In this document: positions 1-64,000 of the stretch, one piece after another
Layout: each line of letters begins with the position of its first letter
Position numbering within the stretch: position 1 is the stretch's first letter
Assembly: GCA_040755095.1 (NCBI GenBank)
Contig: JBFMBH010000005.1
Coordinates: forward strand, 479-64,478
From: Thermodesulfobacteriota bacterium
GTDB taxonomy: Bacteria > Desulfobacterota > Desulfobulbia > Desulfobulbales > JBFMBH01
Direction of reading: 5' to 3'
Length of the DNA stretch: 64,000 bases
Translations under genes and position numbers: made by a program
The notes under the pieces: model-generated
What the model saw: the letters and a program-made list of their open reading frames with translations, nothing else
What the model was told of the DNA's origin: nothing
Databases searched by the model: none

Positions 1-1
1 G

Positions 2-910
2 GTGCAGGGCGCCATCCGGCTGAGCACCGGCCGCGTCCATCGGGGGGCGGTGACCGGCCTGGCCCTGAGCCAGGATGGATCGGTCCTGGCCAGCGCCGGC
101 CGGGACGGCCGGGTGATCCTCCGGCGGCTGGTGCCGCCCAAGGGCAGCCGTGAGGTCCTGGGACCCGATCTGGGCAGCGGCTGCCTGGCCTTGAGCCCCA
201 AGGGTCAACGCCTGGTCACCGGCGGCCGTGATGGCACGGTCAGCCTCTGGAGCTTCGACCGGCCCGAGCCCCTGTCCACGGTCCACGCCCACAGCGGTGC
301 GGTGTCCGCGGTGGCGGTGAGCGAGGACGGTCGCTTCCTGGCCTCCGCCGGCATGGACGGCCGCTGCCGGGTGGTCGACTTGGTGGACAAGAAGGAGCGG
401 ACCCTGGACGTGAGCGCCGCCGGCGCCATGCGGGGGGTAGCCTTCCTGCCCCGCTCCCAGGAGCTGCTCACGACCAGCGATGACGGCACCGTCCGGGTCT
501 GGGCGCAGAGGGGCAAGGAATGCACCCGGGTTCTGCCGGCCCACGCCCTGCCGGTGACAGCGTTGGCAACTGCTGCCGATGGCCGCTTGTTCGCCACCGC
601 CAGCGCCGACCGGCGTATCTGCCTGTGGGAGGCGATGAGCGGCCGCTGCTTGAAGGTTCTGGAGGGGCAGCAGGAGGCGGTGACCGCCCTGGCGATGCTG
701 GCCGACGGCCACCATCTGGCGTCCGGCTGCGAGGATGATACCCTGTTCGTCTGGAGCCTGAGCCGGGGGGCTTGCGTCCTGGTTCTGGATGGTCGAGGCG
801 ATGGCATCGCTGCCCTGGCCACTGGTCCCAAGCCGCACATGCTGTCGGTGGGCCGGGCGGACGGCGCCATCGGCTTGTGGATGCTCATCTACGAGCTGGA
901 GCTCCGTTGA
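2..910 (+). CDS. WD40-repeat beta-propeller protein, C-terminal part (5' end lies outside window)
   Basis: ORF is open to the window edge. About seven tandem ~40-aa units of the form H-x-G-x-V-x-x-[LV]A-x-S-x-DG-x-x-LAS[AG]-x-DG-x-[VI]-x-[LV]W. Confidence 0.8.
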   Translation: MQGAIRLSTGRVHRGAVTGLALSQDGSVLASAGRDGRVILRRLVPPKGSREVLGPDLGSGCLALSPKGQRLVTGGRDGTVSLWSFDRPEPLSTVHAHSGAVSAVAVSEDGRFLASAGMDGRCRVVDLVDKKERTLDVSAAGAMRGVAFLPRSQELLTTSDDGTVRVWAQRGKECTRVLPAHALPVTALATAADGRLFATASADRRICLWEAMSGRCLKVLEGQQEAVTALAMLADGHHLASGCEDDTLFVWSLSRGACVLVLDGRGDGIAALATGPKPHMLSVGRADGAIGLWMLIYELELR

Positions 911-970
911 GCCCCCGGGACGGTGGGCGCAGGAGAAGAAGGTCCGGCGACGTGCTCAAAGGAGAAGGCT

Positions 971-1747
971 ATGACGCTCCTCAATCGACTTCTGCGCCGC
1001 TGCCTGACGCTGGCGGCCTTTGGCCGCACCGACACCGGCCTGGCCCGCGGCCATAACGAGGACAGCTTCTGCGTCCTGCCCGGCCAGCGTCTTTTTGTGG
1101 TCGCTGACGGCATGGGCGGCCACAACGCCGGCGAAGTGGCAAGCCGCATCGCGGTGGAGACCCTGGTGGTCGCCTTCCCCGGCGAGACGGTGAAGGGCCT
1201 CTTGGGCAAGCCGGAGGCCATCCGGCATGCCCTGATTCGGGGCGTGCGGGAGGCCAACGAGGCGGTGATGGCCGCTGCCGTGGCCGACGATGCCCGGGCC
1301 GGCATGGGCTGCACCCTGATCGCCGCGTTCTGCGACCGGGCCGCTCTCCACACCTGCCACCTCGGCGACGTCCGGTGCTATCTGGCCAGCCGCGGCTCCT
1401 TCCGCCAGATCACCACCGACCACTCCCAGGTCGCCCAGCAGGTGGCCGCCGGGCTTCTGGACCCGGAGGAAGCGCGGGTCGGCTTCGGCCGCAACATCGT
1501 CACCCGGGCCGTGGGCTTTCCCATGGCCGAGGATCCGGAGTGCCACCAGGTGGAGCTGGCCGAGGGCGACCGGGCGCTCCTGTGCTCGGATGGCCTGTGG
1601 TCCATGGTTCCCGATGCCAGGCTGGCCGAGATCCTGGCAGCGGGCAGCTCGGCAGAGGCGATCTGCAACCAGCTGGTGGATGCGGCCAACGAGGCTGGCG
1701 GCCGGGACAATATCACCGCCGTGGTCATCCTGTTCGGGAAGGCGTGA
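971..1747 (+). CDS. PP2C-family Ser/Thr protein phosphatase
   Basis: Motifs GRTDTGLARGHNEDSF, VADGMGGHNAGEVAS, LLCSDGLW and GGRDNITAVV. ATG at 971 follows GGAGAAGG; the ORF as drawn opens at 923. Confidence 0.85.
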   Translation: MTLLNRLLRRCLTLAAFGRTDTGLARGHNEDSFCVLPGQRLFVVADGMGGHNAGEVASRIAVETLVVAFPGETVKGLLGKPEAIRHALIRGVREANEAVMAAAVADDARAGMGCTLIAAFCDRAALHTCHLGDVRCYLASRGSFRQITTDHSQVAQQVAAGLLDPEEARVGFGRNIVTRAVGFPMAEDPECHQVELAEGDRALLCSDGLWSMVPDARLAEILAAGSSAEAICNQLVDAANEAGGRDNITAVVILFGKA

Positions 1748-1824
1748 TGGCGCGGCCGGGCGCCCGGCTCCGCCCCGGCCGGACCTCGCGCCCCGGCAGG
1801 CCCGACTGACCGGACCCGGCTGCC

Positions 1825-2577
1825 ATGGCTGCCCTTGCCTGCCGTTTCCTGGGGGACCTGCCCACCCTCCTCACCGTGCCCCATGACCGCGGCCTGGTCA
1901 GCCGGCCGCTGGGCCGGCGGACCTCGGTCAAGGACCTCATCGAGGCCTACGGCGTGCCGCACACCGAGGTGGCGGCCCTGACCATCAATGGCCAGGAAAG
2001 CGGGTTTGCGGCCCTCCTCCGGGATGGCGATGCGGTGATGGTGGCGCCGGTGCAAAGCCCGGACGATTTCTTCCGGCCCGGCTGCCTGCGGCCGGCCCTG
2101 GCCGCCAAGCCCGGTTTTCTGGTGGATATCAACGTCGGCCAGCTGGCCCGCCAGCTGCGGCTTCTGGGCCTGGACGCCCTCTATGACCCCCGGGCCGGCG
2201 ACGAGGAGCTGGCGGCCCAGGCGGCGGCCAGCGGCCGGGTGCTTTTGACCCGGGACCGGCGGCTCCTGAAGCGAAAGGGGGTGGTCTTCGGCCGCCTCAT
2301 CCGGGCCGGCGCACCGGAAGAGCAGCTCCTGGAGGTGGTGCGGCTCTTTGGCCTTGAGGAGCACTTCCAGCCCCTCAGCCGCTGCCTGCGCTGCAACGCC
2401 CTCCTGCAGCCGGTGGCCAAGGAGGCGATCGAGCACCGCCTCCTGCCCCTCACCCGCCTCTATTACCACAGCTTTCGTCGCTGCCCCGCCTGCGACCGCC
2501 TCTACTGGGCCGGCTCCCATCAGGAGGGGATGCGCCGCTTCCTGGCGGGTCTGCAAGGCCGGTTGGCTCGGCCTTGA
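1825..2577 (+). CDS. Ubiquitin-like (beta-grasp) + Mut7-C/PIN-like RNase domain protein with C-terminal zinc ribbon
   Basis: N-terminal ThiS/MoaD-like segment (SVKDLIEAYGVPHTEV...INGQ...DGDAVMVAP). Then FLVDINVGQLARQLRLLGLDALY...VLLTRDRRLLKR and CLRCN...CPACDRLYWAGSH, typical of Mut7-C (DUF82) proteins. Confidence 0.7.
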   Translation: MAALACRFLGDLPTLLTVPHDRGLVSRPLGRRTSVKDLIEAYGVPHTEVAALTINGQESGFAALLRDGDAVMVAPVQSPDDFFRPGCLRPALAAKPGFLVDINVGQLARQLRLLGLDALYDPRAGDEELAAQAAASGRVLLTRDRRLLKRKGVVFGRLIRAGAPEEQLLEVVRLFGLEEHFQPLSRCLRCNALLQPVAKEAIEHRLLPLTRLYYHSFRRCPACDRLYWAGSHQEGMRRFLAGLQGRLARP

Positions 2578-2649
2578 CTTCCTCCTCTGGCCCGGGCATG
2601 ATGCGAACCTGTAGGAATTTGACCATTCTTGGCAGGGAGGATGGCGACC

Positions 2650-3624
2650 ATGGGCAACGGGGTGTTTTCTCTTGTGGTGGCGGCGGTGGCAGGCGTCCTG
2701 GCCGTGGCCGGCTGCGAGCACCGGCCTGCGGTCAAGCCGAAGAAGGTGGGCATTGTCAACCCCAGCGCCGGCCTGGAGCAGGTGGTGGCAGGATTCAAGG
2801 CCGGCCTGGCCGAGCGGGGCCACCAGGAGGGCGAGACCATCGTCTTCCGCTATGACGGTCCCCTCCAGGGCTCAGGCGAGGTCGACAGCAGGATCGCCGC
2901 CCTCATCGCCGAGGATGTCGACCTTATCCTCGGCCTCACCACGCCGGTGGCCAGGAGGCTCAAGGAGGCTCTGACCGGGACGGCCATCCCCGGGCTCTTT
3001 GCCCCGGTCTTCGCGCCAGCGGAGGCCGGGCTGGTGGAAAGCCTGGCCCGGCCCGGCGGGCCTGTAACCGGGATCAGGATCCGGGGCAGCACGGCCAAGG
3101 CCCTGGAGTATCTCCTGGCCGTGGTGCCGGGGGTCAGGCGGGTGTACGTCCCCTGTCATGCCGGGGACATGGCCTCGTGTCTGACCCGGGACGATCTTGA
3201 GGCCGGCGCCGTGAAGCTGGGCGTTGAGCTGGTCTCGACCGAGGTGGACGGTCTGCCCGCCCTGCAGGCGGCCCTGGCCGCCATCCCCCCGGACGTGCAG
3301 GCGGTCTGGCTGACCTGCTCGCACCTTCTGACCTCCCAGGTGCGGGAGTATGTGGTGGCCGCCACGGCCCGGGGTATCCCGGTGGCCTCCTGCGCCCATC
3401 TCTTCTCCGGCAGCGGCGTCATGATCTCCTATGGCGAGAACGACTTCCGGATGGGGGAGCAGGCCGGCCGGATGGCAGACCGGCTTCTGAACGGCGCCTC
3501 CCCGCAGACCATGCCGGTGGAGACCGCCTCGTTCTATCTGCGGATCAACCGCGGCAAGGCCCGGGAGCTGGGCATCGAGGTGCCGGAGCGGCTCTTGCAG
3601 CAGGCAACGTTCATCGAGGACTGA
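2650..3624 (+). CDS. Lipoprotein, ABC-transporter-type substrate-binding protein (ABC_sub_bind/PF04392-like), copy 1
   Basis: Lipobox LAVAGC. Shares the KKVGIVN...GF..GL.E.G..EG....Y pattern with copies at 6611 and 20878. GGAGG lies 9 nt before ATG 2650; alternative starts are TTG 2629 and ATG 2641. No permease or ATPase gene is adjacent. Confidence 0.75.
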   Translation: MGNGVFSLVVAAVAGVLAVAGCEHRPAVKPKKVGIVNPSAGLEQVVAGFKAGLAERGHQEGETIVFRYDGPLQGSGEVDSRIAALIAEDVDLILGLTTPVARRLKEALTGTAIPGLFAPVFAPAEAGLVESLARPGGPVTGIRIRGSTAKALEYLLAVVPGVRRVYVPCHAGDMASCLTRDDLEAGAVKLGVELVSTEVDGLPALQAALAAIPPDVQAVWLTCSHLLTSQVREYVVAATARGIPVASCAHLFSGSGVMISYGENDFRMGEQAGRMADRLLNGASPQTMPVETASFYLRINRGKARELGIEVPERLLQQATFIED

Positions 3625-6455
3625 TGCCCGAGCCCTTCCCTCCCATGCCGCCGGCGGCGCCCGGCGGCGGTGCCCAGGCACCGGCAGGACGGCCAGGTCG
3701 CGGCCTGCGCCAGCGGTTCGCCGTGGCCGTCTGTCTGGTGGTCATTGTGCCTCTGATCCTCCTGGGGCTGACCTTGTCGGTTCTGGTCTACAGCTCCCAG
3801 AGGGAGCAGATCCTGGACCTGGAGCGGGAGGTGGTGAAGAGGGCGAGGAACGAGATTGCCCTGGCCACCCACGAGTTGGAGAGCATGCTCCACGTCGCCA
3901 TGCTCACGGGCGAGATCCTGGACCTGGGCCCGGCCGACCGCGAAAACCTCCTGCAGCAGCTCATCTTTGTCGAGAACGCCGGCGGGCAGGAGATCATCGA
4001 GGAGCTGCTCCTGGTCGACCGGAGCGGCCAGGAGCGGGCCCATGTCTCCCGGGTCGATATCTTCACCAGCGCCGACCGCCGGGACTGGGCCGGCAGGGCC
4101 GAGATCCAAGAGCCCCTGGCCACCGGCAAGCACGCCTACGGTCCGGTGGTCGTGGACGAGGAGAACCTGGAGCCCTGGATCCTGCACTCCATGCCCATCA
4201 CCAACTACCCGGGCGGCCCGGTGCAAGGGGTGCTCCTGGCCAAGCTTCGCATCAGCGCCATCTGGCGGCCGGTGGTGGACCGGCCGTTCGGCGAGCGGGG
4301 CCTCCTTTTCATCACCGATGCCACCGGCCGGGTCGTCGCCCACCCCAACATCTCCGCGACGCTCAGCAGCACCTTTTTCCTGCCGGGCATCGATGAGGGC
4401 CGCGGTCACGGACTGGAGGGGGAGGATCTGCTCCTGGTCCGGGAGCACTTCGATCTGCACCAGCAGCGCTTCTTCCTGGTCGCCACCACCCCCCACAGCG
4501 AGGTGCTCCACACGGCCTGGCACTCGCTGGGCACCACCGGCGTCTTTGTGCTGGTCTTTCTGGTCGCCGGCACCGCTCTGGGCCTGGCGGTGATCGGCCG
4601 GCTGGTCGGTCCCATCGAGAACCTGGCCCAGCGGGCCCGGCAGATCGGGGCCGGCGATCTGGGCGTCCGGGCGCCGCTGGTCGGCAGCGACGAGCTGGGC
4701 GACCTGGCGGCCAGCTTCAACGCCATGACCGACGAACTGGTGGCGAAGATTGACCTCCTGGCCACCCGGGAGGCGGCCATCCAGGACAGCTACCAGGTGC
4801 AGGCCCTGCTCAACCGCCTTCTGGAGCTCTCGTTGACCGGTCAGGGCCTGGACGAGATCCTGCGCCGGTTCATCGAGACCGTGACCTCGTTCCACGTCTT
4901 CGGTCTCGAGCACACCGGTGTGGTTTTCCTGCGGGAGGGCGATGTTCTCAAGATGAAGGCGGCCAGCAACCTGGCAGAGCCGTTGCGGGCGCTTTGCGCC
5001 GAGGTGGCTCTGGGACAGTGCTGTTGCGGCAAGACGGCCTTGAGCCGGGAGGTGCTGTTCGCGGACCGGGTTGATGAGCGTCACGACATCACCTATCCCG
5101 GGATGCCGCCCCATGGCCACTACTGCGTGCCGATCGTCACCGAGGGCAGCGAGGTGCTCGGCGTCTTCACCTGCTACACCAAGGCCGGCTACCGCCGCTC
5201 CGACAAGCTGGAGGCCGCTCTCAAGGCAGCCGGCAGCCTGGCGGCCCGGATCATCCGCGCCAAGCTGGCCGAAGAGGAGCAGGACAAGCTCCGGGCCCAG
5301 CTGCGGCAATCCCAGAAACTGGAGGCGATCGGCACCCTGGCCGGCGGCATCGCCCATGATTTCAACAACATCCTCTGCCCGATCGTCGCCTACAGCGAGC
5401 TGGGCCTGGCCGAGGTGCCCAGGGACAGCAAGGTCCACGGCTACCTGGCCGGCATCGGCCAGGCAGCCCGGCGAGCCAGCCAGCTGGTCCAGCAGATCCT
5501 GTCCTTCAGCCGCCGGAACAGCCAGGAGGTGGCGCCGGTGGAGCTGCAGGTGGTGATCAAGGAGGCCTTGAAGCTCCTGCGGGCCTCGATCCCCACCTTC
5601 ATCCAGATCCGGACCAACATCGATCCCCGGTGCGGGCCGGTGCTGGCCAACCCGGTGCAGATCCACCAGGTGCTCATGAATCTGTGCACCAACGCCTACC
5701 ATGCCATGCGCACCAGCGGCGGCACGCTGGGCGTCACCCTGCTGCCGGTCCGGATCAGCGCCGGCGACAAGGTCAAGGGCCTGCACCTGGCCCCCGGACC
5801 CTATCTGCGCCTGGAGGTGAGCGACACCGGCTCGGGCATGGAGCGGGCGGTTCTGGAGCGGATCTTCGAGCCCTATTTCACCACCAAGGAGAAGGGCGAG
5901 GGTACGGGTCTGGGCCTGGCGGTGGTGCATGGGATCATGCAGAGCCTGGGTGGACACGTCACCGTGTACAGCGAGGTCGGCCAGGGCACCACCTTTCACC
6001 TCTACTTCCCGGAGAGGCCAGCCACCTCTGCGGCCGCGGCGATCGACTCGGAGGCCCCCCTGCCGAAGGGCAGCGAGCGGCTGCTGTTTGTGGATGACGA
6101 GGCCGTCATTGTGGACATGGCCCGGCAGGTCCTGGCCGAGCTGGGGTACCAGGTGACGGCCTTCACCGATCCCCAGGAGGCTCTGGCCAGCTTCCAGGCG
6201 GCTCCGGATGGCTTCGATCTGCTGATGACCGACATGACGATGCCCAAGCTCACCGGCGACCGGTTGGCCCATGAGGCGAGGGCCTTGCGACCTGGGCTCC
6301 CGGTGGTGCTGTGCACGGGCTTCAGCGAGATCCTCAACGAGGAGAGCGCCAAGGCAGCCGGCATCGATGAATACGTGACCAAGCCGATGGGGATCCGGAC
6401 CATCGCCACCGTGGTCCGGCGGGCCCTGGACCGGGCCGCGGCCCGGCGGCCGTAG
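3624..6455 (+). CDS. Hybrid sensor histidine kinase (TM - Cache-like periplasmic domain - TM - HAMP - GAF - HisKA - HATPase - receiver)
   Basis: H-box LAGGIAHDFNNIL; G-boxes DTGSGM and GTGLGLAVVHGI; receiver LLFVDDE...LLMTDMTMPKLTG. Its ATG overlaps the stop of the upstream SBP gene (cTGATGc at 3622-3626). Confidence 0.9.
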   Translation: MPEPFPPMPPAAPGGGAQAPAGRPGRGLRQRFAVAVCLVVIVPLILLGLTLSVLVYSSQREQILDLEREVVKRARNEIALATHELESMLHVAMLTGEILDLGPADRENLLQQLIFVENAGGQEIIEELLLVDRSGQERAHVSRVDIFTSADRRDWAGRAEIQEPLATGKHAYGPVVVDEENLEPWILHSMPITNYPGGPVQGVLLAKLRISAIWRPVVDRPFGERGLLFITDATGRVVAHPNISATLSSTFFLPGIDEGRGHGLEGEDLLLVREHFDLHQQRFFLVATTPHSEVLHTAWHSLGTTGVFVLVFLVAGTALGLAVIGRLVGPIENLAQRARQIGAGDLGVRAPLVGSDELGDLAASFNAMTDELVAKIDLLATREAAIQDSYQVQALLNRLLELSLTGQGLDEILRRFIETVTSFHVFGLEHTGVVFLREGDVLKMKAASNLAEPLRALCAEVALGQCCCGKTALSREVLFADRVDERHDITYPGMPPHGHYCVPIVTEGSEVLGVFTCYTKAGYRRSDKLEAALKAAGSLAARIIRAKLAEEEQDKLRAQLRQSQKLEAIGTLAGGIAHDFNNILCPIVAYSELGLAEVPRDSKVHGYLAGIGQAARRASQLVQQILSFSRRNSQEVAPVELQVVIKEALKLLRASIPTFIQIRTNIDPRCGPVLANPVQIHQVLMNLCTNAYHAMRTSGGTLGVTLLPVRISAGDKVKGLHLAPGPYLRLEVSDTGSGMERAVLERIFEPYFTTKEKGEGTGLGLAVVHGIMQSLGGHVTVYSEVGQGTTFHLYFPERPATSAAAAIDSEAPLPKGSERLLFVDDEAVIVDMARQVLAELGYQVTAFTDPQEALASFQAAPDGFDLLMTDMTMPKLTGDRLAHEARALRPGLPVVLCTGFSEILNEESAKAAGIDEYVTKPMGIRTIATVVRRALDRAAARRP

Positions 6456-6610
6456 CGCCCGACGCTGCTCCGACCTTCCTGTACGCCCGCGGCTGCACCG
6501 GGCGGGTGCCCCTGTTCGTCGCGGAACGTGAAGGCGCTTGACATGAAGGGCACTTTTTGGGAAGGTGACCGTACAGTCGGGCGTAACCCCAGCCCCAGGA
6601 GGGAGGTGTC

Positions 6611-7585
6611 ATGCGTGTGCAGCTCGGCAGTCCCCTGGTTGTCCTGGCCCTCTTCTGGCTGCCTTTGCTCGGCGGATGCTCGACCGAAGAGCCCGAATCC
6701 CGGATGAAGATCATCGGCGTGCTCAACGCCAACGACAAGCACCTGCCCATGGTGGCCGGCTTCAAGGCCGGCCTGGCGGATCTGGGCTACCAGGAAGGGG
6801 AGAGCATCGTCTATCTGGAGGCCGGGCGGGTCTGCTCGGAAGGGGAGCTGGGGGCGGCAATGGGGGATCTGCTCCGCCGGCGGGTGGATCTGGTGCTGGC
6901 CCTGTCCACCAAAGCGGCGCAGGCTGCGGTGGCGGCGACCGCCGGCACGGCCGTCCCGGTGATCTTTGCCGGGGTCGTCGATCCGCTCGGGTCCGGTCTG
7001 GCCACCAGTATGCGGGCGCCGGATCGGAACGCCACCGGCGTCCGGGCCAGCCCTGGCACCGGCAAGGCCCTGGAGTGGCTGCTCCGCATCCGGCCCGGGG
7101 TGAAGAGGATCCTGGTCCCCTTTGCTGACGACAGTCCCCCGGCGGCCCAAAGCCTGGCCGCCCTCCGCGAGGCGGCGGAGAAGCTTCAGGTGGAGCTGGT
7201 CGTGCCTACCGTCGCCTCGTTGCCGGAGCTGGAGCAGGCTCTGGCCTCGCCGCCCAATGGGGTGGACGGGCTGTTCCTGCTGAGCTCGGCGCTGCTCGCC
7301 CGGCACATGGACCGGTTCGTGGCCGCCGCCATCCGGCACCAGCTGCCGTTGGCCTCGGCCATCGGCCATGAGAACGGGGTGCCGGTCACGGTCGGCCAGG
7401 ACCGCTTCCAGGTGGGGCGCCAGGCGAGTCGTCAGGCCCATGCCGTCCTCCAGGGTACCCCCGCCTGGCGCATCCCCATCGAGCAGCCTGATGTGCTCCT
7501 GCAGCTCCACCTGCCCACTGCCGCTGCCAGCGGCCTGGCCATCCCCCCGGAAGTCCTGATCCTGGCCCAGGATGTCATCCGCTGA
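6611..7585 (+). CDS. Lipoprotein, ABC-transporter-type substrate-binding protein (PF04392-like), copy 2
   Basis: Lipobox LLGGC, GGAGGGAGG RBS, paralogous to 2650..3624 and 20878..21843. Confidence 0.8.
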   Translation: MRVQLGSPLVVLALFWLPLLGGCSTEEPESRMKIIGVLNANDKHLPMVAGFKAGLADLGYQEGESIVYLEAGRVCSEGELGAAMGDLLRRRVDLVLALSTKAAQAAVAATAGTAVPVIFAGVVDPLGSGLATSMRAPDRNATGVRASPGTGKALEWLLRIRPGVKRILVPFADDSPPAAQSLAALREAAEKLQVELVVPTVASLPELEQALASPPNGVDGLFLLSSALLARHMDRFVAAAIRHQLPLASAIGHENGVPVTVGQDRFQVGRQASRQAHAVLQGTPAWRIPIEQPDVLLQLHLPTAAASGLAIPPEVLILAQDVIR

Positions 7586-7609
7586 CCGGCTCCGGCAGGC
7601 GATCGGCGC

Positions 7610-10600
7610 TCAGGGCCGGTACTCGTCCGCCCCCATGTCGTAGTCATCGGTGCCATCACCCAGGCCGGCCACGTCGTACGGCCGGCCCTGGCCGTCGTAG
7701 TCGTCCGCCGGCGCGTTGGCGGTGCCCGCCACGTCGATGGCCCCGGAGGCGCCGAGGCAGCCGGCCACCGGGTCGTCGACGCCGCGGCAGATATGGAAGT
7801 TCCCGCCGGCGTTGGGATTGCCGGCCGTGGCGAACTGCAGGTCCACGAAGACCGGATCGAGGTCGATATTGCCGGTCTTGTCCACACAGGCCGTGCAGCC
7901 GCCGGCGATATCGGTGTAGGTGGTGGTGGGCGAGCCGTTGATCTGGTGGTTGGTGCCGCCGGCGGTATTGCCCCAGAAGATGGAGTTGCGGATGGTGCCG
8001 CCGCCTTGCCAGCCGCCGCCGTTCCTGGCAGCCCGGTTGCCGGCCACCGTCGAGCTGTACAGGCTCATGGTGCCGCTGGTATAGACGCCACCACCGTCGT
8101 TGTACGAGACCCCCTCGATGAGGTTGCCGGTGATCATGCTGTTGGTGACGGTGGCGGTGGCGGTATTGTAGATGCCGCCGCCGTAGGTCTTGGCCTTGTT
8201 GGCCCTGAGCCAGGCCTTGCTCACGCTGGCGGTGGCGTTGCCGGCGACGGTGAGGCCGCCGCCGTAGCCGTTGATCGCCTCGTTCTCCTGGATGGTGGTG
8301 CCGGTGATGTTGAGGACCAGGGCCGGACTGTTGGTGCCGCTCACCGCGGTGTGGATGCCGCCGCTGTTGCGGGCCGAGTTGTTGCTGATGGTGCCGCCGG
8401 TGATGTTGGCGGTCAGGGTCAGCCCGGCCACGTTGCTGGCGGCCAGGTACAGACCGCCGCCGTCGGAGCCGGCGGTGTTGGTGACGGTGTTGGTGTCGAT
8501 GGTGCAGTTGGTGAGCGAAAAGGTCAGGCTGGTGCCGGCCGAGAGGTAGATGCCGGCGCCCTGGGCGGAGGTGGAGTTGTTGGTGATCGCCGTGTTGGTC
8601 ACGGTAATGCTGCTGGTCATGGCGGTCAGGTGCATGCCCCCGCCCATGCCGGTGGAACTGGTGTTGGCGTTCAGCGTGGTATCGGAGACCGAGACGGTCC
8701 CGATGCCGTTGGCATAGATGCCCGGACCGTGGCGGGAGGAGTTGTGGCTGATCGAGGTGGGGCCGGTGATGGTGAGGGTGGTGGCAGCGCCGGTCAGATA
8801 CAGGCCGCCGCCTTCATAGTTGGTGGGGGTTGAATTGTACTCGATGGTGCTGCTGTTGATCACCAGAGGCGAATTGGCGCAGTAGATGCCGCCGGCATGC
8901 TGGCCCGCGGTGTTGTTGCTCACGGTGGTGCCGGTGATCGTGGTGGTGGAGCTGCGGTTGTTGAGATAGATTGCGCCGCCCATGAAGATGGTCTGGTTGG
9001 AGACCAGGCTGCTGTTGGTGATGGTCAGGGCGCCACCGGCATTGGCCGCGTAGACCCCGGAGCCGTAGCGGGAGGAGTTGGGGGCCACGGCGTCACCGAT
9101 GGTGCAGCTGTCGATGGTCGCTCCGCCGCCGTCGATGTGGATCCCGGCGCCCCCATTGTAGTTGTTGGCCGGCGTGTGGCCCTTGACGATGCAGTTCTTG
9201 ATCGTCGGCGCCGCGTTGTTGGAGATGAAGATGCCCCGGTCCTTCTCGGCGCCGGAGAACTGGTTGTCGATGGTGAAGCCGTCCACCACGGCGCTGGCTG
9301 TCTCGCCGTTGCTGAAGGTGAGCACCGGGTTGTTGCCGGCAGCGCCCTGGATGGTGGTATTGGCGGCGCCGTTCTCGGAATAGACGTAGACGTTCTTGCC
9401 GCCGAAGTTGACGTTCTCCGAGTAGGTGCCGTTCTTGACCAGGATGTAGGCGCCGCTCGGGGTGCTGCCGCTGCTGATCGCCCCCTGGATGGAGGTGTAG
9501 TCGCAGCCCGAGGCGCAGACCGTGATGGGGTTGACCACCGTCAAGGTGCCGCCCGGGTCGGCTGGCGTCCCGGTGGCCTCCGCCGCCTCCGTATCCTGGG
9601 CGTAGAAGCGGTACTTGAGGGTGCCGTCGCCGTTGTAGGCCACGGCCCGGCTGGCGGTGAAGAGCTTGCCGTCGGTGTAGGTGGTGTCGCCGGCGTCCAC
9701 CGCGGTCATGTCGTGCTTTTCGCCGGCCTCGTAGGCCAGGTTGTCGTTGGCATCGATCCACACCTGCACAGCGCTGGGGGCGTCGTTGTCTGTGTCGCTG
9801 TACGACACCCGGAAGACGAAGGTGTTGCCGCCAGGACCGGAATCCGGGGCGACGCCGTCGGCGGTGTAGCCGGCCTCGCCGGTCCAGGCCAGGGTGGGGG
9901 CGTTGTTGGGGGTGAAGGTCACGGTGACCGTGCTGTTGGCCGTGGGCGGGCCGGTGGCATCGGCCGTGCCGTCGTTGGCGAAGAAGCGGTAGGTGTAGAC
10001 GCCGTCACCGGTGTAGGCCAGGGGCTGGGTGGCGGCGTACCGCTTGCCGTCGGTCACGGTGGTATCGCCAGCATCCGTGGCGGTCAGGGCCATCTTCTCG
10101 CCCGGCTCGTAAGTGCTGTTGTCGTTGGCGTCCACCCAGACCTGGATCAGGGCCGGCAGGGTGTTGTCGGTATCGGTGTAGTCCACCCGGAACTGGAAGC
10201 TGCTGGCATCCGGACCGCTGTCCGGGTTGACGCCGTCGCTGGCATAGCCGGCCTCGCCGGTCCAGGCCAGGGTGGGGGCATTGTTGGTCACGGTCAGGGT
10301 CTGGTCGGCGGTGGGCAGCCCGGTGGCGTCGTCGCTGCCGTCGGAGGCGAAGAACCGGTACTTGAGGCTGCCGTCGCCGGCAAAGAGCACCGGGACCGCA
10401 GCGGCGTACCGTTTGCCGTCGCTGTACGTGGCGTCGCCGCCGTCCGTGGCGGTCAGGGCGTGCTTTTCGCCCGCCCCGTAAGTGTTGTTGTCATCGGCGT
10501 CCACCCAGACCTCGATGAAGGCCGGCGCCGTGTTGTCAGCATCGGTGTAGTCCACCCGGAAGGCAAAGCTGGTGCCGCCGATGGCGCTGTCCGGATGGAC

Positions 10601-13600
10601 GCCGTCGGCAACGTAATTGGCTTCGCCGGTCCAGGCCAGGGTGGGCGGGTTGTTGGTGACCGTGAGGCTGCCGCCAGCCACCGGCGCGCCGGTGGCCTCG
10701 AAGGTCCCGTCCTGGGCGGAGAAGCGGTACGGGATGCTGCCATCGCCCGCCATGCTCACCGCCAGGGTCAAGGTGTACCGCTTGCCGTCGGAATAGGTGG
10801 TGTCGCCGGCATCGGCGGCAGTCATGGCGTGCTTTTCGCTGGGGCCGTATGTCCCGTTGTCGTCGGCATCCACCCAGACCTCCATCGCCACCGGCGGGTC
10901 GTTGTCGGCATCGGTGTAGTCGACCCGGAAGACAAAGCCGGTGCCGCTGCCGCCGCTGTCCGGGCTGACGCCGTCGGCGGTGTAGCCGGCTTCGCCGGTC
11001 CAGGCCAGGCTGGGCGCGCTCACGGCCGAGCGGTACTCGTCGGCGCCGAGGTCATCCGCCGCCCCCTGGGGCCGGGCATCGCCGTCGAGATCCGTGGCCG
11101 GCGCGTAGGCGGCGTTGCCGTGGTCGACGGCCGCCGAGACGCTCTGGAGGTGGAAGTCGCCGGCCGCCGCATCCACGAACAGGGGGTCGCTGTCCGACAG
11201 ATAGCCCTCGACGGTGAGGGTGTAGGCGGCTCCGGTGTGGTCCAGGTACGGGCGGTTGGTGAAGATGCCGTCGTGGCCGCTGGCCAGGAGGGCGTCCTGG
11301 ATGGTGACCGAGCCGGCGTTGAAATGGACGACATGGCCGCCGCTGGTGGCGCTGTTGTCCCAGAGGATGCAGTTCCGGAAGACGCTGCTGGCGCCCTGGT
11401 TGTAGATGACGCCGCCGCTGCCGGCCGTAGCCTGGTTGCCGGCAAAGGTGGAGTTGACTGCGGTCAGGCTGCCGGTGTTGACGTAGGAAACGCCGCCCTG
11501 GGTGCCCCGGTTGTTGGCCACCAGGCAGCTCTCGAACAGGATGCTGGTGCCGGCGTTGGACGGGTAGACCACGCCACTGGTACCGCTGGCCGTATTGCCG
11601 GTGATGGTGCAACGGACGAAGCTGGCGCCGGAGCCGTTGGCATACACCGCACCACCGGCACCGGTCGCGGTGTTGTCCTTGAGGACGACATCGATGAAGT
11701 CCGCAGAGCCGTTCTGGGAGAAGACCGCACCACCGCCGCCACTGGCGGTGTTGTTGCGGATGGTGCAGTTGGTGAAGGAATGACCAGTGGCCGCATTGAA
11801 GAAGGCACCGGCGCCGTTGCCGGCGGTGTTGTTGTAGATCTCCGAATTGGTGATGGTGGCCACTGCCGCGATGTTGGCGGTGTAGATGCCGCCGCCGTTG
11901 GCGCCCGGGTTGTTGTTGCTGTGGATCTTGCAGTTGTTCACCGTGGCGGTGGCGGAGTTGAAGTAGACACCGATGGTGCCGCCGGTGACGGTGAAGCCGT
12001 CCAGCAGGTTGCCGGAGTTGCTCAAGAACAGCACCACGGTGCCCGGGTTGCTGATCGTGGTCACCTCGGGGCCGCAGACCGAGCGGACCGTGGTGTCGGC
12101 ATCATTGACTCCGGAGAAGGACAGGTTCTCGTTGTAGGTCCCGTCGTAGACCAGGACCGTGTGGGCGCCGTCGACGGCATCGATCGCCCCCTGGATGGTG
12201 GCATACCAGCCTACGCCGCCGCCCGGCCGCACCTTTTGGGCATTGACCACGGTCAGGGTGCTGCCGGTGACCGGCGTGCCGATGGCCGGGTCTGTGCCGT
12301 CCGAGGCGGCGAAGCGGTACGCGAGGACATTGTCGCCGGCCAGGGCCAGGGACATGGTCTTCTTGTACAGCTTGCCATCGGCGCAATTGGCGTCACCGGG
12401 ATCGTCGGCACTGAGATTGTACTTCTCGCCCGGCTCGTAGGCGCTGTTGTCGTTGACATCCACCCAGACCTGGATGTCGCTGGCCGCTGGCGGGCACTGA
12501 TTCTCGGGGTCGGTATAGCGGACGAAAAACTCGAAGTCGGCGCCCGTGGCGCCTGCCGCGGGCTTCACCCCTTCGGCCCGGCAGGTGGCCGCCACCCACT
12601 CCAGAAGCGGTGGGCTGTTGGCCCCGGCCACCACGCTGAAGGTGCTGTCCGCGGCCGGCAGCCCGGTGGCGGCGCTGCTGCCGTCGCTGGCATAGAAGCG
12701 GTAGCCAAGAGTGCCGTCGCCGGCAAAGGCTACCGCCCTGGTGGTGGCGTAGAGCTTGCCGTCGGCATAATTGGTGTCGCCGCCGTCCATCGCGGTCAGG
12801 TCGTGCTTCTCTCCAGCCTCGTACGAGCCGTTGTCGTTGGCGTCGATCCAGACCTGGATGCTCGCCGGCGCCTGGTTGTCGGCATCGGTGTAGCTGACCC
12901 GGAAGGTGAAGCTGGCGCCGTTACCGCCGGTATTGGGGCTGACGCCGTCGTCGGTGAAGGATGCCTCGCCGGTCCAGGCCAGGGTCGGGCCGTTGTTGAG
13001 GATGGTCACGGAGCCATCGCCAGTGGGGGCACCGGTGGCGCTGTTGCTGCCGTCCGAGGCGGTGAAGCGGTAGCGGATGATGTTGTCGCCGGCACTGGTC
13101 AGGGTGAGGCTCTTGGTATAGATCTTGCCGTTCATGACATTGACGTCGCCGGCATCGACCCCGGTCATGGCGTGCTTTTCGCCCGCCTCGTAGGAGCCGT
13201 TGTCGTTGGCATCCACCCAGACCTCGACGAAGCTGGGCGGCTCATTGTTGAAGTCTGTGTATTCCACCCGGAAGGTGAAGGTGGAGGAGGAAGGACCGCT
13301 GTCCGGGCTGGCGCCATCGGCGGTGTAGCCGGTCTCGCCGGTCCAGGAGAGGAAGGGGGCCTGATCCGTGCTCTGGTATGGATTCCGGTCCTTGCCCTCC
13401 AGGTTGTTGTTGCCATGGCAGCCGACACAGATATTGGTCACCGAGTGGTTGATCCAGGCGGTGCCGTCGCTGGCCGCCAGGGGCACATCGGCGGGATCGG
13501 GCGGAACGGGAGCGCCCAGGATGGTGGTGATGGCGTTCTTGTACCAGATCTCCAGGCCCGGCTCGCGGCCGGTGAGCTTGCCGTCCCGGACCATGGCCAA

Positions 13601-15412
13601 CCGCGTGGAGCCATGGACGTTATGACAGTTGGGACAGGTCATCAGGCTGGTGTTGCCGCCGCTCCAGTCCGCCGGATACTGGTAGTTGTTGATCACCATG
13701 TGGTACTCGTGGCGGTTGACGCCAGCGGTGACTAGGTTGGTGCTCATGTTGCTGGAGCTGAGGAACGGGCCCGAGTCGTGGCAGTTGTAGCACAGTCGGG
13801 ACTGGTTGATCAGGTTGCCGGAGTTGGGGGGCCGCGGGACCAGCATGGGCTCCCGGGTGCTGGTGCCGGTGCCCTGGCCCATGCCCACCAGCTTCAGCCG
13901 GAACCCCTCCCGGTAGACGCTGGGGTCGGTGGTCGCCGATTCACCGTCGTCAAAGGTCCTGGGGTCCGCGTCGATGTTGTGGTCGCTGGCGTAATCGTGG
14001 CAGGAGTCGCAGTGCACCGGCCGTCCGGCCAGGGTCTGGATTCCCCCTTTCGAGGGGTAGTTTTCGCCGGCCACCAGGCCGTGGCCGGTCTTGTAGTAGC
14101 CCCAGCCGGTGCCGTAGGTGTAGCTGCCGTCCTCGTCGCCCACCACGTTGGGGGCGCTCACGCCATAGATCTCGGAAGGCTCCTTGTCATGGCAGGTGGC
14201 GCACCACTTCTCCTTGCCCGACCGCAAGGTGCTGTTGTTGGTGGCCAGATAGACGCCGGCATCCCAGTTGGCCTTGGCGCCGAGGATCGGATCGTCGACC
14301 CCGTCGTAATCGCCGCCCGGAGAGTGGCAGGGGTTGCAGACCGTGGTGGCGGCCAGGGTGGTGGCGCTGTCCTTGAAGTTGGGGAAGGCGTTGGTGTCGT
14401 GGCAGCCGTCGCAGCCGATGTTCGGGCCTTTGGCGTCGTCGGTGTCGTTCTCGGTGTGGGTGGAGTGGCTGGCAAAGGTGCCGGCGCCACCCGTGGCGCC
14501 GCCGTAGCCCAGGTCGTGGCCGTGGCAGTCCGGGCAGGTGCCGCCCCCGACGCCGCTGCCGTGGGCAAAGCCGTTGTCGTGGCTGTGGCAGGGGATGCAG
14601 TACGCGCCGGCCTGGCCGCCGCGCACGTTGGTGTGCAACTGGTCCGGGGCCGAGCCGTCGTTGCGGAAATGCCGGGGCAGGGTGTGGCAGACCTCGCAGA
14701 CCCCGTCGTAGACGGCATTGCCATCGGCGTAGGAGTTGGCGCCCTCCTTGCGGAAGAACTTCACGGTCTTCGTGCCGCTGTTGGGGGTGGGCAGGCTGGA
14801 CTTCACCAGCTTGCCGTAGAAGATGGCAAAGGTGTTGCCGGCACTGGCCTTGCCGAGCTCCATGGCCGGATCCACGGTCAGGGTCTCGGCGGAGTTGCCG
14901 GTGATCCGGTAGTTGTACGAGATCTGGCTGGTGTTGGGCATGAGGATGTAGCCCACCAGCGCATCCGGCTCCCAGCCGGCGCCGTCCATGGTCAGGGTGG
15001 TGGCGGTCAGTCCGGTGGAGGTCCCGGTGGCCACGTAGCTGGCGGCACCGTATGTGCGCATCTGCATCTGGTGGTGGGGCCAGTGGCAGGTCCGGCATTC
15101 GATGGACCAGGTGCCACGCTGGCTGTTGGTGGTCCGGCTGGAGTGGGGCACCACGTAGGGGGCCCGCACGTCGTTGTGGCAGCTCCAGCACAGGTTGTTG
15201 AACGGCGTGTCGTCGATGTTCTGAGGCTCATGATCCACCCAGGCAGGGTGCTGATCCTCGACGATGTAGTGGCAGGAGTCGCAGCCGATGGTCTCCTGCG
15301 CATAGTGGGGATAGTCGACCCCCAACTGGTCCGCCCGCACCGTCCGAACCCAGCCCCCGGCCAGCACCAGCACGGTGGTCACGGCCAACGCTGTCATCAT
15401 CCTGATCTTCAT
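7610..15412 (-). CDS. Giant secreted multidomain protein (~2,600 aa): 13-haem cytochrome c module + 7 tandem ~124-aa repeats + 2 right-handed parallel beta-helix blocks
   Basis: Signal peptide MKIRMMTALAVTTVLVLAGGWVRTVRA; RBS GAGAGGG before ATG 15412. Thirteen CxxCH motifs between about 13417 and 15283. Repeats start with LAWTGE.GY..DGV.PD. PbH1-like N-x-[ST]-x-x-x-N-x-A-x-x-GG-[AG]-[IV]-[YF] rungs. Both helix blocks end in D.DG..RP......D[LM]GADEY. Confidence 0.9.
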   Translation of the reverse strand: MKIRMMTALAVTTVLVLAGGWVRTVRADQLGVDYPHYAQETIGCDSCHYIVEDQHPAWVDHEPQNIDDTPFNNLCWSCHNDVRAPYVVPHSSRTTNSQRGTWSIECRTCHWPHHQMQMRTYGAASYVATGTSTGLTATTLTMDGAGWEPDALVGYILMPNTSQISYNYRITGNSAETLTVDPAMELGKASAGNTFAIFYGKLVKSSLPTPNSGTKTVKFFRKEGANSYADGNAVYDGVCEVCHTLPRHFRNDGSAPDQLHTNVRGGQAGAYCIPCHSHDNGFAHGSGVGGGTCPDCHGHDLGYGGATGGAGTFASHSTHTENDTDDAKGPNIGCDGCHDTNAFPNFKDSATTLAATTVCNPCHSPGGDYDGVDDPILGAKANWDAGVYLATNNSTLRSGKEKWCATCHDKEPSEIYGVSAPNVVGDEDGSYTYGTGWGYYKTGHGLVAGENYPSKGGIQTLAGRPVHCDSCHDYASDHNIDADPRTFDDGESATTDPSVYREGFRLKLVGMGQGTGTSTREPMLVPRPPNSGNLINQSRLCYNCHDSGPFLSSSNMSTNLVTAGVNRHEYHMVINNYQYPADWSGGNTSLMTCPNCHNVHGSTRLAMVRDGKLTGREPGLEIWYKNAITTILGAPVPPDPADVPLAASDGTAWINHSVTNICVGCHGNNNLEGKDRNPYQSTDQAPFLSWTGETGYTADGASPDSGPSSSTFTFRVEYTDFNNEPPSFVEVWVDANDNGSYEAGEKHAMTGVDAGDVNVMNGKIYTKSLTLTSAGDNIIRYRFTASDGSNSATGAPTGDGSVTILNNGPTLAWTGEASFTDDGVSPNTGGNGASFTFRVSYTDADNQAPASIQVWIDANDNGSYEAGEKHDLTAMDGGDTNYADGKLYATTRAVAFAGDGTLGYRFYASDGSSAATGLPAADSTFSVVAGANSPPLLEWVAATCRAEGVKPAAGATGADFEFFVRYTDPENQCPPAASDIQVWVDVNDNSAYEPGEKYNLSADDPGDANCADGKLYKKTMSLALAGDNVLAYRFAASDGTDPAIGTPVTGSTLTVVNAQKVRPGGGVGWYATIQGAIDAVDGAHTVLVYDGTYNENLSFSGVNDADTTVRSVCGPEVTTISNPGTVVLFLSNSGNLLDGFTVTGGTIGVYFNSATATVNNCKIHSNNNPGANGGGIYTANIAAVATITNSEIYNNTAGNGAGAFFNAATGHSFTNCTIRNNTASGGGGAVFSQNGSADFIDVVLKDNTATGAGGAVYANGSGASFVRCTITGNTASGTSGVVYPSNAGTSILFESCLVANNRGTQGGVSYVNTGSLTAVNSTFAGNQATAGSGGVIYNQGASSVFRNCILWDNSATSGGHVVHFNAGSVTIQDALLASGHDGIFTNRPYLDHTGAAYTLTVEGYLSDSDPLFVDAAAGDFHLQSVSAAVDHGNAAYAPATDLDGDARPQGAADDLGADEYRSAVSAPSLAWTGEAGYTADGVSPDSGGSGTGFVFRVDYTDADNDPPVAMEVWVDADDNGTYGPSEKHAMTAADAGDTTYSDGKRYTLTLAVSMAGDGSIPYRFSAQDGTFEATGAPVAGGSLTVTNNPPTLAWTGEANYVADGVHPDSAIGGTSFAFRVDYTDADNTAPAFIEVWVDADDNNTYGAGEKHALTATDGGDATYSDGKRYAAAVPVLFAGDGSLKYRFFASDGSDDATGLPTADQTLTVTNNAPTLAWTGEAGYASDGVNPDSGPDASSFQFRVDYTDTDNTLPALIQVWVDANDNSTYEPGEKMALTATDAGDTTVTDGKRYAATQPLAYTGDGVYTYRFFANDGTADATGPPTANSTVTVTFTPNNAPTLAWTGEAGYTADGVAPDSGPGGNTFVFRVSYSDTDNDAPSAVQVWIDANDNLAYEAGEKHDMTAVDAGDTTYTDGKLFTASRAVAYNGDGTLKYRFYAQDTEAAEATGTPADPGGTLTVVNPITVCASGCDYTSIQGAISSGSTPSGAYILVKNGTYSENVNFGGKNVYVYSENGAANTTIQGAAGNNPVLTFSNGETASAVVDGFTIDNQFSGAEKDRGIFISNNAAPTIKNCIVKGHTPANNYNGGAGIHIDGGGATIDSCTIGDAVAPNSSRYGSGVYAANAGGALTITNSSLVSNQTIFMGGAIYLNNRSSTTTITGTTVSNNTAGQHAGGIYCANSPLVINSSTIEYNSTPTNYEGGGLYLTGAATTLTITGPTSISHNSSRHGPGIYANGIGTVSVSDTTLNANTSSTGMGGGMHLTAMTSSITVTNTAITNNSTSAQGAGIYLSAGTSLTFSLTNCTIDTNTVTNTAGSDGGGLYLAASNVAGLTLTANITGGTISNNSARNSGGIHTAVSGTNSPALVLNITGTTIQENEAINGYGGGLTVAGNATASVSKAWLRANKAKTYGGGIYNTATATVTNSMITGNLIEGVSYNDGGGVYTSGTMSLYSSTVAGNRAARNGGGWQGGGTIRNSIFWGNTAGGTNHQINGSPTTTYTDIAGGCTACVDKTGNIDLDPVFVDLQFATAGNPNAGGNFHICRGVDDPVAGCLGASGAIDVAGTANAPADDYDGQGRPYDVAGLGDGTDDYDMGADEYRP
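9530..11008 (-). repeat. Intragenic tandem repeat block B: 4 copies of the same ~124-aa domain
   Basis: The DNA string ctcgccggtccaggccagg (antisense of LAWTGE) recurs near 9885, 10255, 10625 and 10995, and also at 12970. Copies are more alike than those in block A. Confidence 0.85.
12242..13357 (-). repeat. Intragenic tandem repeat block A: 3 copies of a ~124-aa (about 370-bp) domain
   Basis: Protein consensus [LF][AS]WTGE.GYT.DG.SP..G....F.FRV.YTD.DN..P..++VW+D.NDNG.YE.GEKH.+T..D.GD.....GK.Y.......AGD....YRF.ASDGS..ATG.P. The third copy (LLEWVAATCRAEGVKP...) is diverged. Confidence 0.85.
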
Positions 15413-15476
15413 GCCGCCCTCTCTTTGCGATCCTGCGTTGCCAGTCAACCCGCGCACGGCCAACGTGCCTGCGGCC

Positions 15477-17876
15477 CTAAGGGGTCACCCGGAGCACGGC
15501 CCCGTCCGCCAGCAGCGCCGCCGGTGTCAGCCGGCCGTTGGCCACAAAGTCCACCAGGTAGTAGAAGGTGTAGCTGCCCGGCGGCAGGGGTGGCAGCTCC
15601 ACCACCGGCCGGTGGGCGTAGGAGCTTTCGTCCAGGGCTCCCCGCCAGAAGGGCACCAGCCGGCGCTGCCAGATCTGCCGCGTGCTGTCGTAGGCCAGCC
15701 ATTGCTGGCCGGCCCGGATGAGCAGATACCATTCGCAGTTCACTCCCAGGGCAGCGCCCGGGGCCACGGCTACGCTCAGGCGTCCCCGCCCGGCGGCCGC
15801 CAGATCGACCGTATCGAGATCGTTGGCCTTGAGATCCGGCACCGGATAGGGCGAAGGCGCCACGATCGGCGGCAGCGAGACGTCATCCAGCCAGGCCATG
15901 CCGGCCGCTGTCTGCTCCGCCCCTTGCGCCAAGTATTCCCAGCGCAGGACATGGCGGCCCGGCTCCACGGCGAAGCGCTCTTCGTCCCAGTCCCGCTCGC
16001 CGGACCAGCGTCCCCTCTCCTCGCCGTCCACCAGGAAGCGCAGGAGCTGGCCTTCGGGCAGGGTCGAGATCCGGGCCCAGAATCCTACCTCACCCGGGGC
16101 GGTGGCCTCCAGCGCCACCTCCAGGAAGCTGAGTCCCGCATCGCCCACCGCGCCCGCTGCCATGGCCCCGCTGCCGGAGCGGCTGACCCCATTTTGCAGC
16201 TGCCAGGGCGCCACGCCGCCGGAGATCCAGGGCAGGGTCCCCAGCCCGCTCTCGTCAAAGGTCACCAGGCTTGCCGCCGGCAGGAAGCGGGCGGCGGCCG
16301 TCTTGGCCTCGTCCATGGTCAGCTGGCAGCTGGGCTGGGCACCGGTGCAGGCACCGCTCCAGCCGGCAAAGACCTGCTCGGCGCCGGCCGTGGCCACCAG
16401 AGTCACCGGGGTGCCCTCCGGGTACTGGGCGCTGCAGTCGTCCGGGCAGGCAATGCCTGCCGCTGCCACCGAGCCCAGGCCTTGCACCTGAACGGTCAGC
16501 GGCCAGTTGACCGGCTCGGCCCCGAACAGGGCATGGATGATGTGGCTCCGGTCCACGGCCCGGAAGGTGTAGCTGGCCACCGGTCCCTGGGAAACGCCGT
16601 CCACCAGCACGTCAAGGATGGCAAGCCCCGGATCCGGGGTGATCTCGTAGCCTTGATCCTGGCCGTGCAGCACCGGGGAGAGGCCGGGAGGCGAGATGGC
16701 GCCGCCCGGGCTGCTCGTGGCCTCGATCGTATACTCGTTGAGGGCAAAGCGGGCCTCCACCGCGTGGCTCATGAGCACCCGGGGCATGGTCAGCTCGGCC
16801 AGCGGGCCGGCGTCGTCGCCGTCTACCAGCACCGCGGCCACGTGGTAGCCGGCTTCGGCGCTGACCGCCAGGCGCAGGTCCTGGCCGGCGGGCACCGGAA
16901 TGCGGCCCGCCGGTGCAATCCGGCCGCCGGCCCGGGCCCAGGCCTCCACCACCGGGGTGGGGGCAGGGCCGAAGACCTCCACGGTGCCGGCGTTGAGGGA
17001 GGCGACCAGCACCTGGCCGGTGCTGGCCACCGCCACGGACAGGGGGGTGCGCAAGGGGCTCTCCAAGTCGAAGATGGTGCTCAGATGCTCGCCGTCGCCA
17101 GCGAAGACCTGAACCACGTTCTGGTACGCATCGCTGACCAGCACCCGGCCGGCGTCGTCCACGGCCAGGCCCAGGGGCTTGATCAGCAGGCCGTCGCCGA
17201 TGCCAAAGGTGCCGAAGGCGCGCCGGTAGCGGCCCGCCAGATCGAAGACCTGCACCCGCGCCCCTTCATGGGGTCCCATGGCCGAGGTGACCAGGGGCAG
17301 GTCAGCCACCAGAAGCTCGTGCCGGACGTCATCCACGGCCAGGGCCGTGGGGTGGTTGAGCTGCCCGGCGCCACTCCCGGCCCCGGCAAAGGAGAAGAGC
17401 CGCCGGCCGTTCCCGTCATAGACCTTGATCACGCCGTCCCGGTCGTCGGCCACATAGACGGTGCCATTGGCAGCAACGGCAATGGCCAACGGCCGGCCAA
17501 GCTCGCCATCCCCTTGGCCCAGTGCATGGAGTCTCTTGCGGTCGGCGCCGAACACCTGCACCGAGCCGTTGGTCACGCTGCCGGCGAAGATCCGGTCGTC
17601 CGGGCCCACCGCCAGACTGACCGGCTGGGTCAGACCGTCGAGGCCCGGCAGAGACCGTCCCTCCCGATCCCACGCCGCCACCCGGTTCTCACCGGCCGGA
17701 ATGCCGTAGATTCGGTCCTGCCGGTCCAGCGCCATGGCGGTGACCTTGCCGGTGAGGATGGGCGCCTGGCGTCCGAAGCCTTCGGCCGGACCGGCGGCCC
17801 CGGCCGCCGGCAGGAAGGGTGCCAGGACCAGAACAGCCAGCAGCAACAGGATCCCGCATCGCCACGTTCCCTTCAT
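15477..17876 (-). CDS. Secreted NHL-repeat beta-propeller protein with two divergent InlB-B-repeat-like domains and a ~300-aa C-terminal extension
   Basis: Signal peptide MKGTWRCGILLLLAVLVLAPFLPAAGAAG, with ATG at 17876. NHL units such as LGRPLAIAVAANGTVYVADDRDGVIKVYD and KPLGLAVDDAGRVLVSDAYQNVVQVF. InlB-B-like WPLTVQVQGLGSVAAAGIACPDDCSAQYPEGTPVTLVATAGAEQVFAGWSGACTG...CQLTMD. Confidence 0.85.
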   Translation of the reverse strand: MKGTWRCGILLLLAVLVLAPFLPAAGAAGPAEGFGRQAPILTGKVTAMALDRQDRIYGIPAGENRVAAWDREGRSLPGLDGLTQPVSLAVGPDDRIFAGSVTNGSVQVFGADRKRLHALGQGDGELGRPLAIAVAANGTVYVADDRDGVIKVYDGNGRRLFSFAGAGSGAGQLNHPTALAVDDVRHELLVADLPLVTSAMGPHEGARVQVFDLAGRYRRAFGTFGIGDGLLIKPLGLAVDDAGRVLVSDAYQNVVQVFAGDGEHLSTIFDLESPLRTPLSVAVASTGQVLVASLNAGTVEVFGPAPTPVVEAWARAGGRIAPAGRIPVPAGQDLRLAVSAEAGYHVAAVLVDGDDAGPLAELTMPRVLMSHAVEARFALNEYTIEATSSPGGAISPPGLSPVLHGQDQGYEITPDPGLAILDVLVDGVSQGPVASYTFRAVDRSHIIHALFGAEPVNWPLTVQVQGLGSVAAAGIACPDDCSAQYPEGTPVTLVATAGAEQVFAGWSGACTGAQPSCQLTMDEAKTAAARFLPAASLVTFDESGLGTLPWISGGVAPWQLQNGVSRSGSGAMAAGAVGDAGLSFLEVALEATAPGEVGFWARISTLPEGQLLRFLVDGEERGRWSGERDWDEERFAVEPGRHVLRWEYLAQGAEQTAAGMAWLDDVSLPPIVAPSPYPVPDLKANDLDTVDLAAAGRGRLSVAVAPGAALGVNCEWYLLIRAGQQWLAYDSTRQIWQRRLVPFWRGALDESSYAHRPVVELPPLPPGSYTFYYLVDFVANGRLTPAALLADGAVLRVTP

Positions 17877-17934
17877 GATTGCAGACCTCGCCTCGGAATG
17901 GTCGGCCTCTGGAGGTCGGGGAGCCCAGGGGGCC

Positions 17935-19065
17935 TCAGATCCCGTCCTTGGTGGAATGACATTTGAAACAGCCCGTGCCGGCGGCGGCGCCGGTGGTGCC
18001 CACCACCATGGCTGTCCGGTCCCAGCGCAGCATGTCCGGGAAAGGACTGCCATGGGCGCGGTGGCAGGACAGGCAGATGACCTTGTCGGTGCCTGGACGT
18101 ACGACGTTGGCCGCAAAACCGGTCAGGGTCGGCTCCGGCCGGCCCACCGGCACCTGGGGGTCATAGACCGTGTAGCTGGTGTACTCGGACCCCGCCTCGC
18201 CGGGAATGACCGCATCGGCGGGGTGCCGCAGCCAGGGGCTGGCGCCGCCGCCGTTGTCGGTGCCCATGAAGGTGGTGGCAAAGCCGGGAGAGTGGAAGTT
18301 GTAGTGGCAGCCGGCACAAAACTTGCCAATCGATTGCGGACTCTGGTTGTCCGAGCCGTCGCCGCCGTAATAGGTGTTGTGAGCGGTACCGGTCGGGCTC
18401 TGCTCCCAGTCAGGATCCTCGATGCCAGTGACACCGGCACCGCCCAGGAAATCGTGACCGGAGGGGGCGGCCAGGAAGCGGTACCAGCCGCCGTCTGCGC
18501 CCACCGGCTGGCCGGCCGGGTCGCCGCCGTGGTGCCTGACGCTGTTGTGGCAGCCCTGGCAGCCGTTCTTGCGGCCGCCGGTGGTCTGGGCATCGGTCAG
18601 GGTCAGGGAGACATGGCAGCTGTTGGCGCAGCCGACCGCGCCCGGCGCCACCTCGAGGGCGGCGTCTCTGGCCGAGACGCCCCGGACGTTGTGGCCGTGC
18701 TCGTCGCCCAGCGCGGCCACCCAGTAGAAGTTGCCTCCAGCCAGCGGGTCGGCGGGCGGAACCAGATTGTAGACGATGGGAATGCGGGAATCGGCGACAC
18801 TGACGATGGTTGCCCCGGCACTGCTTGTGTGGCAGCCGACGCAGTCGGTGACCAGGAGGGCGCCCTGGGGGCCGCTACCGGTGCCACCGCTCAGGCTGCC
18901 GCCGCTCCAGCCCGCCCCGGTGCCACTGGCCACCACCGCGGCGCCGGCCTGGCTGTTGTGCATGGTGTGGCAATTGCTGCACAGGCCGCTCACCCGAGCG
19001 TGACTGGTCGATTCCCAGCACAGCACCATGCCCATCGCCAGAGCCATGATCCGTCCGTCGTGCAT
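17935..19065 (-). CDS. OmcS-like multihaem cytochrome c, paralogue 1 (7 haem motifs, one of them CX3CH)
   Basis: Motifs CSNCHTMHNSQ, CVGCH, CANSCH, CQGCH, CAGCH, WLRHP, CLSCHRAHGS and C-terminal GCFKCHSTKDGI. GGAG lies 7 nt before ATG 19065 (MHDGRIMALAMG...). The longer ORF back to 19455 has a Pro/Arg-rich, non-protein-like N-terminus. Confidence 0.8.
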   Translation of the reverse strand: MHDGRIMALAMGMVLCWESTSHARVSGLCSNCHTMHNSQAGAAVVASGTGAGWSGGSLSGGTGSGPQGALLVTDCVGCHTSSAGATIVSVADSRIPIVYNLVPPADPLAGGNFYWVAALGDEHGHNVRGVSARDAALEVAPGAVGCANSCHVSLTLTDAQTTGGRKNGCQGCHNSVRHHGGDPAGQPVGADGGWYRFLAAPSGHDFLGGAGVTGIEDPDWEQSPTGTAHNTYYGGDGSDNQSPQSIGKFCAGCHYNFHSPGFATTFMGTDNGGGASPWLRHPADAVIPGEAGSEYTSYTVYDPQVPVGRPEPTLTGFAANVVRPGTDKVICLSCHRAHGSPFPDMLRWDRTAMVVGTTGAAAGTGCFKCHSTKDGI

Positions 19066-19393
19066 GCCCGTGCTCCATCCGCCATTCGGCGCCGGGGCCG
19101 CGAATCCTTGGCCCCGGTGCAGCGCGCCGCCGGCCGTGCTGGCCTCGGAGCTGCGCTGGCTGGCCCCCCGATCATCACGTGGCCCGGATGGCCGACAAGG
19201 CTTCCTTTTCCCTTTATCGCGGCACTGTTCCGATGTCTTTTCTAGGGGTTGGCGTGAGCTGGCAACACTCAAGCCATAATCCCATAGTACGAAATAGCCC
19301 CTGCCAGGACAATGGAAGCCATTTCTCGGAAGCTTGACCTTGTGGGAAGGGACTTCTCGTAACGTTCCTGGGGCGGGGCCGGGGCAGGACCTT

Positions 19394-19798
19394 TCAGCCA
19401 GCGTTTCCGGCGTTGCGCAGGGTCCGGCTGGGGGGAGTCGGACGGCAGGGGGCACGTTGGGCCGCGAGCCTGTCCAGAAACAGGGACAGCTCCAGAAAGA
19501 GATCCGAGGGCAGCTGGCAGAAGGCGACGCCCAGACGGAAGAGGCGGCGGTGCCCTGCTCCGACCTCGGTGCATGAGGTCACCCGGCCGCTGAGGCGAAC
19601 CCGGGAGGTCAGGCGGAACGGAAACTGGACCACCAGCTCCAGGTGGGCTCCTGGAGGCAGGCACTGCTCGCAGACCAGACAGAGGCCACCCTGGCTCAGG
19701 TCCTGACTCTGGGCCATGCAAAAGGGAGCCTGGGATCCTTGCCGCCGCAGGCTCAGGACCAGCGGGCGGTCAAGACGGCAGTACTGGCGCGTTTCCAT
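19394..19798 (-). CDS. PilZ-domain (putative c-di-GMP binding) protein
   Basis: RQYCRLDRP (RxxxR-like) followed by DLSQGG (D-x-S-x-x-G). GGAGGAG RBS before ATG 19798. Confidence 0.65.
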   Translation of the reverse strand: METRQYCRLDRPLVLSLRRQGSQAPFCMAQSQDLSQGGLCLVCEQCLPPGAHLELVVQFPFRLTSRVRLSGRVTSCTEVGAGHRRLFRLGVAFCQLPSDLFLELSLFLDRLAAQRAPCRPTPPSRTLRNAGNAG

Positions 19799-19841
19799 GG
19801 CTGGCTCTCCTCCTGTCCGGCTGCCGTCCCGTACAAAACGA

Positions 19842-20537
19842 TCACGGGGCAGCTGCGCCGGTTCCCGGCAGCTCGGCGAGGCGCTGCCGGGCCCGGCCGG
19901 CCAACTGCCCATCGGGGTAGCGGTCGATCAATGTCTGGAATCCCTGGCGGGCTGCCGTCAGGTCGCCCAGCTGGCTCTGGGACTCGGCACGGTAGAACAG
20001 CCACAGGGGCGACTTGCTGTCGATCCTGTCCGGGGATGCGGTGGCGGTAGCAGACAACTGCAGGAGCTCGGCCCAGGAGCCGTTCAAATACAACGCCCTG
20101 GCCATGGAGATCTCTGCGGCCGGCAGCACCGGGGAGGCGGGATAGCGGCTTCGGAGCTGGGCACGGCGTGCCAGCGCTGCCGCCACCCGGGGCGGCTGAT
20201 AGTCCCGCAGATCCATCTCGATCAGGCGCCAGTAGCTTTCCTGGGCCAGGGGCACATCCGGACACTGGTCGATGATCTCCTGGTACAGATCCGTCATCCG
20301 CCCCAGGTTCGCGGTCCGGTCCGGTCCTTGCGCCAGGTCGTGGATGGTGGAGAAGAGGGCCATGGCCCTCTTCTCCTGGTCATCACGGGACATCGGCGCC
20401 TTGTGCACGGGGCCCGCCTGGGAATCGGCCGTGATCCCTGCCGCCTCCGGTTGGGCAGCGGGGGCAGACGGCGGCCGCCACAGATGGGGGGCAAGAAGAA
20501 GGCTCGTGATCAGGACGACAAGAGCGGTTGGCGGCAT
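19842..20537 (-). CDS. Exported TPR-like protein (YbgF/BamD-like helical repeats)
   Basis: Signal-like N-terminus MPPTALVVLITSLLLAPHLW; GGAGAAAAAATG start context. C-terminal TPR-like LWLFYRAESQSQLGDLTAARQGFQTLIDRYPDGQLAGRARQRLAEL. Confidence 0.55.
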   Translation of the reverse strand: MPPTALVVLITSLLLAPHLWRPPSAPAAQPEAAGITADSQAGPVHKAPMSRDDQEKRAMALFSTIHDLAQGPDRTANLGRMTDLYQEIIDQCPDVPLAQESYWRLIEMDLRDYQPPRVAAALARRAQLRSRYPASPVLPAAEISMARALYLNGSWAELLQLSATATASPDRIDSKSPLWLFYRAESQSQLGDLTAARQGFQTLIDRYPDGQLAGRARQRLAELPGTGAAAP

Positions 20538-20877
20538 TTTTTCTCCTGGTCGACGCGGTGTTGATCGTTCAACAAGTCGGGGCGCGCAGTGTGATCCATG
20601 CTTCCATGCTAGGCAATGGCCAGCCGCCGGACAAGAGAAGAGAGCTGTGTGTTTCCTGGATCGTGCGTGAATCAGCTTCACATGTGGCGCGAGCCAGCAG
20701 CCAGGCAGGCAGAGGGCAGCGAAAGCTGCATGGGTGGCGCGGCCTTGGCAATGTCGGAGCCATGATTGCCATCCACCGCCCGGGTTGCTATTCTGAACCT
20801 GACCGGGGCTCGGCCCGCTGGACGTGACCGGTGGAGCCGCCTGTTCGCGGGGCGGATCCGGAAGGAGGGAAGCGATC

Positions 20878-21843
20878 GTGCGCAGCACCCGAGGGCTGAG
20901 CCTGGTGCTCGGCCTGGCCATGCTGGTGGGATGCGGGATGGGGCCGGAAGAGAAGCCCGTCCCGGTGGTGGGCATCGTCAATGCGAACCCCGCCATGGGC
21001 AAGGCGGTGGCGGGCTTCCGGGAGGAGTTCGGCCGGGAGCAGCCCGGGGCCGGCCGGGGGGTGCGCTTTGTCGATCCTGGACAGCTGGCGGGCCCTGAAC
21101 AGGTGGACGCCGCCCTTCGGGAGATGGTGGCAGGCAAGGTGGACCTGGTGTTCGTCACCTCCACGCCTACGGCTCTTCAGGCCAAGGAGGTCCTGGCCGG
21201 GCGGGACGTACCGGTGGTCTTCGCGCCGGTATTCAACGTCCTGGCTTCCGGGCTAATGGAGAACCCGATGCGGCCCGGTGGCTTCATGACCGGGATCCAG
21301 GGCGGTGGGCATGCAGGCAAGGCCCTGGAGTGGCATCTGCGGGCAGTGCCCCACGCGCGCCGCCTGCTGGTTCCTCTCTTGCCTGCCGACCCCAGTGCCC
21401 AGCAGTGTCTGGCCGAGCTCCAGGACGCCGCCTTTCCCTTGGGCGTGGAGCTGCTCGTCCGGGAGATCCAGGACGAGACCCAGCTGCGGTCGGTTTCGGA
21501 CGGCCTCCCCGGGGACATCGATGCCTTGTGGCTTCTGAACTCACCCAAGCTGATTCGCCTGGTCAAGCTGTTCACCGAGGTGGCCATCGCGCAAGGCTGG
21601 GTGCTCTCCTCCGCCACCTCCCAGGTCGAGGGCGGGGTCATGGTGTCCTTTGGCCAGGATCTGACCGAGACGGGCCGGCGGGCCGGCCGCCTGGCCAGGC
21701 GCATCCTGGAGGGCGTGCCGCCCGCGCAGATCCCGGTGGAGCCCGCCGAGTACCGCTTGGGCATCAACCTGGGCACCGCCAGGGCCGCCGGGGTGACCAT
21801 TGCGGACGAGGTCCTGCGCCAGGCCGACATCATCGTGCAATGA
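20878..21843 (+). CDS. Lipoprotein, ABC-transporter-type substrate-binding protein (PF04392-like), copy 3
   Basis: GTG 20878 after GGAAGGAGGG; lipobox AMLVGC; paralogous to the copies at 2650 and 6611. Confidence 0.8.
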   Translation: MRSTRGLSLVLGLAMLVGCGMGPEEKPVPVVGIVNANPAMGKAVAGFREEFGREQPGAGRGVRFVDPGQLAGPEQVDAALREMVAGKVDLVFVTSTPTALQAKEVLAGRDVPVVFAPVFNVLASGLMENPMRPGGFMTGIQGGGHAGKALEWHLRAVPHARRLLVPLLPADPSAQQCLAELQDAAFPLGVELLVREIQDETQLRSVSDGLPGDIDALWLLNSPKLIRLVKLFTEVAIAQGWVLSSATSQVEGGVMVSFGQDLTETGRRAGRLARRILEGVPPAQIPVEPAEYRLGINLGTARAAGVTIADEVLRQADIIVQ

Positions 21844-21859
21844 ACGAGGACCTGCTGCT

Positions 21860-24800
21860 GTGACCGGCCGGTCATCGTCCCGGAGCCTCCGGCGCCAGTT
21901 GACGGGAGCCTTCCTGCTGCTGAGCCTGGGGCCGTTGCACATCCTGGGCGTTGTCTTCCTGTGGCAGAGCTGGTCCCTGCAGTTGGAGCAGGCTGTGCGC
22001 CTGCAGATGGAGATCTCGGAGCGGGTGGCGGCGACCATCGTCAGCTATTTCGAGCGCCTCGAGGATCACCTCCTGACGGTGCTGGGCACGGAGCGTCTGG
22101 TCTCCCTGAGCCTCGACCAGCAGCGTTGGCTCCTGGAGCACGCGCGCTCCCATCGCATGAGCTCGACCGACCACCCCCAGGAAGCATTCCAGGAGCTGGC
22201 GCTTCTCGACAGCCGTGGCGTAGAGCGGGCGCGGGTATCCCGGACTGCGGTGGTCACCGGCCCTGACCTGCGGGATCGCTCCCAGGATGACGCATTTGTC
22301 GTGCCCATGATCAGCTCTGCGACGTATTTCGGACCGGTCCATTTCCACGCGGACCTGGGGGAGCCGACCATGACCATGGCGGTCCCGATTCAGGATCTGG
22401 TGCAGGACCGCCGCCGCGGGGTGCTGGCAGCAGAGATTCGCCTGCGGGAGCTGTGGGGGCTCATCACCCAGCTGCGGATCGGGGACAAGGGAGAGGCGTA
22501 TCTCGTCGACGCGAGCGGCGCGGTGGTGGCCCATCGGGATCCATCCGTGGTGCTGCGCGGCACCCGGACCATGCTGCCGGAGCGGCAGGGGCTCCGGCAG
22601 GGCCTGTCCGGCAGGTGGGTGGTGTCCGCTTCTCGGCCGGTGGCGCTGGGCGGCCAACGCCTCGTCATTGTGACGGAAAGGCCCCTCCTGGAGGCCGTGG
22701 GCTTCACCCTCTTTCTTTCCCTGACCATCACCCTGTGTGTGGCCCTGGCGGTGGGCCTGGTGGCGACCCTGGCCATCCTGGTGCGGCGGCGGATCGTGGC
22801 GCCCATCGAGCTTCTGGCCAGAGTTTCCCAGGCCATCAGCAGCGGCGATTTGTCGCGGCGGGTGGAATTCGCCAGCGACAACGAGCTGGGACTCCTGGCC
22901 GACAGCTTCAACCGCATGGCGGCCCGCCTGACTGGGACCATCAGCGCGCTGGAGGCGGGGATCGTCGCCCGGGAAGAGGCCAATGCTGAGCTGGCAGCGG
23001 AGATGGAGCGTCGCCATCAGGCGGAGCGCCAGTGGCAGGAGAGCGAGGCCCGCATGGCCGCCATCGTGCGAGCCTTTGACGGTTTCCTCTATCTGGTCGA
23101 TGCCAGGGGGCGGATCCAATTCATGAACCAGCGCCTCATCGAGCACCTGGGGCGTGACGCCACCGGCGAGCAGTGCTTCGAGGCCCTCCATGATGTCGTT
23201 CCCCCATGCCCCTGGTGCGTGCGGGATGCCGGGGTGGTCCGGGAGACGCTGCGCGTCGAGGGGCGCGCCCCCAGGAACGGCCGCTGGTACTACGCGGTGA
23301 GCACGCCGGTGCAGCACGCTGACGGTTCGTTCTCGCAGCAGATCATGCTCCTCGACATCACCGACCGGAAGCTGGCGGAGCAGCGGCTGGTAGAGGCCCA
23401 CGAGCGGCTGCTGACCGTCTTCGACAGCCTGGATGCGGCGGTCTATGTTGCCGACATGACCACCTACGAGCTGCTGGTGGTGAACCGCAAGGTCAGGGAA
23501 GCCTTCGGCGAGGTGGAGGGACGACTGTGCTACGCGGCCCTGCAGGAGGGGCAGACCGGTCCCTGCTCCTTCTGCACGAACGATCGGCTCCTGGACGAAG
23601 CCGGCTGGCCCACCGGGGTCTGCCAGTGGGAGACCAGGAACCCGGTCACCGGTCGCTGGTACGACCTGCGGGATCAGGCCATTCCCTGGCTGGATGGCCG
23701 CATGGTACGCATGGAGATCGCCACCGATATTACCGAGCGCAAGCTCATGGAGGAGAGCTTGGCTGCCGAGAAGGAGAGGCTGGCGGTGACCCTGGCGGCC
23801 ATTGCCGAAGGGGTGCTGGCCACCGATACTGGCGGTCGGGTCGTGCTCATGAACCGGGTGGCCGCGGAGCTGACCGGCTGGGATCCGGTCGAGGCCATGA
23901 CCAGGACGGTGGCCGAAGTGCTGCCGCTGCTGGATGAGGCCTCCCGTGGGCCCCTGCCCATCGCCGAGCCGCAGGCAGCGGACACCGGCCACAGCGAAGG
24001 GCGGTTTCAGGAGGCGCTGCTACGCTGCCGCAGCGGCCAGGAACGGCCGATCGCCGTGGCGGCGACGCCCATTTTTGACCAGAGCCAGATCCGACTGGGC
24101 GCGGTGTGGGTCTTCCGGGACGTTACCGAAGAGCGACGCCTGGCCCGCCAGCTGCTGGAGGTGGAGCGGCTCCGCTCTCTGGGCACCCTGGCAGCCGGGG
24201 TGGCCCACGAGATCAACAACCCCCTGGCCAGTGCCTCCCTCAATCTCCAGGTTCTGCTCCAGAGGCTGGAGTCCCGCTCGGAGGAGGACCGGCAGGCCTG
24301 TCTGCCCAAGCTGCTGTCGGCGGAGCGCAACATCGAGCGGGCCTCCACCATCGCCCGGGAGCTTCTCCAGTTCTCCCGCCCCGACCGCCCCGGCTGCAGC
24401 ACCCAGCCCCTCGGACTTTGCGAGGTTCTCTCCCACAGTCTGGCCCTCATCGAGGACCGTCTGGGGGGCGTGGTGGTCGATCTGCGGTGCGAAGGCCTCC
24501 CGGAGGTGCCAGGCGATCCCTCGCGGCTGCAACAGGTGTTCACCAATCTGCTGATCAACGCCGTCGAGGCAATGCCCGCCGGCGGCCGGGTCAGTATCAC
24601 GGGCCAGTGCCTGGGCGACCAGGTCGAGATCGCCATCAGCGACGAGGGCGCAGGTATTCCGCCCGCACAGCTCGGCCGGATCATGGATCCGTTCTTCACC
24701 ACCAAGGAGCCCGGCAAGGGCACTGGTCTCGGGCTTTTCGTCTCCTACTGGATCGTCCGGCAGCACGGTGGGATGCTGCGGCTGGAGAACAGACCGGGCG

Positions 24801-24868
24801 GCGGGGCTACAGCATTCATCACTCTACCTGTCTGGAGGGGCCATGCAGCGGATCCTGCTTGTCGATGA
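21860..24868 (+). CDS. Sensor histidine kinase (TM - Cache-like - TM - HAMP - 3 PAS - HisKA - HATPase)
   Basis: H-box LAAGVAHEINNPL; DEGAGI; GKGTGLGLFVSYWIV. The periplasmic domain is paralogous to that of the 3624 kinase (LLDSRGVERARVSR / LVDRSGQERAHVSR). Start assigned to in-frame GTG 21860, just after the SBP3 stop. Confidence 0.88.
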   Translation: MTGRSSSRSLRRQLTGAFLLLSLGPLHILGVVFLWQSWSLQLEQAVRLQMEISERVAATIVSYFERLEDHLLTVLGTERLVSLSLDQQRWLLEHARSHRMSSTDHPQEAFQELALLDSRGVERARVSRTAVVTGPDLRDRSQDDAFVVPMISSATYFGPVHFHADLGEPTMTMAVPIQDLVQDRRRGVLAAEIRLRELWGLITQLRIGDKGEAYLVDASGAVVAHRDPSVVLRGTRTMLPERQGLRQGLSGRWVVSASRPVALGGQRLVIVTERPLLEAVGFTLFLSLTITLCVALAVGLVATLAILVRRRIVAPIELLARVSQAISSGDLSRRVEFASDNELGLLADSFNRMAARLTGTISALEAGIVAREEANAELAAEMERRHQAERQWQESEARMAAIVRAFDGFLYLVDARGRIQFMNQRLIEHLGRDATGEQCFEALHDVVPPCPWCVRDAGVVRETLRVEGRAPRNGRWYYAVSTPVQHADGSFSQQIMLLDITDRKLAEQRLVEAHERLLTVFDSLDAAVYVADMTTYELLVVNRKVREAFGEVEGRLCYAALQEGQTGPCSFCTNDRLLDEAGWPTGVCQWETRNPVTGRWYDLRDQAIPWLDGRMVRMEIATDITERKLMEESLAAEKERLAVTLAAIAEGVLATDTGGRVVLMNRVAAELTGWDPVEAMTRTVAEVLPLLDEASRGPLPIAEPQAADTGHSEGRFQEALLRCRSGQERPIAVAATPIFDQSQIRLGAVWVFRDVTEERRLARQLLEVERLRSLGTLAAGVAHEINNPLASASLNLQVLLQRLESRSEEDRQACLPKLLSAERNIERASTIARELLQFSRPDRPGCSTQPLGLCEVLSHSLALIEDRLGGVVVDLRCEGLPEVPGDPSRLQQVFTNLLINAVEAMPAGGRVSITGQCLGDQVEIAISDEGAGIPPAQLGRIMDPFFTTKEPGKGTGLGLFVSYWIVRQHGGMLRLENRPGGGATAFITLPVWRGHAADPACR

Positions 24869-25496
24869 CGATACGGAGTTCAGGACCAATCTGGAGGAGG
24901 TCCTTGCCGAGGCCGGCTACGAGGTGGCGGCGGCCTCCAACGGCAATGAGGCCCTGGAGCTGCTGCGAGCGGAGAGCTTCGACGTCGCGCTGCTGGACGT
25001 GATGATGCCGGGCATCAAGGGGACTGACCTCCTGACGGCTTTGCGGCTGACCAGGCCGCGGATGCGGATCATCATGCTCACCGCCTTTGCCACGGTGGAG
25101 AATGCCGTGGATGCCATTCACCGGGGGGCCAGTGATTACATCGCCAAGCCGTTCAAGATTCCCAATCTCCTGGTGGCGATCCGCAAGGCGCTGGAGGACG
25201 CCCGGTTCGAGGAGAGCCTGGGCCAGCTGCAGCTGGACCATGCCATCCAGAGCCTTTCCAACTCCATCCGGCGGGGTATCATCTCGTCGCTGGCCCGGGT
25301 CCCCGGCATGCGGCTCATGGAATTGACGCGGGAGCTGGGCGTGGATGACCACACCAAGGTGGTCTTTCACCTGAAGATCCTGCGCGAATCGGCAGTCATC
25401 GAGCAGGGGACGGACAAGGGCTACCGTCTGACCACCGCTGGCCACAACCTGAGCTCCATCCTCAAGCTTCTGGCCGATCGCTTTCCGGGCAGCTGA
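24843..25496 (+). CDS. Response regulator: receiver + ArsR-type winged-helix DNA-binding domain
   Basis: MQRILLVDDD...LLDVMMPGIKG...DYIAKPF, then SIRRGIISSLARVPGMRLMELTRELGVDDHTKVVFHLKILRESAVIEQ. Its start overlaps the kinase stop by 26 nt. Confidence 0.85.
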   Translation: MQRILLVDDDTEFRTNLEEVLAEAGYEVAAASNGNEALELLRAESFDVALLDVMMPGIKGTDLLTALRLTRPRMRIIMLTAFATVENAVDAIHRGASDYIAKPFKIPNLLVAIRKALEDARFEESLGQLQLDHAIQSLSNSIRRGIISSLARVPGMRLMELTRELGVDDHTKVVFHLKILRESAVIEQGTDKGYRLTTAGHNLSSILKLLADRFPGS

Positions 25497-25556
25497 CGCG
25501 GGAGGGGGCAGGACACAAGGCTGCTGCCCGCAGGGAAGAACGCCGGGCGCCGGGGC

Positions 25557-25946
25557 CTATTCGCGGTCGGCGTCGGCGAAGGGGTGGGGGGCGAGCTGGC
25601 GGCGGATGCGGTTGTCTGCATCCAGGAGGATGATGGCCGGCTGGAAATCCGCCAGCTCGGCATCGGAATAGAAGGCGTAGCTGGCCACGATCACCAGGTC
25701 GCCGACCGCCACCTTGCGGGCGGCGGCGCCGTTCACACAGATGATTCCCGAGTCGGGCGGGCCTTCGATCACATAGGTGCTGAACCGTTCTCCGTTGTTG
25801 ATGTCATAGACATCCACCGCCTCGAACGGCAGCAGGCCGACGGCGTCCATGAGGGCCCGGTCCACGGTCAGACTCCCCTCGTACCGGAGGTTGGCGTCGG
25901 TAACCGTGGCCCGGTGGATCTTCGATTTCAGCATCGAGCGCATCAT
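25557..25946 (-). CDS. panD: Aspartate 1-decarboxylase
   Basis: MMRSMLKSKIHRATVTDANLRYEGSLTVD...; 129 aa. Confidence 0.95.
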   Translation of the reverse strand: MMRSMLKSKIHRATVTDANLRYEGSLTVDRALMDAVGLLPFEAVDVYDINNGERFSTYVIEGPPDSGIICVNGAAARKVAVGDLVIVASYAFYSDAELADFQPAIILLDADNRIRRQLAPHPFADADRE

Positions 25947-26812
25947 GACCGGCCTTGCTCCTCGCCGGGCAGCAAGAGCCCGTTGTCGATGAGGCGGGTC
26001 TCCCCTATCCAGACTGCCATGGCCAGAATCGAGCGGCGGTCCACGATCTGCTGGCGGTCCATGGTCTCCTGGTCGACGATGGTGGCGTAGTCGATGCGCG
26101 TGCCGCGGTGGCCGGCGATGGAGGCCCGGACCGCCTCCTCCAGCCGTTCGGACGCGGTCTCGCCGGCCGCCACCAGCTGGCGCGCCAGCTGCAGCCCCTG
26201 CCAAAGGGCCAGGGCTGGCCCCCGCCGTTGCTCATCACTCAGGTAGCGGTTGCGGGAGCTCATCGCCAGGCCGTCCGCTTCCCGCACCGTGGGATGGCCC
26301 ACCACGGTCAGGTCCCAGTCCAGGTCTTGCACCATGCGGCGGATCACTGCCAGCTGCTGCCGGTCTTTCTCGCCGAAGATGGCCACGTGGGGCGCGACGA
26401 TGTGGAAGAGCTTGGCTACCACAGTGGCCACCCCTTCGAAATGCCCCGGCCGACTGGCCCCGCACAGCCCCGCGCCCACCCCCTCGACCCGGATGCGGGT
26501 CCGGTGGCCGGGGGGATACATGGCGGCGGCTGGAGGGGTGAAGAGAACATCGACACCGGCCTTGGCAGCCAGGGCGGTATCCCGGGTCAGATCCCGCGGG
26601 TAGCGCTCCAGGTCCTCGTTGGCCCCGAATTGCAGTGGATTGACGAAAAGACTTGCCACCACCCGATCCGCGTGCCGGTGGCCAGCGGCCATGAGGGCCA
26701 GATGGCCGGCATGGAGAGCGCCCATGGTGGGCACCAGGGCCAGGGTGCGGCCGCTGGCCCGGGCGGCCTTGGACCAGCCGGACATGGCAGCAGGCGAAGC
26801 GATCGTCTCCAT
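25943..26812 (-). CDS. panC: Pantoate--beta-alanine ligase
   Basis: LVPTMGALHAGHLAL...SLFVNPLQFG..EDL..YPR; 289 aa. Its stop overlaps the panD start (ATGA). Confidence 0.93.
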   Translation of the reverse strand: METIASPAAMSGWSKAARASGRTLALVPTMGALHAGHLALMAAGHRHADRVVASLFVNPLQFGANEDLERYPRDLTRDTALAAKAGVDVLFTPPAAAMYPPGHRTRIRVEGVGAGLCGASRPGHFEGVATVVAKLFHIVAPHVAIFGEKDRQQLAVIRRMVQDLDWDLTVVGHPTVREADGLAMSSRNRYLSDEQRRGPALALWQGLQLARQLVAAGETASERLEEAVRASIAGHRGTRIDYATIVDQETMDRQQIVDRRSILAMAVWIGETRLIDNGLLLPGEEQGRS

Positions 26813-26829
26813 GAGGGTACTGGGAGGAA

Positions 26830-27516
26830 TTACTGCGCCTTCAAGCGAGCCAGGCGCTCCGCCACCCGCTCCTTGGGCAGGGCGCTGTTCTGGTCGGCCC
26901 GGGCGAGATAGGCCTCGTAGGTCTGACGGGCCTGGTCCAAGGCCCCCTGGGCCTCGTGGAGCCGCCCCATGCCCAGGCAGGCCTGCTCGGCAAAGCCGTC
27001 CCAGGCGGCCAGGCCCTGGTAGTGGCTCATGGCCTCGCCAGGCTGCCCTTTGATCTCCAGGGTGACCGCCAGGGCCAGCTCCACCAGGGGAGCCAGGGGA
27101 CTCTTCCTGTTCAGCTCTTCCGCCACCGCCCGGTAATGGCTGAGGGCCTCGTCCAAGCGTCCGGCCTGCCGTTCCAGATGGCCCAGCTCCAGCCGCGCCC
27201 ACAACCCGGCGCCAGTGCTGCCGTACCGATCTCCCACCTCGGCCAGAAGCCGTTGGCGCTCGCCGCTGTCGACAGCCTCCAAGGCCAAAGCCAACCGGGC
27301 CGCTCCCTCATCTGCCGTGCGCTCCTGCCAGGCCGAGAAGGCCTGCCAGCCCACCACAGCCAGCACCACGACCACGCCGGCGACCTGCAGCTTCAGGGCG
27401 TGCTCCCTCAGGAAGGCAGCGGCCCGAGGAGGCACGTTCAGCTGCTCCAGGAGGCCCTGCTTCTCGGCCACCAGGGTTTCCAGCCGCTTCTTGCTGAAGG
27501 CACTGTCGTCTGCCAT
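26830..27516 (-). CDS. Single-pass membrane TPR protein (YfgM-like)
   Basis: TM segment LKLQVAGVVVVLAVVGWQAF followed by TPR-like helices. Only the 3' third of the long ORF 26830..29148 is protein-like. Confidence 0.6.
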   Translation of the reverse strand: MADDSAFSKKRLETLVAEKQGLLEQLNVPPRAAAFLREHALKLQVAGVVVVLAVVGWQAFSAWQERTADEGAARLALALEAVDSGERQRLLAEVGDRYGSTGAGLWARLELGHLERQAGRLDEALSHYRAVAEELNRKSPLAPLVELALAVTLEIKGQPGEAMSHYQGLAAWDGFAEQACLGMGRLHEAQGALDQARQTYEAYLARADQNSALPKERVAERLARLKAQ

Positions 27517-27702
27517 GCATTCCTCGCTGTCCAACGGCACGGCCGCCGGGGGCATCTGTCCTCTTCGGGACGACATCACAAGCGACGGGGATCGCGGCAC
27601 GAGACATGGCCGCCATCGAAAAGGTGGATTGTGACACAGGCCGACAGGGTTGTCAAAATCAAATCCGGCTCTGGCCGCGGGTTTTGACGGCCGGGCGGGG
27701 CC

Positions 27703-29076
27703 GTGGTAAGAGACCAGACCATGTTCGCCACCACCATTCCGGTGCAGACGGTCAGCGAGCTGACCCGATCCATCCGAGGCCTCATCGAAGCCCATTTCCC
27801 CTTTGTCGCCGTTGCCGGCGAGATCTCCAACCTGCGCCGGCCCCTGTCCGGTCACCTCTATTTTTCCCTGAAAGACCAGGAGGCCCAGCTCAAGGCGGTG
27901 CTCTTCAAGCCGCAGCTGCGCTACCTGGCCATGACCCCGGCCGATGGGCTGGAAGTCGTCTGCCGGGGACGGCTGTCGGTCTACGAGCCGCGGGGTGAGT
28001 ACCAGCTGGTGGTGGATCTCATGGAGCCCCGCGGGGTGGGGGCCCTGCAGCTGGCCTTCGAGGCCCTGAAGGGGCGGCTGGCCGCGGAGGGCCTTTTCGC
28101 TGCCGAGCGCAAGCGGCCGCTGCCGGTCCTGCCAGAGCGGATCGCCCTCATCACCTCGCCCGCCGCGGCCGCCCTGTTTGACTTCCTGCGGCTGGCCCGC
28201 CAGCGCTGCCCCGGGGTGGCCATCGATATCCATCCGGCACGGGTGCAGGGCGAGGGAGCGGCCGCCGAGATGGTGGAAGCCCTGACCCGGATCCAGGCCT
28301 TGCGGCCGGCGGACGTTATCGTCTTGTGCCGAGGGGGCGGCTCGGCAGAAGACTTGGCCCAGTTCAACGACGAGGGCCTGGCCAGGGCCATCGCGGCCTC
28401 GACCATTCCGGTCGTCTCGGCGGTGGGCCACGAGACCGATTTCACCATTGCCGATCTCGTGGCCGATCTTCGCGCCCCCACCCCTACCGCCGCCGTGGCG
28501 CTGGTCCTGCCGGATCGGCGCCGGCTCCTGGAGGCGATCTGCGAGCTGGAGGGACGTCTGGGGCGGGCGCTCGGGCGGCGGCTTGTCCAGGAGCGGCAGG
28601 CGCTTGTCGGCCTGCGCCGGGCCCTGGGCGACCCGCGGGCGCTCCTGGATCACCAGCTCTTGCGCCTCGACTATGGTGTCCAGGGGCTGCGGCAGGCCAT
28701 GATTGCCCGCCTGCAGGCAGGCACCGGCGCCCTGCTTCGGCTGCAGGCGCTGCTGGGCTCGCAGAGTCCCGCAGAGCGCCTCTTCCGGCAGGCCCAACGT
28801 CGGGAGCACCTGCGCCGGGAGTTGAATCAGCTCATGCGCCAGAGACTGGCTTTCGGCCGCAGCCGGCTGGAGCGACTGGTCGGGGTGTTGCAGGCAGTGA
28901 GTCCCTTGGCGGTGCTGGGACGGGGCTACGCCCTGGTGCGGACGACACCGGACGGGGTGGTGGTGCGGGACAGCGGGCAGGTGGCCAGGGGGCAGGAGCT
29001 GTCGGTGCGCCTGGCCGCGGGGCAGCTCCTGGTGCGGGTGCTGGAGACAGGGCGGGGTGAAGACGGAGGGAAATAA
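27703..29076 (+). CDS. xseA: Exodeoxyribonuclease VII large subunit
   Basis: [21 protein letters not shown]......GH.YFSLKD, then ITSP.AAA..D and RGGGS.EDL..FN.E. The start may instead be ATG 27721. Confidence 0.9.
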
Positions 29077-29111
29077 GAAAGCCCCCGGAGGATCTTCCCC
29101 CGGGGGCTTTC
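29077..29111. terminator. GC-rich hairpin between xseA (+) and tRNA-Pro (-), probably a bidirectional intrinsic terminator
   Basis: GAAAGCCCCCGG-N11-CCGGGGGCTTTC. On the minus strand it is followed by TTATTTCC. Confidence 0.6.
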
Positions 29112-29121
29112 CCAGCGCGTG

Positions 29122-29198
29122 TGGTCGGGACGAGTGGATTCGAACCACCGACCCCAGCGTCCCGAACGCTGTGCTCTACCAGGCTGAGCCACGTCCCG
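29122..29198 (-). tRNA. tRNA-Pro (anticodon CGG), CCA encoded
   Basis: Cloverleaf folded by hand. Acceptor CGGGACG/CGTCCCG; D arm GCTC-AGCCTGGTA-GAGC; anticodon arm CAGCG-TTCGGGA-CGCTG; T arm GGTGG-TTCGAAT-CCACT; discriminator A + CCA. 77 nt. Confidence 0.93.
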
Positions 29199-29259
29199 AC
29201 ACGATGAGCTGTATCCGCCTTACGCCGTCTCCTGTCTCGAATACACCTTACGAACCGTA

Positions 29260-29532
29260 CTACTTGATATTGTCCGTCAACCGGCTGCCCGGCTTGAAGC
29301 GTGCCACCTTGCGGGCCTCGATCTTCATCATGCTACCGGTGCGGGGATTGCGCCCCTGGCGAGCAGCCCGCTCCGCCACTGAGAAGGTGCCGAAGCCAAC
29401 CAGCGTTACCCGATCCCCGCTGCCGAGGGCATCGACGATGCCATCGATCAGGCCGTTGAGAGCCTTTTCCGCGGCGGCCTTGCTGATGTCGGCTTCACTG
29501 GCCATTCTCTCCACCAAGTCACTTTTGTTCAT
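29260..29532 (-). CDS. HU-family nucleoid-associated DNA-binding protein
   Basis: [11 protein letters not shown]...[30 protein letters not shown]; 90 aa. Confidence 0.95.
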
Positions 29533-29688
29533 GCTGCCTTCCTCCTCAGTGTGTTGTGGGTTCGAGCCAGGTTCTCATGTGCGTCGGCGTCTGTCACAGG
29601 CCCCTCACCGCGATGCAGAGCCGGATTGTAGCAAATCGAAGTCGGTTGTCAAACAAAAAAATGGCCAGCAAAGCGCCTTTGCAGCCGG

Positions 29689-30594
29689 CTAACAGGTGTC
29701 GCGGGCGGCCAGATTGACGGTGACCTCCTGGACACCCAGCGCATCGAAGCGCGTGACTACAGACCGCCGCCAGGCGGGATCCGCTATCCGGGGGAAATCG
29801 CCAGCGGTGATCTCGATGCGGCAAGCTGCATCGGCCACCAGGCGCACCCGGCAGTCACCGATAGCACAGGCCTTCAGCACGGCCTCCAGCTCGGCCACCA
29901 GGGCCAGCCTTTCCCGGGTTACCGCCAGGCCGCTGGCCAGGCGGGTGGCCAGGCAGGAGCCGGCCGGCCGGTTCCAGGTGACAAGGCCCAGGAGCCGGCT
30001 CGCTTCCCGGACCTCGGCCTTGGTCAGGGTGGCCGTTGCCAAGGGAGTGCCGACGCCCAGCTCGGCCAGGGCACGCCGGCCTGGCCGGGTCTCCCTGGTG
30101 TCATCGGCATTGGTGCCATCGACCAGACTGCCCCCGCCGGCGCCGGCCAGATGGGCCAGGAAGGCCTGATACAGCCGCCGCTTGCAGTGATAACAGCGAT
30201 CGGCTGGGTTGGCCACCAGCTCAGGCCAGTCCAGAGGCGACGTCCGGATTGCGGTGACCGCGGCGCCCAGGCCGCGGGCCACGGTCTCGGCCCAGCCCCG
30301 GTCCGCGGGAGGCTGCAGAATGGAGTGGGCGTGGAGAGCCAGGACCCGGCCGGGTCGCGCGGCAAGGGCGGTGGCCAGGAGCAGGGTGCTGTCCGCGCCG
30401 CCGGAGAAGGCTACGGCCAGCAGTCCGCCTCCGCCCAACAGGTCGTGAAGATGCCGAAGTTTGGCGGCCAGGGCCGGGGGCCAGACCGCGGCCGCCGCCG
30501 GCCCACCCGTCAGCCAGTCTTGGCTGGGGAAGCCAGAGAGGACGGCAGGGGCGTGATCGGTTGCGTGAGGAGGAGCTTGTCGTCCACGATCCAT
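29689..30594 (-). CDS. PP-loop ATP pyrophosphatase, LarE-like putative sulfur transferase (TIGR00268-like)
   Basis: PP-loop AFSGGADSTLLL and CYHCK motif. The start is uncertain: ATG 30594 overlaps the upstream gene by 85 nt, and no ATG/GTG/TTG lies between it and the PP-loop. Confidence 0.7.
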   Translation of the reverse strand: MDRGRQAPPHATDHAPAVLSGFPSQDWLTGGPAAAAVWPPALAAKLRHLHDLLGGGGLLAVAFSGGADSTLLLATALAARPGRVLALHAHSILQPPADRGWAETVARGLGAAVTAIRTSPLDWPELVANPADRCYHCKRRLYQAFLAHLAGAGGGSLVDGTNADDTRETRPGRRALAELGVGTPLATATLTKAEVREASRLLGLVTWNRPAGSCLATRLASGLAVTRERLALVAELEAVLKACAIGDCRVRLVADAACRIEITAGDFPRIADPAWRRSVVTRFDALGVQEVTVNLAARDTC

Positions 30595-31703
30595 CGCTTC
30601 AGAGTCTCCGCGATCTCCCGCGCCCGCACCACACTCGACAAGGGCGCGGTGGGGATCTTCTTCCCGGCCACCTCGATCACACCACTCTTGAGCTGGGCGT
30701 ACGAGACCTCGCCGTAGTTGCGGGCGACGCCGTTCGGGTAGTCGTAGGCGTAGTCAACCACCTGGGTGAGGAGATCGCCGTCCGAAACCCCGGTGAAGGC
30801 GGCCATGGCCGCGTCCAGGATCGGGATCGGCACTCCCAGGCCTACGGCCAGCGAGCTGCCGTACCCCTGCATGCTCACCCCGCGGAGCCAACGGGGATGC
30901 ATGGCCCTGAGGTCCCCTTGCACCATGAGGGTACCGGCGGGCCGGCGTGGTGTGCCGTTCTTGCGCCGGGCCTGATCCGGGTTGTGCTGAGTACCGTGCC
31001 AGGTGACATAGCCGATTCCGCCTCCCAGGAAGATGCGGGTGCCGAGGCCGATGGTCCGGTACAGGGGGTCATTCATGAGTGGGCTCAGCTCGCCGGCGCT
31101 GCAGTATGTGGCGTTGCGGCCCTGGGATTTCAGGGTCCCCATGTAGGTGTAAATGGTGCGGTCGGAAAGATTGATGGCGCAGTTGTAGTTCTGGTAGCCG
31201 TTGCGGGGGTTGCACAGGAGCGCGTAGGGCAGGTCGTCCAGGGTGACCTCCCGGTCGAGCCGCTTGTTGGGGTAACAATGGGTGCCGTAGCCCTCGACCC
31301 GCAAGCGCACCTTGCGCCGGGCAACCAGGTCCTCGATGACGTGGCCGCCGCCGTACCGGAACTCCCCTGGGAAGACCTTGTTCAAGGGGTCATCTTCACT
31401 GGGCTCGGTGGCGCCGATGTAGATGTCCACCGCTGCCAGGCCGGCGTACGCCGGAACGTCGTTGAGCCAGACCCGGGAGCCCTTGATGGTGGGCTTGGCA
31501 TGGCCGAAATTGATGAAGGCCCCTGAGGAGCACATGGGGGCAAAGGTGCCGGTGGTGACGACGTCGACGCTGCGGGCCGCGTCCTCAGGACCGACGCGCC
31601 GCACGACTTCCACCATCTCTTCTGCGGTCACCACCACCGCCTCGCCGGCCAGAATCCGGCGATTGATCTCTTCATACGTTTTGATGCAGGGCTGTTCGCT
31701 CAT
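30510..31703 (-). CDS. COG1900/DUF39 homocysteine-biosynthesis protein (HcyBio family)
   Basis: KTYEEINRRI..GEAVVVTAEEM...VDVVTTGTF.PMCSSGAF.NFGH..P.IK....LNDV.AY.G.AAVD.Y.GAT; 397 aa. Confidence 0.85.
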   Translation of the reverse strand: MSEQPCIKTYEEINRRILAGEAVVVTAEEMVEVVRRVGPEDAARSVDVVTTGTFAPMCSSGAFINFGHAKPTIKGSRVWLNDVPAYAGLAAVDIYIGATEPSEDDPLNKVFPGEFRYGGGHVIEDLVARRKVRLRVEGYGTHCYPNKRLDREVTLDDLPYALLCNPRNGYQNYNCAINLSDRTIYTYMGTLKSQGRNATYCSAGELSPLMNDPLYRTIGLGTRIFLGGGIGYVTWHGTQHNPDQARRKNGTPRRPAGTLMVQGDLRAMHPRWLRGVSMQGYGSSLAVGLGVPIPILDAAMAAFTGVSDGDLLTQVVDYAYDYPNGVARNYGEVSYAQLKSGVIEVAGKKIPTAPLSSVVRAREIAETLKRWIVDDKLLLTQPITPLPSSLASPAKTG

Positions 31704-31819
31704 GGACAGGGTTGGCCTTGCGGCCTGGTCATACCGGGAAGAGGGGCGGAAGAAGGGTCGGGGCCGAGCACGGGATCGGCCGCGCAGGCGCCTCCGGGGC
31801 GGGCCAGGGACTGGCGCTG

Positions 31820-32419
31820 TCAGCTCATGACCGACAGGACCTTGTGCCCAGCCCGCTCCAGGGCGTCAACGATGGGATCCATGTCGCCCTTCTCCAGACG
31901 GAAATAGTAGATCTTGCGACGGGAGGAATGGGTTTCGGTGGCGAAGCTGATGATCTCGCCATGGTGCTCCTTGATGATGCGGGTGACCTCGGCGAGACCG
32001 CCCTTCTTGCCAATGACGATATCCAGACGGGAGGAGGCCTTGAGCACCCCCATGACCTCGATGAAGGACGAGAGGATGTCGGTCGCGGTGATGATGCCCA
32101 CCAGCCGCTTCTTCTCCAGAACTGGCAGGCCACCGATCTTGTAGTCGTGGATCAGCTTGGCCGCCGATTCGATGTTGGCACTGCTGTTGATGGTAATGGG
32201 GTTGATGATCATCACCTGCTCCACCGGGATGTCTTCCATCATCGAAGGAAAGAAGAACTGCCGGAGGTCGCTCTCGGTGATGAACCCCACCAGCTCCTCG
32301 CTGTCCATCACCGGCAAGTGACGGATCGAGTGCTTGCGCATCAGCTGCGCCGCATCCTGCAGGAGGGCACGCCGATCGATGGTGACCGGATCCTTCGTCA
32401 TCCAGGTTTTGATCTTCAT
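31820..32419 (-). CDS. CBS-pair + ACT-like domain protein
   Basis: Two CBS motifs (MTKDPVTI...IRHLPVMD...LVGFITESDL and IGGLPVLEKKRLVGIITATDI) plus a C-terminal small regulatory domain. Confidence 0.85.
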   Translation of the reverse strand: MKIKTWMTKDPVTIDRRALLQDAAQLMRKHSIRHLPVMDSEELVGFITESDLRQFFFPSMMEDIPVEQVMIINPITINSSANIESAAKLIHDYKIGGLPVLEKKRLVGIITATDILSSFIEVMGVLKASSRLDIVIGKKGGLAEVTRIIKEHHGEIISFATETHSSRRKIYYFRLEKGDMDPIVDALERAGHKVLSVMS

Positions 32420-32663
32420 GGCGCGTCCGGAGCGGGTCAGGGAGCGGCCAGCAGGCCGGGCCAGGGGATGATGGCAGTCGGCTGGGCTGCTGCACAGTAG
32501 AATACTTTGCTGTTCTTTTCAAGGCTATTCCTGCCCGGGCCGGCCGCCTGGATCCGGCCGGCCGCAAGGATTTTCCTTTCCAAGGCCGGCCGGATGCTTT
32601 ACAGTTCTGGCTCTCCTGTGACCTGGAACGACGTGTTGCCCTGTCCCTTCTTCGACCGTTGCC

Positions 32664-33779
32664 ATGACCATCGAGCACGATCTGGACGACGATCTGGATG
32701 CCATCCGGCATCGGATTGATGCCATTGACAGCCAGCTCCTGGGTCTCCTCCATGAGCGGTTGGCCTGCGCCCGGGAGATCGGCCGCCTCAAGGCGCAAGA
32801 CAATCGGGCCAGTTGGGATCCGCGGCGGGAGCAGCAGATTCACGAACGGCTGGCAGCACAGAACCGTGGTGTCTTCCCGGAGGACGCGCTCCACAGCATA
32901 GTTCACGAGATCATCACCACCTGCCGCCTGGCGCAGCGGCCGACGACAGTGGCCTACCTCGGCCCTGAGGGCACCTTCACCCAGGAGGCGGCTGAGCTTC
33001 ATTTCGGCCGGCAAGCGTTGTTTCTGCCCAGGGAGAGCGCCGAGGACATCTTCGAGGATGTGGCTCGGGGCCGCTCGGAGTACGGCGTGGTGCCGGTGGA
33101 GAATTCCATCGAGGGCTCGGTGACCTCCACGCTCGATGGCTTCATCCGGTGCCGGGTGCAGATTGTCGCCGAGCTGTACCTGCCGATCCGTCACCATCTG
33201 TTGTGCCGATCCGGTGACCGGGAGGCGATCCGGACGGTCACCTCCCACCCCCAGGCCCTGGCCCAATGCCGGGGCTGGCTGCAGAAGAACCTGCCTGGGA
33301 TCCCTTGTCAGCCGGTGCTCAGCACCGCGCTCGCTGCGCAGCTGGCAGCCCAGGACGGGAGCGTGGCTGCCATCGCCAGCCACGAGGCTATGAAGCGGTA
33401 TCGGCTGCAGGTGGTGGCGCCCCGCATCGAGGATCGGGCCGGCAACACGACCCGCTTCCTGGTCATTGGCCGCCAGTCCCCCATGCGAACCGGCCGTGAC
33501 AAGACCTCGGTGCTCATCGGTCTCATGGACCGTCCGGGTGCCCTTCAGGCCACCTTGAGCCTCCTGGCCGACCGCCACATCAACCTGACCCGCATCGAGT
33601 CCCGGCCCAACCGGGATCAGCCCTGGAGCTACCTGTTCTTCCTGGATCTGGAGGGACACTACGACGACGACGTGGTGCAGGACGGCTGCCAGCGGCTGCG
33701 GGAGGCGTGCACCGCCTTTGTCTGGCTGGGCTCTTATCCCAAGGCTGACCGCCGGGATGAGCCGGCGGCGGGCTGTTGA
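32664..33779 (+). CDS. pheA: Bifunctional chorismate mutase / prephenate dehydratase (P-protein)
   Basis: CM helix LDAIRHRIDAIDSQLLGLLHERLACAREIGRLK; PDT VAYLGPEGTFTQEAA and TRFLVIG; ACT TSVLIGL.DRPGAL...L......INLTRIESRP. Confidence 0.92.
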   Translation: MTIEHDLDDDLDAIRHRIDAIDSQLLGLLHERLACAREIGRLKAQDNRASWDPRREQQIHERLAAQNRGVFPEDALHSIVHEIITTCRLAQRPTTVAYLGPEGTFTQEAAELHFGRQALFLPRESAEDIFEDVARGRSEYGVVPVENSIEGSVTSTLDGFIRCRVQIVAELYLPIRHHLLCRSGDREAIRTVTSHPQALAQCRGWLQKNLPGIPCQPVLSTALAAQLAAQDGSVAAIASHEAMKRYRLQVVAPRIEDRAGNTTRFLVIGRQSPMRTGRDKTSVLIGLMDRPGALQATLSLLADRHINLTRIESRPNRDQPWSYLFFLDLEGHYDDDVVQDGCQRLREACTAFVWLGSYPKADRRDEPAAGC

Positions 33780-33823
33780 CAGACGCCCTGTTGCCGGATG
33801 CCGGCAGGCGCCTCCGGTGAGCT

Positions 33824-34846
33824 ATGCTGGTCCTGGGTATCGAGACCTCCTGCGACGAGACAGCGGCCGCGGTGCTGACCGAGGACGGTCGGGTGCTGGC
33901 CTCGGTGGTGGACTCCCAGGTGGCGATCCACAGCCGTTTCGGCGGCGTGGTGCCGGAGCTGGCCTCCCGCCGGCACATGGAGGCCGTTGCCCCGGTGGTC
34001 TTTGCCGCCTTGGATGGGGCCGGGGTTGGCCTGGAGGCCATTGACTTCGTGGCCGCTACCCAGGGGCCGGGCCTGGTGGGCTCGCTCCTGGTGGGCTTCT
34101 CGTTTGCCAAGGCCCTTGCCTACGTGCGCCGGCTGCCCCTGGTGGGGGTCAATCACATGGCCGGTCATGTCGCGTCCGTGTTCCTGACCGAGGATCCGCC
34201 TGCCTTCCCCTTCGTCTGCCTCGTGGCATCCGGCGGGCACTCCAGCCTGTTCCTGGTCGAGGCGCCTGCGAGGCTCCGCCTTCTGGGTCAGACGCGGGAT
34301 GACGCTGCCGGTGAGGCCTTCGACAAGGTGGCCAAGATCCTTGGCCTGGGCTATCCGGGTGGTCCCCTGGTGAGTGCGGCGGCGCAGGGGGCGGATCCGG
34401 CGGCGATCCGTTTCCCCCGAGCCCTGCTGGAAGAGGACAGCCTGGATTTCAGCTTCAGCGGCATCAAGACCGCCGTGGCCCAGCATGTCTGGCAGGAGGC
34501 GAGGGCGGGCCGACCGGTCAGCCCCGGGGAGGTCTGCGCCGGCTTCCAGGAGGCAGTAGTGGAGGTGTTGGTTGCCAAGCTGCTGCGGGCGGCGGCACAG
34601 TGTCGCTGTCCGCGGTTGGCCCTGGCCGGCGGGGTGGCGGCCAACGAGCGGCTGCGTGCACTGCTCGCGGCCCGGGCCACTGCCTCCGGGCTGGCGGTTT
34701 GGCTGCCGGCGCCGGCCTGGTGCACCGATAACGCTGCCATGATCGCCTTGGCTGGGCTTGCCAAGTACGATCCCGGCTTGCCATCGGCCTTGGACGCTGA
34801 TGTCTACTCCCGCTCTTCATTTCCGGGCGGTCTTCTTGCGGTCTAG
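33824..34846 (+). CDS. tsaD: tRNA N6-adenosine threonylcarbamoyltransferase
   Basis: MLVLGIETSCDETAAAV...HSRFGGVVPELASRRH...VNHMAGH...SGGHS. Confidence 0.95.
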   Translation: MLVLGIETSCDETAAAVLTEDGRVLASVVDSQVAIHSRFGGVVPELASRRHMEAVAPVVFAALDGAGVGLEAIDFVAATQGPGLVGSLLVGFSFAKALAYVRRLPLVGVNHMAGHVASVFLTEDPPAFPFVCLVASGGHSSLFLVEAPARLRLLGQTRDDAAGEAFDKVAKILGLGYPGGPLVSAAAQGADPAAIRFPRALLEEDSLDFSFSGIKTAVAQHVWQEARAGRPVSPGEVCAGFQEAVVEVLVAKLLRAAAQCRCPRLALAGGVAANERLRALLAARATASGLAVWLPAPAWCTDNAAMIALAGLAKYDPGLPSALDADVYSRSSFPGGLLAV

Positions 34847-34854
34847 GGACGCCT

Positions 34855-35379
34855 ATGGCCCTGTTGCAGCCTCGCCGGGCTTTGCGCTACTACTCCCTGC
34901 GGCTGCAGCGGCTCCGGGGTGAGCCTCGGGGGCTGGCCCTGGGAGTGGCCATCGGCGTCTTCATAGGCATCACCCCCACCATCCCTCTGCATTCCCTCCT
35001 GATCATCGCTTTGACCTTGGCCTGCCGGGCCAGCACCCTGGCCGGAATCCTGGCCAGTTGGCTAGTCAGCAACCCGGCAACCTTTGTCCTCCAGTATTAT
35101 TTGTCCTGGTGGCTGGGGGAGGCCCTCTTGCGACGAGGGCTGTGCTGGAGTCAAGTCCAGGGGGTGGTGGCCTGCGTCCTTTCCGAGGCTCCCTTTCTGG
35201 AACGGCTGTCCGCCGTCTGTCGGCTGGGTCTCGACAGCTTGTCGGTGCTTCTGGTGGGCGGTGCGGTTCTTGCCCTGCCGTTTGGACTGGTGAGCTATTT
35301 CGTGGCCTGGCGTTTCTTCCGGATGCTGGCCAAACGGCGACCGTTGCGGTCTGGTGCCGCCCGGACATCGGAGGAGTAG
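34855..35379 (+). CDS. DUF2062-family membrane protein
   Basis: GLALGVAIGVFIGITPTIPLHSLLIIALTLACRAS...SNP.TF; three or four TM segments. Confidence 0.7.
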   Translation: MALLQPRRALRYYSLRLQRLRGEPRGLALGVAIGVFIGITPTIPLHSLLIIALTLACRASTLAGILASWLVSNPATFVLQYYLSWWLGEALLRRGLCWSQVQGVVACVLSEAPFLERLSAVCRLGLDSLSVLLVGGAVLALPFGLVSYFVAWRFFRMLAKRRPLRSGAARTSEE

Positions 35380-35384
35380 CCGCC

Positions 35385-36311
35385 ATGAGTCGCCGTGGTC
35401 GGCGCCCGGAAGCGCCGGGGCAGGATGGGCCTGGGGAAGGCCGGTCCACGGTTCGCGAGGTGCTGGACCGGCAGGGCCTCGCCCCCAGCCGCCGGCTGGG
35501 GCAGAACTTTCTGGTCCATCCCGGGCTGGCGCAGAGGATCGTCGACCAGGCAGGGATTGAGGCCGGCGATCTGGTGGTGGAGCTGGGGGTCGGGCTTGGC
35601 GCTCTCACCAATCTTCTGGCCGCCCGGGCCCATACCGTGGTGGGGTTGGAGATCGATGCCGGACTGGTGCGCTGGCACCAAGAGGCCGCCGGCCTGGCCG
35701 CCAACGTCCGCCTCCTCCACGCCGACCTGCTGCACTTCGACTTGGCTTCCCTGGCCGCGGAAGAGGGACGGCCGCTCAAGATCGTCGCCAACCTGCCCTA
35801 TTCGGTATCGTCGCCATTCCTGTTCCGCCTTCTGGATCTGCGGTCCGCCGTGGCCTGGGCGGTGATCATGCTCCAGAAGGAGGTGGCGACCCGCCTGGCC
35901 GCCCTTCCCGGCTCCAGGGACTACGGTATCCTCTCGGTGCTGCTGGGGGCCTGCGCCCGGGTCCAGACCCTGTTCACGGTGGGGGCGGCCCATTTTCACC
36001 CCAGGCCCCGGGTGGATTCCGCGGTGGTGCGGGTCACCTTCCTCCCTCCGCCACCGGCAGTGGCCAACCTCCCGTTGCACGATCCCGACTGGCTAAGGGC
36101 GGTGGTCAAGGCCGCCTTCGGCCAGCGCCGGAAGACGCTGGCCAATGCCCTGTCCGCTGGCCTGGGCCTTGAGCGGTCGCTGGTGGAGGAGGCGACCACT
36201 GGTCTGGGCTGGGCCGGGGAGCGGCGGGCCCAGGAGCTGGGGGTGGCCGAGTTCGTCCGCCTGGCCAATGCCTTGGCCCCCCATCGTCCCGTCCCCGGCC
36301 GGAGGGGATGA
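35385..36311 (+). CDS. rsmA: 16S rRNA (adenine1518/1519-N6)-dimethyltransferase
   Basis: RLGQNFLVHPGLAQRIVD...VVELGVGLGALT...KIVANLPYSVSSP. In-frame ATG 35385 lies just after the DUF2062 stop. Confidence 0.92.
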   Translation: MSRRGRRPEAPGQDGPGEGRSTVREVLDRQGLAPSRRLGQNFLVHPGLAQRIVDQAGIEAGDLVVELGVGLGALTNLLAARAHTVVGLEIDAGLVRWHQEAAGLAANVRLLHADLLHFDLASLAAEEGRPLKIVANLPYSVSSPFLFRLLDLRSAVAWAVIMLQKEVATRLAALPGSRDYGILSVLLGACARVQTLFTVGAAHFHPRPRVDSAVVRVTFLPPPPAVANLPLHDPDWLRAVVKAAFGQRRKTLANALSAGLGLERSLVEEATTGLGWAGERRAQELGVAEFVRLANALAPHRPVPGRRG

Positions 36312-36319
36312 CCTGAGCC

Positions 36320-37090
36320 ATGCAGATCCTCATCACCAACGATGACGGCATCCATGCCCCGGGCCTCGTGGCCTTATGGACGGCGCTGGCACCCCGCCAC
36401 CAGGTGAGGGTGGTGGCACCGGACAGCGAGCAGAGCGCTGTCGGTCATGCCATCAGCTTGCATACACCACTTCGGGTGCGCCGCCTGCCCGGGGACGCCG
36501 GCGATCCCTGGCTGGCAGTCAGCGGCACCCCCGCAGACTGCGTGAAGATCGCCGTCGCCGAGCTTCTGGAGAGACCGCCGGACCTGGTGGTCTCCGGCGT
36601 CAACCGCGGTCCCAATGTCGGCATCAACCTTCTGTACTCCGGCACGGTATCGGCGGCCACCGAGGCCGGCATCCTGGGCATCCCGGCCCTGGCCGTTTCC
36701 CTGGATACCTACGAGGACGTGGATTTCTCCCTGGCAGCTCAGGTTGCCGCTCGACTGGTGGATTGGGGGGGCTGGCGAGCAGGTCCCGGTCCGGCGATCC
36801 TCAACGTCAATGTGCCGGCGTTGCCCCGGGAAGCCATACGCGGCCTGCGCTGGGCGCGCCAGGCCCTGGGCGCGCCCCGGGAGCGCTACGAGCGACGCCA
36901 GGACCCCCGGGCCAACACCTATTACTGGCTGGCCGGCGAGGCGCCTCCCCCAGCCGAGGCTGTTTCGGATCGGGCGGCCCTGGCTGCAGGCTACATCACC
37001 CTTACGCCCTTGCGCTACGACCTCACCGATGAGGCGGCGCTGGCCAGCCGTCTGGGGGCGGCGATCGAGTCGGCGGACCTGGGGCTCTGA
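36320..37090 (+). CDS. surE: 5'/3'-nucleotidase SurE
   Basis: MQILITNDDGIHAPGL...VVAPDSEQSAVGHAIS...VSGVNRGPN.G....YSGTVSAA.E. Confidence 0.95.
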   Translation: MQILITNDDGIHAPGLVALWTALAPRHQVRVVAPDSEQSAVGHAISLHTPLRVRRLPGDAGDPWLAVSGTPADCVKIAVAELLERPPDLVVSGVNRGPNVGINLLYSGTVSAATEAGILGIPALAVSLDTYEDVDFSLAAQVAARLVDWGGWRAGPGPAILNVNVPALPREAIRGLRWARQALGAPRERYERRQDPRANTYYWLAGEAPPPAEAVSDRAALAAGYITLTPLRYDLTDEAALASRLGAAIESADLGL

Positions 37091-37325
37091 CGCGGGACCG
37101 CATGGAGATGGTGGAAGCAGGAGGCGTCCCGGGCTGGCGTGGTGCGGGCGGAGTGCCGGTTTGGGCCTGGAATGACTGCCGGCCGCCGGTGCGCAACCCT
37201 GGTTGATTTCAGTCCAGGGGGCAGAGTATGATGGTTTCTGGTAACTGGGCGTCCTGAAAGGACGTTCCTGTTCGGTCGGAGCTCGGATCGCCAGCAGGCC
37301 GGGAGCGGAACGGAGGCACAGCCCT

Positions 37326-37979
37326 ATGGTCCGGATCATGATCGTCGACGATCATACCATTCTCAGGCAGGGGGTGAAAGAGCTCCTGTCCCTCAACGAT
37401 GAGTTCGAGGTGGTGGGAGAGGCAGCCGACGGCCGCGAGGCCCTGGCCCTGGTGGAGCGCTGCCACCCGGATGTGGTCTTCATGGACATCTCCATGCCCG
37501 GAATGGGGGGGATCGCCGCCACCCGGGAGATCAAGAAGCGCTCCCCCGAGGTGAAGGTGATCATTCTCACCATGTACCACAACAGCCAGTATGTTCACGA
37601 GAGCTTCCAGGCCGGCGCCAGCGGTTACCTTCTCAAGGCGGCCTCCTTCAACGAGCTGGCCTTGGCCGTGCAATCGGTGGTGGAGGGCAAGACCTACCTG
37701 AGCCCTGGCATCTCCGACCAGATTGTCCGCACCTTCCTGGCGGCCGGTGACGAAGCCGCCAAGAGGAGCCCCTGGGACACCTTGTCTCCCCGGGAGAAGG
37801 AGGTGGTACGCCTGGCGGTGGCTGGGAAGACCAGTCAGGAGATTGGCGATATCCTGTGCATCAGCTCCAAGACGGTGCGGGTGCACCTGTCCAACATCAT
37901 GAAGAAGCTGGACATCCATTCCCGCACCGATTTGGTGCGCTTCGTGCACGCCATGGAAGAGATGGGGCGGGATGTCTGA
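37326..37979 (+). CDS. NarL/FixJ (LuxR-type HTH) response regulator
   Basis: IMIVDDH...VFMDISMPGMGG...GYLLK, then LSPREKEVVRLAVAGKTSQEIGDILCISSKTVRVHLSNIMKKL. Confidence 0.9.
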   Translation: MVRIMIVDDHTILRQGVKELLSLNDEFEVVGEAADGREALALVERCHPDVVFMDISMPGMGGIAATREIKKRSPEVKVIILTMYHNSQYVHESFQAGASGYLLKAASFNELALAVQSVVEGKTYLSPGISDQIVRTFLAAGDEAAKRSPWDTLSPREKEVVRLAVAGKTSQEIGDILCISSKTVRVHLSNIMKKLDIHSRTDLVRFVHAMEEMGRDV

Positions 37980-38006
37980 GAAGGCCGTCGAAGTCCAGGG
38001 GGGCAT

Positions 38007-38042
38007 CAACACAAAAGGGGCCGCAAGGCCCCTTTTGTGTTG
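38007..38042. terminator. Strong bidirectional intrinsic terminator between convergent genes
   Basis: Perfect 14-bp stem ACACAAAAGGGGCC-gcaa-GGCCCCTTTTGTGT with a GNRA-type loop. Both arms contain A/T runs, so it reads as a U-tailed hairpin on either strand. Confidence 0.75.
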
Positions 38043-38073
38043 GCAGGAGTCTGGAGCTGCTTCGGGCGCCGGT

Positions 38074-38613
38074 CTAGAGCATGAACCGCTCCAGGCGCTC
38101 TCGACAGGCCGCCAGGGCCTGGCGGGCCCGATTCAGGTCTTCCTGCTCCAGGGCCTGTGCCGCGGCTGATTCCCCGTTCCGCACCTCCCGCAGGCCGTCC
38201 CGCAGGCTGGCCAGCGTGGCATTGATGGTCGCGGCCAGGTCCTTCATGGTGTCATGCTCCCGGAGGCGAACCTGGACGGTGAGGTCCCCTCTCTGGACGG
38301 CCTGCAGATCCTGCTCGATCCGGTACATGGGGCCGGCGATCTTCTGGGGCAGGAAGATCGCGAGCAAGGCTCCCCCCAGGAGGCTGACCAGAGAGCCGGC
38401 AATCACCACCGGCAGCAGGAGGTCGCTCACCCGGCGGATCTTCAGATGGGCCTCGTAGAAGGAGGCGGCCGTTTCGTGGCGGGCATAGAAATAGAGGATC
38501 AGCGCCGCCACCAGGGAGCTGAGGATGATGGTGCCCAGGATGCGCACCAGGAGCCAGACCTGGAATTGCCTCTTGACGTTGAGATTGAGCTTTTTGCGCT
38601 TGTAGTGCGGCAT
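38074..38613 (-). CDS. Small two-TM membrane protein with HAMP-like domain
   Basis: TM1 VWLLVRILGTIILSSLVAALILYFY; TM2 LLLPVVIAGSLVSLLGGALLAIFL. Followed by PQKIAGPMYRIEQDLQAVQRGDLTVQVRLREHDTMKDLAATINATL (HAMP pattern). Confidence 0.65.
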   Translation of the reverse strand: MPHYKRKKLNLNVKRQFQVWLLVRILGTIILSSLVAALILYFYARHETAASFYEAHLKIRRVSDLLLPVVIAGSLVSLLGGALLAIFLPQKIAGPMYRIEQDLQAVQRGDLTVQVRLREHDTMKDLAATINATLASLRDGLREVRNGESAAAQALEQEDLNRARQALAACRERLERFML

Positions 38614-38719
38614 TCCCCCCTCCTCGCAACGCTTGGGTGGTCCCCTTGGTTCCCTTCTCTATTCCCGTTCGCAGATGGTGGCGGCGCCGGACCGGAAAGC
38701 ATCCGCTGCTGCCGCCCGC

Positions 38720-39904
38720 CTACGCGAGATCCTTGTGACAGCCGATGCACAGCTCCTTCTTGGACGGCTTGCGCAGCCGGAATTCAATGCTGGCGCCATG
38801 GTCGGCATGACAGGAGTTGCAGGTGATCCGTCCGTCCTCCAGGGTGTTGTATTCCTCCGGGATGGTCATCCCTTCCCGGGGGTAGACGTTCACAGGATGG
38901 GAGAGGACGTCCTTGGCTTCCTTGTGGCAGGTGTAGCAGATGGTGATGTTGGTCTCGAGCTCACTCCGCAAAGGAGGATGGTCGTCCGGCTTGCTGGCCC
39001 GCGCTCGTGGCTCGGGGGCCGCGGCTGTCCTCACCGGGGGCGGCGCTCCCACGGCCAGGCGCACTGGCTGGTTGGCGGCGAAGCGGACCAGGTAGCGATC
39101 GCCGTTGCGCAGGATGGTGTGCTCAAGCTCGATCACCTCGCTGCCCGCCTCCGCCGCCACCTCGACCGGTGAGACCGAGGTGGCCGTGGAGAGCTCCATG
39201 GCCTGCGATTCGCTCCGATTGCCGAACATGTCCTGGGATGCCACCCGGAAGCTGTATGTGGTCTTGGCCTTGAGGCCGGACAGGAGCACTTCGTGCTTGA
39301 GGCTCAGGTCATTGTCCGTGGGGGACTCGTTGTCCATGGCGCCGACACCGTAGAGCACCCGACTGTCCGCCACCTCGTCGGTGCGCCAGGCAATGGTGGC
39401 CGAGTAGAAGACCCCTCGCCGCACCTCTTTGACCTTGAGATCAGCGATCCGGGGCGGCGTGTGGTCATTGACCAGGGGGGGCAGGTCCTCCAGAGGGGGC
39501 AGGTCGAGCTGCTCGCTCACCAGGCCGCCGTGGCCATTGCTGGCCTTGACATAGAGGACATCGTCCACATCCGCCGGCGGGATCACAAACACATGCTCGG
39601 GCTGCGCCAGACCGCTTTCTCCCAGCCAGCGCAGATTGCGGGGCATGTCCGTGGTGGCGCGGCCCCTGGCGCCCTTGGTAGCGGTCCGGGTGGGGGCCAG
39701 ATGGCAGACGTGGCACTCGCGCCGCAGGAACGGCAGATGGATGAAGGGCTTGGCCAAGCTCTCGTCGCATTCCTGCTTGTGGCATTCGTAGCACGCCTCC
39801 GGGTCGTTGGGATCAGCGGCCGGGGCGCTGTGGGCAGCGGGACCGAGGGCGGCCAGGGCAGCGGCCAGCCCGGTGGCCAGAACGAGGTACTTGGGAGCAG
39901 CCAT
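38720..39904 (-). CDS. Secreted pentahaem cytochrome c with central fibronectin-type-III-like domain
   Basis: Signal peptide MAAPKYLVLATGLAAALAALGPAAHSA. Haem motifs CYECH, CHVCH, CYTCH, CNSCH and CIGCH. The middle segment ...YSATIAWRTDEVADSRVLYG...LLSGLKAKTTYSFRVASQDMFGN is FN3-like. Confidence 0.85.
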   Translation of the reverse strand: MAAPKYLVLATGLAAALAALGPAAHSAPAADPNDPEACYECHKQECDESLAKPFIHLPFLRRECHVCHLAPTRTATKGARGRATTDMPRNLRWLGESGLAQPEHVFVIPPADVDDVLYVKASNGHGGLVSEQLDLPPLEDLPPLVNDHTPPRIADLKVKEVRRGVFYSATIAWRTDEVADSRVLYGVGAMDNESPTDNDLSLKHEVLLSGLKAKTTYSFRVASQDMFGNRSESQAMELSTATSVSPVEVAAEAGSEVIELEHTILRNGDRYLVRFAANQPVRLAVGAPPPVRTAAAPEPRARASKPDDHPPLRSELETNITICYTCHKEAKDVLSHPVNVYPREGMTIPEEYNTLEDGRITCNSCHADHGASIEFRLRKPSKKELCIGCHKDLA

Positions 39905-40269
39905 GATGCATCCTCAGCGAGCAATGAGCACGAAGCGCCCCACCTGAGGACCTTGACGCCTTCCCTCCTCCATCGGGGGCTTGTCAGGGTCCGGGCCGAC
40001 CGCAACGCCTCGATCGTGTGCGCAGACGAGGTCGCACCTGGCGACCTCGCCCATCAGCAGGAAGCCCGAGGGGCGATCCTGCGACGTCAATGGAGAGGGT
40101 GGGAGTCAGCTCCCTGTGAACGGTGGGTGGCGTGTGGCGCCGGTGGGGCACCGAAGCTCCACAAAGCCATTATAGAACAATGGCCGAGGCATTTCCAGAT
40201 GCCGCTGCCGGTCGCGGTTGCGAGAAAATCCCTTGACAAGGGCAGCGGGGGGCGACTAATGGACAAGGC

Positions 40270-41718
40270 ATGCGCTCCTTCATCCTCCTTCTTGCGTTGG
40301 TGCTTGCTGCCTGTACCCCCGGTCCTGGCAAGCCTGGGCGTCAGGTGCCGCCGGCCGACGCCGCTGGCCTGGCCGTCTATCTCACCGCCTCGGAGCCGCT
40401 GGCCACGGAGGTTTCGTTCGAGCTCAATGGGCTCGCCCTCTTCAATGGCGTCGAATGGCTGCTCCTGGATCCGGGGCCCCAGACGATCAGCGCCCAGGCC
40501 GTGGGGGAGGGTCAGATGCTGTTGGGCTTTTTTGCGGTGCCGCCCGGGGATTACACCCGGCTGCGGGGCACCGTCGGCCCGGCTCGGGTCTCCGAACGGG
40601 GCGACGGCGTCCGCCTGGTGGGCCAGGCCGAGGAGCGGGAGCTGGGCTTTGAGGCCAAGATGCGGCTGGTGGCCGGTCAGCGGGCCTGCCTGCTGGTGGA
40701 CTGGCGGGTGCGCTCGTCTCTCCAGGACAAGGACTGGACCCCGGTCCTGACCGTGACGCCGCAGATGCCGGCCATGACCCGGGAGCTCCTCTATGTGGCC
40801 TGCGACGATATCGACACGGTATTCGTGGTGCGCATGGATACCAACCACGTGGTGGCCGCCTTTGGGGTCCGGGGCGGGCCCACTCAGCTGCGCTACGATG
40901 ACGCCGTGCCCATCCTCTATATACTGGCAAGAGAGACTCGCCTGATCACCGGCCACGACCCCTACGGCAACCGCCAGCTGTCGCGGGCCTTCCTGGGAGG
41001 GCTGCCCGAGCCCCGGTACTGGGATCTGTCCAGGGATGGCCGCTGGGCGTTCGTGACCGACACCGACCAGGCGCTCCTGCAGAAGATCGATGTCACCTCC
41101 GGCTTCGTGGCCCGCCAGCAGTCCTTGAGCCAGCGTCCGGGACGGGTGTTGTTTGTGGCCGAGGCGGAGTCGGGACGGCTGCGCCGGGAGCTGGTGGCGG
41201 TCGCCATGCCCCAGGCCCAGCTGGTGGCCTTCTTCGACCCCGAGACCCTGGAGGTGCTGGAGCCGGCCAGCCTGACGCCGGTCGGTGCCGGCGCCTTGAC
41301 CGGCGTTGACTCGGGCATGGAGCCCGGCCAGATGCTGATGGTGCAGGGCCTCCTCCATGTGGCGGATCGGTTGTCCGGCACCGTGACCATCTACGACCTC
41401 AACCGGGGGCGGCATCTGGCGCGGGTGGCTGTGGGCCTGGAGCCGGTGGCCCTGCTGGCCGGCAAGCAGGACCGCGTCTATGTCAGCCACGCCGGCAGCA
41501 GCAACGTCATGGCCCTGGCCCGGGGCCATCACGCGGTGCTCAAGGATGTGTTCGTGGGGCCGCAGCTGGGGGAGATGGCTCGCCACCTGCGGCGGGGCAG
41601 CCTCTATGTGGCGGTGCAGGGGACCCAGGCCGTGGCGGTCCTGGATCTCAACTCCGACGCCCTGCGGGCGCAGATCCCCTTGCCGGGGCGGCCGGTCTCC
41701 CTGCTGGCCGTCGAATAG
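40270..41718 (+). CDS. Lipoprotein with N-terminal beta-sandwich (DUF4382-like) and YVTN/YncE-like beta-propeller
   Basis: Lipobox LVLAAC. Repeated units such as LYVACDDIDTVFVVRMDTNHVVAAF, RWAFVTDTDQALLQKIDVTSGFV and LYVAVQGTQAVAVLDLNSDAL. Confidence 0.7.
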   Translation: MRSFILLLALVLAACTPGPGKPGRQVPPADAAGLAVYLTASEPLATEVSFELNGLALFNGVEWLLLDPGPQTISAQAVGEGQMLLGFFAVPPGDYTRLRGTVGPARVSERGDGVRLVGQAEERELGFEAKMRLVAGQRACLLVDWRVRSSLQDKDWTPVLTVTPQMPAMTRELLYVACDDIDTVFVVRMDTNHVVAAFGVRGGPTQLRYDDAVPILYILARETRLITGHDPYGNRQLSRAFLGGLPEPRYWDLSRDGRWAFVTDTDQALLQKIDVTSGFVARQQSLSQRPGRVLFVAEAESGRLRRELVAVAMPQAQLVAFFDPETLEVLEPASLTPVGAGALTGVDSGMEPGQMLMVQGLLHVADRLSGTVTIYDLNRGRHLARVAVGLEPVALLAGKQDRVYVSHAGSSNVMALARGHHAVLKDVFVGPQLGEMARHLRRGSLYVAVQGTQAVAVLDLNSDALRAQIPLPGRPVSLLAVE

Positions 41719-41729
41719 GCGGAAAAAGA

Positions 41730-41758
41730 GCGGCCCCCTGGCTGAGCCAGGGGGCCGC
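41730..41758 (-). terminator. Intrinsic terminator downstream of OmcS-like gene 2 (also closes the convergent + strand gene)
   Basis: 13-bp stem GCGGCCCCCTGGC-tga-GCCAGGGGGCCGC. On the minus strand it is followed by TCTTTTTCC. Confidence 0.7.
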
Positions 41759-41838
41759 GGTCATGTGGCCCGGGGCGGCAGGAGGAGGGAGGAGATGGCG
41801 AGAGGAGCCGCCCCGGAAAAGGATCTTCCTCAGGAGAT

Positions 41839-42939
41839 CTAGTCCTTGTTGGTATGACACTTGAAGCAGCCCGAGTCTGCAGCTGCGCCGGCATTGTGGG
41901 CGTTCATGGTGGCGTAGTCCCAGCGGAGCAGGTCGTCGAAGGATGTGCCGTGTGCCCGGTGGCAGGAGATGCAGGTGACGATGGCCTGGCCGGCCACCGC
42001 CGGATTGACCGCTGCGGCCAGGTTGACCACGCCCACCGGCGCCTCGGCGTTGTCGACGTACGCGGCGTACTCGGAGCCGGTGGCGTCGCTCAGGTCGAAG
42101 TCCACCGGATGCCGCAGCCAGGGCGCGCCGAAGGTGGAGTCAACGCCGGTGTTGCCGGTGCCGCTGTGGAAGTTGCCGTGGCACTCGGCGCACAGGAAGC
42201 TGATGGTGCTCTTGTCCACCGAGGCCAGCTCGTCGCTGATCCGGTCCTTGCCCTTGTACTTGTTGCGATCAACGCTGGTCTCGTTCTCCCAGTCGTTGTC
42301 CTCGACGCCGGTGATCCCCATCAGGAAGCGGAAGCTCTTGCCCACGGTGCTGCCGTCGAGGGTGGCATCATCGGCATGGTGGGCGCCGGAGATGTCCTGG
42401 AAGTCGTCCGCTGCCGCATGCTTGCCGTGGCAGCCATAGGAGCCGGCGCAGGTCAGCTGGCTGGCCCAGGAGGCGGCACCGCCCGCCACCTGCGAGCCGC
42501 CGGTGGGGGTGAAGGTGGCGTCGTTGCTCCAGCCGGGGGGCGTCAGGCCAAAGGCCGCGCCATCCTGGGTGGCGATCCCCTTGACGTTGTGGCCCTTCTT
42601 GTCGACATCACCCTGGGCGTCCGCCACCCAGTAGAAGTTGCCGCCGGCCAGCACGCTGGTCACCGGCGAGGGGGCAGCGTCGGTCTTCAGGACCAGGGGG
42701 ATGTTGCTGGAGCCGCCCAGGAGCGCCGTGCCGCTGTGGCAGCCGACGCAGTCGCCCCGGGTCAGGGCCCGTTGCGGGGTGTTTGTGCCGTCATTGGCCA
42801 TGCTGGCGCCGTTCTGGGAGTTGTGCATGGTGTGACAGTCCGAGCAGACGCCGGTGACCCGGGCCTCGGCATTCCCGCTCAAGCCGCAGAATGCCAGCGC
42901 GAAACCGAAGGCAACGATGGAACCATACAGCTTCTTCAT
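41839..42939 (-). CDS. OmcS-like hexahaem cytochrome c, paralogue 2
   Basis: Signal peptide MKKLYGSIVAFGFALAFCGLSGNAEA. Motifs CSDCHTMHNSQ, CVGCH, CAGSYGCH, CAECH, WLRHP, CISCHRAHG and C-terminal GCFKCHTNKD. GAAGGAG RBS before ATG 42939. Confidence 0.85.
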   Translation of the reverse strand: MKKLYGSIVAFGFALAFCGLSGNAEARVTGVCSDCHTMHNSQNGASMANDGTNTPQRALTRGDCVGCHSGTALLGGSSNIPLVLKTDAAPSPVTSVLAGGNFYWVADAQGDVDKKGHNVKGIATQDGAAFGLTPPGWSNDATFTPTGGSQVAGGAASWASQLTCAGSYGCHGKHAAADDFQDISGAHHADDATLDGSTVGKSFRFLMGITGVEDNDWENETSVDRNKYKGKDRISDELASVDKSTISFLCAECHGNFHSGTGNTGVDSTFGAPWLRHPVDFDLSDATGSEYAAYVDNAEAPVGVVNLAAAVNPAVAGQAIVTCISCHRAHGTSFDDLLRWDYATMNAHNAGAAADSGCFKCHTNKD

Positions 42940-43607
42940 GTCAGTGCTCCTTCTTCGAGAAGAGGTGTCGGTGATGCATGACCTGCGATGTTGTTGTTGG
43001 TAAGTCACATCCCTCCCTGTGGTCGCATTATGCTCATTTGGGCCTCATCCCGGTAATGAGCGTACTGTCCATCCCATAATGACCTCCTCATCCCCAAGAG
43101 TTGTCGTTGAGAGCACTCCTTGCTCCAATTATCTCAGATTCCGATCCCTCATTCCATAAGGCAAGTGCTGTATTCTTCTCTGAGCACCTGCTCATCATCC
43201 GTCAGCCGTCTGCTTTGCTGCTACGCGGATCAGTCACTCGGGCTCATGGCGTTGAAACCAGTCCTTGGAATCAGTGTATCATAGCTGCCAAGGGGATTGA
43301 ATGGGATAAGTGTTTATTTTTGCCTAAGCCCATGCTTAGCATGCAGTAAGCCCAGGTGATTTGGCGATGGGCAGTTTTTGGCCATTGTTCAATGTAAAGA
43401 AAACGGTATGGCTTCGGCAAGAGAGCATGTCTTCACCTCTGGCGGGCAGAAGATGAAGCGACTTGACAGATCCGGAGTGGGCGAAGGGGGGAGGAGCGGG
43501 GAATACCCCTCAGACAACGGCGCGTCCAGACGGACCTGGACGCTGCTTCAGGCCCGGTACCGCTTCGAGAAGGGCGAGCTTCTGAGAGGGCGAGGCAGGT
43601 GAAACGC
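42940..43607 (-). promoter_or_regulatory. Long, visibly A+T-enriched non-coding leader/promoter region upstream of OmcS-like gene 2
   Basis: 668 bp without a credible ORF, clearly lower in G+C than the flanks. Possible sigma70-like TTGCCG-N18-TACATT (minus strand, 43391-43420). Nested hairpin ATTAT...GCTCATT-N16-AATGAGC-ATAAT at about 43024-43080. Palindrome CTAAGC-ccat-GCTTAG at 43324-43339. Confidence 0.4.
43522..43543 (-). terminator. Possible terminator after the 12-haem cytochrome gene
   Basis: 8-bp stem GCGTCCAG-N6-CTGGACGC, followed on the minus strand by GCCGTTGTCTG (only a weakly U-rich tail). Confidence 0.4.
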
Positions 43608-44408
43608 CTACATCATCATGGCGTGGGGATCGATATGGCAGGAAAGGCAGTTGGTGGGGTTGGCAATGCTCTTGTCATGGGGATTGCCGTGGCAGGTCAG
43701 GCACTCCGGCAGCAGGTCCGGGCCGTGGCCGAAGCGGTGGCAGAACACGCAGATGAAGGCACCGTGCTTGGTCTTGTTGGTCCGCTGCAGCTCCAGCTGC
43801 TCCGGGTGACAGCCGCCACAGTACGTGGACGGGATGTCCGTTGACCAGGCCACATGGGTCGGCTCATGGGGCTGGTGGCAGCGTAGGCAGGCGCCGTAAT
43901 CCATGCCCTCCACATGGGCCTGGTGGCATTTGAGGCAGGTCTTGAAGGTGCGGTGCACCGGGTGGCAGAAGGAGCAGTCCACCTCGGCATGGGCGCTGGG
44001 GAATTCCTGCATGGCGTCCCCGGGGTAGGGGTGGCAGGACAGGCAGGCCGGCTTGTTGTCGCTATCCTCCCGGAAGGTGATGAGCAGGGGCCGGTGGGGA
44101 TCCTGGTGGCAGGTCAGACACTCGGCCCGGGCGGCGAAGTGCTTGTTGGCAGCGGGCTGGTGGCAACGGGAGCATGCGGGCACCGCGTTCGTGCCCCGGG
44201 GGGGGTGCTCCACGTGGCAGTCCAGGCAGGTGACCCGGGTGCGGTGGCGCTCGCCGTCCTCGAAGATCGCCTTCTGCTGGTCGGGATGGCACTTCTTGCA
44301 GTCGGCGTTGGTCAGGACAGGGGGCTGGGCCCCGGCCTCCAGCACGGCAACCAAGAGACTTGCTGCCAGCACGCCCGCGATACCTGCCCAATAACCTTTG
44401 CTGTCCAC
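43608..44408 (-). CDS. Dodecahaem cytochrome c (12 CxxCH in 266 aa; poly-c7/c3-like)
   Basis: GTG start after GGGAGG. N-terminal hydrophobic segment WAGIAGVLAASLLVAVLEAGA. Twelve CxxCH motifs spaced about 15-25 aa apart. Confidence 0.9.
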   Translation of the reverse strand: MDSKGYWAGIAGVLAASLLVAVLEAGAQPPVLTNADCKKCHPDQQKAIFEDGERHRTRVTCLDCHVEHPPRGTNAVPACSRCHQPAANKHFAARAECLTCHQDPHRPLLITFREDSDNKPACLSCHPYPGDAMQEFPSAHAEVDCSFCHPVHRTFKTCLKCHQAHVEGMDYGACLRCHQPHEPTHVAWSTDIPSTYCGGCHPEQLELQRTNKTKHGAFICVFCHRFGHGPDLLPECLTCHGNPHDKSIANPTNCLSCHIDPHAMMM

Positions 44409-44470
44409 CGTCGCCTCCCGCCGGTGGGCCCACCGGCATGTGCCCAGGCCAGTCGCCCAGGAAGCCTGGG

Positions 44471-45445
44471 CTACTTCTGATGGATCTCGAAAACCTGCAC
44501 GCGCTTGTTGAAGGTGTCAGCGACGATGACCCGGCCGTAGGCGTCCACGCAAACGTCGGACGGGTAGGCCAGCCACCCCCGTCCCGAGCCCTGGCCGCCG
44601 AACTCGAACAGATAGCGTCCCTTCAGGTCGTAGACGTTGACCCCATGCCGCAAATAGTCCGCCACGTAAATGCGGCCGGCCCGGTCGTCCACCGCCACCC
44701 CCCGGGCTCGGGCGAGCTTCCCTGACGAGCCACCCTTCTCGCCGAACCGGAACAGGAAGCGCTCCTCGGCGTCGTAGACATAGACCCTGCCCATGCCCTC
44801 ACTGAGGAGGTAGAGATTCCCTTCCCGGTCGGTGTCCAAGGCGATGATATCCGCCACCTGGCGGCCGCCCCGCACCGTGTCCGTGGGGGCGATGACGTGG
44901 AGAAACCGGCCCTCCCGGTCCAGGACCAGGGCACCCGGATAGTTGCTGCCAGCCATGATGAGGCGGCCTCGGGATCCTTCCACCAGATGGCGGGGGGAGA
45001 ATTCGCTGGCGCCCTCGAAGCCGTCCAGGGTCATTTCCCGCACCTTGATGAAGGCGCCGTCATAGACCTTGATCGCCGGCAGCTCGCCCTGGGCCAGAGG
45101 GCCCCGGCCGGCGTAGAGCAGGCCGTCACCGGTCACCAGCACCGCCGAGGCCCGCCCCAGCTCGCGCCCCTCTCCCAGGGTGAAGGTCGGAAAGTAGTCG
45201 GCTCCGGCATAGAGGGCGATCCGGCCGCCGGCCCCGGAATGCAGGACGTAGAGCTCCTCGGCCTTGCGGTCGTAATGGAGGACCGAGGTGTAGCCCAGGG
45301 CCATGCTGTTGGCATCCACCTCGAGGACCTTGATCACCGCCGTCTCCACATTGGCTGCCGTGGTGGCGGCGGCGCCGGCTGGCTGGGGCCAGAGCGTGGC
45401 CAGGAGCAGGATCAGGAGGAGGACAGGGCTCAGCATGGCGCCCAT
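44471..45445 (-). CDS. Secreted NHL-repeat six-bladed beta-propeller protein
   Basis: Signal peptide MGAMLSPVLLLILLLATLWPQPAGA. NHL units such as ARGVAVDDRAGRIYVADYLRHGVNVYD and YPSDVCVDAYGRVIVADTFNKRVQVFE. No SD-like sequence before either candidate ATG (45445 or 45436). Confidence 0.85.
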   Translation of the reverse strand: MGAMLSPVLLLILLLATLWPQPAGAAATTAANVETAVIKVLEVDANSMALGYTSVLHYDRKAEELYVLHSGAGGRIALYAGADYFPTFTLGEGRELGRASAVLVTGDGLLYAGRGPLAQGELPAIKVYDGAFIKVREMTLDGFEGASEFSPRHLVEGSRGRLIMAGSNYPGALVLDREGRFLHVIAPTDTVRGGRQVADIIALDTDREGNLYLLSEGMGRVYVYDAEERFLFRFGEKGGSSGKLARARGVAVDDRAGRIYVADYLRHGVNVYDLKGRYLFEFGGQGSGRGWLAYPSDVCVDAYGRVIVADTFNKRVQVFEIHQK

Positions 45446-45496
45446 ATTATATGGTAGGCTCGACCGGGAACAAGGGAAAAGTGGCCAAGAAACAAG

Positions 45497-45522
45497 AAGG
45501 GCGGCCCGAACGGGCCGCCCTT
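45497..45522 (-). terminator. Intrinsic terminator/attenuator between OmcS-like gene 3 and the downstream NHL gene
   Basis: AAGGGCGGCCC-gttc-GGGCCGCCCTT, followed on the minus strand by CTTGTTTCTT. Confidence 0.7.
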
Positions 45523-45565
45523 GGAGGAGCTTCTCGAACAGCTCCGAAAGAGGCCGGCGATGAGG

Positions 45566-46675
45566 CTAGTCCTTGTTGGTGTGGCAGCGGAAGCAGCCGG
45601 TGTCGCTGTTGGCGCCGCCGCCGCCGGCGATCATGTTGTCGTAGTTCCAGCGTAGGAGGTCCGCGTTGTCGGAGCCGTGGGCCCGGTGGCAAGAGATGCA
45701 CAGCACGATGCCGTCCGCCGGAGTGGCGGGAAGGGCAGCGGTGCCGCGGGTCGTGGCGCTCAACGGCGCGCCTACCGGAACTTCCTCGTCATAGGCGTTG
45801 GTGCCCGCCGTGCCGTAGGAGGCATAGGAATCCCAGGCCTGGGAGGCGTTGCCGAGCCGGAAATCGGTGGGATGACGCAGCCAGGGAGTGCCCCCGGGGT
45901 CAGCCTGGCGGGTGGTGTTCAGGTTGGTGTTGGCCGAGGCGCCGACGCTGTGGAACAGGCCATGGCATTCGCCGCACAGGTAGCTGATGGTGGTGGTGTC
46001 CTCGTAGCCGGTGATGGTGCCGGATCCCACGGTGGCGCTGTTGCCGTTGATGCCGTCGTAGGCATTGCCGTCCGTGTCGCCGAAGCCCTTGTAGCTGGCC
46101 GAGGACTCCGTGCCGTCGATGCCCGCCAGCAGCCGGAAGCCGACCGCGGTGTCGTTGTGGTGACCGCCGGCGATGGCCACGGTCTCGTTGGCGTAGCTGT
46201 GGTTGCCGTGGCAGCCGAAAGAGCCGGCGCAGGTCAGCCGGTTGGTGCCCCAGCCGGCGGCGTTGGCGGGCAGGCCTGCAGCCACCGCCATGTAACCGGG
46301 TGGGGTATTGGCCAGCACGCCGTCCTGGGCGCCGGTACCGTTGACGTTGTGCTTGGTGTTGTCGGCGTTGGCGCTGTTGATGTAGCCGCCGGGCAGGACT
46401 GTGGCGGTCGAAGCGGCGTCACCCCAGATCGCCGGCGCATCGACGCTGGTCAGCCGGTCGGCGGCGTTGTCCTGCTTGTGGCAGCCGGCACAGGTGTCAA
46501 TGGTGAGCGAGTCGTTGGTGGCGGTGGTGTTGCCCATCACCGTGCCGTTCTGGCTGTTGTGCATGGTGTGGCAGTTGGCGCAGGGGCCGGTGACCTTGGC
46601 ATCGGCGCTGCCACCCAGGCCAGCCAGCACAGCGGCCGCACCGACCGCAATCAGGGTGCCGTACAGCTTCTTCAT
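45566..46675 (-). CDS. OmcS-like hexahaem cytochrome c, paralogue 3
   Basis: Signal peptide MKKLYGTLIAVGAAAVLAGLGGSADA. Motifs CANCHTMHNSQ, CAGCH, CAGSFGCH, CGECH, WLRHP, CISCHRAHGS and C-terminal GCFRCHTNKD. AAGGAGG RBS before ATG 46675. Confidence 0.85.
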   Translation of the reverse strand: MKKLYGTLIAVGAAAVLAGLGGSADAKVTGPCANCHTMHNSQNGTVMGNTTATNDSLTIDTCAGCHKQDNAADRLTSVDAPAIWGDAASTATVLPGGYINSANADNTKHNVNGTGAQDGVLANTPPGYMAVAAGLPANAAGWGTNRLTCAGSFGCHGNHSYANETVAIAGGHHNDTAVGFRLLAGIDGTESSASYKGFGDTDGNAYDGINGNSATVGSGTITGYEDTTTISYLCGECHGLFHSVGASANTNLNTTRQADPGGTPWLRHPTDFRLGNASQAWDSYASYGTAGTNAYDEEVPVGAPLSATTRGTAALPATPADGIVLCISCHRAHGSDNADLLRWNYDNMIAGGGGANSDTGCFRCHTNKD

Positions 46676-46903
46676 GGTCTTGCCTCCTTGTTGTTTCGTT
46701 TTACGGGTTCTTGGGCCAGACTGCGGGACTACAGTTCGGCATCCCAGTCGTGGACTCCGGCCCGATGTCTTGTCTCCGTATGCTGCTCTACTACCCCATT
46801 TGCCATTTGCCTGCAAGGGAATTCGCCCTGCCATTCATGGTCGCCACTGTACGCGATCGGAAAGGGAAAAGATATACGGCGGCTGGCGTATTTTGTTCTG
46901 GCC

Positions 46904-46938
46904 GGTGCTTAGTTCATGATAAGCACTTCTTAAGCACC
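46904..46938. promoter_or_regulatory. Candidate operator: three GTGCTTA/TAAGCAC half-sites in the divergent intergenic region
   Basis: GGTGCTTA-gttcatga-TAAGCAC-ttct-TAAGCACC. It lies between OmcS-like gene 3 (minus) and the OM-barrel/lipoprotein cluster (plus). Confidence 0.4.
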
Positions 46939-47091
46939 CGCCAGGGCTGGCTTGCGCACTGCATTTCGCGGTAGCCGGACCGGGGCAAATATGGTAAGGG
47001 AATGCCCGGATCCAAGGCCCCGGGCCGGTTTTGGCGTCAGGCCAGGGGGGCGACAGCCGAGCGGCCACTCGCTGCTCACAAGGAGATCTCG

Positions 47092-49254
47092 TTGAAGTCC
47101 AGACAGACCTCGGTTGTCGGCCTTCTCGCCATGCTGGGGGCGGCATGCGGGCTTGGCGTTTCCTGGCGCCAGGCCGGGGCCGGGCCGGTGGCCATCAACG
47201 CCACCCTGGACTACTCCGAGACGCGGGGGGACAGGGACAATGACAACGCCTTCCGCCAGACCTTCCAGGTGAGCCTGGCGGATGATATCGCCGTCACCGA
47301 TACCGTAAGCCTCACCCCGGGCTTCCGGCTCAACAACGACTCCAGCGGCGAGCGCAGTGGCGCCTACGCCATCGACCCCAACCTGGGGCTGGCCATGAAT
47401 ACCGACCTGTTCAGCATGAACGGGTCGTACTCCACGACCACCCGCAAGTCCTCGGGGGATCAGCCCAAGACCTTCTCCCAGGCCTGGGACGTCACCTGGG
47501 CCAGCCGCTGGGACCAGCCCTGGCCCTCCTTCCCGGTGCCGGTGCCCTCGGTGCGCGTCGCCTACGGCGGCAACACCACCGAATCCGGGGACGACCTGAC
47601 CGGCCGCAGCTCCTTTGTCACCGGCACGGTGACCGAGGAGTACGACATCTCCATCTTCCAGCTCGCCTACCGCTTTTCCCGGAACATGAACTGGGACGAG
47701 ATCGACGAGATCACCGGCACCAACGACACCCATGATTTCAGTGTCGACGCCAGCGACCGCTATCTGGACGACCGGGTGCAGCTGTCCATGAGCCACCAGA
47801 CCACCCTGGACCGCCGGGTCACCGAATTCAAGGGCGGGGCCGGCAAGGTGATCGAGGAGGGCTTCACGTTGTCGGAGGACGCCTTTGCGGGGCAGGACCC
47901 TCGACCCGCAGAGGAAAATATCTTCATGGACCTCAGCCTCGCCAACGGGCTCGTGAACAGGACGCTCACGGATCGGGTCGTGAACATTCGAGCGGGGGTC
48001 GATACCCCTGGCGCCATTAGCGGGGAGGAGTTCTGGAATATCCTCGTGGAGGTGCCAGCGGCGTTACAGGAGGTCTCCCGCATCTCTCTCTGGCTGGCCG
48101 AGGAGCTTGCGCTGGAGCCGGAAGGTCTGGACACGGAAGGCGACTACAGCTTTGACGTCTACGGGGGCATGACCCAGAATGGTCCCTTCCACCGGCTGAC
48201 GGGGGCGGATGGGCTCGGCGTGTATCAGTCAGGCGTTTTCCCGTCGGCCGGCGGCCTGCCGTTGGGGGGAGGGCTGCGGCCCCGTTTCCTGATCGACCTG
48301 CCCGCTGGGGCGTGGAATGGGGAGAACTTCCTCAAGGTGGTGTGCCGGATTGAGAAGCCAGTCTCCGTGGCGGCCTGGATCAGCGAGGTGACGCTTTCCC
48401 ATGTGCGCACCCTCACCACCGACGACGAGAAGGACGTCAATATCAGCAACACCTACAAGACCGGTCTGACCATGAACGTCGTCCCGGCCATGGACTGGCG
48501 CTTCTCCACCGGCCTGGTGCACACCCTGCGGGAAAGCTCGCCCGGGGGCGAGCGCACGGACCTGACCCACAACATGAACCTGTACTGGACCCCCAACCGT
48601 TATTTCCGGCCAGTGACGGCGTTCAACCGCAGTATCTCCTCGGGGGACGAAGAGGATACCCTGGAGAACCGCTCCTACAGCATGCGGGTGGCCTCCATGC
48701 CCCTGGATGCCCTGTCCACCTCCCTGGGCTTCACCCGCACCGAGGGCTACACCAACCAGGCCCTGGAGACCATCGGGGATGCCCTGTTTCTGAGCCTGGA
48801 CTCCCAGATCCTCCCCGATTTGTCCGCCAGCCTGGCCGCTTCCTCCACCAAGACGACCAACCGGGTCAGCGGTGCCACGGCCTCGGCCATGCAGGTGGAT
48901 CTGACCGGCAACATGCGGGTGACGCCCCGGCTCACGGCGGACGCCACCCTGGAATTCAGCGAGGCGGACGAGGAGCCCTTCGGCTATGGCGCTGCCCTGT
49001 CCTGGCGGCCGACGGATGTTCTGGCCTGCACCTTGGACTACGAAGGGGGCAACGAAAGCACCATCACCTTGTCTCCGGCCGTGCGGCTGAGCCGGGAGCT
49101 GCAGCTGACCGGCTCATTCGTCCACAGTGACGAGGACGATCTGTTGTCCGTGCAGTCCAAATGGCTGCTCAACGAGCTCATGACCCTGGACCTCCGCTAC
49201 CGGTGGCGGGAGGAGGAATGGGCCTGGAACGTGCGCTTGACAGCAGGCCTGTGA
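47092..49254 (+). CDS. Putative outer-membrane beta-barrel protein with a large inserted soluble domain
   Basis: TTG 47092 lies 6 nt after AAGGAG. Signal peptide KSRQTSVVGLLAMLGAACGLGVSW. Both ends are rich in short alternating polar/hydrophobic strands with Asn/Asp/Gly/Ser turns (LDYSETRGDRDNDNAFRQTFQVSL...; ...LTGSFVHSDEDDLLSVQSKWLLNELMTLDLRYRW). No family recognised by eye. Confidence 0.6.
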   Translation: MKSRQTSVVGLLAMLGAACGLGVSWRQAGAGPVAINATLDYSETRGDRDNDNAFRQTFQVSLADDIAVTDTVSLTPGFRLNNDSSGERSGAYAIDPNLGLAMNTDLFSMNGSYSTTTRKSSGDQPKTFSQAWDVTWASRWDQPWPSFPVPVPSVRVAYGGNTTESGDDLTGRSSFVTGTVTEEYDISIFQLAYRFSRNMNWDEIDEITGTNDTHDFSVDASDRYLDDRVQLSMSHQTTLDRRVTEFKGGAGKVIEEGFTLSEDAFAGQDPRPAEENIFMDLSLANGLVNRTLTDRVVNIRAGVDTPGAISGEEFWNILVEVPAALQEVSRISLWLAEELALEPEGLDTEGDYSFDVYGGMTQNGPFHRLTGADGLGVYQSGVFPSAGGLPLGGGLRPRFLIDLPAGAWNGENFLKVVCRIEKPVSVAAWISEVTLSHVRTLTTDDEKDVNISNTYKTGLTMNVVPAMDWRFSTGLVHTLRESSPGGERTDLTHNMNLYWTPNRYFRPVTAFNRSISSGDEEDTLENRSYSMRVASMPLDALSTSLGFTRTEGYTNQALETIGDALFLSLDSQILPDLSASLAASSTKTTNRVSGATASAMQVDLTGNMRVTPRLTADATLEFSEADEEPFGYGAALSWRPTDVLACTLDYEGGNESTITLSPAVRLSRELQLTGSFVHSDEDDLLSVQSKWLLNELMTLDLRYRWREEEWAWNVRLTAGL

Positions 49255-49408
49255 TGTGCTCTACTCGCCCCGAAGTCTGCGCTGCTGCGTCCAGTCCAGG
49301 GCCGGCGGCCACGGATCCGGAACCGATTGTGCTGTGTGGGGCGACGGCATTGGCGGCAGGCGGCCGTGCTCCGGACCGGCGGCATTCTGGCAGAGAGGAC
49401 TTTTCCAT

Positions 49409-50041
49409 ATGGCTGGCTGGTGGCCGATCCGGCGGCAGGTGCGGAAGGCGGGCGGCAGGGGATGGCAGGGGGCCGTGGCGGCTCGCCTGGGGGGACTTCT
49501 GCTGGTGGTCCTGGTGGCCGGTTGCAGCTCCCATGCCCTGACCTATTATGTCCGGGAGGGCGCTGACCTGACCTTCATCAAGAAGGTGGCGGTCATGCCC
49601 CTGGCCAACAACACCAAGGAGAAGTTTGCCGCCGACCGGGTGCGCAACATCGTGCTGACCCAGGTTCTGGTGGACAGCCTGTTCGACGTCACCGAGACTG
49701 GCCAGCTGGAGAAGATCCTGGAGGAGGAGGCCGGCAAGGCGGATGCGCCTCTGGATGAGGCCCTGGCCCGCCGGCTCGGCAAGCGGTTGTCCGTACAGGC
49801 GTTTCTCCTGGGATCGGTGGATGCCTACGACGAGGAGCGCAAGGGCAACTACTCGTATCCCGTCGTTGCCATGACCTTGAAGCTGGTGGATGCCGAGACC
49901 GGTCTCATTCTGTGGCAGGCCAGCGGCTCTTACAGCGGCTACAGCAGCTGGAGCCGCATCCTCGGCACCCAGGGCAGGGATCAGTCGGCGGTGACCTTTC
50001 GTCTCGTGCGGTCGCTTCTGGCCAGTCTCAGCGGCGACTAG
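49409..50041 (+). CDS. Lipoprotein, PelC/CsgG-N/LpoB/DUF799-like alpha/beta fold, paralogue 1
   Basis: Lipobox LVAGC. KKVAVMPLANNT...DSLFDVTE...LGKRLSVQAFLLGSVDAY...VAMTLKLVDAETGLILWQA. Confidence 0.7.
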   Translation: MAGWWPIRRQVRKAGGRGWQGAVAARLGGLLLVVLVAGCSSHALTYYVREGADLTFIKKVAVMPLANNTKEKFAADRVRNIVLTQVLVDSLFDVTETGQLEKILEEEAGKADAPLDEALARRLGKRLSVQAFLLGSVDAYDEERKGNYSYPVVAMTLKLVDAETGLILWQASGSYSGYSSWSRILGTQGRDQSAVTFRLVRSLLASLSGD

Positions 50042-50098
50042 TCTGGCCTTCGCTCCGTGAGGACGCATCGTCCAGCAGGCCTGCCGTCCCACCGCCTC

Positions 50099-51640
50099 AT
50101 GAGCCTCGGCTTCTCCCCCGGTGCCTGGCCCCGCCTCCTGATCCTCCTCTTCCTGCTGGGCCTCCTGCCGGCAGCCCCGGCGCCGGCCGGTGCCGCCAGC
50201 GGCAAGGTGGCGCTTCTGCCCTTCGACGATCTGTCCCGGGGCGCCAATTCGGTGGACCTGGAGATGACCACCCAGGTCGCCGATCTCCTGACGGTGTCCG
50301 GAATCAACGTGGTGGATGCCCAGGCGGTGCGGGCGTATCTCGCGACCAACCGCGTGCGCCACACCGGGATGATCGATCTCTTCAACACCATGGGCATGCG
50401 GGAGGCCCTGGGTGTGGACTGGATCCTTACCGGCACGGTGACCCACCGCCGCCCCGAGCCGCAGCCGGCCCTGGGCCTGTCCCTTCTCCTGGTGGACGCC
50501 CACACCGGCAAGGCCGTCTGGGCCTGGAACGAGAGCCTGGCCGCCACCGAGCTGGTGAAACCCCTGGGAATCGACGCTGTCACCAGTCTGGCCGCGATCA
50601 CCGATCTGGTCCTGGCCCGGGTGCCGTTCCAGTTTCCGGAGCCCGGCGAAGCCCTGGTGGACCTGCCCATTCCGCCATACTCGGTGGAGAGCTTCGATCT
50701 GAGCTCCCGGTTCGTCGCCGGCAATGGCCGGATGGAGTGCCGGGTGGGCTTCCGTTTTGATGAGGAGCCGCCCACCGACGTCTTCCTGAAGCTGGGGGGC
50801 AAGCGCATCAGTCTGGTGTCCATGGCCAAGGAGAGCGGCACCTACTGGGCGAGCTGGCAGGCGCCGGAGGCAGAGGGGCGCTATTCGGTCGCCACGGTTC
50901 TGCGGTGGAAAGGCCGGCGGGAGGAGTCCAAGTTCCTGGCCTCCTACCGGGTGGTGAACGAGCCGCCGACCGTGTCCCTGCGCTTCGGCAACGGCGTGCC
51001 CCTGGGGGATTCCGGCGTCATCGCCTTCCGCTCCTTCCTGAGCATCAGCCCGGTCGTCAACAAGACCGCTCCCGTGGCTTCGTTCCGCATCCAGATCGAA
51101 GACCCGAAGACCGGCGCCTTCCTCATGGACTTCAAAAGCATCGAGAGCCTGCCCGAAGCCATGGTCTGGCGCGGTGCCGGTGATCAGGGGCCTCTGGGCT
51201 CCGGCTACTACCGGCTCATCCTCACCGTCACCGATGTCATGGGCAACGAGATCGCGGATTCGGCGGAGCTGTACCTGGGCAAGAATCAGCCCCGGGTGCT
51301 GCCCGCCATGGAGCGTCTCGAAGACGGGAGGGTTCAGCTCCACCTCATGGCGGTCCCCGATCCCCAGACCGGCGAGATGGAGCCGGTGCCGGTGAAGTAC
51401 TGGCAGCTGCGGGTCACGGATCGGGAGCGCAACTTCCTTCTGGAAGAGGAGGGAGAGACGCTGCCGGCCACCGTCACGCTGGATCCCGGCGCCGAGACGG
51501 TCTTTCTGGTCTCCTACCTGGTGCGGGATGTCCTGGGCAACGAGCGCCACGCCCGCAGCGAGACCGTGGAGCTGCCCGTTACCGGCGGCGGCGAGGACCA
51601 AGACAAGAAGGAGACCGATGTCTGGCATGAGGAGTTCTAG
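50099..51640 (+). CDS. Secreted protein: the same alpha/beta fold (paralogue 2) + three Ig-like/FlgD-Ig-like beta-sandwich domains
   Basis: Signal peptide ...LLILLFLLGLLPAAPAPAGA. GKVALLPFDDLS...GINVVD...LGVDWILTGTVTH...LSLLLVDAHTGKAVWAW. Later MVWRGAGDQGPLGSGYYRLILTVTDVMGNE (FlgD-Ig-like). Confidence 0.7.
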   Translation: MSLGFSPGAWPRLLILLFLLGLLPAAPAPAGAASGKVALLPFDDLSRGANSVDLEMTTQVADLLTVSGINVVDAQAVRAYLATNRVRHTGMIDLFNTMGMREALGVDWILTGTVTHRRPEPQPALGLSLLLVDAHTGKAVWAWNESLAATELVKPLGIDAVTSLAAITDLVLARVPFQFPEPGEALVDLPIPPYSVESFDLSSRFVAGNGRMECRVGFRFDEEPPTDVFLKLGGKRISLVSMAKESGTYWASWQAPEAEGRYSVATVLRWKGRREESKFLASYRVVNEPPTVSLRFGNGVPLGDSGVIAFRSFLSISPVVNKTAPVASFRIQIEDPKTGAFLMDFKSIESLPEAMVWRGAGDQGPLGSGYYRLILTVTDVMGNEIADSAELYLGKNQPRVLPAMERLEDGRVQLHLMAVPDPQTGEMEPVPVKYWQLRVTDRERNFLLEEEGETLPATVTLDPGAETVFLVSYLVRDVLGNERHARSETVELPVTGGGEDQDKKETDVWHEEF

Positions 51641-52304
51641 TTCGGCCAGCACCGGCTGCTGGCCGCCCGGGTCGAAAAGCCGCTCCGGGGGGACCCCTGG
51701 CGGTTCGCATCCAGGTCGGGTACACTGGCTCGTCACCGTTCTTCTGGCGTGTCTCGCCGCCGGCTGCGGCAAGGCCCAGCACAGTCTGGGCCTGGTGGCC
51801 GCGGGGGGGGAGGGGATCTGCCGGGTGGCGGTGCTGCCCTTCCGGGACCAGGGCAAGGTGCCCTTTGGCGGGCACGTGGTCCAGCGGACGTTCACCGCGG
51901 AGCTCATCGCCAGCGGCCGCTTCGATGTAGCCCTGGAGGGTGAGGTGCTGGCCTTTTTCCGGGAGAACCGGCAGCTGCCCCAGGCGACCCTGTCCCGGGA
52001 CTTCTACATCAAGATGGGCCAGACCATGGGCGTGGACGCCATCGTGGCGGGCACGGTGCTCGGCATGAGCGAAGGCTCCGAGGGCCGGGATATGGTGGTG
52101 CCAGAGGTGGCCTTCTCCCTGGAGCTGATCCGGATCCGGGATGGCAAGCCCCTGGTGGTGACCCACCACCACCGTGCCGGGGATGAGTATCGATGGCTCA
52201 TGCACGTCGGGGTGGTGCAGACCATTTCGGAGCTGGTGAGCCGGATGAGCAAGGAGGCGATCGAGGAATGGCGTATCTTGGGCTTCGAGGGTTGTCGGTT
52301 GTGA
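51618..52304 (+). CDS. Lipoprotein, same alpha/beta fold, paralogue 3
   Basis: Lipobox CLAAGC. CRVAVLPFRDQG...SGRFDVAL...MGVDAIVAGTVLGM...AFSLELIRIRDGKPLV. AAGGAG RBS; the start overlaps the upstream stop by 23 nt. Confidence 0.7.
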   Translation: MSGMRSSSSASTGCWPPGSKSRSGGTPGGSHPGRVHWLVTVLLACLAAGCGKAQHSLGLVAAGGEGICRVAVLPFRDQGKVPFGGHVVQRTFTAELIASGRFDVALEGEVLAFFRENRQLPQATLSRDFYIKMGQTMGVDAIVAGTVLGMSEGSEGRDMVVPEVAFSLELIRIRDGKPLVVTHHHRAGDEYRWLMHVGVVQTISELVSRMSKEAIEEWRILGFEGCRL

Positions 52305-53992
52305 AGCGGGCCAGCTTGCTGGGCCTCGTGACGGTGCTGGTGCTCTGGGGCTCCCTGGCACAGGCGGTGTGGCCCTTCGGGGAACGGCACCTCCTGGTTC
52401 TCAATGGCGCCGGGCACAGCAAGGCGGATTTTCTGCAATTCTGGGAGCAGTGGAAGGAAGAGGACAGCCCGGTTCCCGACAGCCCGGATTTCTGGATCGA
52501 CTGGCTGCTGTTTTATCAGGAGGCCGAGCAGATGGAGCTGGGCGATGCCCCGGCGGTGCAGGCCAAGCTGTTCACCTTCCTCAAGGTGCGGGCCCTCATG
52601 CAGCTGCGCCAGGACGAGGTGACCAGCAGGATGGCCGCCGTCGATGAGGAGCGCCTCTGGCAGCGCTATTTGCAGGACGAGGCGCCCCTGTACAAGATCG
52701 AGAGCGTGCTCATCGCCGACCAGGCGGCTGCTGGCCGCTTCGCTGAGCTGGCGCGGGCTGGCCGCCCGTTCGCCGAGGTCGTCACCGATCCCAGCCTCGG
52801 CCTGGCCGAGCCGCCCAAGGTGATCTCGTCGGACTGGCTGCGGAAGAGCAAGGTGCCCGAGACCTACCGGGAGGATCTGGCGAAGGCCGAGCTCGGCTCC
52901 GTGCTCGGTCCCCTGTTCTGGGAGCCCAAGAAGACCTACTACCTGGTGCGGAAGGTAGAGCAGCAGGCTGGCAGCCAAGAGGACTTCCAGAGGATCCGCA
53001 AGGACATCGAGGAGCGGCTCTTCAAGGAGGAGGACGGCCGCCTGACCAGAGACCTCCTGGTCCGTCTGATGAAGGAGTACGAGGTGGTGACCCACGACGA
53101 CCGGATCGAAGCCCTGCCCATGAACGGCGGCTCCCAGGAGCAGCTGAGCGCCGTGGTGGTGGAGATGAAGGGCGGCAGGACGGTCACCGGCGGTGAGCTC
53201 GTGCAGATGGTGATGCGGGATCTGTCCATGCGGATGCGGCCCAATGCCCAGGGCTCTTTCGACATGGTGCATGGCGATTTCAATGACGCCAAGCGCCGGG
53301 TGCTCATGGATTACCTGGGGGCGGAGCTGACGGTTCGGGCCGCCCTGGACCGTCACTATGAGCAGAAGCCGCCCATCAAGGATGTGTTCGATTTTTACCG
53401 CCAGCGGCGCATGATCCTCGAGCTGAAGAACCGGCTGTTCCGCACCCAGGTGGAGGTCAGCGACCAGGAGGCCCAGGCCTTCTACCAGGCCAACCAGCAG
53501 CTGTTCACCCACCCCGCCTCCCTGGAGCTCGCCATCCTGAGCACCCGGGACGAGAAGCTGGCCGATTTCCTGCGCAAGGAGCTTCTCTCGGGCAAGGATT
53601 TCTTCGAGGTGGCCAACCATGTGGTGGCCGGCGGGGTGAATCCGACCAATGTGCTGGTGAGCGATCTCGATCCGGCGATGGTCGAGGCCCTGTCCGGAGT
53701 GGCCGAGGGGGCGCAGGTGGGCCCGGTGAAGATCGGCGAGGATACCCACTTCATCAAGCTTATCCGCCGGCGGGAGTCGGTGGTGCGGCCCTTGGACGAA
53801 GTCAAGCACATGATCACCAGGAAGCTGCACGAGGAGCGGATCCAGGAGAAGGAGGAGGCCTTTCGGCAGAAGCTGCGGGCGGTCTCCAAGATCGAGGTGG
53901 ATGACGGCCAGTGGCAGGAGGTGGTCCGCACCCTGAAGGCCCAGGAGGCGGCCCGGCAACAGGAGAAGGACAAGCCGGCAAAGGGCAGTTGA
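52301..53992 (+). CDS. SurA/PpiD-like periplasmic chaperone with parvulin-type peptidyl-prolyl isomerase domain
   Basis: GTG 52301 overlaps the upstream stop (GTGA); the alternative is ATG 52268. Signal peptide VKRASLLGLVTVLVLWGSLAQA. C-terminal rotamase-like ...FFEVANHV...VSDLDPAMVEALSGVAEGAQVGPVKIGEDTHFIKLIRRR. Confidence 0.75.
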   Translation: MKRASLLGLVTVLVLWGSLAQAVWPFGERHLLVLNGAGHSKADFLQFWEQWKEEDSPVPDSPDFWIDWLLFYQEAEQMELGDAPAVQAKLFTFLKVRALMQLRQDEVTSRMAAVDEERLWQRYLQDEAPLYKIESVLIADQAAAGRFAELARAGRPFAEVVTDPSLGLAEPPKVISSDWLRKSKVPETYREDLAKAELGSVLGPLFWEPKKTYYLVRKVEQQAGSQEDFQRIRKDIEERLFKEEDGRLTRDLLVRLMKEYEVVTHDDRIEALPMNGGSQEQLSAVVVEMKGGRTVTGGELVQMVMRDLSMRMRPNAQGSFDMVHGDFNDAKRRVLMDYLGAELTVRAALDRHYEQKPPIKDVFDFYRQRRMILELKNRLFRTQVEVSDQEAQAFYQANQQLFTHPASLELAILSTRDEKLADFLRKELLSGKDFFEVANHVVAGGVNPTNVLVSDLDPAMVEALSGVAEGAQVGPVKIGEDTHFIKLIRRRESVVRPLDEVKHMITRKLHEERIQEKEEAFRQKLRAVSKIEVDDGQWQEVVRTLKAQEAARQQEKDKPAKGS

Positions 53993-54098
53993 AGGCAGCT
54001 GCGAGCGTCTTGCAGGGAGGGATGGAGCCTCGGCCGGTGGCCTGTGACCTGGGCGAAGGCCGGATCAGGGTACAACCGTTTGCGAAGAGGGACTCTCG

Positions 54099-56123
54099 AT
54101 GATGCAGGAGACACGCCAAGTGGGCAATGGCAGTCGGATGGGGCTCTTGGGGAGACAGGGAACGGTGTGGCTGTTGACCGCCGCGCTGCTCCTGGGGCTG
54201 GCCGCCTGCGTGCCCCAGCCGTCCGAGTCGTCCCGATCTGCCGGCAAGGCCAAGAAGAGCTGCGTGGAGTGCCACGAGACCGAGTACAAGGCCTTCCAGA
54301 CCGGGGTGGTGCACAAACCGGTACAGGAGGCCAAATGCGACGGCTGCCATGACCCCCACGGCATGATCGGCGGCACCTTGCTCAAAGCGGATGAGCCGGA
54401 GCTGTGCTATTCCTGCCACGCTGCCGTCCGCCAGGCGGTCCAGGGGGCGGCTCACGGCCATCCGCCGCTCCAGAGCACGACGGCCGCCTGCACCAGCTGC
54501 CATGCTGTCCACAACTCCCCCCATGCCAAGCTCCTCAAGGAGCCGGCCGCTACCTTGTGCTTCAAGTGTCACGATCAGACGGAGTTCGGCCGCACCAACC
54601 GTCACCAGCCGCTGCAAACCGGGTGTGCCTCATGCCACCAGGTGCATGGCGCCCCGGCAGCCAAGCTGCTGCCCAAGGAGCCGGACGCCTTCTGCCAGGA
54701 CTGCCACCAGCCGGACGGCAAGGGGATGGAGGCAGGCCACCGGGGGTACCCCGTGCAGGGGGGCTGCGTCTCTTGCCATCAGCCCCACTCGGCCAGTCGC
54801 GCCAAGCTGATCCGGGAGGTCCCGCACCAGCCGATGCTGGAGGGGCAGTGCGAGTCCTGCCATGCCGGCAAGGGCAAGCCCGAGCCACTCGCCCTGACCG
54901 GCACGGGCAGCAGCCTGTGCCGCGGCTGCCATGACGATGTGACCGCCGGTCAGACCCAGAGCGTCCATGCACCGGTCACCGGGGGCGAGTGTCTCTCCTG
55001 CCACGCCCCCCACGGCAGCAACCACCAGGCCATGTCCCGTCAGGCCCCGGAAAGGCTGTGCTTCGAGTGCCATACCTTCAAGCAGATCGGGCCGGAGAAG
55101 ACAGGGCAGACCGAGAACGGCCACCAGCCGGCTGCCGAAGGCCGGTGCCTGACCTGCCACGCGGCCCACGCCGCACCGGTCAAGCCGCTGCTCAAGAGCC
55201 CTGCCGCCGACCTGTGCTTCTCCTGCCATGGCAAGGAGCCGGGGTTGGCCGACCGGAGCCACCAGCCGGTGAAGGAGCGGCGCTGCACCTTGTGCCACTC
55301 GCCCCACGAGTCCCAGGGCAGCCATCTTCTGGCGGGAAGCGAGCAGGAGATCTGCCTGACCTGTCACAAGAAGACCGGGGACGATATGACCCTGGCCTAT
55401 CTCCATCATCCCTTTGCCAACGGCGATTGCACCGGCTGCCACGCCGCCCACGGCTCCAGAAGCGCCGGCATGCTCAAGGCCAGCGGCGTTGCCCTGTGCG
55501 CCTCCTGCCACCAGAAGCTCATCGAGGAGCGGACGGCCAATATGAAGAAGCATCAGCCCTTTGCCCAGGGCGAGTGCATGAAGTGCCACGCCCCCCATGG
55601 CTCGGACAACCCCTTCACCCTGGTGCACAAGCTGGCGGACACCTGCTTCACCTGTCACAGCGGCCTGGAGCGCCAGATCGGCTCGGCCCGGCAGGTCCAT
55701 GAACCGGTGGTCAAGCGGAACTGCACCGCCTGTCATACGCCGCATGCCTCGGCCCAGGACCACCTGATCACCCGGGCGATGCCCGAGCTGTGCCTGGCCT
55801 GCCACAAGGAGGTGGCGGAATTCTGGAGCGGCGGCTTCGCGCATGAGCCGGCGGTCTCCGGGCAGTGCGCCAGCTGCCACGTCAGCCATGCCGGCGCCGA
55901 GGCCAAGCTGCTGGCCCGCAGCGCCTCAGGTCTGTGCGCCACCTGCCATCAGATCAGTGATACGGAGATGGTGCGGATCCACAAGGGGATCCGGCCGTCG
56001 GAAAAGAGCTGCACCAGCTGCCACGACAGCCATGGCTCTCCCACCCAGAGCCTGACCTTTGCGGTGGAGCATGCCCCCTTCAAGGAGCGGGACTGCAAAC
56101 CATGCCACGAGGAGGCGAAGTGA
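54099..56123 (+). CDS. Lipoprotein multihaem cytochrome c with 26 CxxCH motifs
   Basis: Lipobox LLGLAAC. Twenty-six CxxCH motifs counted, in a paired arrangement (C..CH.[PV]H......L.......LC..CH). The start may be ATG 54138. Confidence 0.9.
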   Translation: MMQETRQVGNGSRMGLLGRQGTVWLLTAALLLGLAACVPQPSESSRSAGKAKKSCVECHETEYKAFQTGVVHKPVQEAKCDGCHDPHGMIGGTLLKADEPELCYSCHAAVRQAVQGAAHGHPPLQSTTAACTSCHAVHNSPHAKLLKEPAATLCFKCHDQTEFGRTNRHQPLQTGCASCHQVHGAPAAKLLPKEPDAFCQDCHQPDGKGMEAGHRGYPVQGGCVSCHQPHSASRAKLIREVPHQPMLEGQCESCHAGKGKPEPLALTGTGSSLCRGCHDDVTAGQTQSVHAPVTGGECLSCHAPHGSNHQAMSRQAPERLCFECHTFKQIGPEKTGQTENGHQPAAEGRCLTCHAAHAAPVKPLLKSPAADLCFSCHGKEPGLADRSHQPVKERRCTLCHSPHESQGSHLLAGSEQEICLTCHKKTGDDMTLAYLHHPFANGDCTGCHAAHGSRSAGMLKASGVALCASCHQKLIEERTANMKKHQPFAQGECMKCHAPHGSDNPFTLVHKLADTCFTCHSGLERQIGSARQVHEPVVKRNCTACHTPHASAQDHLITRAMPELCLACHKEVAEFWSGGFAHEPAVSGQCASCHVSHAGAEAKLLARSASGLCATCHQISDTEMVRIHKGIRPSEKSCTSCHDSHGSPTQSLTFAVEHAPFKERDCKPCHEEAK

Positions 56124-57307
56124 TGCGCGGCTTTTTCCTGATCGTCGTGATGGCGGCCGGCCTCGGCTTCACCCTCGCCGAGGCCCAGGCCGCCCGGACC
56201 AACTGCACGGCCTGCCACGACCCCGAGAGCTTCGCTGGCCGGGTGGTGCATGGCCCGGTGGCGGAGAAGAAATGCTTTTCCTGCCACAGCCCCCACGCCT
56301 CCCGCCATGAAGCCCTGCTCTATGGCAAATCCCCGGAGCTGTGCTTCAGCTGCCACAAGGATATCGACGAGGGGCTGAAGAAGCAGGAGATGCTGCACGG
56401 CCCGGTCCGGCAGGGCAAGTGCGCCGACTGCCACCTGCCGCATGCGGGCAAGGACGATGCCCTGCTCAAGGCCGGGGTACCGGAGTTGTGCTTCGGCTGC
56501 CACAAGGAGGTGGCCGGCCGGGGTGCCCGGCATACCCATGCGCCGTTTGCCCGGGGCCAGTGTCAGGCCTGCCACGTGGCCCACGGCTCCAGCACGGTCG
56601 CCCTGCTCAAGGCCGGGGTGCCGGGGCTGTGCCTGGGCTGCCACAAGGACGAAGGCGCGATCCGCGGCAAGCATTTGGGACGGGCCCTGGCGGGGATGGA
56701 CTGCCTCACCTGCCACAGCGGCCACGGCTCGGACCACAACGCCCTGGTGCGCAACAACCTCCACCCGCCGTTCAAAGACAAGGACTGCGGCACCTGCCAC
56801 AACCGTACCGACAAAGGGGTGGCCCTGTGCTTCGACTGCCACGAAGGCATCCAGAGCTCCTTCAACTACACCCACAACCACATGATGTCGGTGTCCGGGG
56901 TGGACAACATCTGTCTGTCCTGCCACAACGCCCATGCAGCGGACGACAAGAAGATGCTGGCCGGCACCCAGTACGGTGTCTGCAAGCGCTGTCACGCCGA
57001 CACCTTCAAGCGCCGGGAGGGGGCGTTGCACACCCATCCCAACTGGGGGGTCTGCACCAATTGCCATCAGGCCCACGGCTCCAACCAGATCGCCCTCATC
57101 CGGGGGGATGGCAATGGCACCTGTGAGCAGTGCCATGCCACCCAGGGCAAGTTTGTCCACCCCATCGGCGACAAGGTCCGGGATCCCCGTTCCGGCCAAC
57201 CGGTGACCTGTGTCACCTGCCACAATGTCCATGGCACCGCCTTCAAGTACAACCTCCGCCTGTCGGGGGAGAAGGACCTCTGTGTCCAGTGCCACAAGAG
57301 CTACTAG
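56123..57307 (+). CDS. Periplasmic/secreted multihaem cytochrome c with 16 CxxCH motifs
   Basis: Signal peptide MRGFFLIVVMAAGLGFTLAEAQA. Sixteen CxxCH motifs counted. Its ATG overlaps the upstream stop (TGATG). Confidence 0.9.
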   Translation: MRGFFLIVVMAAGLGFTLAEAQAARTNCTACHDPESFAGRVVHGPVAEKKCFSCHSPHASRHEALLYGKSPELCFSCHKDIDEGLKKQEMLHGPVRQGKCADCHLPHAGKDDALLKAGVPELCFGCHKEVAGRGARHTHAPFARGQCQACHVAHGSSTVALLKAGVPGLCLGCHKDEGAIRGKHLGRALAGMDCLTCHSGHGSDHNALVRNNLHPPFKDKDCGTCHNRTDKGVALCFDCHEGIQSSFNYTHNHMMSVSGVDNICLSCHNAHAADDKKMLAGTQYGVCKRCHADTFKRREGALHTHPNWGVCTNCHQAHGSNQIALIRGDGNGTCEQCHATQGKFVHPIGDKVRDPRSGQPVTCVTCHNVHGTAFKYNLRLSGEKDLCVQCHKSY

Positions 57308-57330
57308 CCCCGAGGAAGGAGACTCCGACC

Positions 57331-58206
57331 ATGAAGAGGACGCTCGCAGCCGCCCTGATGGCGGTCATCCTGGTCGCCGCGCCAGCGGCAGCCGATCGTT
57401 CCCCGTGGAAATGGGACAAGGCCCTGACCGGCGATGACGCCGGGGTGCATCTGCTCAGGCCGGCCAGCCTGTTCTGGGATGCGGCCGAGGAGCGCTACTA
57501 CGTGGTGGACACCATGAACTCCCGGCTTGCCTCCTACGATCGGGAGGGGGTCTTCCTCAAGCAGCTCCGGGCGGGCGGTCAGCTCGGGCTGCCGGTATCC
57601 ATGGGCCGGGATCCCCGGGGCGGGATCTGGGTGGTGGATCGCAAGCTCAATGCCCTGCAGTACGTGGATCTCAAGGCCCAGAAGGTGGAGGCCAAGACGG
57701 TCAAGTACAAGGACGGGGCAACGGTGTTCCTGGACCGGCTGTTCGTGGACCCGGCGGGCACCATCTACGTTCTGGACCGGAGCCGGGGGGGGGTTCTGCG
57801 CCTGGGCCCCGATCTGAGCGTGACCACAGAGCTCCGGGGCGAGGAGAAGGCCGCTTTCGTGGACTTCAAGGTGAGGAGTGACGGCGTCTGGGCCCTGGAC
57901 CAGAGAAACCGTGCGCTGGTGGTTTTTGGCGCCGACGGCTCGGTGTCCCGGAAGATCGGTCTGAAGGGGGATCTGGAGTTTCCGGTCTCCTTCGATGTCG
58001 ACGAGCACGGGCTCATCTACGTTCTGGACCGGCACGCCGGCGCCATTCGGGTCTTCGACCGTGGCGGCGAATTCCGCTACGGCTTCCTGGAGGTGGGCAG
58101 CGCCCGGGGCCAGCTCTATTTCCCCTCTCAGCTGCTGTTCGACGGCCTGGGCCGCCTGTGCGTGGCCAACGAGGGCAACGGCCGGGTGGATATTTACCGG
58201 CGCTAA
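57331..58206 (+). CDS. Secreted NHL-repeat beta-propeller protein
   Basis: AGGAAGGAG RBS. Signal peptide MKRTLAAALMAVILVAAPAAA. NHL-like units such as FPVSFDVDEHGLIYVLDRHAGAIRVFD and FPSQLLFDGLGRLCVANEGNGRVDIY. Confidence 0.85.
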   Translation: MKRTLAAALMAVILVAAPAAADRSPWKWDKALTGDDAGVHLLRPASLFWDAAEERYYVVDTMNSRLASYDREGVFLKQLRAGGQLGLPVSMGRDPRGGIWVVDRKLNALQYVDLKAQKVEAKTVKYKDGATVFLDRLFVDPAGTIYVLDRSRGGVLRLGPDLSVTTELRGEEKAAFVDFKVRSDGVWALDQRNRALVVFGADGSVSRKIGLKGDLEFPVSFDVDEHGLIYVLDRHAGAIRVFDRGGEFRYGFLEVGSARGQLYFPSQLLFDGLGRLCVANEGNGRVDIYRR

Positions 58207-58299
58207 CGGGCATGACCGGTCTCCACAGCGGATATCCAATGTCGAACAAGGAATGTCCAACCGCCTGAAGGGACCGGCGGAACGGGTCTGAAACGTCCA

Positions 58300-59097
58300 C
58301 TACCGGTCCCTTCGACCTTCGAAATTCCTTGTTGGACCTTCTGCGGTTCGTTCTTTCGGTTCTGGTGTGCCTTCCAGGAAGGCGTAGGCGCTGTGCTTGT
58401 GGATGGACTCGAAGCTCTCCACCCCCACCGAAAACCAGGCGATCTCCGGCAAGCCGGATGCCAGCTCCGCCACCCGGCGGACCACGTCCTCGACAAACAT
58501 CGGGTTCCGGTAGGCGGCCTCGGTCACGTACTTCTCGTCCGGCCTTTTGAGGAGAGCGAAGACCGGCGCCGAGGCGGCCCGCTCCACCAGGGCGATGAGG
58601 TCCTCCGCCCACAGGAAGCGGCGGCGGAAGCGGACGTTGAGGTTGACCTCGCCCCGCTGGTTGTGGGCCCCGAATTGACTGATCTCCTTGGAGCAAGGAC
58701 ACAGCGTGGTGATGGGCGCCCACACCCCGAGCACAAAGTCCCGGGTCTGGTCCCCCACCGTGCCGGTGAAGGCGCAGCGGTACTCCATCAGGCTGCGGGT
58801 GCCCGACACCGGCGCCTCCTTGGTGAGGAAGTAGGGAAAGCTCATGGCGAGTTGGGCGGACTGGGCGGCCAGCCGCTCCCGTACCTCCTCCAGAAGGCGG
58901 GAGAAGATCCGGACGCTCATCTGGGCCTGGTAGCGGTGCAGCACCTCGAGAAGACTGGCGGCGCAGGTGTCATGCCGGGAGCTGGGCATGGCGGCGGACA
59001 GGCAGACGGTGGCTACGGTCTGCTGCCGGCTGCCAGCCTTCTCCTCCACCTGGACCGGGTAACGGATGTTCTTGATGCCGACGCTGGCGAGCTTCAT
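58300..59097 (-). CDS. folE2: GTP cyclohydrolase FolE2/MptA family
   Basis: [54 protein letters not shown]. Confidence 0.8.
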
Positions 59098-59171
59098 GGG
59101 CGGCGCGGTTTCATGACCAAAGCCTCACGGGGAGGCGGGGGCTCTCCGAAAACGACAAGGAGCGTGGGAAG

Positions 59172-59768
59172 ATGACCAAGGTTGAGCGAGCGTTGATCAG
59201 TCTGACGGACAAGACGGGCATCGAGGCCTTTGCCAGGGAGCTGGCGGGGCTGGGGGTGGAGATCCTGTCCACCGGCGGCACGGCCAAACGCCTCCGGGAT
59301 GCCGGCATCCCGGTCAAGGACGTCTCGGAGCATACCGGCTTTCCGGAGATGCTGGACGGCCGAGTCAAGACCCTGCACCCGCTGGTGCACGGGGGCATCC
59401 TGGGCCAGCGGGCCAATCCGAGCCATCAGGCCCAGATGGCCCAGCACGGCATCAAGCCCATCGACCTGGTGGTGGTGAACCTCTATGCCTTCGAGAAGGC
59501 GATCCAAGAGCCGGGCTGTACCCTGGAGCACGCTATCGAGAACATCGATATCGGCGGCCCCACCCTGCTGCGGGCAGCGGCCAAGAACCATCGGGACGTC
59601 ACGGTGATCGTGGACCCGGCGGACTACCCGGCCGTGCTGGCGGAGATCCGGGCCAATGGCAACACCACCCTCGGGACCCGGTTCCGGCTGGCGGCCAAGG
59701 TTTTTGCGCTCACCAGCGGCTACGACCGCGCCATTGCCGACTATCTGGCCGCACACGTCAAGGCCTGA
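59172..59768 (+). CDS. Standalone IMP cyclohydrolase (PurH N-terminal MGS-like domain only, 198 aa)
   Basis: [34 protein letters not shown]...[14 protein letters not shown]...[10 protein letters not shown]...[18 protein letters not shown]. The ORF stops where full-length PurH would continue into the AICAR transformylase domain. Confidence 0.85.
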
Positions 59769-59805
59769 GGCACGCGACCGGCCGTGGGGCCGGTGAGGAG
59801 GGGGC

Positions 59806-60381
59806 ATGCAACAGCTGGCCGTACTTCTGTCCGGCAGCGGCCGGACCCTGGACAACTTCCACGAGCGCATTGCCGATGGCAGCCTGGATGCCCGCATCCA
59901 GGTGGTGGTCGCCAACGTGCCCCAGGCCCTGGGCCTGGAAAAGGCCAGGCGCTACGGCTACCCGGCCCTGGTCGCCCCGGACAGCGAGGCCACCAACCGG
60001 ATCCTCGCCGGCTACTCCCTGGACCTCATCTGTCTGGCCGGCTACCTCAAGCTCTACACCCCGCCCCCCCAACTGTCCCGGGCGGTGCTCAACATCCATC
60101 CCTCCCTCGTCCCGGCCTTTGCCGGTGCCGGCTTCTACGGCATGCGGGTGCACCGGGCAGTGCATGCCCGGGGGGTCAAGGTGAGCGGCTGCACGGTGCA
60201 TTTCGCCAACGAGGCGTATGACGAGGGCCCGATCATCGTCCAGCGCTGTGTGGCCCTGGACGATGACGAGACGCCGGAAAGCATTGCCGCCAAGGTCTTT
60301 GCGGCCGAGTGCGAGGCGTATCCTGCGGCGATCAACCGGGTGGGAGCGCTGGGCATCGACTTCTTCTGGCAGCGGCGCTAG
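59806..60381 (+). CDS. purN: Phosphoribosylglycinamide formyltransferase
   Basis: AVLLSGSGRTL...LAGYLKL...VLNIHPSL.PAF.G......VH...VK.SGCTVHF...YDEGPII.Q. Confidence 0.92.
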   Translation: MQQLAVLLSGSGRTLDNFHERIADGSLDARIQVVVANVPQALGLEKARRYGYPALVAPDSEATNRILAGYSLDLICLAGYLKLYTPPPQLSRAVLNIHPSLVPAFAGAGFYGMRVHRAVHARGVKVSGCTVHFANEAYDEGPIIVQRCVALDDDETPESIAAKVFAAECEAYPAAINRVGALGIDFFWQRR

Positions 60382-60432
60382 CCGGCGGCAAAGGCACGGG
60401 CCGCCCCGGGGAGGGCGGCCCGCGGCGCGTCC

Positions 60433-61731
60433 TCAATCGTCGAAATCGCCGGCCGGTCCCTTGTCCTGGGCCAGGTTCCGAGCCCGAGCCCGGATCTGCT
60501 CCTCGGTCCAGGCCGCGGGATCCTCGATCCGGCTGCCCTTGGGCCCGAGATCGAAGCTGCCCGCCGCCAGAATGGCCGCCACCGCCAGAGGCGCCGTATC
60601 CTGGGCGTTGAGGACCTCCACCAGCATCCGGTAGATGAAGTCCTCCACCCGCTTGGCCATCCTTTCGCGGATCTCCCGGGGCTGGGCCAGGATCCTGGTC
60701 TCGAAGGGCTGGTTGAGCCTCTTGTAGTTGCCGCCCCTGATGCCCTTCTCCTGGGCGTAGGCCTTCATCTCGGCCCACAGCTCCTCGCTCATCCCCGCGC
60801 CCGTGACCTTGATGAAGTCGCCGCTGGCGTCCATGAGGGCGTTGCCGTAGTCGTTGACCTCCAGGCCCCAGCTGATCATCTGCAGGGCGGTGGCGACGTT
60901 GGCCTTGGTGGTGCGGGTGCGGCCGGTGATCTCCCGCAGCCGCTCCGAGCTGTTGCCCGAGGTGCCGTGCTGGGCGCCGGACACCTGGTAAGGGGCCAGG
61001 GCCTCGTGGATCTGCCGGGTCAGCTCCACCTGAATGCCCTGGGCCGAGGCCTCGATGCCGTGCGTGGTGCCGTTGTTGAGGGCGATCCAGTCCGGGAAGA
61101 TGCCGTGGGCATTGAGGCCCTGAATGAGGAACAGGGCCTCGGCCCTGGTGGACAGGCCCTCCTTGCCTTTGATCTCGCCCACCTCGGTCTCCAGGCCAGC
61201 CCAGGCCGGCAGCATGGAGGCCACCCGCAGATTGGCCAGCAGGTTGTCGTCGTCGGGCATGTGGGAGGCGTCGACCGCAATGGAGGTGATGCCAGCGTCA
61301 AAGAGGCTGGGGATCTCCGCAACAGCCCGCTCCACATCGGCCCAGTTCTTGATCCCGTAGTGATCGGCGTGGATGGCCACCGGCACCGTGATGCCCAGCT
61401 CGTTGGCCAGGCTGTCCACCTGGCGGGCCATATTCCAGAAATTGACCGCGCAATAGCCGTTGGTGCCACCTTCGCTCTTGGCGATCTCGATGATGATGGG
61501 GGCGTTGGCCCGTTGGGCCGCCTGCAGGGCGCCCCGAATCACGAGATGGCTGCGGCCGTTGGCCGCCACGGCCACGGCCTGGCCTTTGGCCAGCATGGCC
61601 CGGTCCACCACCTTGCCGCTGACCAGGAGGGCACGGGAATGGGGAAAGAGACGCCGGATGTTGGGCGGCCGGCCGAGGTCCAGTGCCCGTTGGAAATCCT
61701 GCGCCGATACGCCCTGGCTGCCAGATGCCAT
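60433..61731 (-). CDS. fba: Class II (metal-dependent) fructose/ketose-bisphosphate aldolase family protein
   Basis: APIIIEIAKSE...VPVAIHADHYG...SIAVDASH...LETEVGEIKG...NNGTTHG...SGAQHGTSG. GGAGG RBS before ATG 61731. Confidence 0.85.
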   Translation of the reverse strand: MASGSQGVSAQDFQRALDLGRPPNIRRLFPHSRALLVSGKVVDRAMLAKGQAVAVAANGRSHLVIRGALQAAQRANAPIIIEIAKSEGGTNGYCAVNFWNMARQVDSLANELGITVPVAIHADHYGIKNWADVERAVAEIPSLFDAGITSIAVDASHMPDDDNLLANLRVASMLPAWAGLETEVGEIKGKEGLSTRAEALFLIQGLNAHGIFPDWIALNNGTTHGIEASAQGIQVELTRQIHEALAPYQVSGAQHGTSGNSSERLREITGRTRTTKANVATALQMISWGLEVNDYGNALMDASGDFIKVTGAGMSEELWAEMKAYAQEKGIRGGNYKRLNQPFETRILAQPREIRERMAKRVEDFIYRMLVEVLNAQDTAPLAVAAILAAGSFDLGPKGSRIEDPAAWTEEQIRARARNLAQDKGPAGDFDD

Positions 61732-61973
61732 GGTGTCCTCCTGGAAAGGGTCAAAGGTCAGGGAGCGGTCAGGCCGCCGCCCGGAAACAGTGTCAGCTCG
61801 ACAACCAGATAGCACGAAACCGGCGGCGGCCGCAACGGGGAACTGGCCTGGGGAGCGGTCCGGCAGCCTTGGTCCCCCTTGACGCCCGACAGGCGATTGA
61901 CTACACTGGCCTGATTGGGCCTCGCTGCCCGTGTCGCTATCCGGCAGGTGCCAGGTTAAGGGGGACACCGCTC

Positions 61974-62531
61974 GTGACCAGCAAGAAGACCACCCTGATG
62001 ACCGCCGAGGACATCGAGAGGGTGCTGCAAAGGATGGCGCTCCAGCTCTTGGAGCGGAACCGCAGCACCGACAAGATCGCGGTCATCGGCATCCACACCG
62101 GCGGGGTCTTCCTGGCCGACCGCCTGCAGCGGCTGATCCGCTCCCTGACCGGCGAGCGGGTGGTGCCGGCAGTGGGCAGCCTGGACATCACCCTCTACCG
62201 GGATGACTGGAGCCTGGCCTGGCAGAATCCGGTGGTGAAGAAGACGGACATCGCCTTCTCGGTGGACGACAAGACGGTGATCCTGGTGGACGACGTGCTG
62301 TTCACCGGCCGGACCATCCGGGCCGCCCTGGACGCCCTGATGGATTTCGGGCGGCCGCACTCCATTCAGCTGGCGGTGCTGGTGGATCGGGGCTGCCGGG
62401 AGCTGCCCATCCAGCCCGATTATGTGGGGCGGGTGGTCCGGACCACGGCCGATGAGCACGTGGACGTGCTTTTGCAGGAAACCGGGGCTACCGACGAGGT
62501 GCTGGTGGAGAGCTTCCGGCCACCCGCCTGA
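61974..62531 (+). CDS. pyrR: Bifunctional pyr mRNA-binding attenuation protein / uracil phosphoribosyltransferase PyrR
   Basis: IAVIGIHTGGVFLADRL...LDITLYRDD...KTVILVDDVLFTGRTIRAALDAL...GRP..IQLAVLVDRG.RELPIQPDYVG. The start is GTG 61974 or ATG 61998. Confidence 0.9.
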   Translation: MTSKKTTLMTAEDIERVLQRMALQLLERNRSTDKIAVIGIHTGGVFLADRLQRLIRSLTGERVVPAVGSLDITLYRDDWSLAWQNPVVKKTDIAFSVDDKTVILVDDVLFTGRTIRAALDALMDFGRPHSIQLAVLVDRGCRELPIQPDYVGRVVRTTADEHVDVLLQETGATDEVLVESFRPPA

Positions 62532-62574
62532 CGGGCGAGCCGTTGTCGTCAGGTCTCTGGGAGGACCCGTGCTC

Positions 62575-63927
62575 ATGATGGTCCGTCCTGATCTGGAGCT
62601 GATCCGGGATCGCATCCGGCAGAAGCGGGCCAACTACATCAAATACGATTTCACCCGCATCCAGAACGACCTCCTCAAGACGTTCTTCGATCTGGCCCAG
62701 GAATTCGACACCCTCCGGGATTTCTTCCGCATCTGCGTCTCCCTGCCTCTGGAGTTCATCAACGTCGAAAGCGCCCTCTATCTGGTCGACGAGGGCCGTG
62801 ACGAGCTGGTGCTGGTCTGCAGCAGCCTGGAAGGCGTCCGGGATGACCGGCCGCCGGCGCCGGCCGGTATCGCACTGGCCGCAGAATCGTACCGCACCGG
62901 CGACTCCTACGTGGTGCCCGTCCACGGCAAGCGGCTGGTGGCCGGCGACATGCCGCTCTTCGAGAAGGACCGGGTGATCGGCATGTTCGAGCTCTTTCCC
63001 AGCTCGCGCCTCACCGGCTCGGATCGCTTCTTTCTCACCAAGTACACCAACCGGATCGGCTTCAATCTCCACAACCGCATCATCTCCCGCCAGAACATCC
63101 GGCACCTCAAGTTCATCAATTCCCTGGTCCGGGACATCGAGCACGACGTCATCGTGCCCAACATGTACTACAAGTACCTGTTCCGGCAGCTCAGGAAGCG
63201 GATCACCGAGATCGCCGCCCTGGAGCAGCAGATGGACGAGGAGCCGGCTACCGGATTGGCGGAGATCCGCACCCGTCTGGCTGGGGTGCACCAGGACCTG
63301 TCCAGCCTGTACGAAGAGCTGCAGAAGCATCACGCCAACATCAGCCTGTTCCTGGAAAGCCTGTTCCGGCGGGACCATTTCGAGGCCGGCCACCTGGTGC
63401 TCCGGCCCCGCACCTGCATCGTCGGCAAGGAGATCGTCGAGCCCCAGCTGTCCCACTATCTCAAGCGCTTCGAGGGCCGGGGCATCGCCGTCGAGTACGC
63501 CGCGGAGATGGCCCAGGAGGAGGTCGCCCTGAGCGTCGATATCGGCCTTCTCTCCCAGGTGTACGCCAACCTCTTCTCCAACGCCCTCAAGTACACCGAG
63601 ACGATCCTCGACCGCTGGGGCCAGCCCCGCAAGACGGTGAGCTACGGCCGGGAATACCACCGCCACTACTTCGGCCCCAACAAGGACGGCATCAAGTTCA
63701 ATGTCTTCACCACCGGCCGGCATCTGAGCCCCGACGAGGGGGTGGCGGTGTTCTCGGAGGGGGTGCGTGGCTCCAACTGCGGCGTCGAGCCGGGAACCGG
63801 CCATGGCCTGTCCTTCGTCAAGCACGTCATCGAGATGCACGGCGGCCGGGTGGGCTACGAGCCCACGGAGCAGGGTAACAACTTCTACTTCGTCCTGCCC
63901 CTGAGCACCATGCCCCTGACCGAGTAG
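62575..63927 (+). CDS. Cytoplasmic sensor histidine kinase (GAF-like N-terminal domain + HATPase_c)
   Basis: No TM segment. GAF-like ...ALYLVDEGRDELVLVCSS...VIGMFEL. ATPase boxes YANLFSNALKYT and GTGHGLSFVKHVIEMHGGRVGYEP...NNFYFVLP. Confidence 0.8.
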   Translation: MMVRPDLELIRDRIRQKRANYIKYDFTRIQNDLLKTFFDLAQEFDTLRDFFRICVSLPLEFINVESALYLVDEGRDELVLVCSSLEGVRDDRPPAPAGIALAAESYRTGDSYVVPVHGKRLVAGDMPLFEKDRVIGMFELFPSSRLTGSDRFFLTKYTNRIGFNLHNRIISRQNIRHLKFINSLVRDIEHDVIVPNMYYKYLFRQLRKRITEIAALEQQMDEEPATGLAEIRTRLAGVHQDLSSLYEELQKHHANISLFLESLFRRDHFEAGHLVLRPRTCIVGKEIVEPQLSHYLKRFEGRGIAVEYAAEMAQEEVALSVDIGLLSQVYANLFSNALKYTETILDRWGQPRKTVSYGREYHRHYFGPNKDGIKFNVFTTGRHLSPDEGVAVFSEGVRGSNCGVEPGTGHGLSFVKHVIEMHGGRVGYEPTEQGNNFYFVLPLSTMPLTE

Positions 63928-64000
63928 GGGCGCCTCCCCTACCGGCCCTTTTCCTGGGCCAGCTCCGCTTCCAGGGCCATGGCCAGGGTCATCTCCTGGC

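Follow-up and report, generated by a model that had tools for sequence, protein, structure and literature searches.

A predicted 42-haem cytochrome pair and an NHL propeller of an uncultured Thermodesulfobacteriota bacterium match OscI, OscJ and OscK of the Geobacter sulfurreducens osc (omcS-companion) cluster

Three co-directional genes at positions 54099–58206 of the window (the whole stretch of 64,000 nucleotides analysed, from an uncultured Thermodesulfobacteriota MAG with 67% GC) match OscI, OscJ and OscK of the osc cluster of Geobacter sulfurreducens in gene order, domain content and protein size. The first two encode a 26-haem lipoprotein and a 16-haem protein that, judging by their alignments, are two halves of one unit predicted to carry 42 c-type haems in 21 MtrA-type paired-CXXCH modules; the third encodes an NHL propeller. 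All three belong to a block of eight co-directional genes (47092–58206) whose order and domain content are common to about 60 related genomes. We give roughly even credence to the reading in which these genes are OscI, OscJ and OscK of an osc cluster and the 42-haem unit is a periplasmic wire feeding the base of an OmcS-like filament, with the NHL protein as its partner.

The two cytochrome genes

The OscI-like gene (54099..56123, forward strand) is an ORF of 674 aa encoding a predicted MtrA-like lipoprotein cytochrome, in whose translation 26 CXXCH motifs were counted; Pfam PF09699 (Paired_CXXCH_1) finds 13 domains in it (E 3.7e-135), corresponding to 13 paired-CXXCH modules. A hydrophobic stretch at residues ~24–37 is followed by the lipobox L-A-A-C, already pointed out in the initial annotation, with no Asp at +2, and the mature protein was computed from the sequence to have 638 aa and an apo mass of 68.2 kDa. 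Of 60 homologues of the 26-haem protein, most have the lipobox Cys (49 by regular expression, about 55 on reading the sequences). The OscJ-like gene (56123..57307, forward strand; alternative ATG at 56102) encodes a cytochrome of 394 aa, 371 aa when mature, with a signal peptide and 16 CXXCH motifs in eight paired modules (PF09699, eight domains, E 6e-76), predicted to be periplasmic. Secondary matches of the cytochromes to Pfam Cytochrome_C7 were also recorded.

The 26-haem and 16-haem genes are translationally coupled. The stop/start overlap TGATG, read from the sequence at 56121..56125 on the forward strand, has one base common to the stop codon TGA (56121–56123) and the ATG (56123–56125), and the motif GAGGAGG lies 8–9 nt upstream. 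In 48 of 48 related loci the two genes likewise overlap or are at most 6 nt apart. The earlier count of 42 haem motifs in two genes overlapping at this point was reproduced, as 26 + 16 CXXCH.

Judged from the usual frequencies of Cys and His, far fewer than one CXXCH motif is estimated to arise by chance in a protein of this size, and such motifs in the other reading frames of the window are confined to other cytochrome ORFs. Across both proteins the motifs are spaced 22–29 aa apart, with a single 14-aa spacing in the 16-haem protein; the haem density is 23–25 residues per haem. Among the related loci 50 have 26 + 16 motifs, three have 26 + 15 with a CX4CH first motif, and five have one ORF with 42 motifs; among the best 120 homologues, exactly 42 CXXCH are found in 63 and exactly 26 in 40. 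When aligned with the fused proteins, the 42 motifs match one to one in 30 of 30; the 16-haem protein corresponds to the C-terminal third of the fused 42-haem homologues, and the split point falls exactly at the position of its signal peptide. Most single-chain 42-haem homologues, including records from Zixibacteria, Latescibacterota and Gemmatimonadaceae, have ordinary signal peptides and only a few keep a lipobox-like Cys; the lipid anchor thus appears, from the sequences, not to be universal among the homologues.

The alignment of the 42-haem unit has conserved columns for 84 Cys and for 41–42 His outside the motifs, and in the 26-haem family there are 26 invariant non-motif (distal) His. 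No conserved Met column other than the start codon was found in the 42-haem alignment. With one conserved distal His for each haem, this pattern indicates that every haem of the unit is probably bis-His ligated.

Relation to MtrA and to other multihaem cytochromes

The paired-CXXCH modules, the predicted bis-His haems and the small amount of polypeptide per haem are shared with the MtrA/DmsE decahaem family (TIGR03508; 6R2Q chain A). The 26-haem protein scores 294 bits against TIGR03508 (curated cut-off 192), made up of six partial stretches of a repeat, and the 16-haem protein 164 bits, which is under the cut-off. By sequence and fold, MtrA is the only solved relative of the two cytochromes (sequence E 4e-18 and 1e-20), apart from weak matches to NrfB and MtrC; in the sequence search against the PDB the 16-haem protein matched MtrA 6r2q_A with E 9.8e-21. 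An AlphaFold2 model of the 26-haem protein (pLDDT 84.9) had 6r2q_A as its sole significant PDB fold match (E 4e-7, TM-score normalised to target 0.52). The pair differs from MtrA in having 26 + 16 haems instead of 10, in that its first protein is a lipoprotein and in an extrapolated length about four times that of MtrA; furthermore, it has no adjacent gene for an MtrB-type porin, the nearest barrel gene being four genes away.

Poly-c7 'nanowire' cytochromes are likewise long multihaem chains from related bacteria, and the initial annotation had looked to these for the relatives of the two proteins. The Geobacter poly-c7 cytochromes (GSU1996 with 12 haems, GSU2210 with 27 haems) were rejected: the motifs in the window are paired, with no trihaem periodicity and no conserved Met ligand, and the cytochromes had no PDB sequence or fold match to c7 or GSU1996 structures. 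They are MtrA-type paired-CXXCH chains instead. By description, a likeness can also be seen to the clusters of Desulfovibrio ferrophilus IS5 (DFE_448–451, DFE_461–465) and to OmcE filament clusters, in which multihaem cytochromes occur together with beta-propeller proteins and extracellular cytochromes; the haem numbers in D. ferrophilus are 12 and 14 as against 26 + 16 here, and minimal OmcE clusters consist of two multihaem cytochromes, two propeller lipoproteins, a filament subunit and a large beta-barrel.

The NHL propeller and the upstream envelope genes

The third gene (57331..58206, forward strand) encodes an OscK-like protein of 291 aa with a signal peptide and no lipobox. Its identification as an NHL propeller held: Pfam finds NHL (E 4.6e-10) and the 6-bladed propeller family DUF5128, and the family profile matches solved six-bladed NHL propellers (TRIM71, Brat, PknD-derived designs). 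The homologue search returned 477 relatives; no protein in the homologue lists carries a Geobacter name. The set of 72 related loci, with no Geobacter among them, was retrieved with this protein as the query, and it is within this set that an NHL homologue lies directly 3' of the 42-haem unit in 72 of 72 loci; in the five distant loci fetched independently, via the cytochrome, this is the case in three. In distant lineages the NHL gene, OmcS-like genes, LpoB-like genes and the PPIase gene come after the fused 42-haem gene, and in one Zixibacteria locus the 42-haem gene has no OmcS-like, NHL, PPIase or secretion-gene neighbour.

The block begins with an OscE-like gene (47092..49254, forward strand) whose 720-aa product models as a large outer-membrane barrel of about 29–30 strands, as the initial annotation had supposed. 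The AlphaFold2 model (pLDDT 86.6, pTM 0.71) has 11 + 18 long strands and an inserted central beta-sandwich domain (residues 253–420); its Foldseek matches are TonB-dependent receptors, MtrB (top TM-score, 0.37/0.40), LptD and ushers, all with low TM-scores, and no Pfam match to MtrB was obtained for the protein, whose family numbers 174 representatives. The gene is followed on the same strand by an OscF-like gene for an LpoB/CsgG-like lipoprotein (49256..50041; PF13036 LpoB E 2.6e-8, CsgG E 1.8e-5; lipobox LVAGC), kept in 50 of the 72 loci, and a gene for a signal-peptide protein of ~500 aa (50057..51640), with no Pfam match, which is kept in 51 of the 72 and is a candidate OscG by position; its N-terminal region is found also in the distant locus L076. 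A second small lipoprotein (51528..52304, forward strand) with a weak LpoB match is kept in 56 of the 72 loci and is followed by an OscH-like peptidyl-prolyl isomerase of the PPIC type (52193..53992, forward strand; PF13145, E 8e-17), with homologues of ~545–550 aa.

Between the end of the PPIase gene (53992) and the ATG of the 26-haem gene (54099) there is a gap of 106 nt, and the view that the cytochrome genes continue the envelope cluster across it is borne out by the relatives. The stop of the PPIase gene overlaps the start of the 26-haem gene in 56 related loci (median −14 nt), and nearly every locus that is long enough has the genes in the sequence barrel, lipoprotein, ~500-aa protein, lipoprotein, PPIase, 26-haem, 16-haem, NHL.

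The OmcS-like genes and the osc cluster

Two OmcS-like hexahaem cytochrome genes, each with five CXXCH and one CX5CH motif, lie on the reverse strand at 45566..46834, divergent from the block, and at 41839..43008; the product of the latter matches solved OmcS 6ef8_A (E 7e-8 over residues 54–368). The link to OmcS-like filaments drawn in the initial annotation is borne out by the genomic context: OmcS-like genes adjoin the block in 67–68 of the 72 related loci, and in relatives they lie directly 3' of the NHL gene on the same strand. The rest of the cluster comprises a 12-haem cytochrome (43608..44408, reverse strand; haem count, Pfam), a second NHL propeller (44471..45445, reverse strand; Pfam) and, in 38074..41718 (Pfam), a 179-aa HAMP-like membrane protein and a five-haem cytochrome with an fn3-like domain, both on the reverse strand, as well as a 482-aa lipoprotein on the forward strand, a candidate OscD by size and position only. 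Candidate equivalents of the genes in 38074–41718 were recognised from ORF lists, by size, haem count and N-terminal sequence, 3' of the NHL gene in three relatives (L004, L048 and L049).

The osc genes are a conserved set found alongside OmcS-type cytochrome filaments. In G. sulfurreducens the osc block (Shen et al. 2025, Cell Chem Biol 32:239) consists of eight genes, GSU2500–2493, and lies downstream of an OmcS-like gene. It has been described as serving nanowire maturation and secretion; GSU2495 is oscI (~70 kDa, 26 haems), GSU2494 is oscJ and GSU2493 is OscK, and a periplasmic location is predicted for both OscI and OscJ. Papers that cite Shen et al. propose that the barrel and lipoproteins (OscE/F/G, 'channel-like') secrete the filament and that the PPIase (OscH) folds it.

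Both clusters have a PPIase gene followed by a 26-haem cytochrome of ~70 kDa, a second cytochrome and a propeller; OmcS-like hexahaem genes, a ~700-aa protein and a small protein of the LpoB type are also common to both. The proteins of G. sulfurreducens have 473 (OscD), 701 (E), 169 (F), 367 (G), 548 (H), 627 (I), 372 (J) and 260 aa (K); the corresponding sizes here are 720 (E), ~200 (F), ~550–600 (H), 638 (I, mature), 371 (J, mature) and ~265 aa (K, mature). Unlike in G. sulfurreducens, there is an extra LpoB-like gene, its product having no separate counterpart in the Osc size list, and the ~500-aa protein is larger than OscG. The OmcS-like genes lie upstream of the block both here and in Geobacter, on the opposite strand here and on that of the block in Geobacter; in most relatives they are found downstream of it.

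Possible roles of the 42-haem unit

If its haems were packed as in MtrA, where 10 haems span 80 Å, the 42-haem chain would be a rod of roughly 33–36 nm; this extrapolation agrees with the earlier suggestion that the protein, fully extended, would be long enough to span the periplasm. Running through the periplasm, such a rod would accept electrons from donors in the inner membrane or the periplasm and pass them on to the base of the OmcS-like filament, at the point where the OscE-like barrel would let the filament through the outer membrane. In this lineage one end of the rod would be held at a membrane by the N-terminal lipid, and the OscK-like propeller, encoded by the next, tightly linked gene, would dock or position it. 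Two observations count against a wire that feeds filaments, namely the Zixibacteria locus lacking OmcS-like, NHL and PPIase genes, and the frameshift in oscJ that is reported for KN400 and its long-term-evolved descendant (LT), the high-current G. sulfurreducens line; oscJ is therefore not needed on anodes, and neither is OmcS there.

A published argument against the wire is that PpcA–E can charge OmcS filaments directly, and are reported to be sufficient for this in vitro, which also favours a role in assembly. The 42-haem unit and the propeller might then form a redox-poising or templating scaffold in filament biogenesis that keeps OmcS-type subunits reduced or ordered during folding by the PPIase and export through the barrel, rather than supplying electrons in the steady state. 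The cytochrome genes do lie among genes with proposed roles in filament folding (OscH) and secretion (OscE/F/G) and show translational coupling with them, and the description of the block as one for maturation and secretion points the same way. Forty-two strictly conserved, predicted bis-His haems in a linear MtrA-type arrangement would nevertheless be very costly for a protein with a chaperone-like task, and the Zixibacteria locus has the 42-haem protein with no filament or secretion genes; we regard such a scaffold as possible but unlikely. It seems rather improbable that the genes encode a classical porin–cytochrome conduit, as the initial annotation proposed, in which part of the MtrA-like chain would sit within the OscE-like barrel and the lipoprotein would be exposed at the outer membrane or beyond it, the conduit being either independent of the filament or docked on it. 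A candidate porin, a candidate periplasmic multihaem cytochrome and a candidate lipoprotein cytochrome are each encoded once in the same putative operon, the chain is MtrA-like, the best-scoring solved structure for the modelled barrel is MtrB, and the lipobox has no Asp at +2. Four genes, however, separate the barrel from the cytochromes, and the barrel has been proposed to be the filament secretion channel instead. The model, with its inserted domain and ~29–30 strands against the 26 of MtrB, resembles all solved barrels poorly, the lipobox is missing from most fused homologues, and 42 haems are far beyond the 10 that suffice to cross the outer membrane.

The unit might also be a periplasmic electron store, a capacitor for respiratory electrons when external acceptors are unavailable, a role that would call for neither a defined geometry nor a partner. 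The very high haem density fits such a store, and so does the apparent bis-His ligation of all haems, a feature that accompanies low redox potentials in MtrA-type cytochromes. The periplasmic location predicted for G. sulfurreducens OscI and OscJ would suit it too. This role, which we consider quite improbable, leaves unexplained the invariant haem number, the module order kept across phyla, the obligatory NHL partner and the tight linkage to filament genes.

As this type of cluster was published in 2025, the novelty of the locus is lower than was assumed in the initial annotation. What the present analysis adds to the osc cluster is its synteny in about 60 genomes, the fixed set of 26 + 16 haems, the fused 42-haem chains, the predicted bis-His pattern and the model of the barrel.

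Gene content and relation to the osc block

The region at 54099-58206 (+) comprises three genes, encoding a 26-haem cytochrome of 674 aa with 26 CXXCH motifs and the lipobox LLLGLAAC (54099-56123, +), a 16-haem cytochrome of 394 aa with 16 CXXCH motifs and a type-I signal peptide, AQA/A (56123-57307, +), and an NHL propeller protein of 291 aa with its signal peptide (57331-58206, +). The stop codon of the 26-haem gene and the start codon of the 16-haem gene share one base within TGATG (56121-56125), with a GAGGAGG ribosome-binding site upstream, and the NHL gene starts 23 nt past the end of the 16-haem gene and has its own GGAAGGAG site. Upstream, 106 nt separate the end of the PPIase gene (53992) from the ATG at 54099. 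Thirteen Paired_CXXCH_1 domains are recognized by Pfam in the 26-haem protein and eight in the 16-haem protein, while the third protein matches NHL and a 6-bladed propeller family; an exact sequence look-up with the NHL protein found no record. The initial annotation was right in what it gave of these, from the haem counts and the lipobox to the 106-nt gap and the NHL gene; its interpretation was borne out in part, as discussed below.

According to a 2025 preprint, every Geobacter genome with the OmcS-like GSU2501 has the eight-gene block GSU2500-GSU2493, lately associated with the maturation and secretion of OmcS nanowires, in which GSU2495 is a protein of ~70 kDa with 26 haems. In a 2026 paper GSU2501, GSU2495, and GSU2494 are named oscC, oscI, and oscJ, and the osc (omcS-companion) operon is said there, with reference to Shen et al. 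2025, to provide OscH for folding, OscE/F/G for secretion, and OscD for morphology. The lengths modelled in its supplement are 473 aa for OscD, 701 for OscE, 169 for OscF, 367 for OscG, 548 for OscH, 627 for OscI, 372 for OscJ, and 260 for OscK. The corresponding sizes among the envelope genes are 720 aa for the barrel protein, about 200 aa for an LpoB-like lipoprotein, and about 545-550 aa for the PPIase (in relatives), and those of the three proteins under study are 638 aa for the mature 26-haem protein (68 kDa apo), 371 aa for the mature 16-haem protein, and 291 aa for the NHL precursor. Because of this fit, the 26 haems of GSU2495, and the OmcS-like flanking genes, the products of 54099-58206 are classified as OscI, OscJ, and OscK homologues, the Geobacter counterparts having been compared by description and size, not by alignment. 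What is found here is a further representative of a published system rather than a system of a new type. The OscK-like NHL propeller is a six-bladed scaffold of the kind typical for binding and not for catalysis.

Relationship of the cytochromes to MtrA

The best named NCBIfam match of the cytochromes is the DmsE/MtrA decahaem family. Among all PDB sequences, chain A of 6R2Q alone is strongly related to them (E 4e-18 for the 26-haem and 9.8e-21 for the 16-haem protein); this chain is MtrA of the MtrCAB complex, listed under a wrong molecule name in the sequence file; NrfB and MtrC were weak seconds. The 26-haem protein was modelled with AlphaFold2 (pLDDT 84.9), and MtrA was again the sole significant fold match (E 4e-7, TM-score normalised to the target 0.52). 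The likeness to Geobacter poly-c7 cytochromes suggested at the outset had to be rejected after the PDB sequence and fold comparisons and the motif alignment, since none of the solved c7, PpcA, and GSU1996 structures was matched, the haem motifs are paired and not in triplets, and no Met except the start codon is conserved.

A constant number of haems

A genome scan with the NHL-family alignment as the query, using one genome per species, yielded 72 loci. Their hosts belong to Desulfuromonadales, Desulfobulbales, and further Thermodesulfobacteriota, and the isolates Malonomonas rubra, Pelovirga terrestris, and Hydrosulfovibrio ferrireducens are among them. Upstream of the NHL gene, 50 loci encode 26+16 haems and three further ones 26+15, the first motif there being CX4CH, while a single ORF with 42 motifs is found in five (L053, L059, L065, L066, and L067). 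Exactly 42 CXXCH motifs are present in 63 of the best 120 homologues of the 26-haem protein, and exactly 26 in 40. These 42-motif homologues are about 986-1,090 aa long, and those whose organism is named are attributed to Zixibacteria, Latescibacterota, Gemmatimonadaceae, Krumholzibacteria, and an FCB-group bacterium.

When the 26-haem and 16-haem proteins of the window were concatenated and aligned with 30 fused proteins, all 42 motifs coincided in every case (30/30). The proteins divide precisely between motifs 26 and 27, a short linker being replaced at this point by the 16-haem protein's signal peptide. The conserved columns of the 42-haem alignment comprise 84 Cys, the 42 motif His, and 41-42 further His, i.e., one distal His for each haem, and the 26-haem family has 26 invariant His outside the motifs. 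At the level of sequence, the 26-haem and 16-haem proteins are one 42-haem unit of the MtrA type, and the conserved His pattern indicates bis-His ligation. This unit is co-produced with the NHL propeller from coupled genes inside a filament gene cluster. The natural fused forms (among them the homologues P0121-P0207) are lipoproteins within Thermodesulfobacteriota, while those in the Zixibacteria, Latescibacterota, Gemmatimonadaceae, and Krumholzibacteria records mostly have ordinary signal peptides. As a lipobox-like Cys is kept in only a few single-chain forms and most carry ordinary signal peptides, the lipid anchor is lineage-specific.

Conserved gene order

In tblastn searches with the window proteins, nearly every sufficiently long locus showed the same co-directional order: ~700-aa protein, LpoB-like lipoprotein, ~500-aa protein, LpoB-like lipoprotein, PPIase, 26-haem cytochrome, 16-haem cytochrome, NHL propeller, and OmcS-like cytochrome. 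The PPIase stop overlaps the 26-haem start in the relatives (median -14 nt, n = 56), the 106-nt gap of the window being an exception, and the 26-haem stop and 16-haem start overlap or lie at most 6 nt apart in 48 of 48 loci. Such junctions assign the cytochrome genes to one operon with the envelope genes, and the proposal that they continue the envelope cluster is thus upheld by the relatives. A promoter and terminator scan detected no terminator-like site on the + strand at 47002-58206, which is weak evidence at the 67% GC of this contig from an NCBI Thermodesulfobacteriota MAG, and an Rfam scan of the whole window returned one tRNA only and no riboswitch near the cluster. In distant lineages the 42-haem/NHL pair is found again with the accessory genes, the order being permuted (42-haem protein, NHL, OmcS-like cytochromes, ~710-aa protein, LpoB-like lipoproteins, PPIase); NHL and PPIase genes are missing from one Latescibacterota locus, and in one Zixibacteria locus the 42-haem gene stands essentially alone.

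The window and L001, its closest relative, have the cluster's second half in inverted orientation, placed upstream on the minus strand (38074-46834; comparison loci L004, L034, L048, and L049). Besides the OmcS-like genes, this half encodes a 12-haem cytochrome, a second NHL propeller, a lipoprotein of 482 aa, and a small membrane protein of HAMP-like type. In the window, folE2 follows the NHL gene at 57331-58206. The two flanking OmcS-like proteins have six haem motifs each, and one flanking cytochrome matches the solved OmcS (E 7e-8). Between two OmcS-like genes, the 12-haem cytochrome is directly followed by the second NHL propeller (43608-45445, -), a pair resembling the 12-haem/NHL clusters reported for Desulfovibrio ferrophilus. 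The 482-aa lipoprotein (40270-41718, +) has no Pfam match; of four relatives examined, two have a lipoprotein of similar size (478 and 489 aa) downstream of NHL. The size and position of the 482-aa protein make it a candidate for the OscD counterpart (473 aa); according to the supplement of the 2026 paper, only 0.5% of OscD is confidently predicted. An inverted repeat, CTGGCCGGTGCTTA / TAAGCACCCGCCAG, together with an additional half-site (TAAGCAC), is located in the divergent intergenic region between the OmcS-like and barrel genes (46898-46944); it may be an operator for both divergent operons. A gene for a LuxR/GerE-type response regulator is located at 37326-37979.

It is also worth mentioning a second set of cytochrome and NHL genes at 7610-19455 (-). 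It encodes an OmcS-like cytochrome of 506 aa with seven haem motifs and the N- and C-terminal signatures of other OmcS-like proteins (17935-19455, -), an 879-aa protein with NHL and InlB B-repeats (15477-18116, -), and a GEVED-domain protein of 2,617 aa with 13 CXXCH motifs (7610-15463, -). Three ABC-type substrate-binding proteins (PF04392; 2629-7585 and 20824-24868), each adjoining large Cache/HAMP/PAS histidine kinases, suggest several sensory systems around the cytochrome clusters.

Possible role of the 42-haem unit

The 720-aa barrel protein (47092-49254, +) has no Pfam match. Its high-confidence AlphaFold model (pLDDT 86.6, pTM 0.71) shows 11 + 18 long beta-strands, i.e., a barrel of about 29-30 strands, with a beta-sandwich domain inserted at residues 253-420. 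The fold matches are outer-membrane barrels of 22 to 26 strands, all with low TM-scores, the highest for MtrB (0.37/0.40), and a PDB profile search gave solely a marginal CBM32/discoidin-like match to the inserted domain (E 0.019). A word-indexed homologue search returned no match beyond the barrel protein itself; an exhaustive representative search assembled a family of 174 representatives at 50% clustering. By the protein sizes in the supplement, the barrel protein corresponds to OscE (701 aa) and not to OscD (473 aa).

In MtrA, 10 haems span 80 Å. By extrapolation, MtrA-like packing would give 42 haems a length of about 33-36 nm. This approximates the width of the Gram-negative periplasm and is far beyond what is needed to cross the outer membrane. 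For this reason we favour a putative relay in the periplasm that would hand electrons over to the base of the filament at the barrel, the NHL propeller being its proposed docking partner. A rival reading, a true porin-cytochrome conduit through the barrel, close to what the initial annotation envisaged, would require much less than this length. The reported induction of gsu2495 on deletion of the OmcB conduit fits an electron-transfer role. Against the relay stand a reported direct charging of OmcS by PpcA-E and a frameshift in oscJ of the high-current KN400/LT line; the 42-haem unit could instead act in assembly or templating, or serve as a periplasmic electron store.

A stricter version of the relay is rather unlikely in our estimation: the constancy of 42 haems, whether in one chain or as 26+16, in Thermodesulfobacteriota loci and among the single-chain homologues, other phyla included, would reflect a hard-wired link of fixed length (~33-36 nm), a molecular ruler that crosses the entire periplasm between a donor in the inner membrane and the base of an OmcS-type filament. 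If it were true, diffusing carriers such as PpcA would be unnecessary for filament charging. How cytochrome filaments receive electrons at their base continues to be debated. Present models invoke small diffusing periplasmic cytochromes, and a conserved MtrA-type chain of 42 haems encoded within a filament cluster is an alternative supply line that readily suggests itself. The strict haem number, the natural gene fusion, and the linked NHL partner lead to testable predictions on length, partners, and deletion phenotypes. For the window itself the outcome is mainly one of annotation: the genome of an uncultured member of Thermodesulfobacteriota joins the carriers of a complete OmcS-type filament machinery, and the remaining interest lies in the putative function of OscI/J/K and the conserved count of 42 haems.
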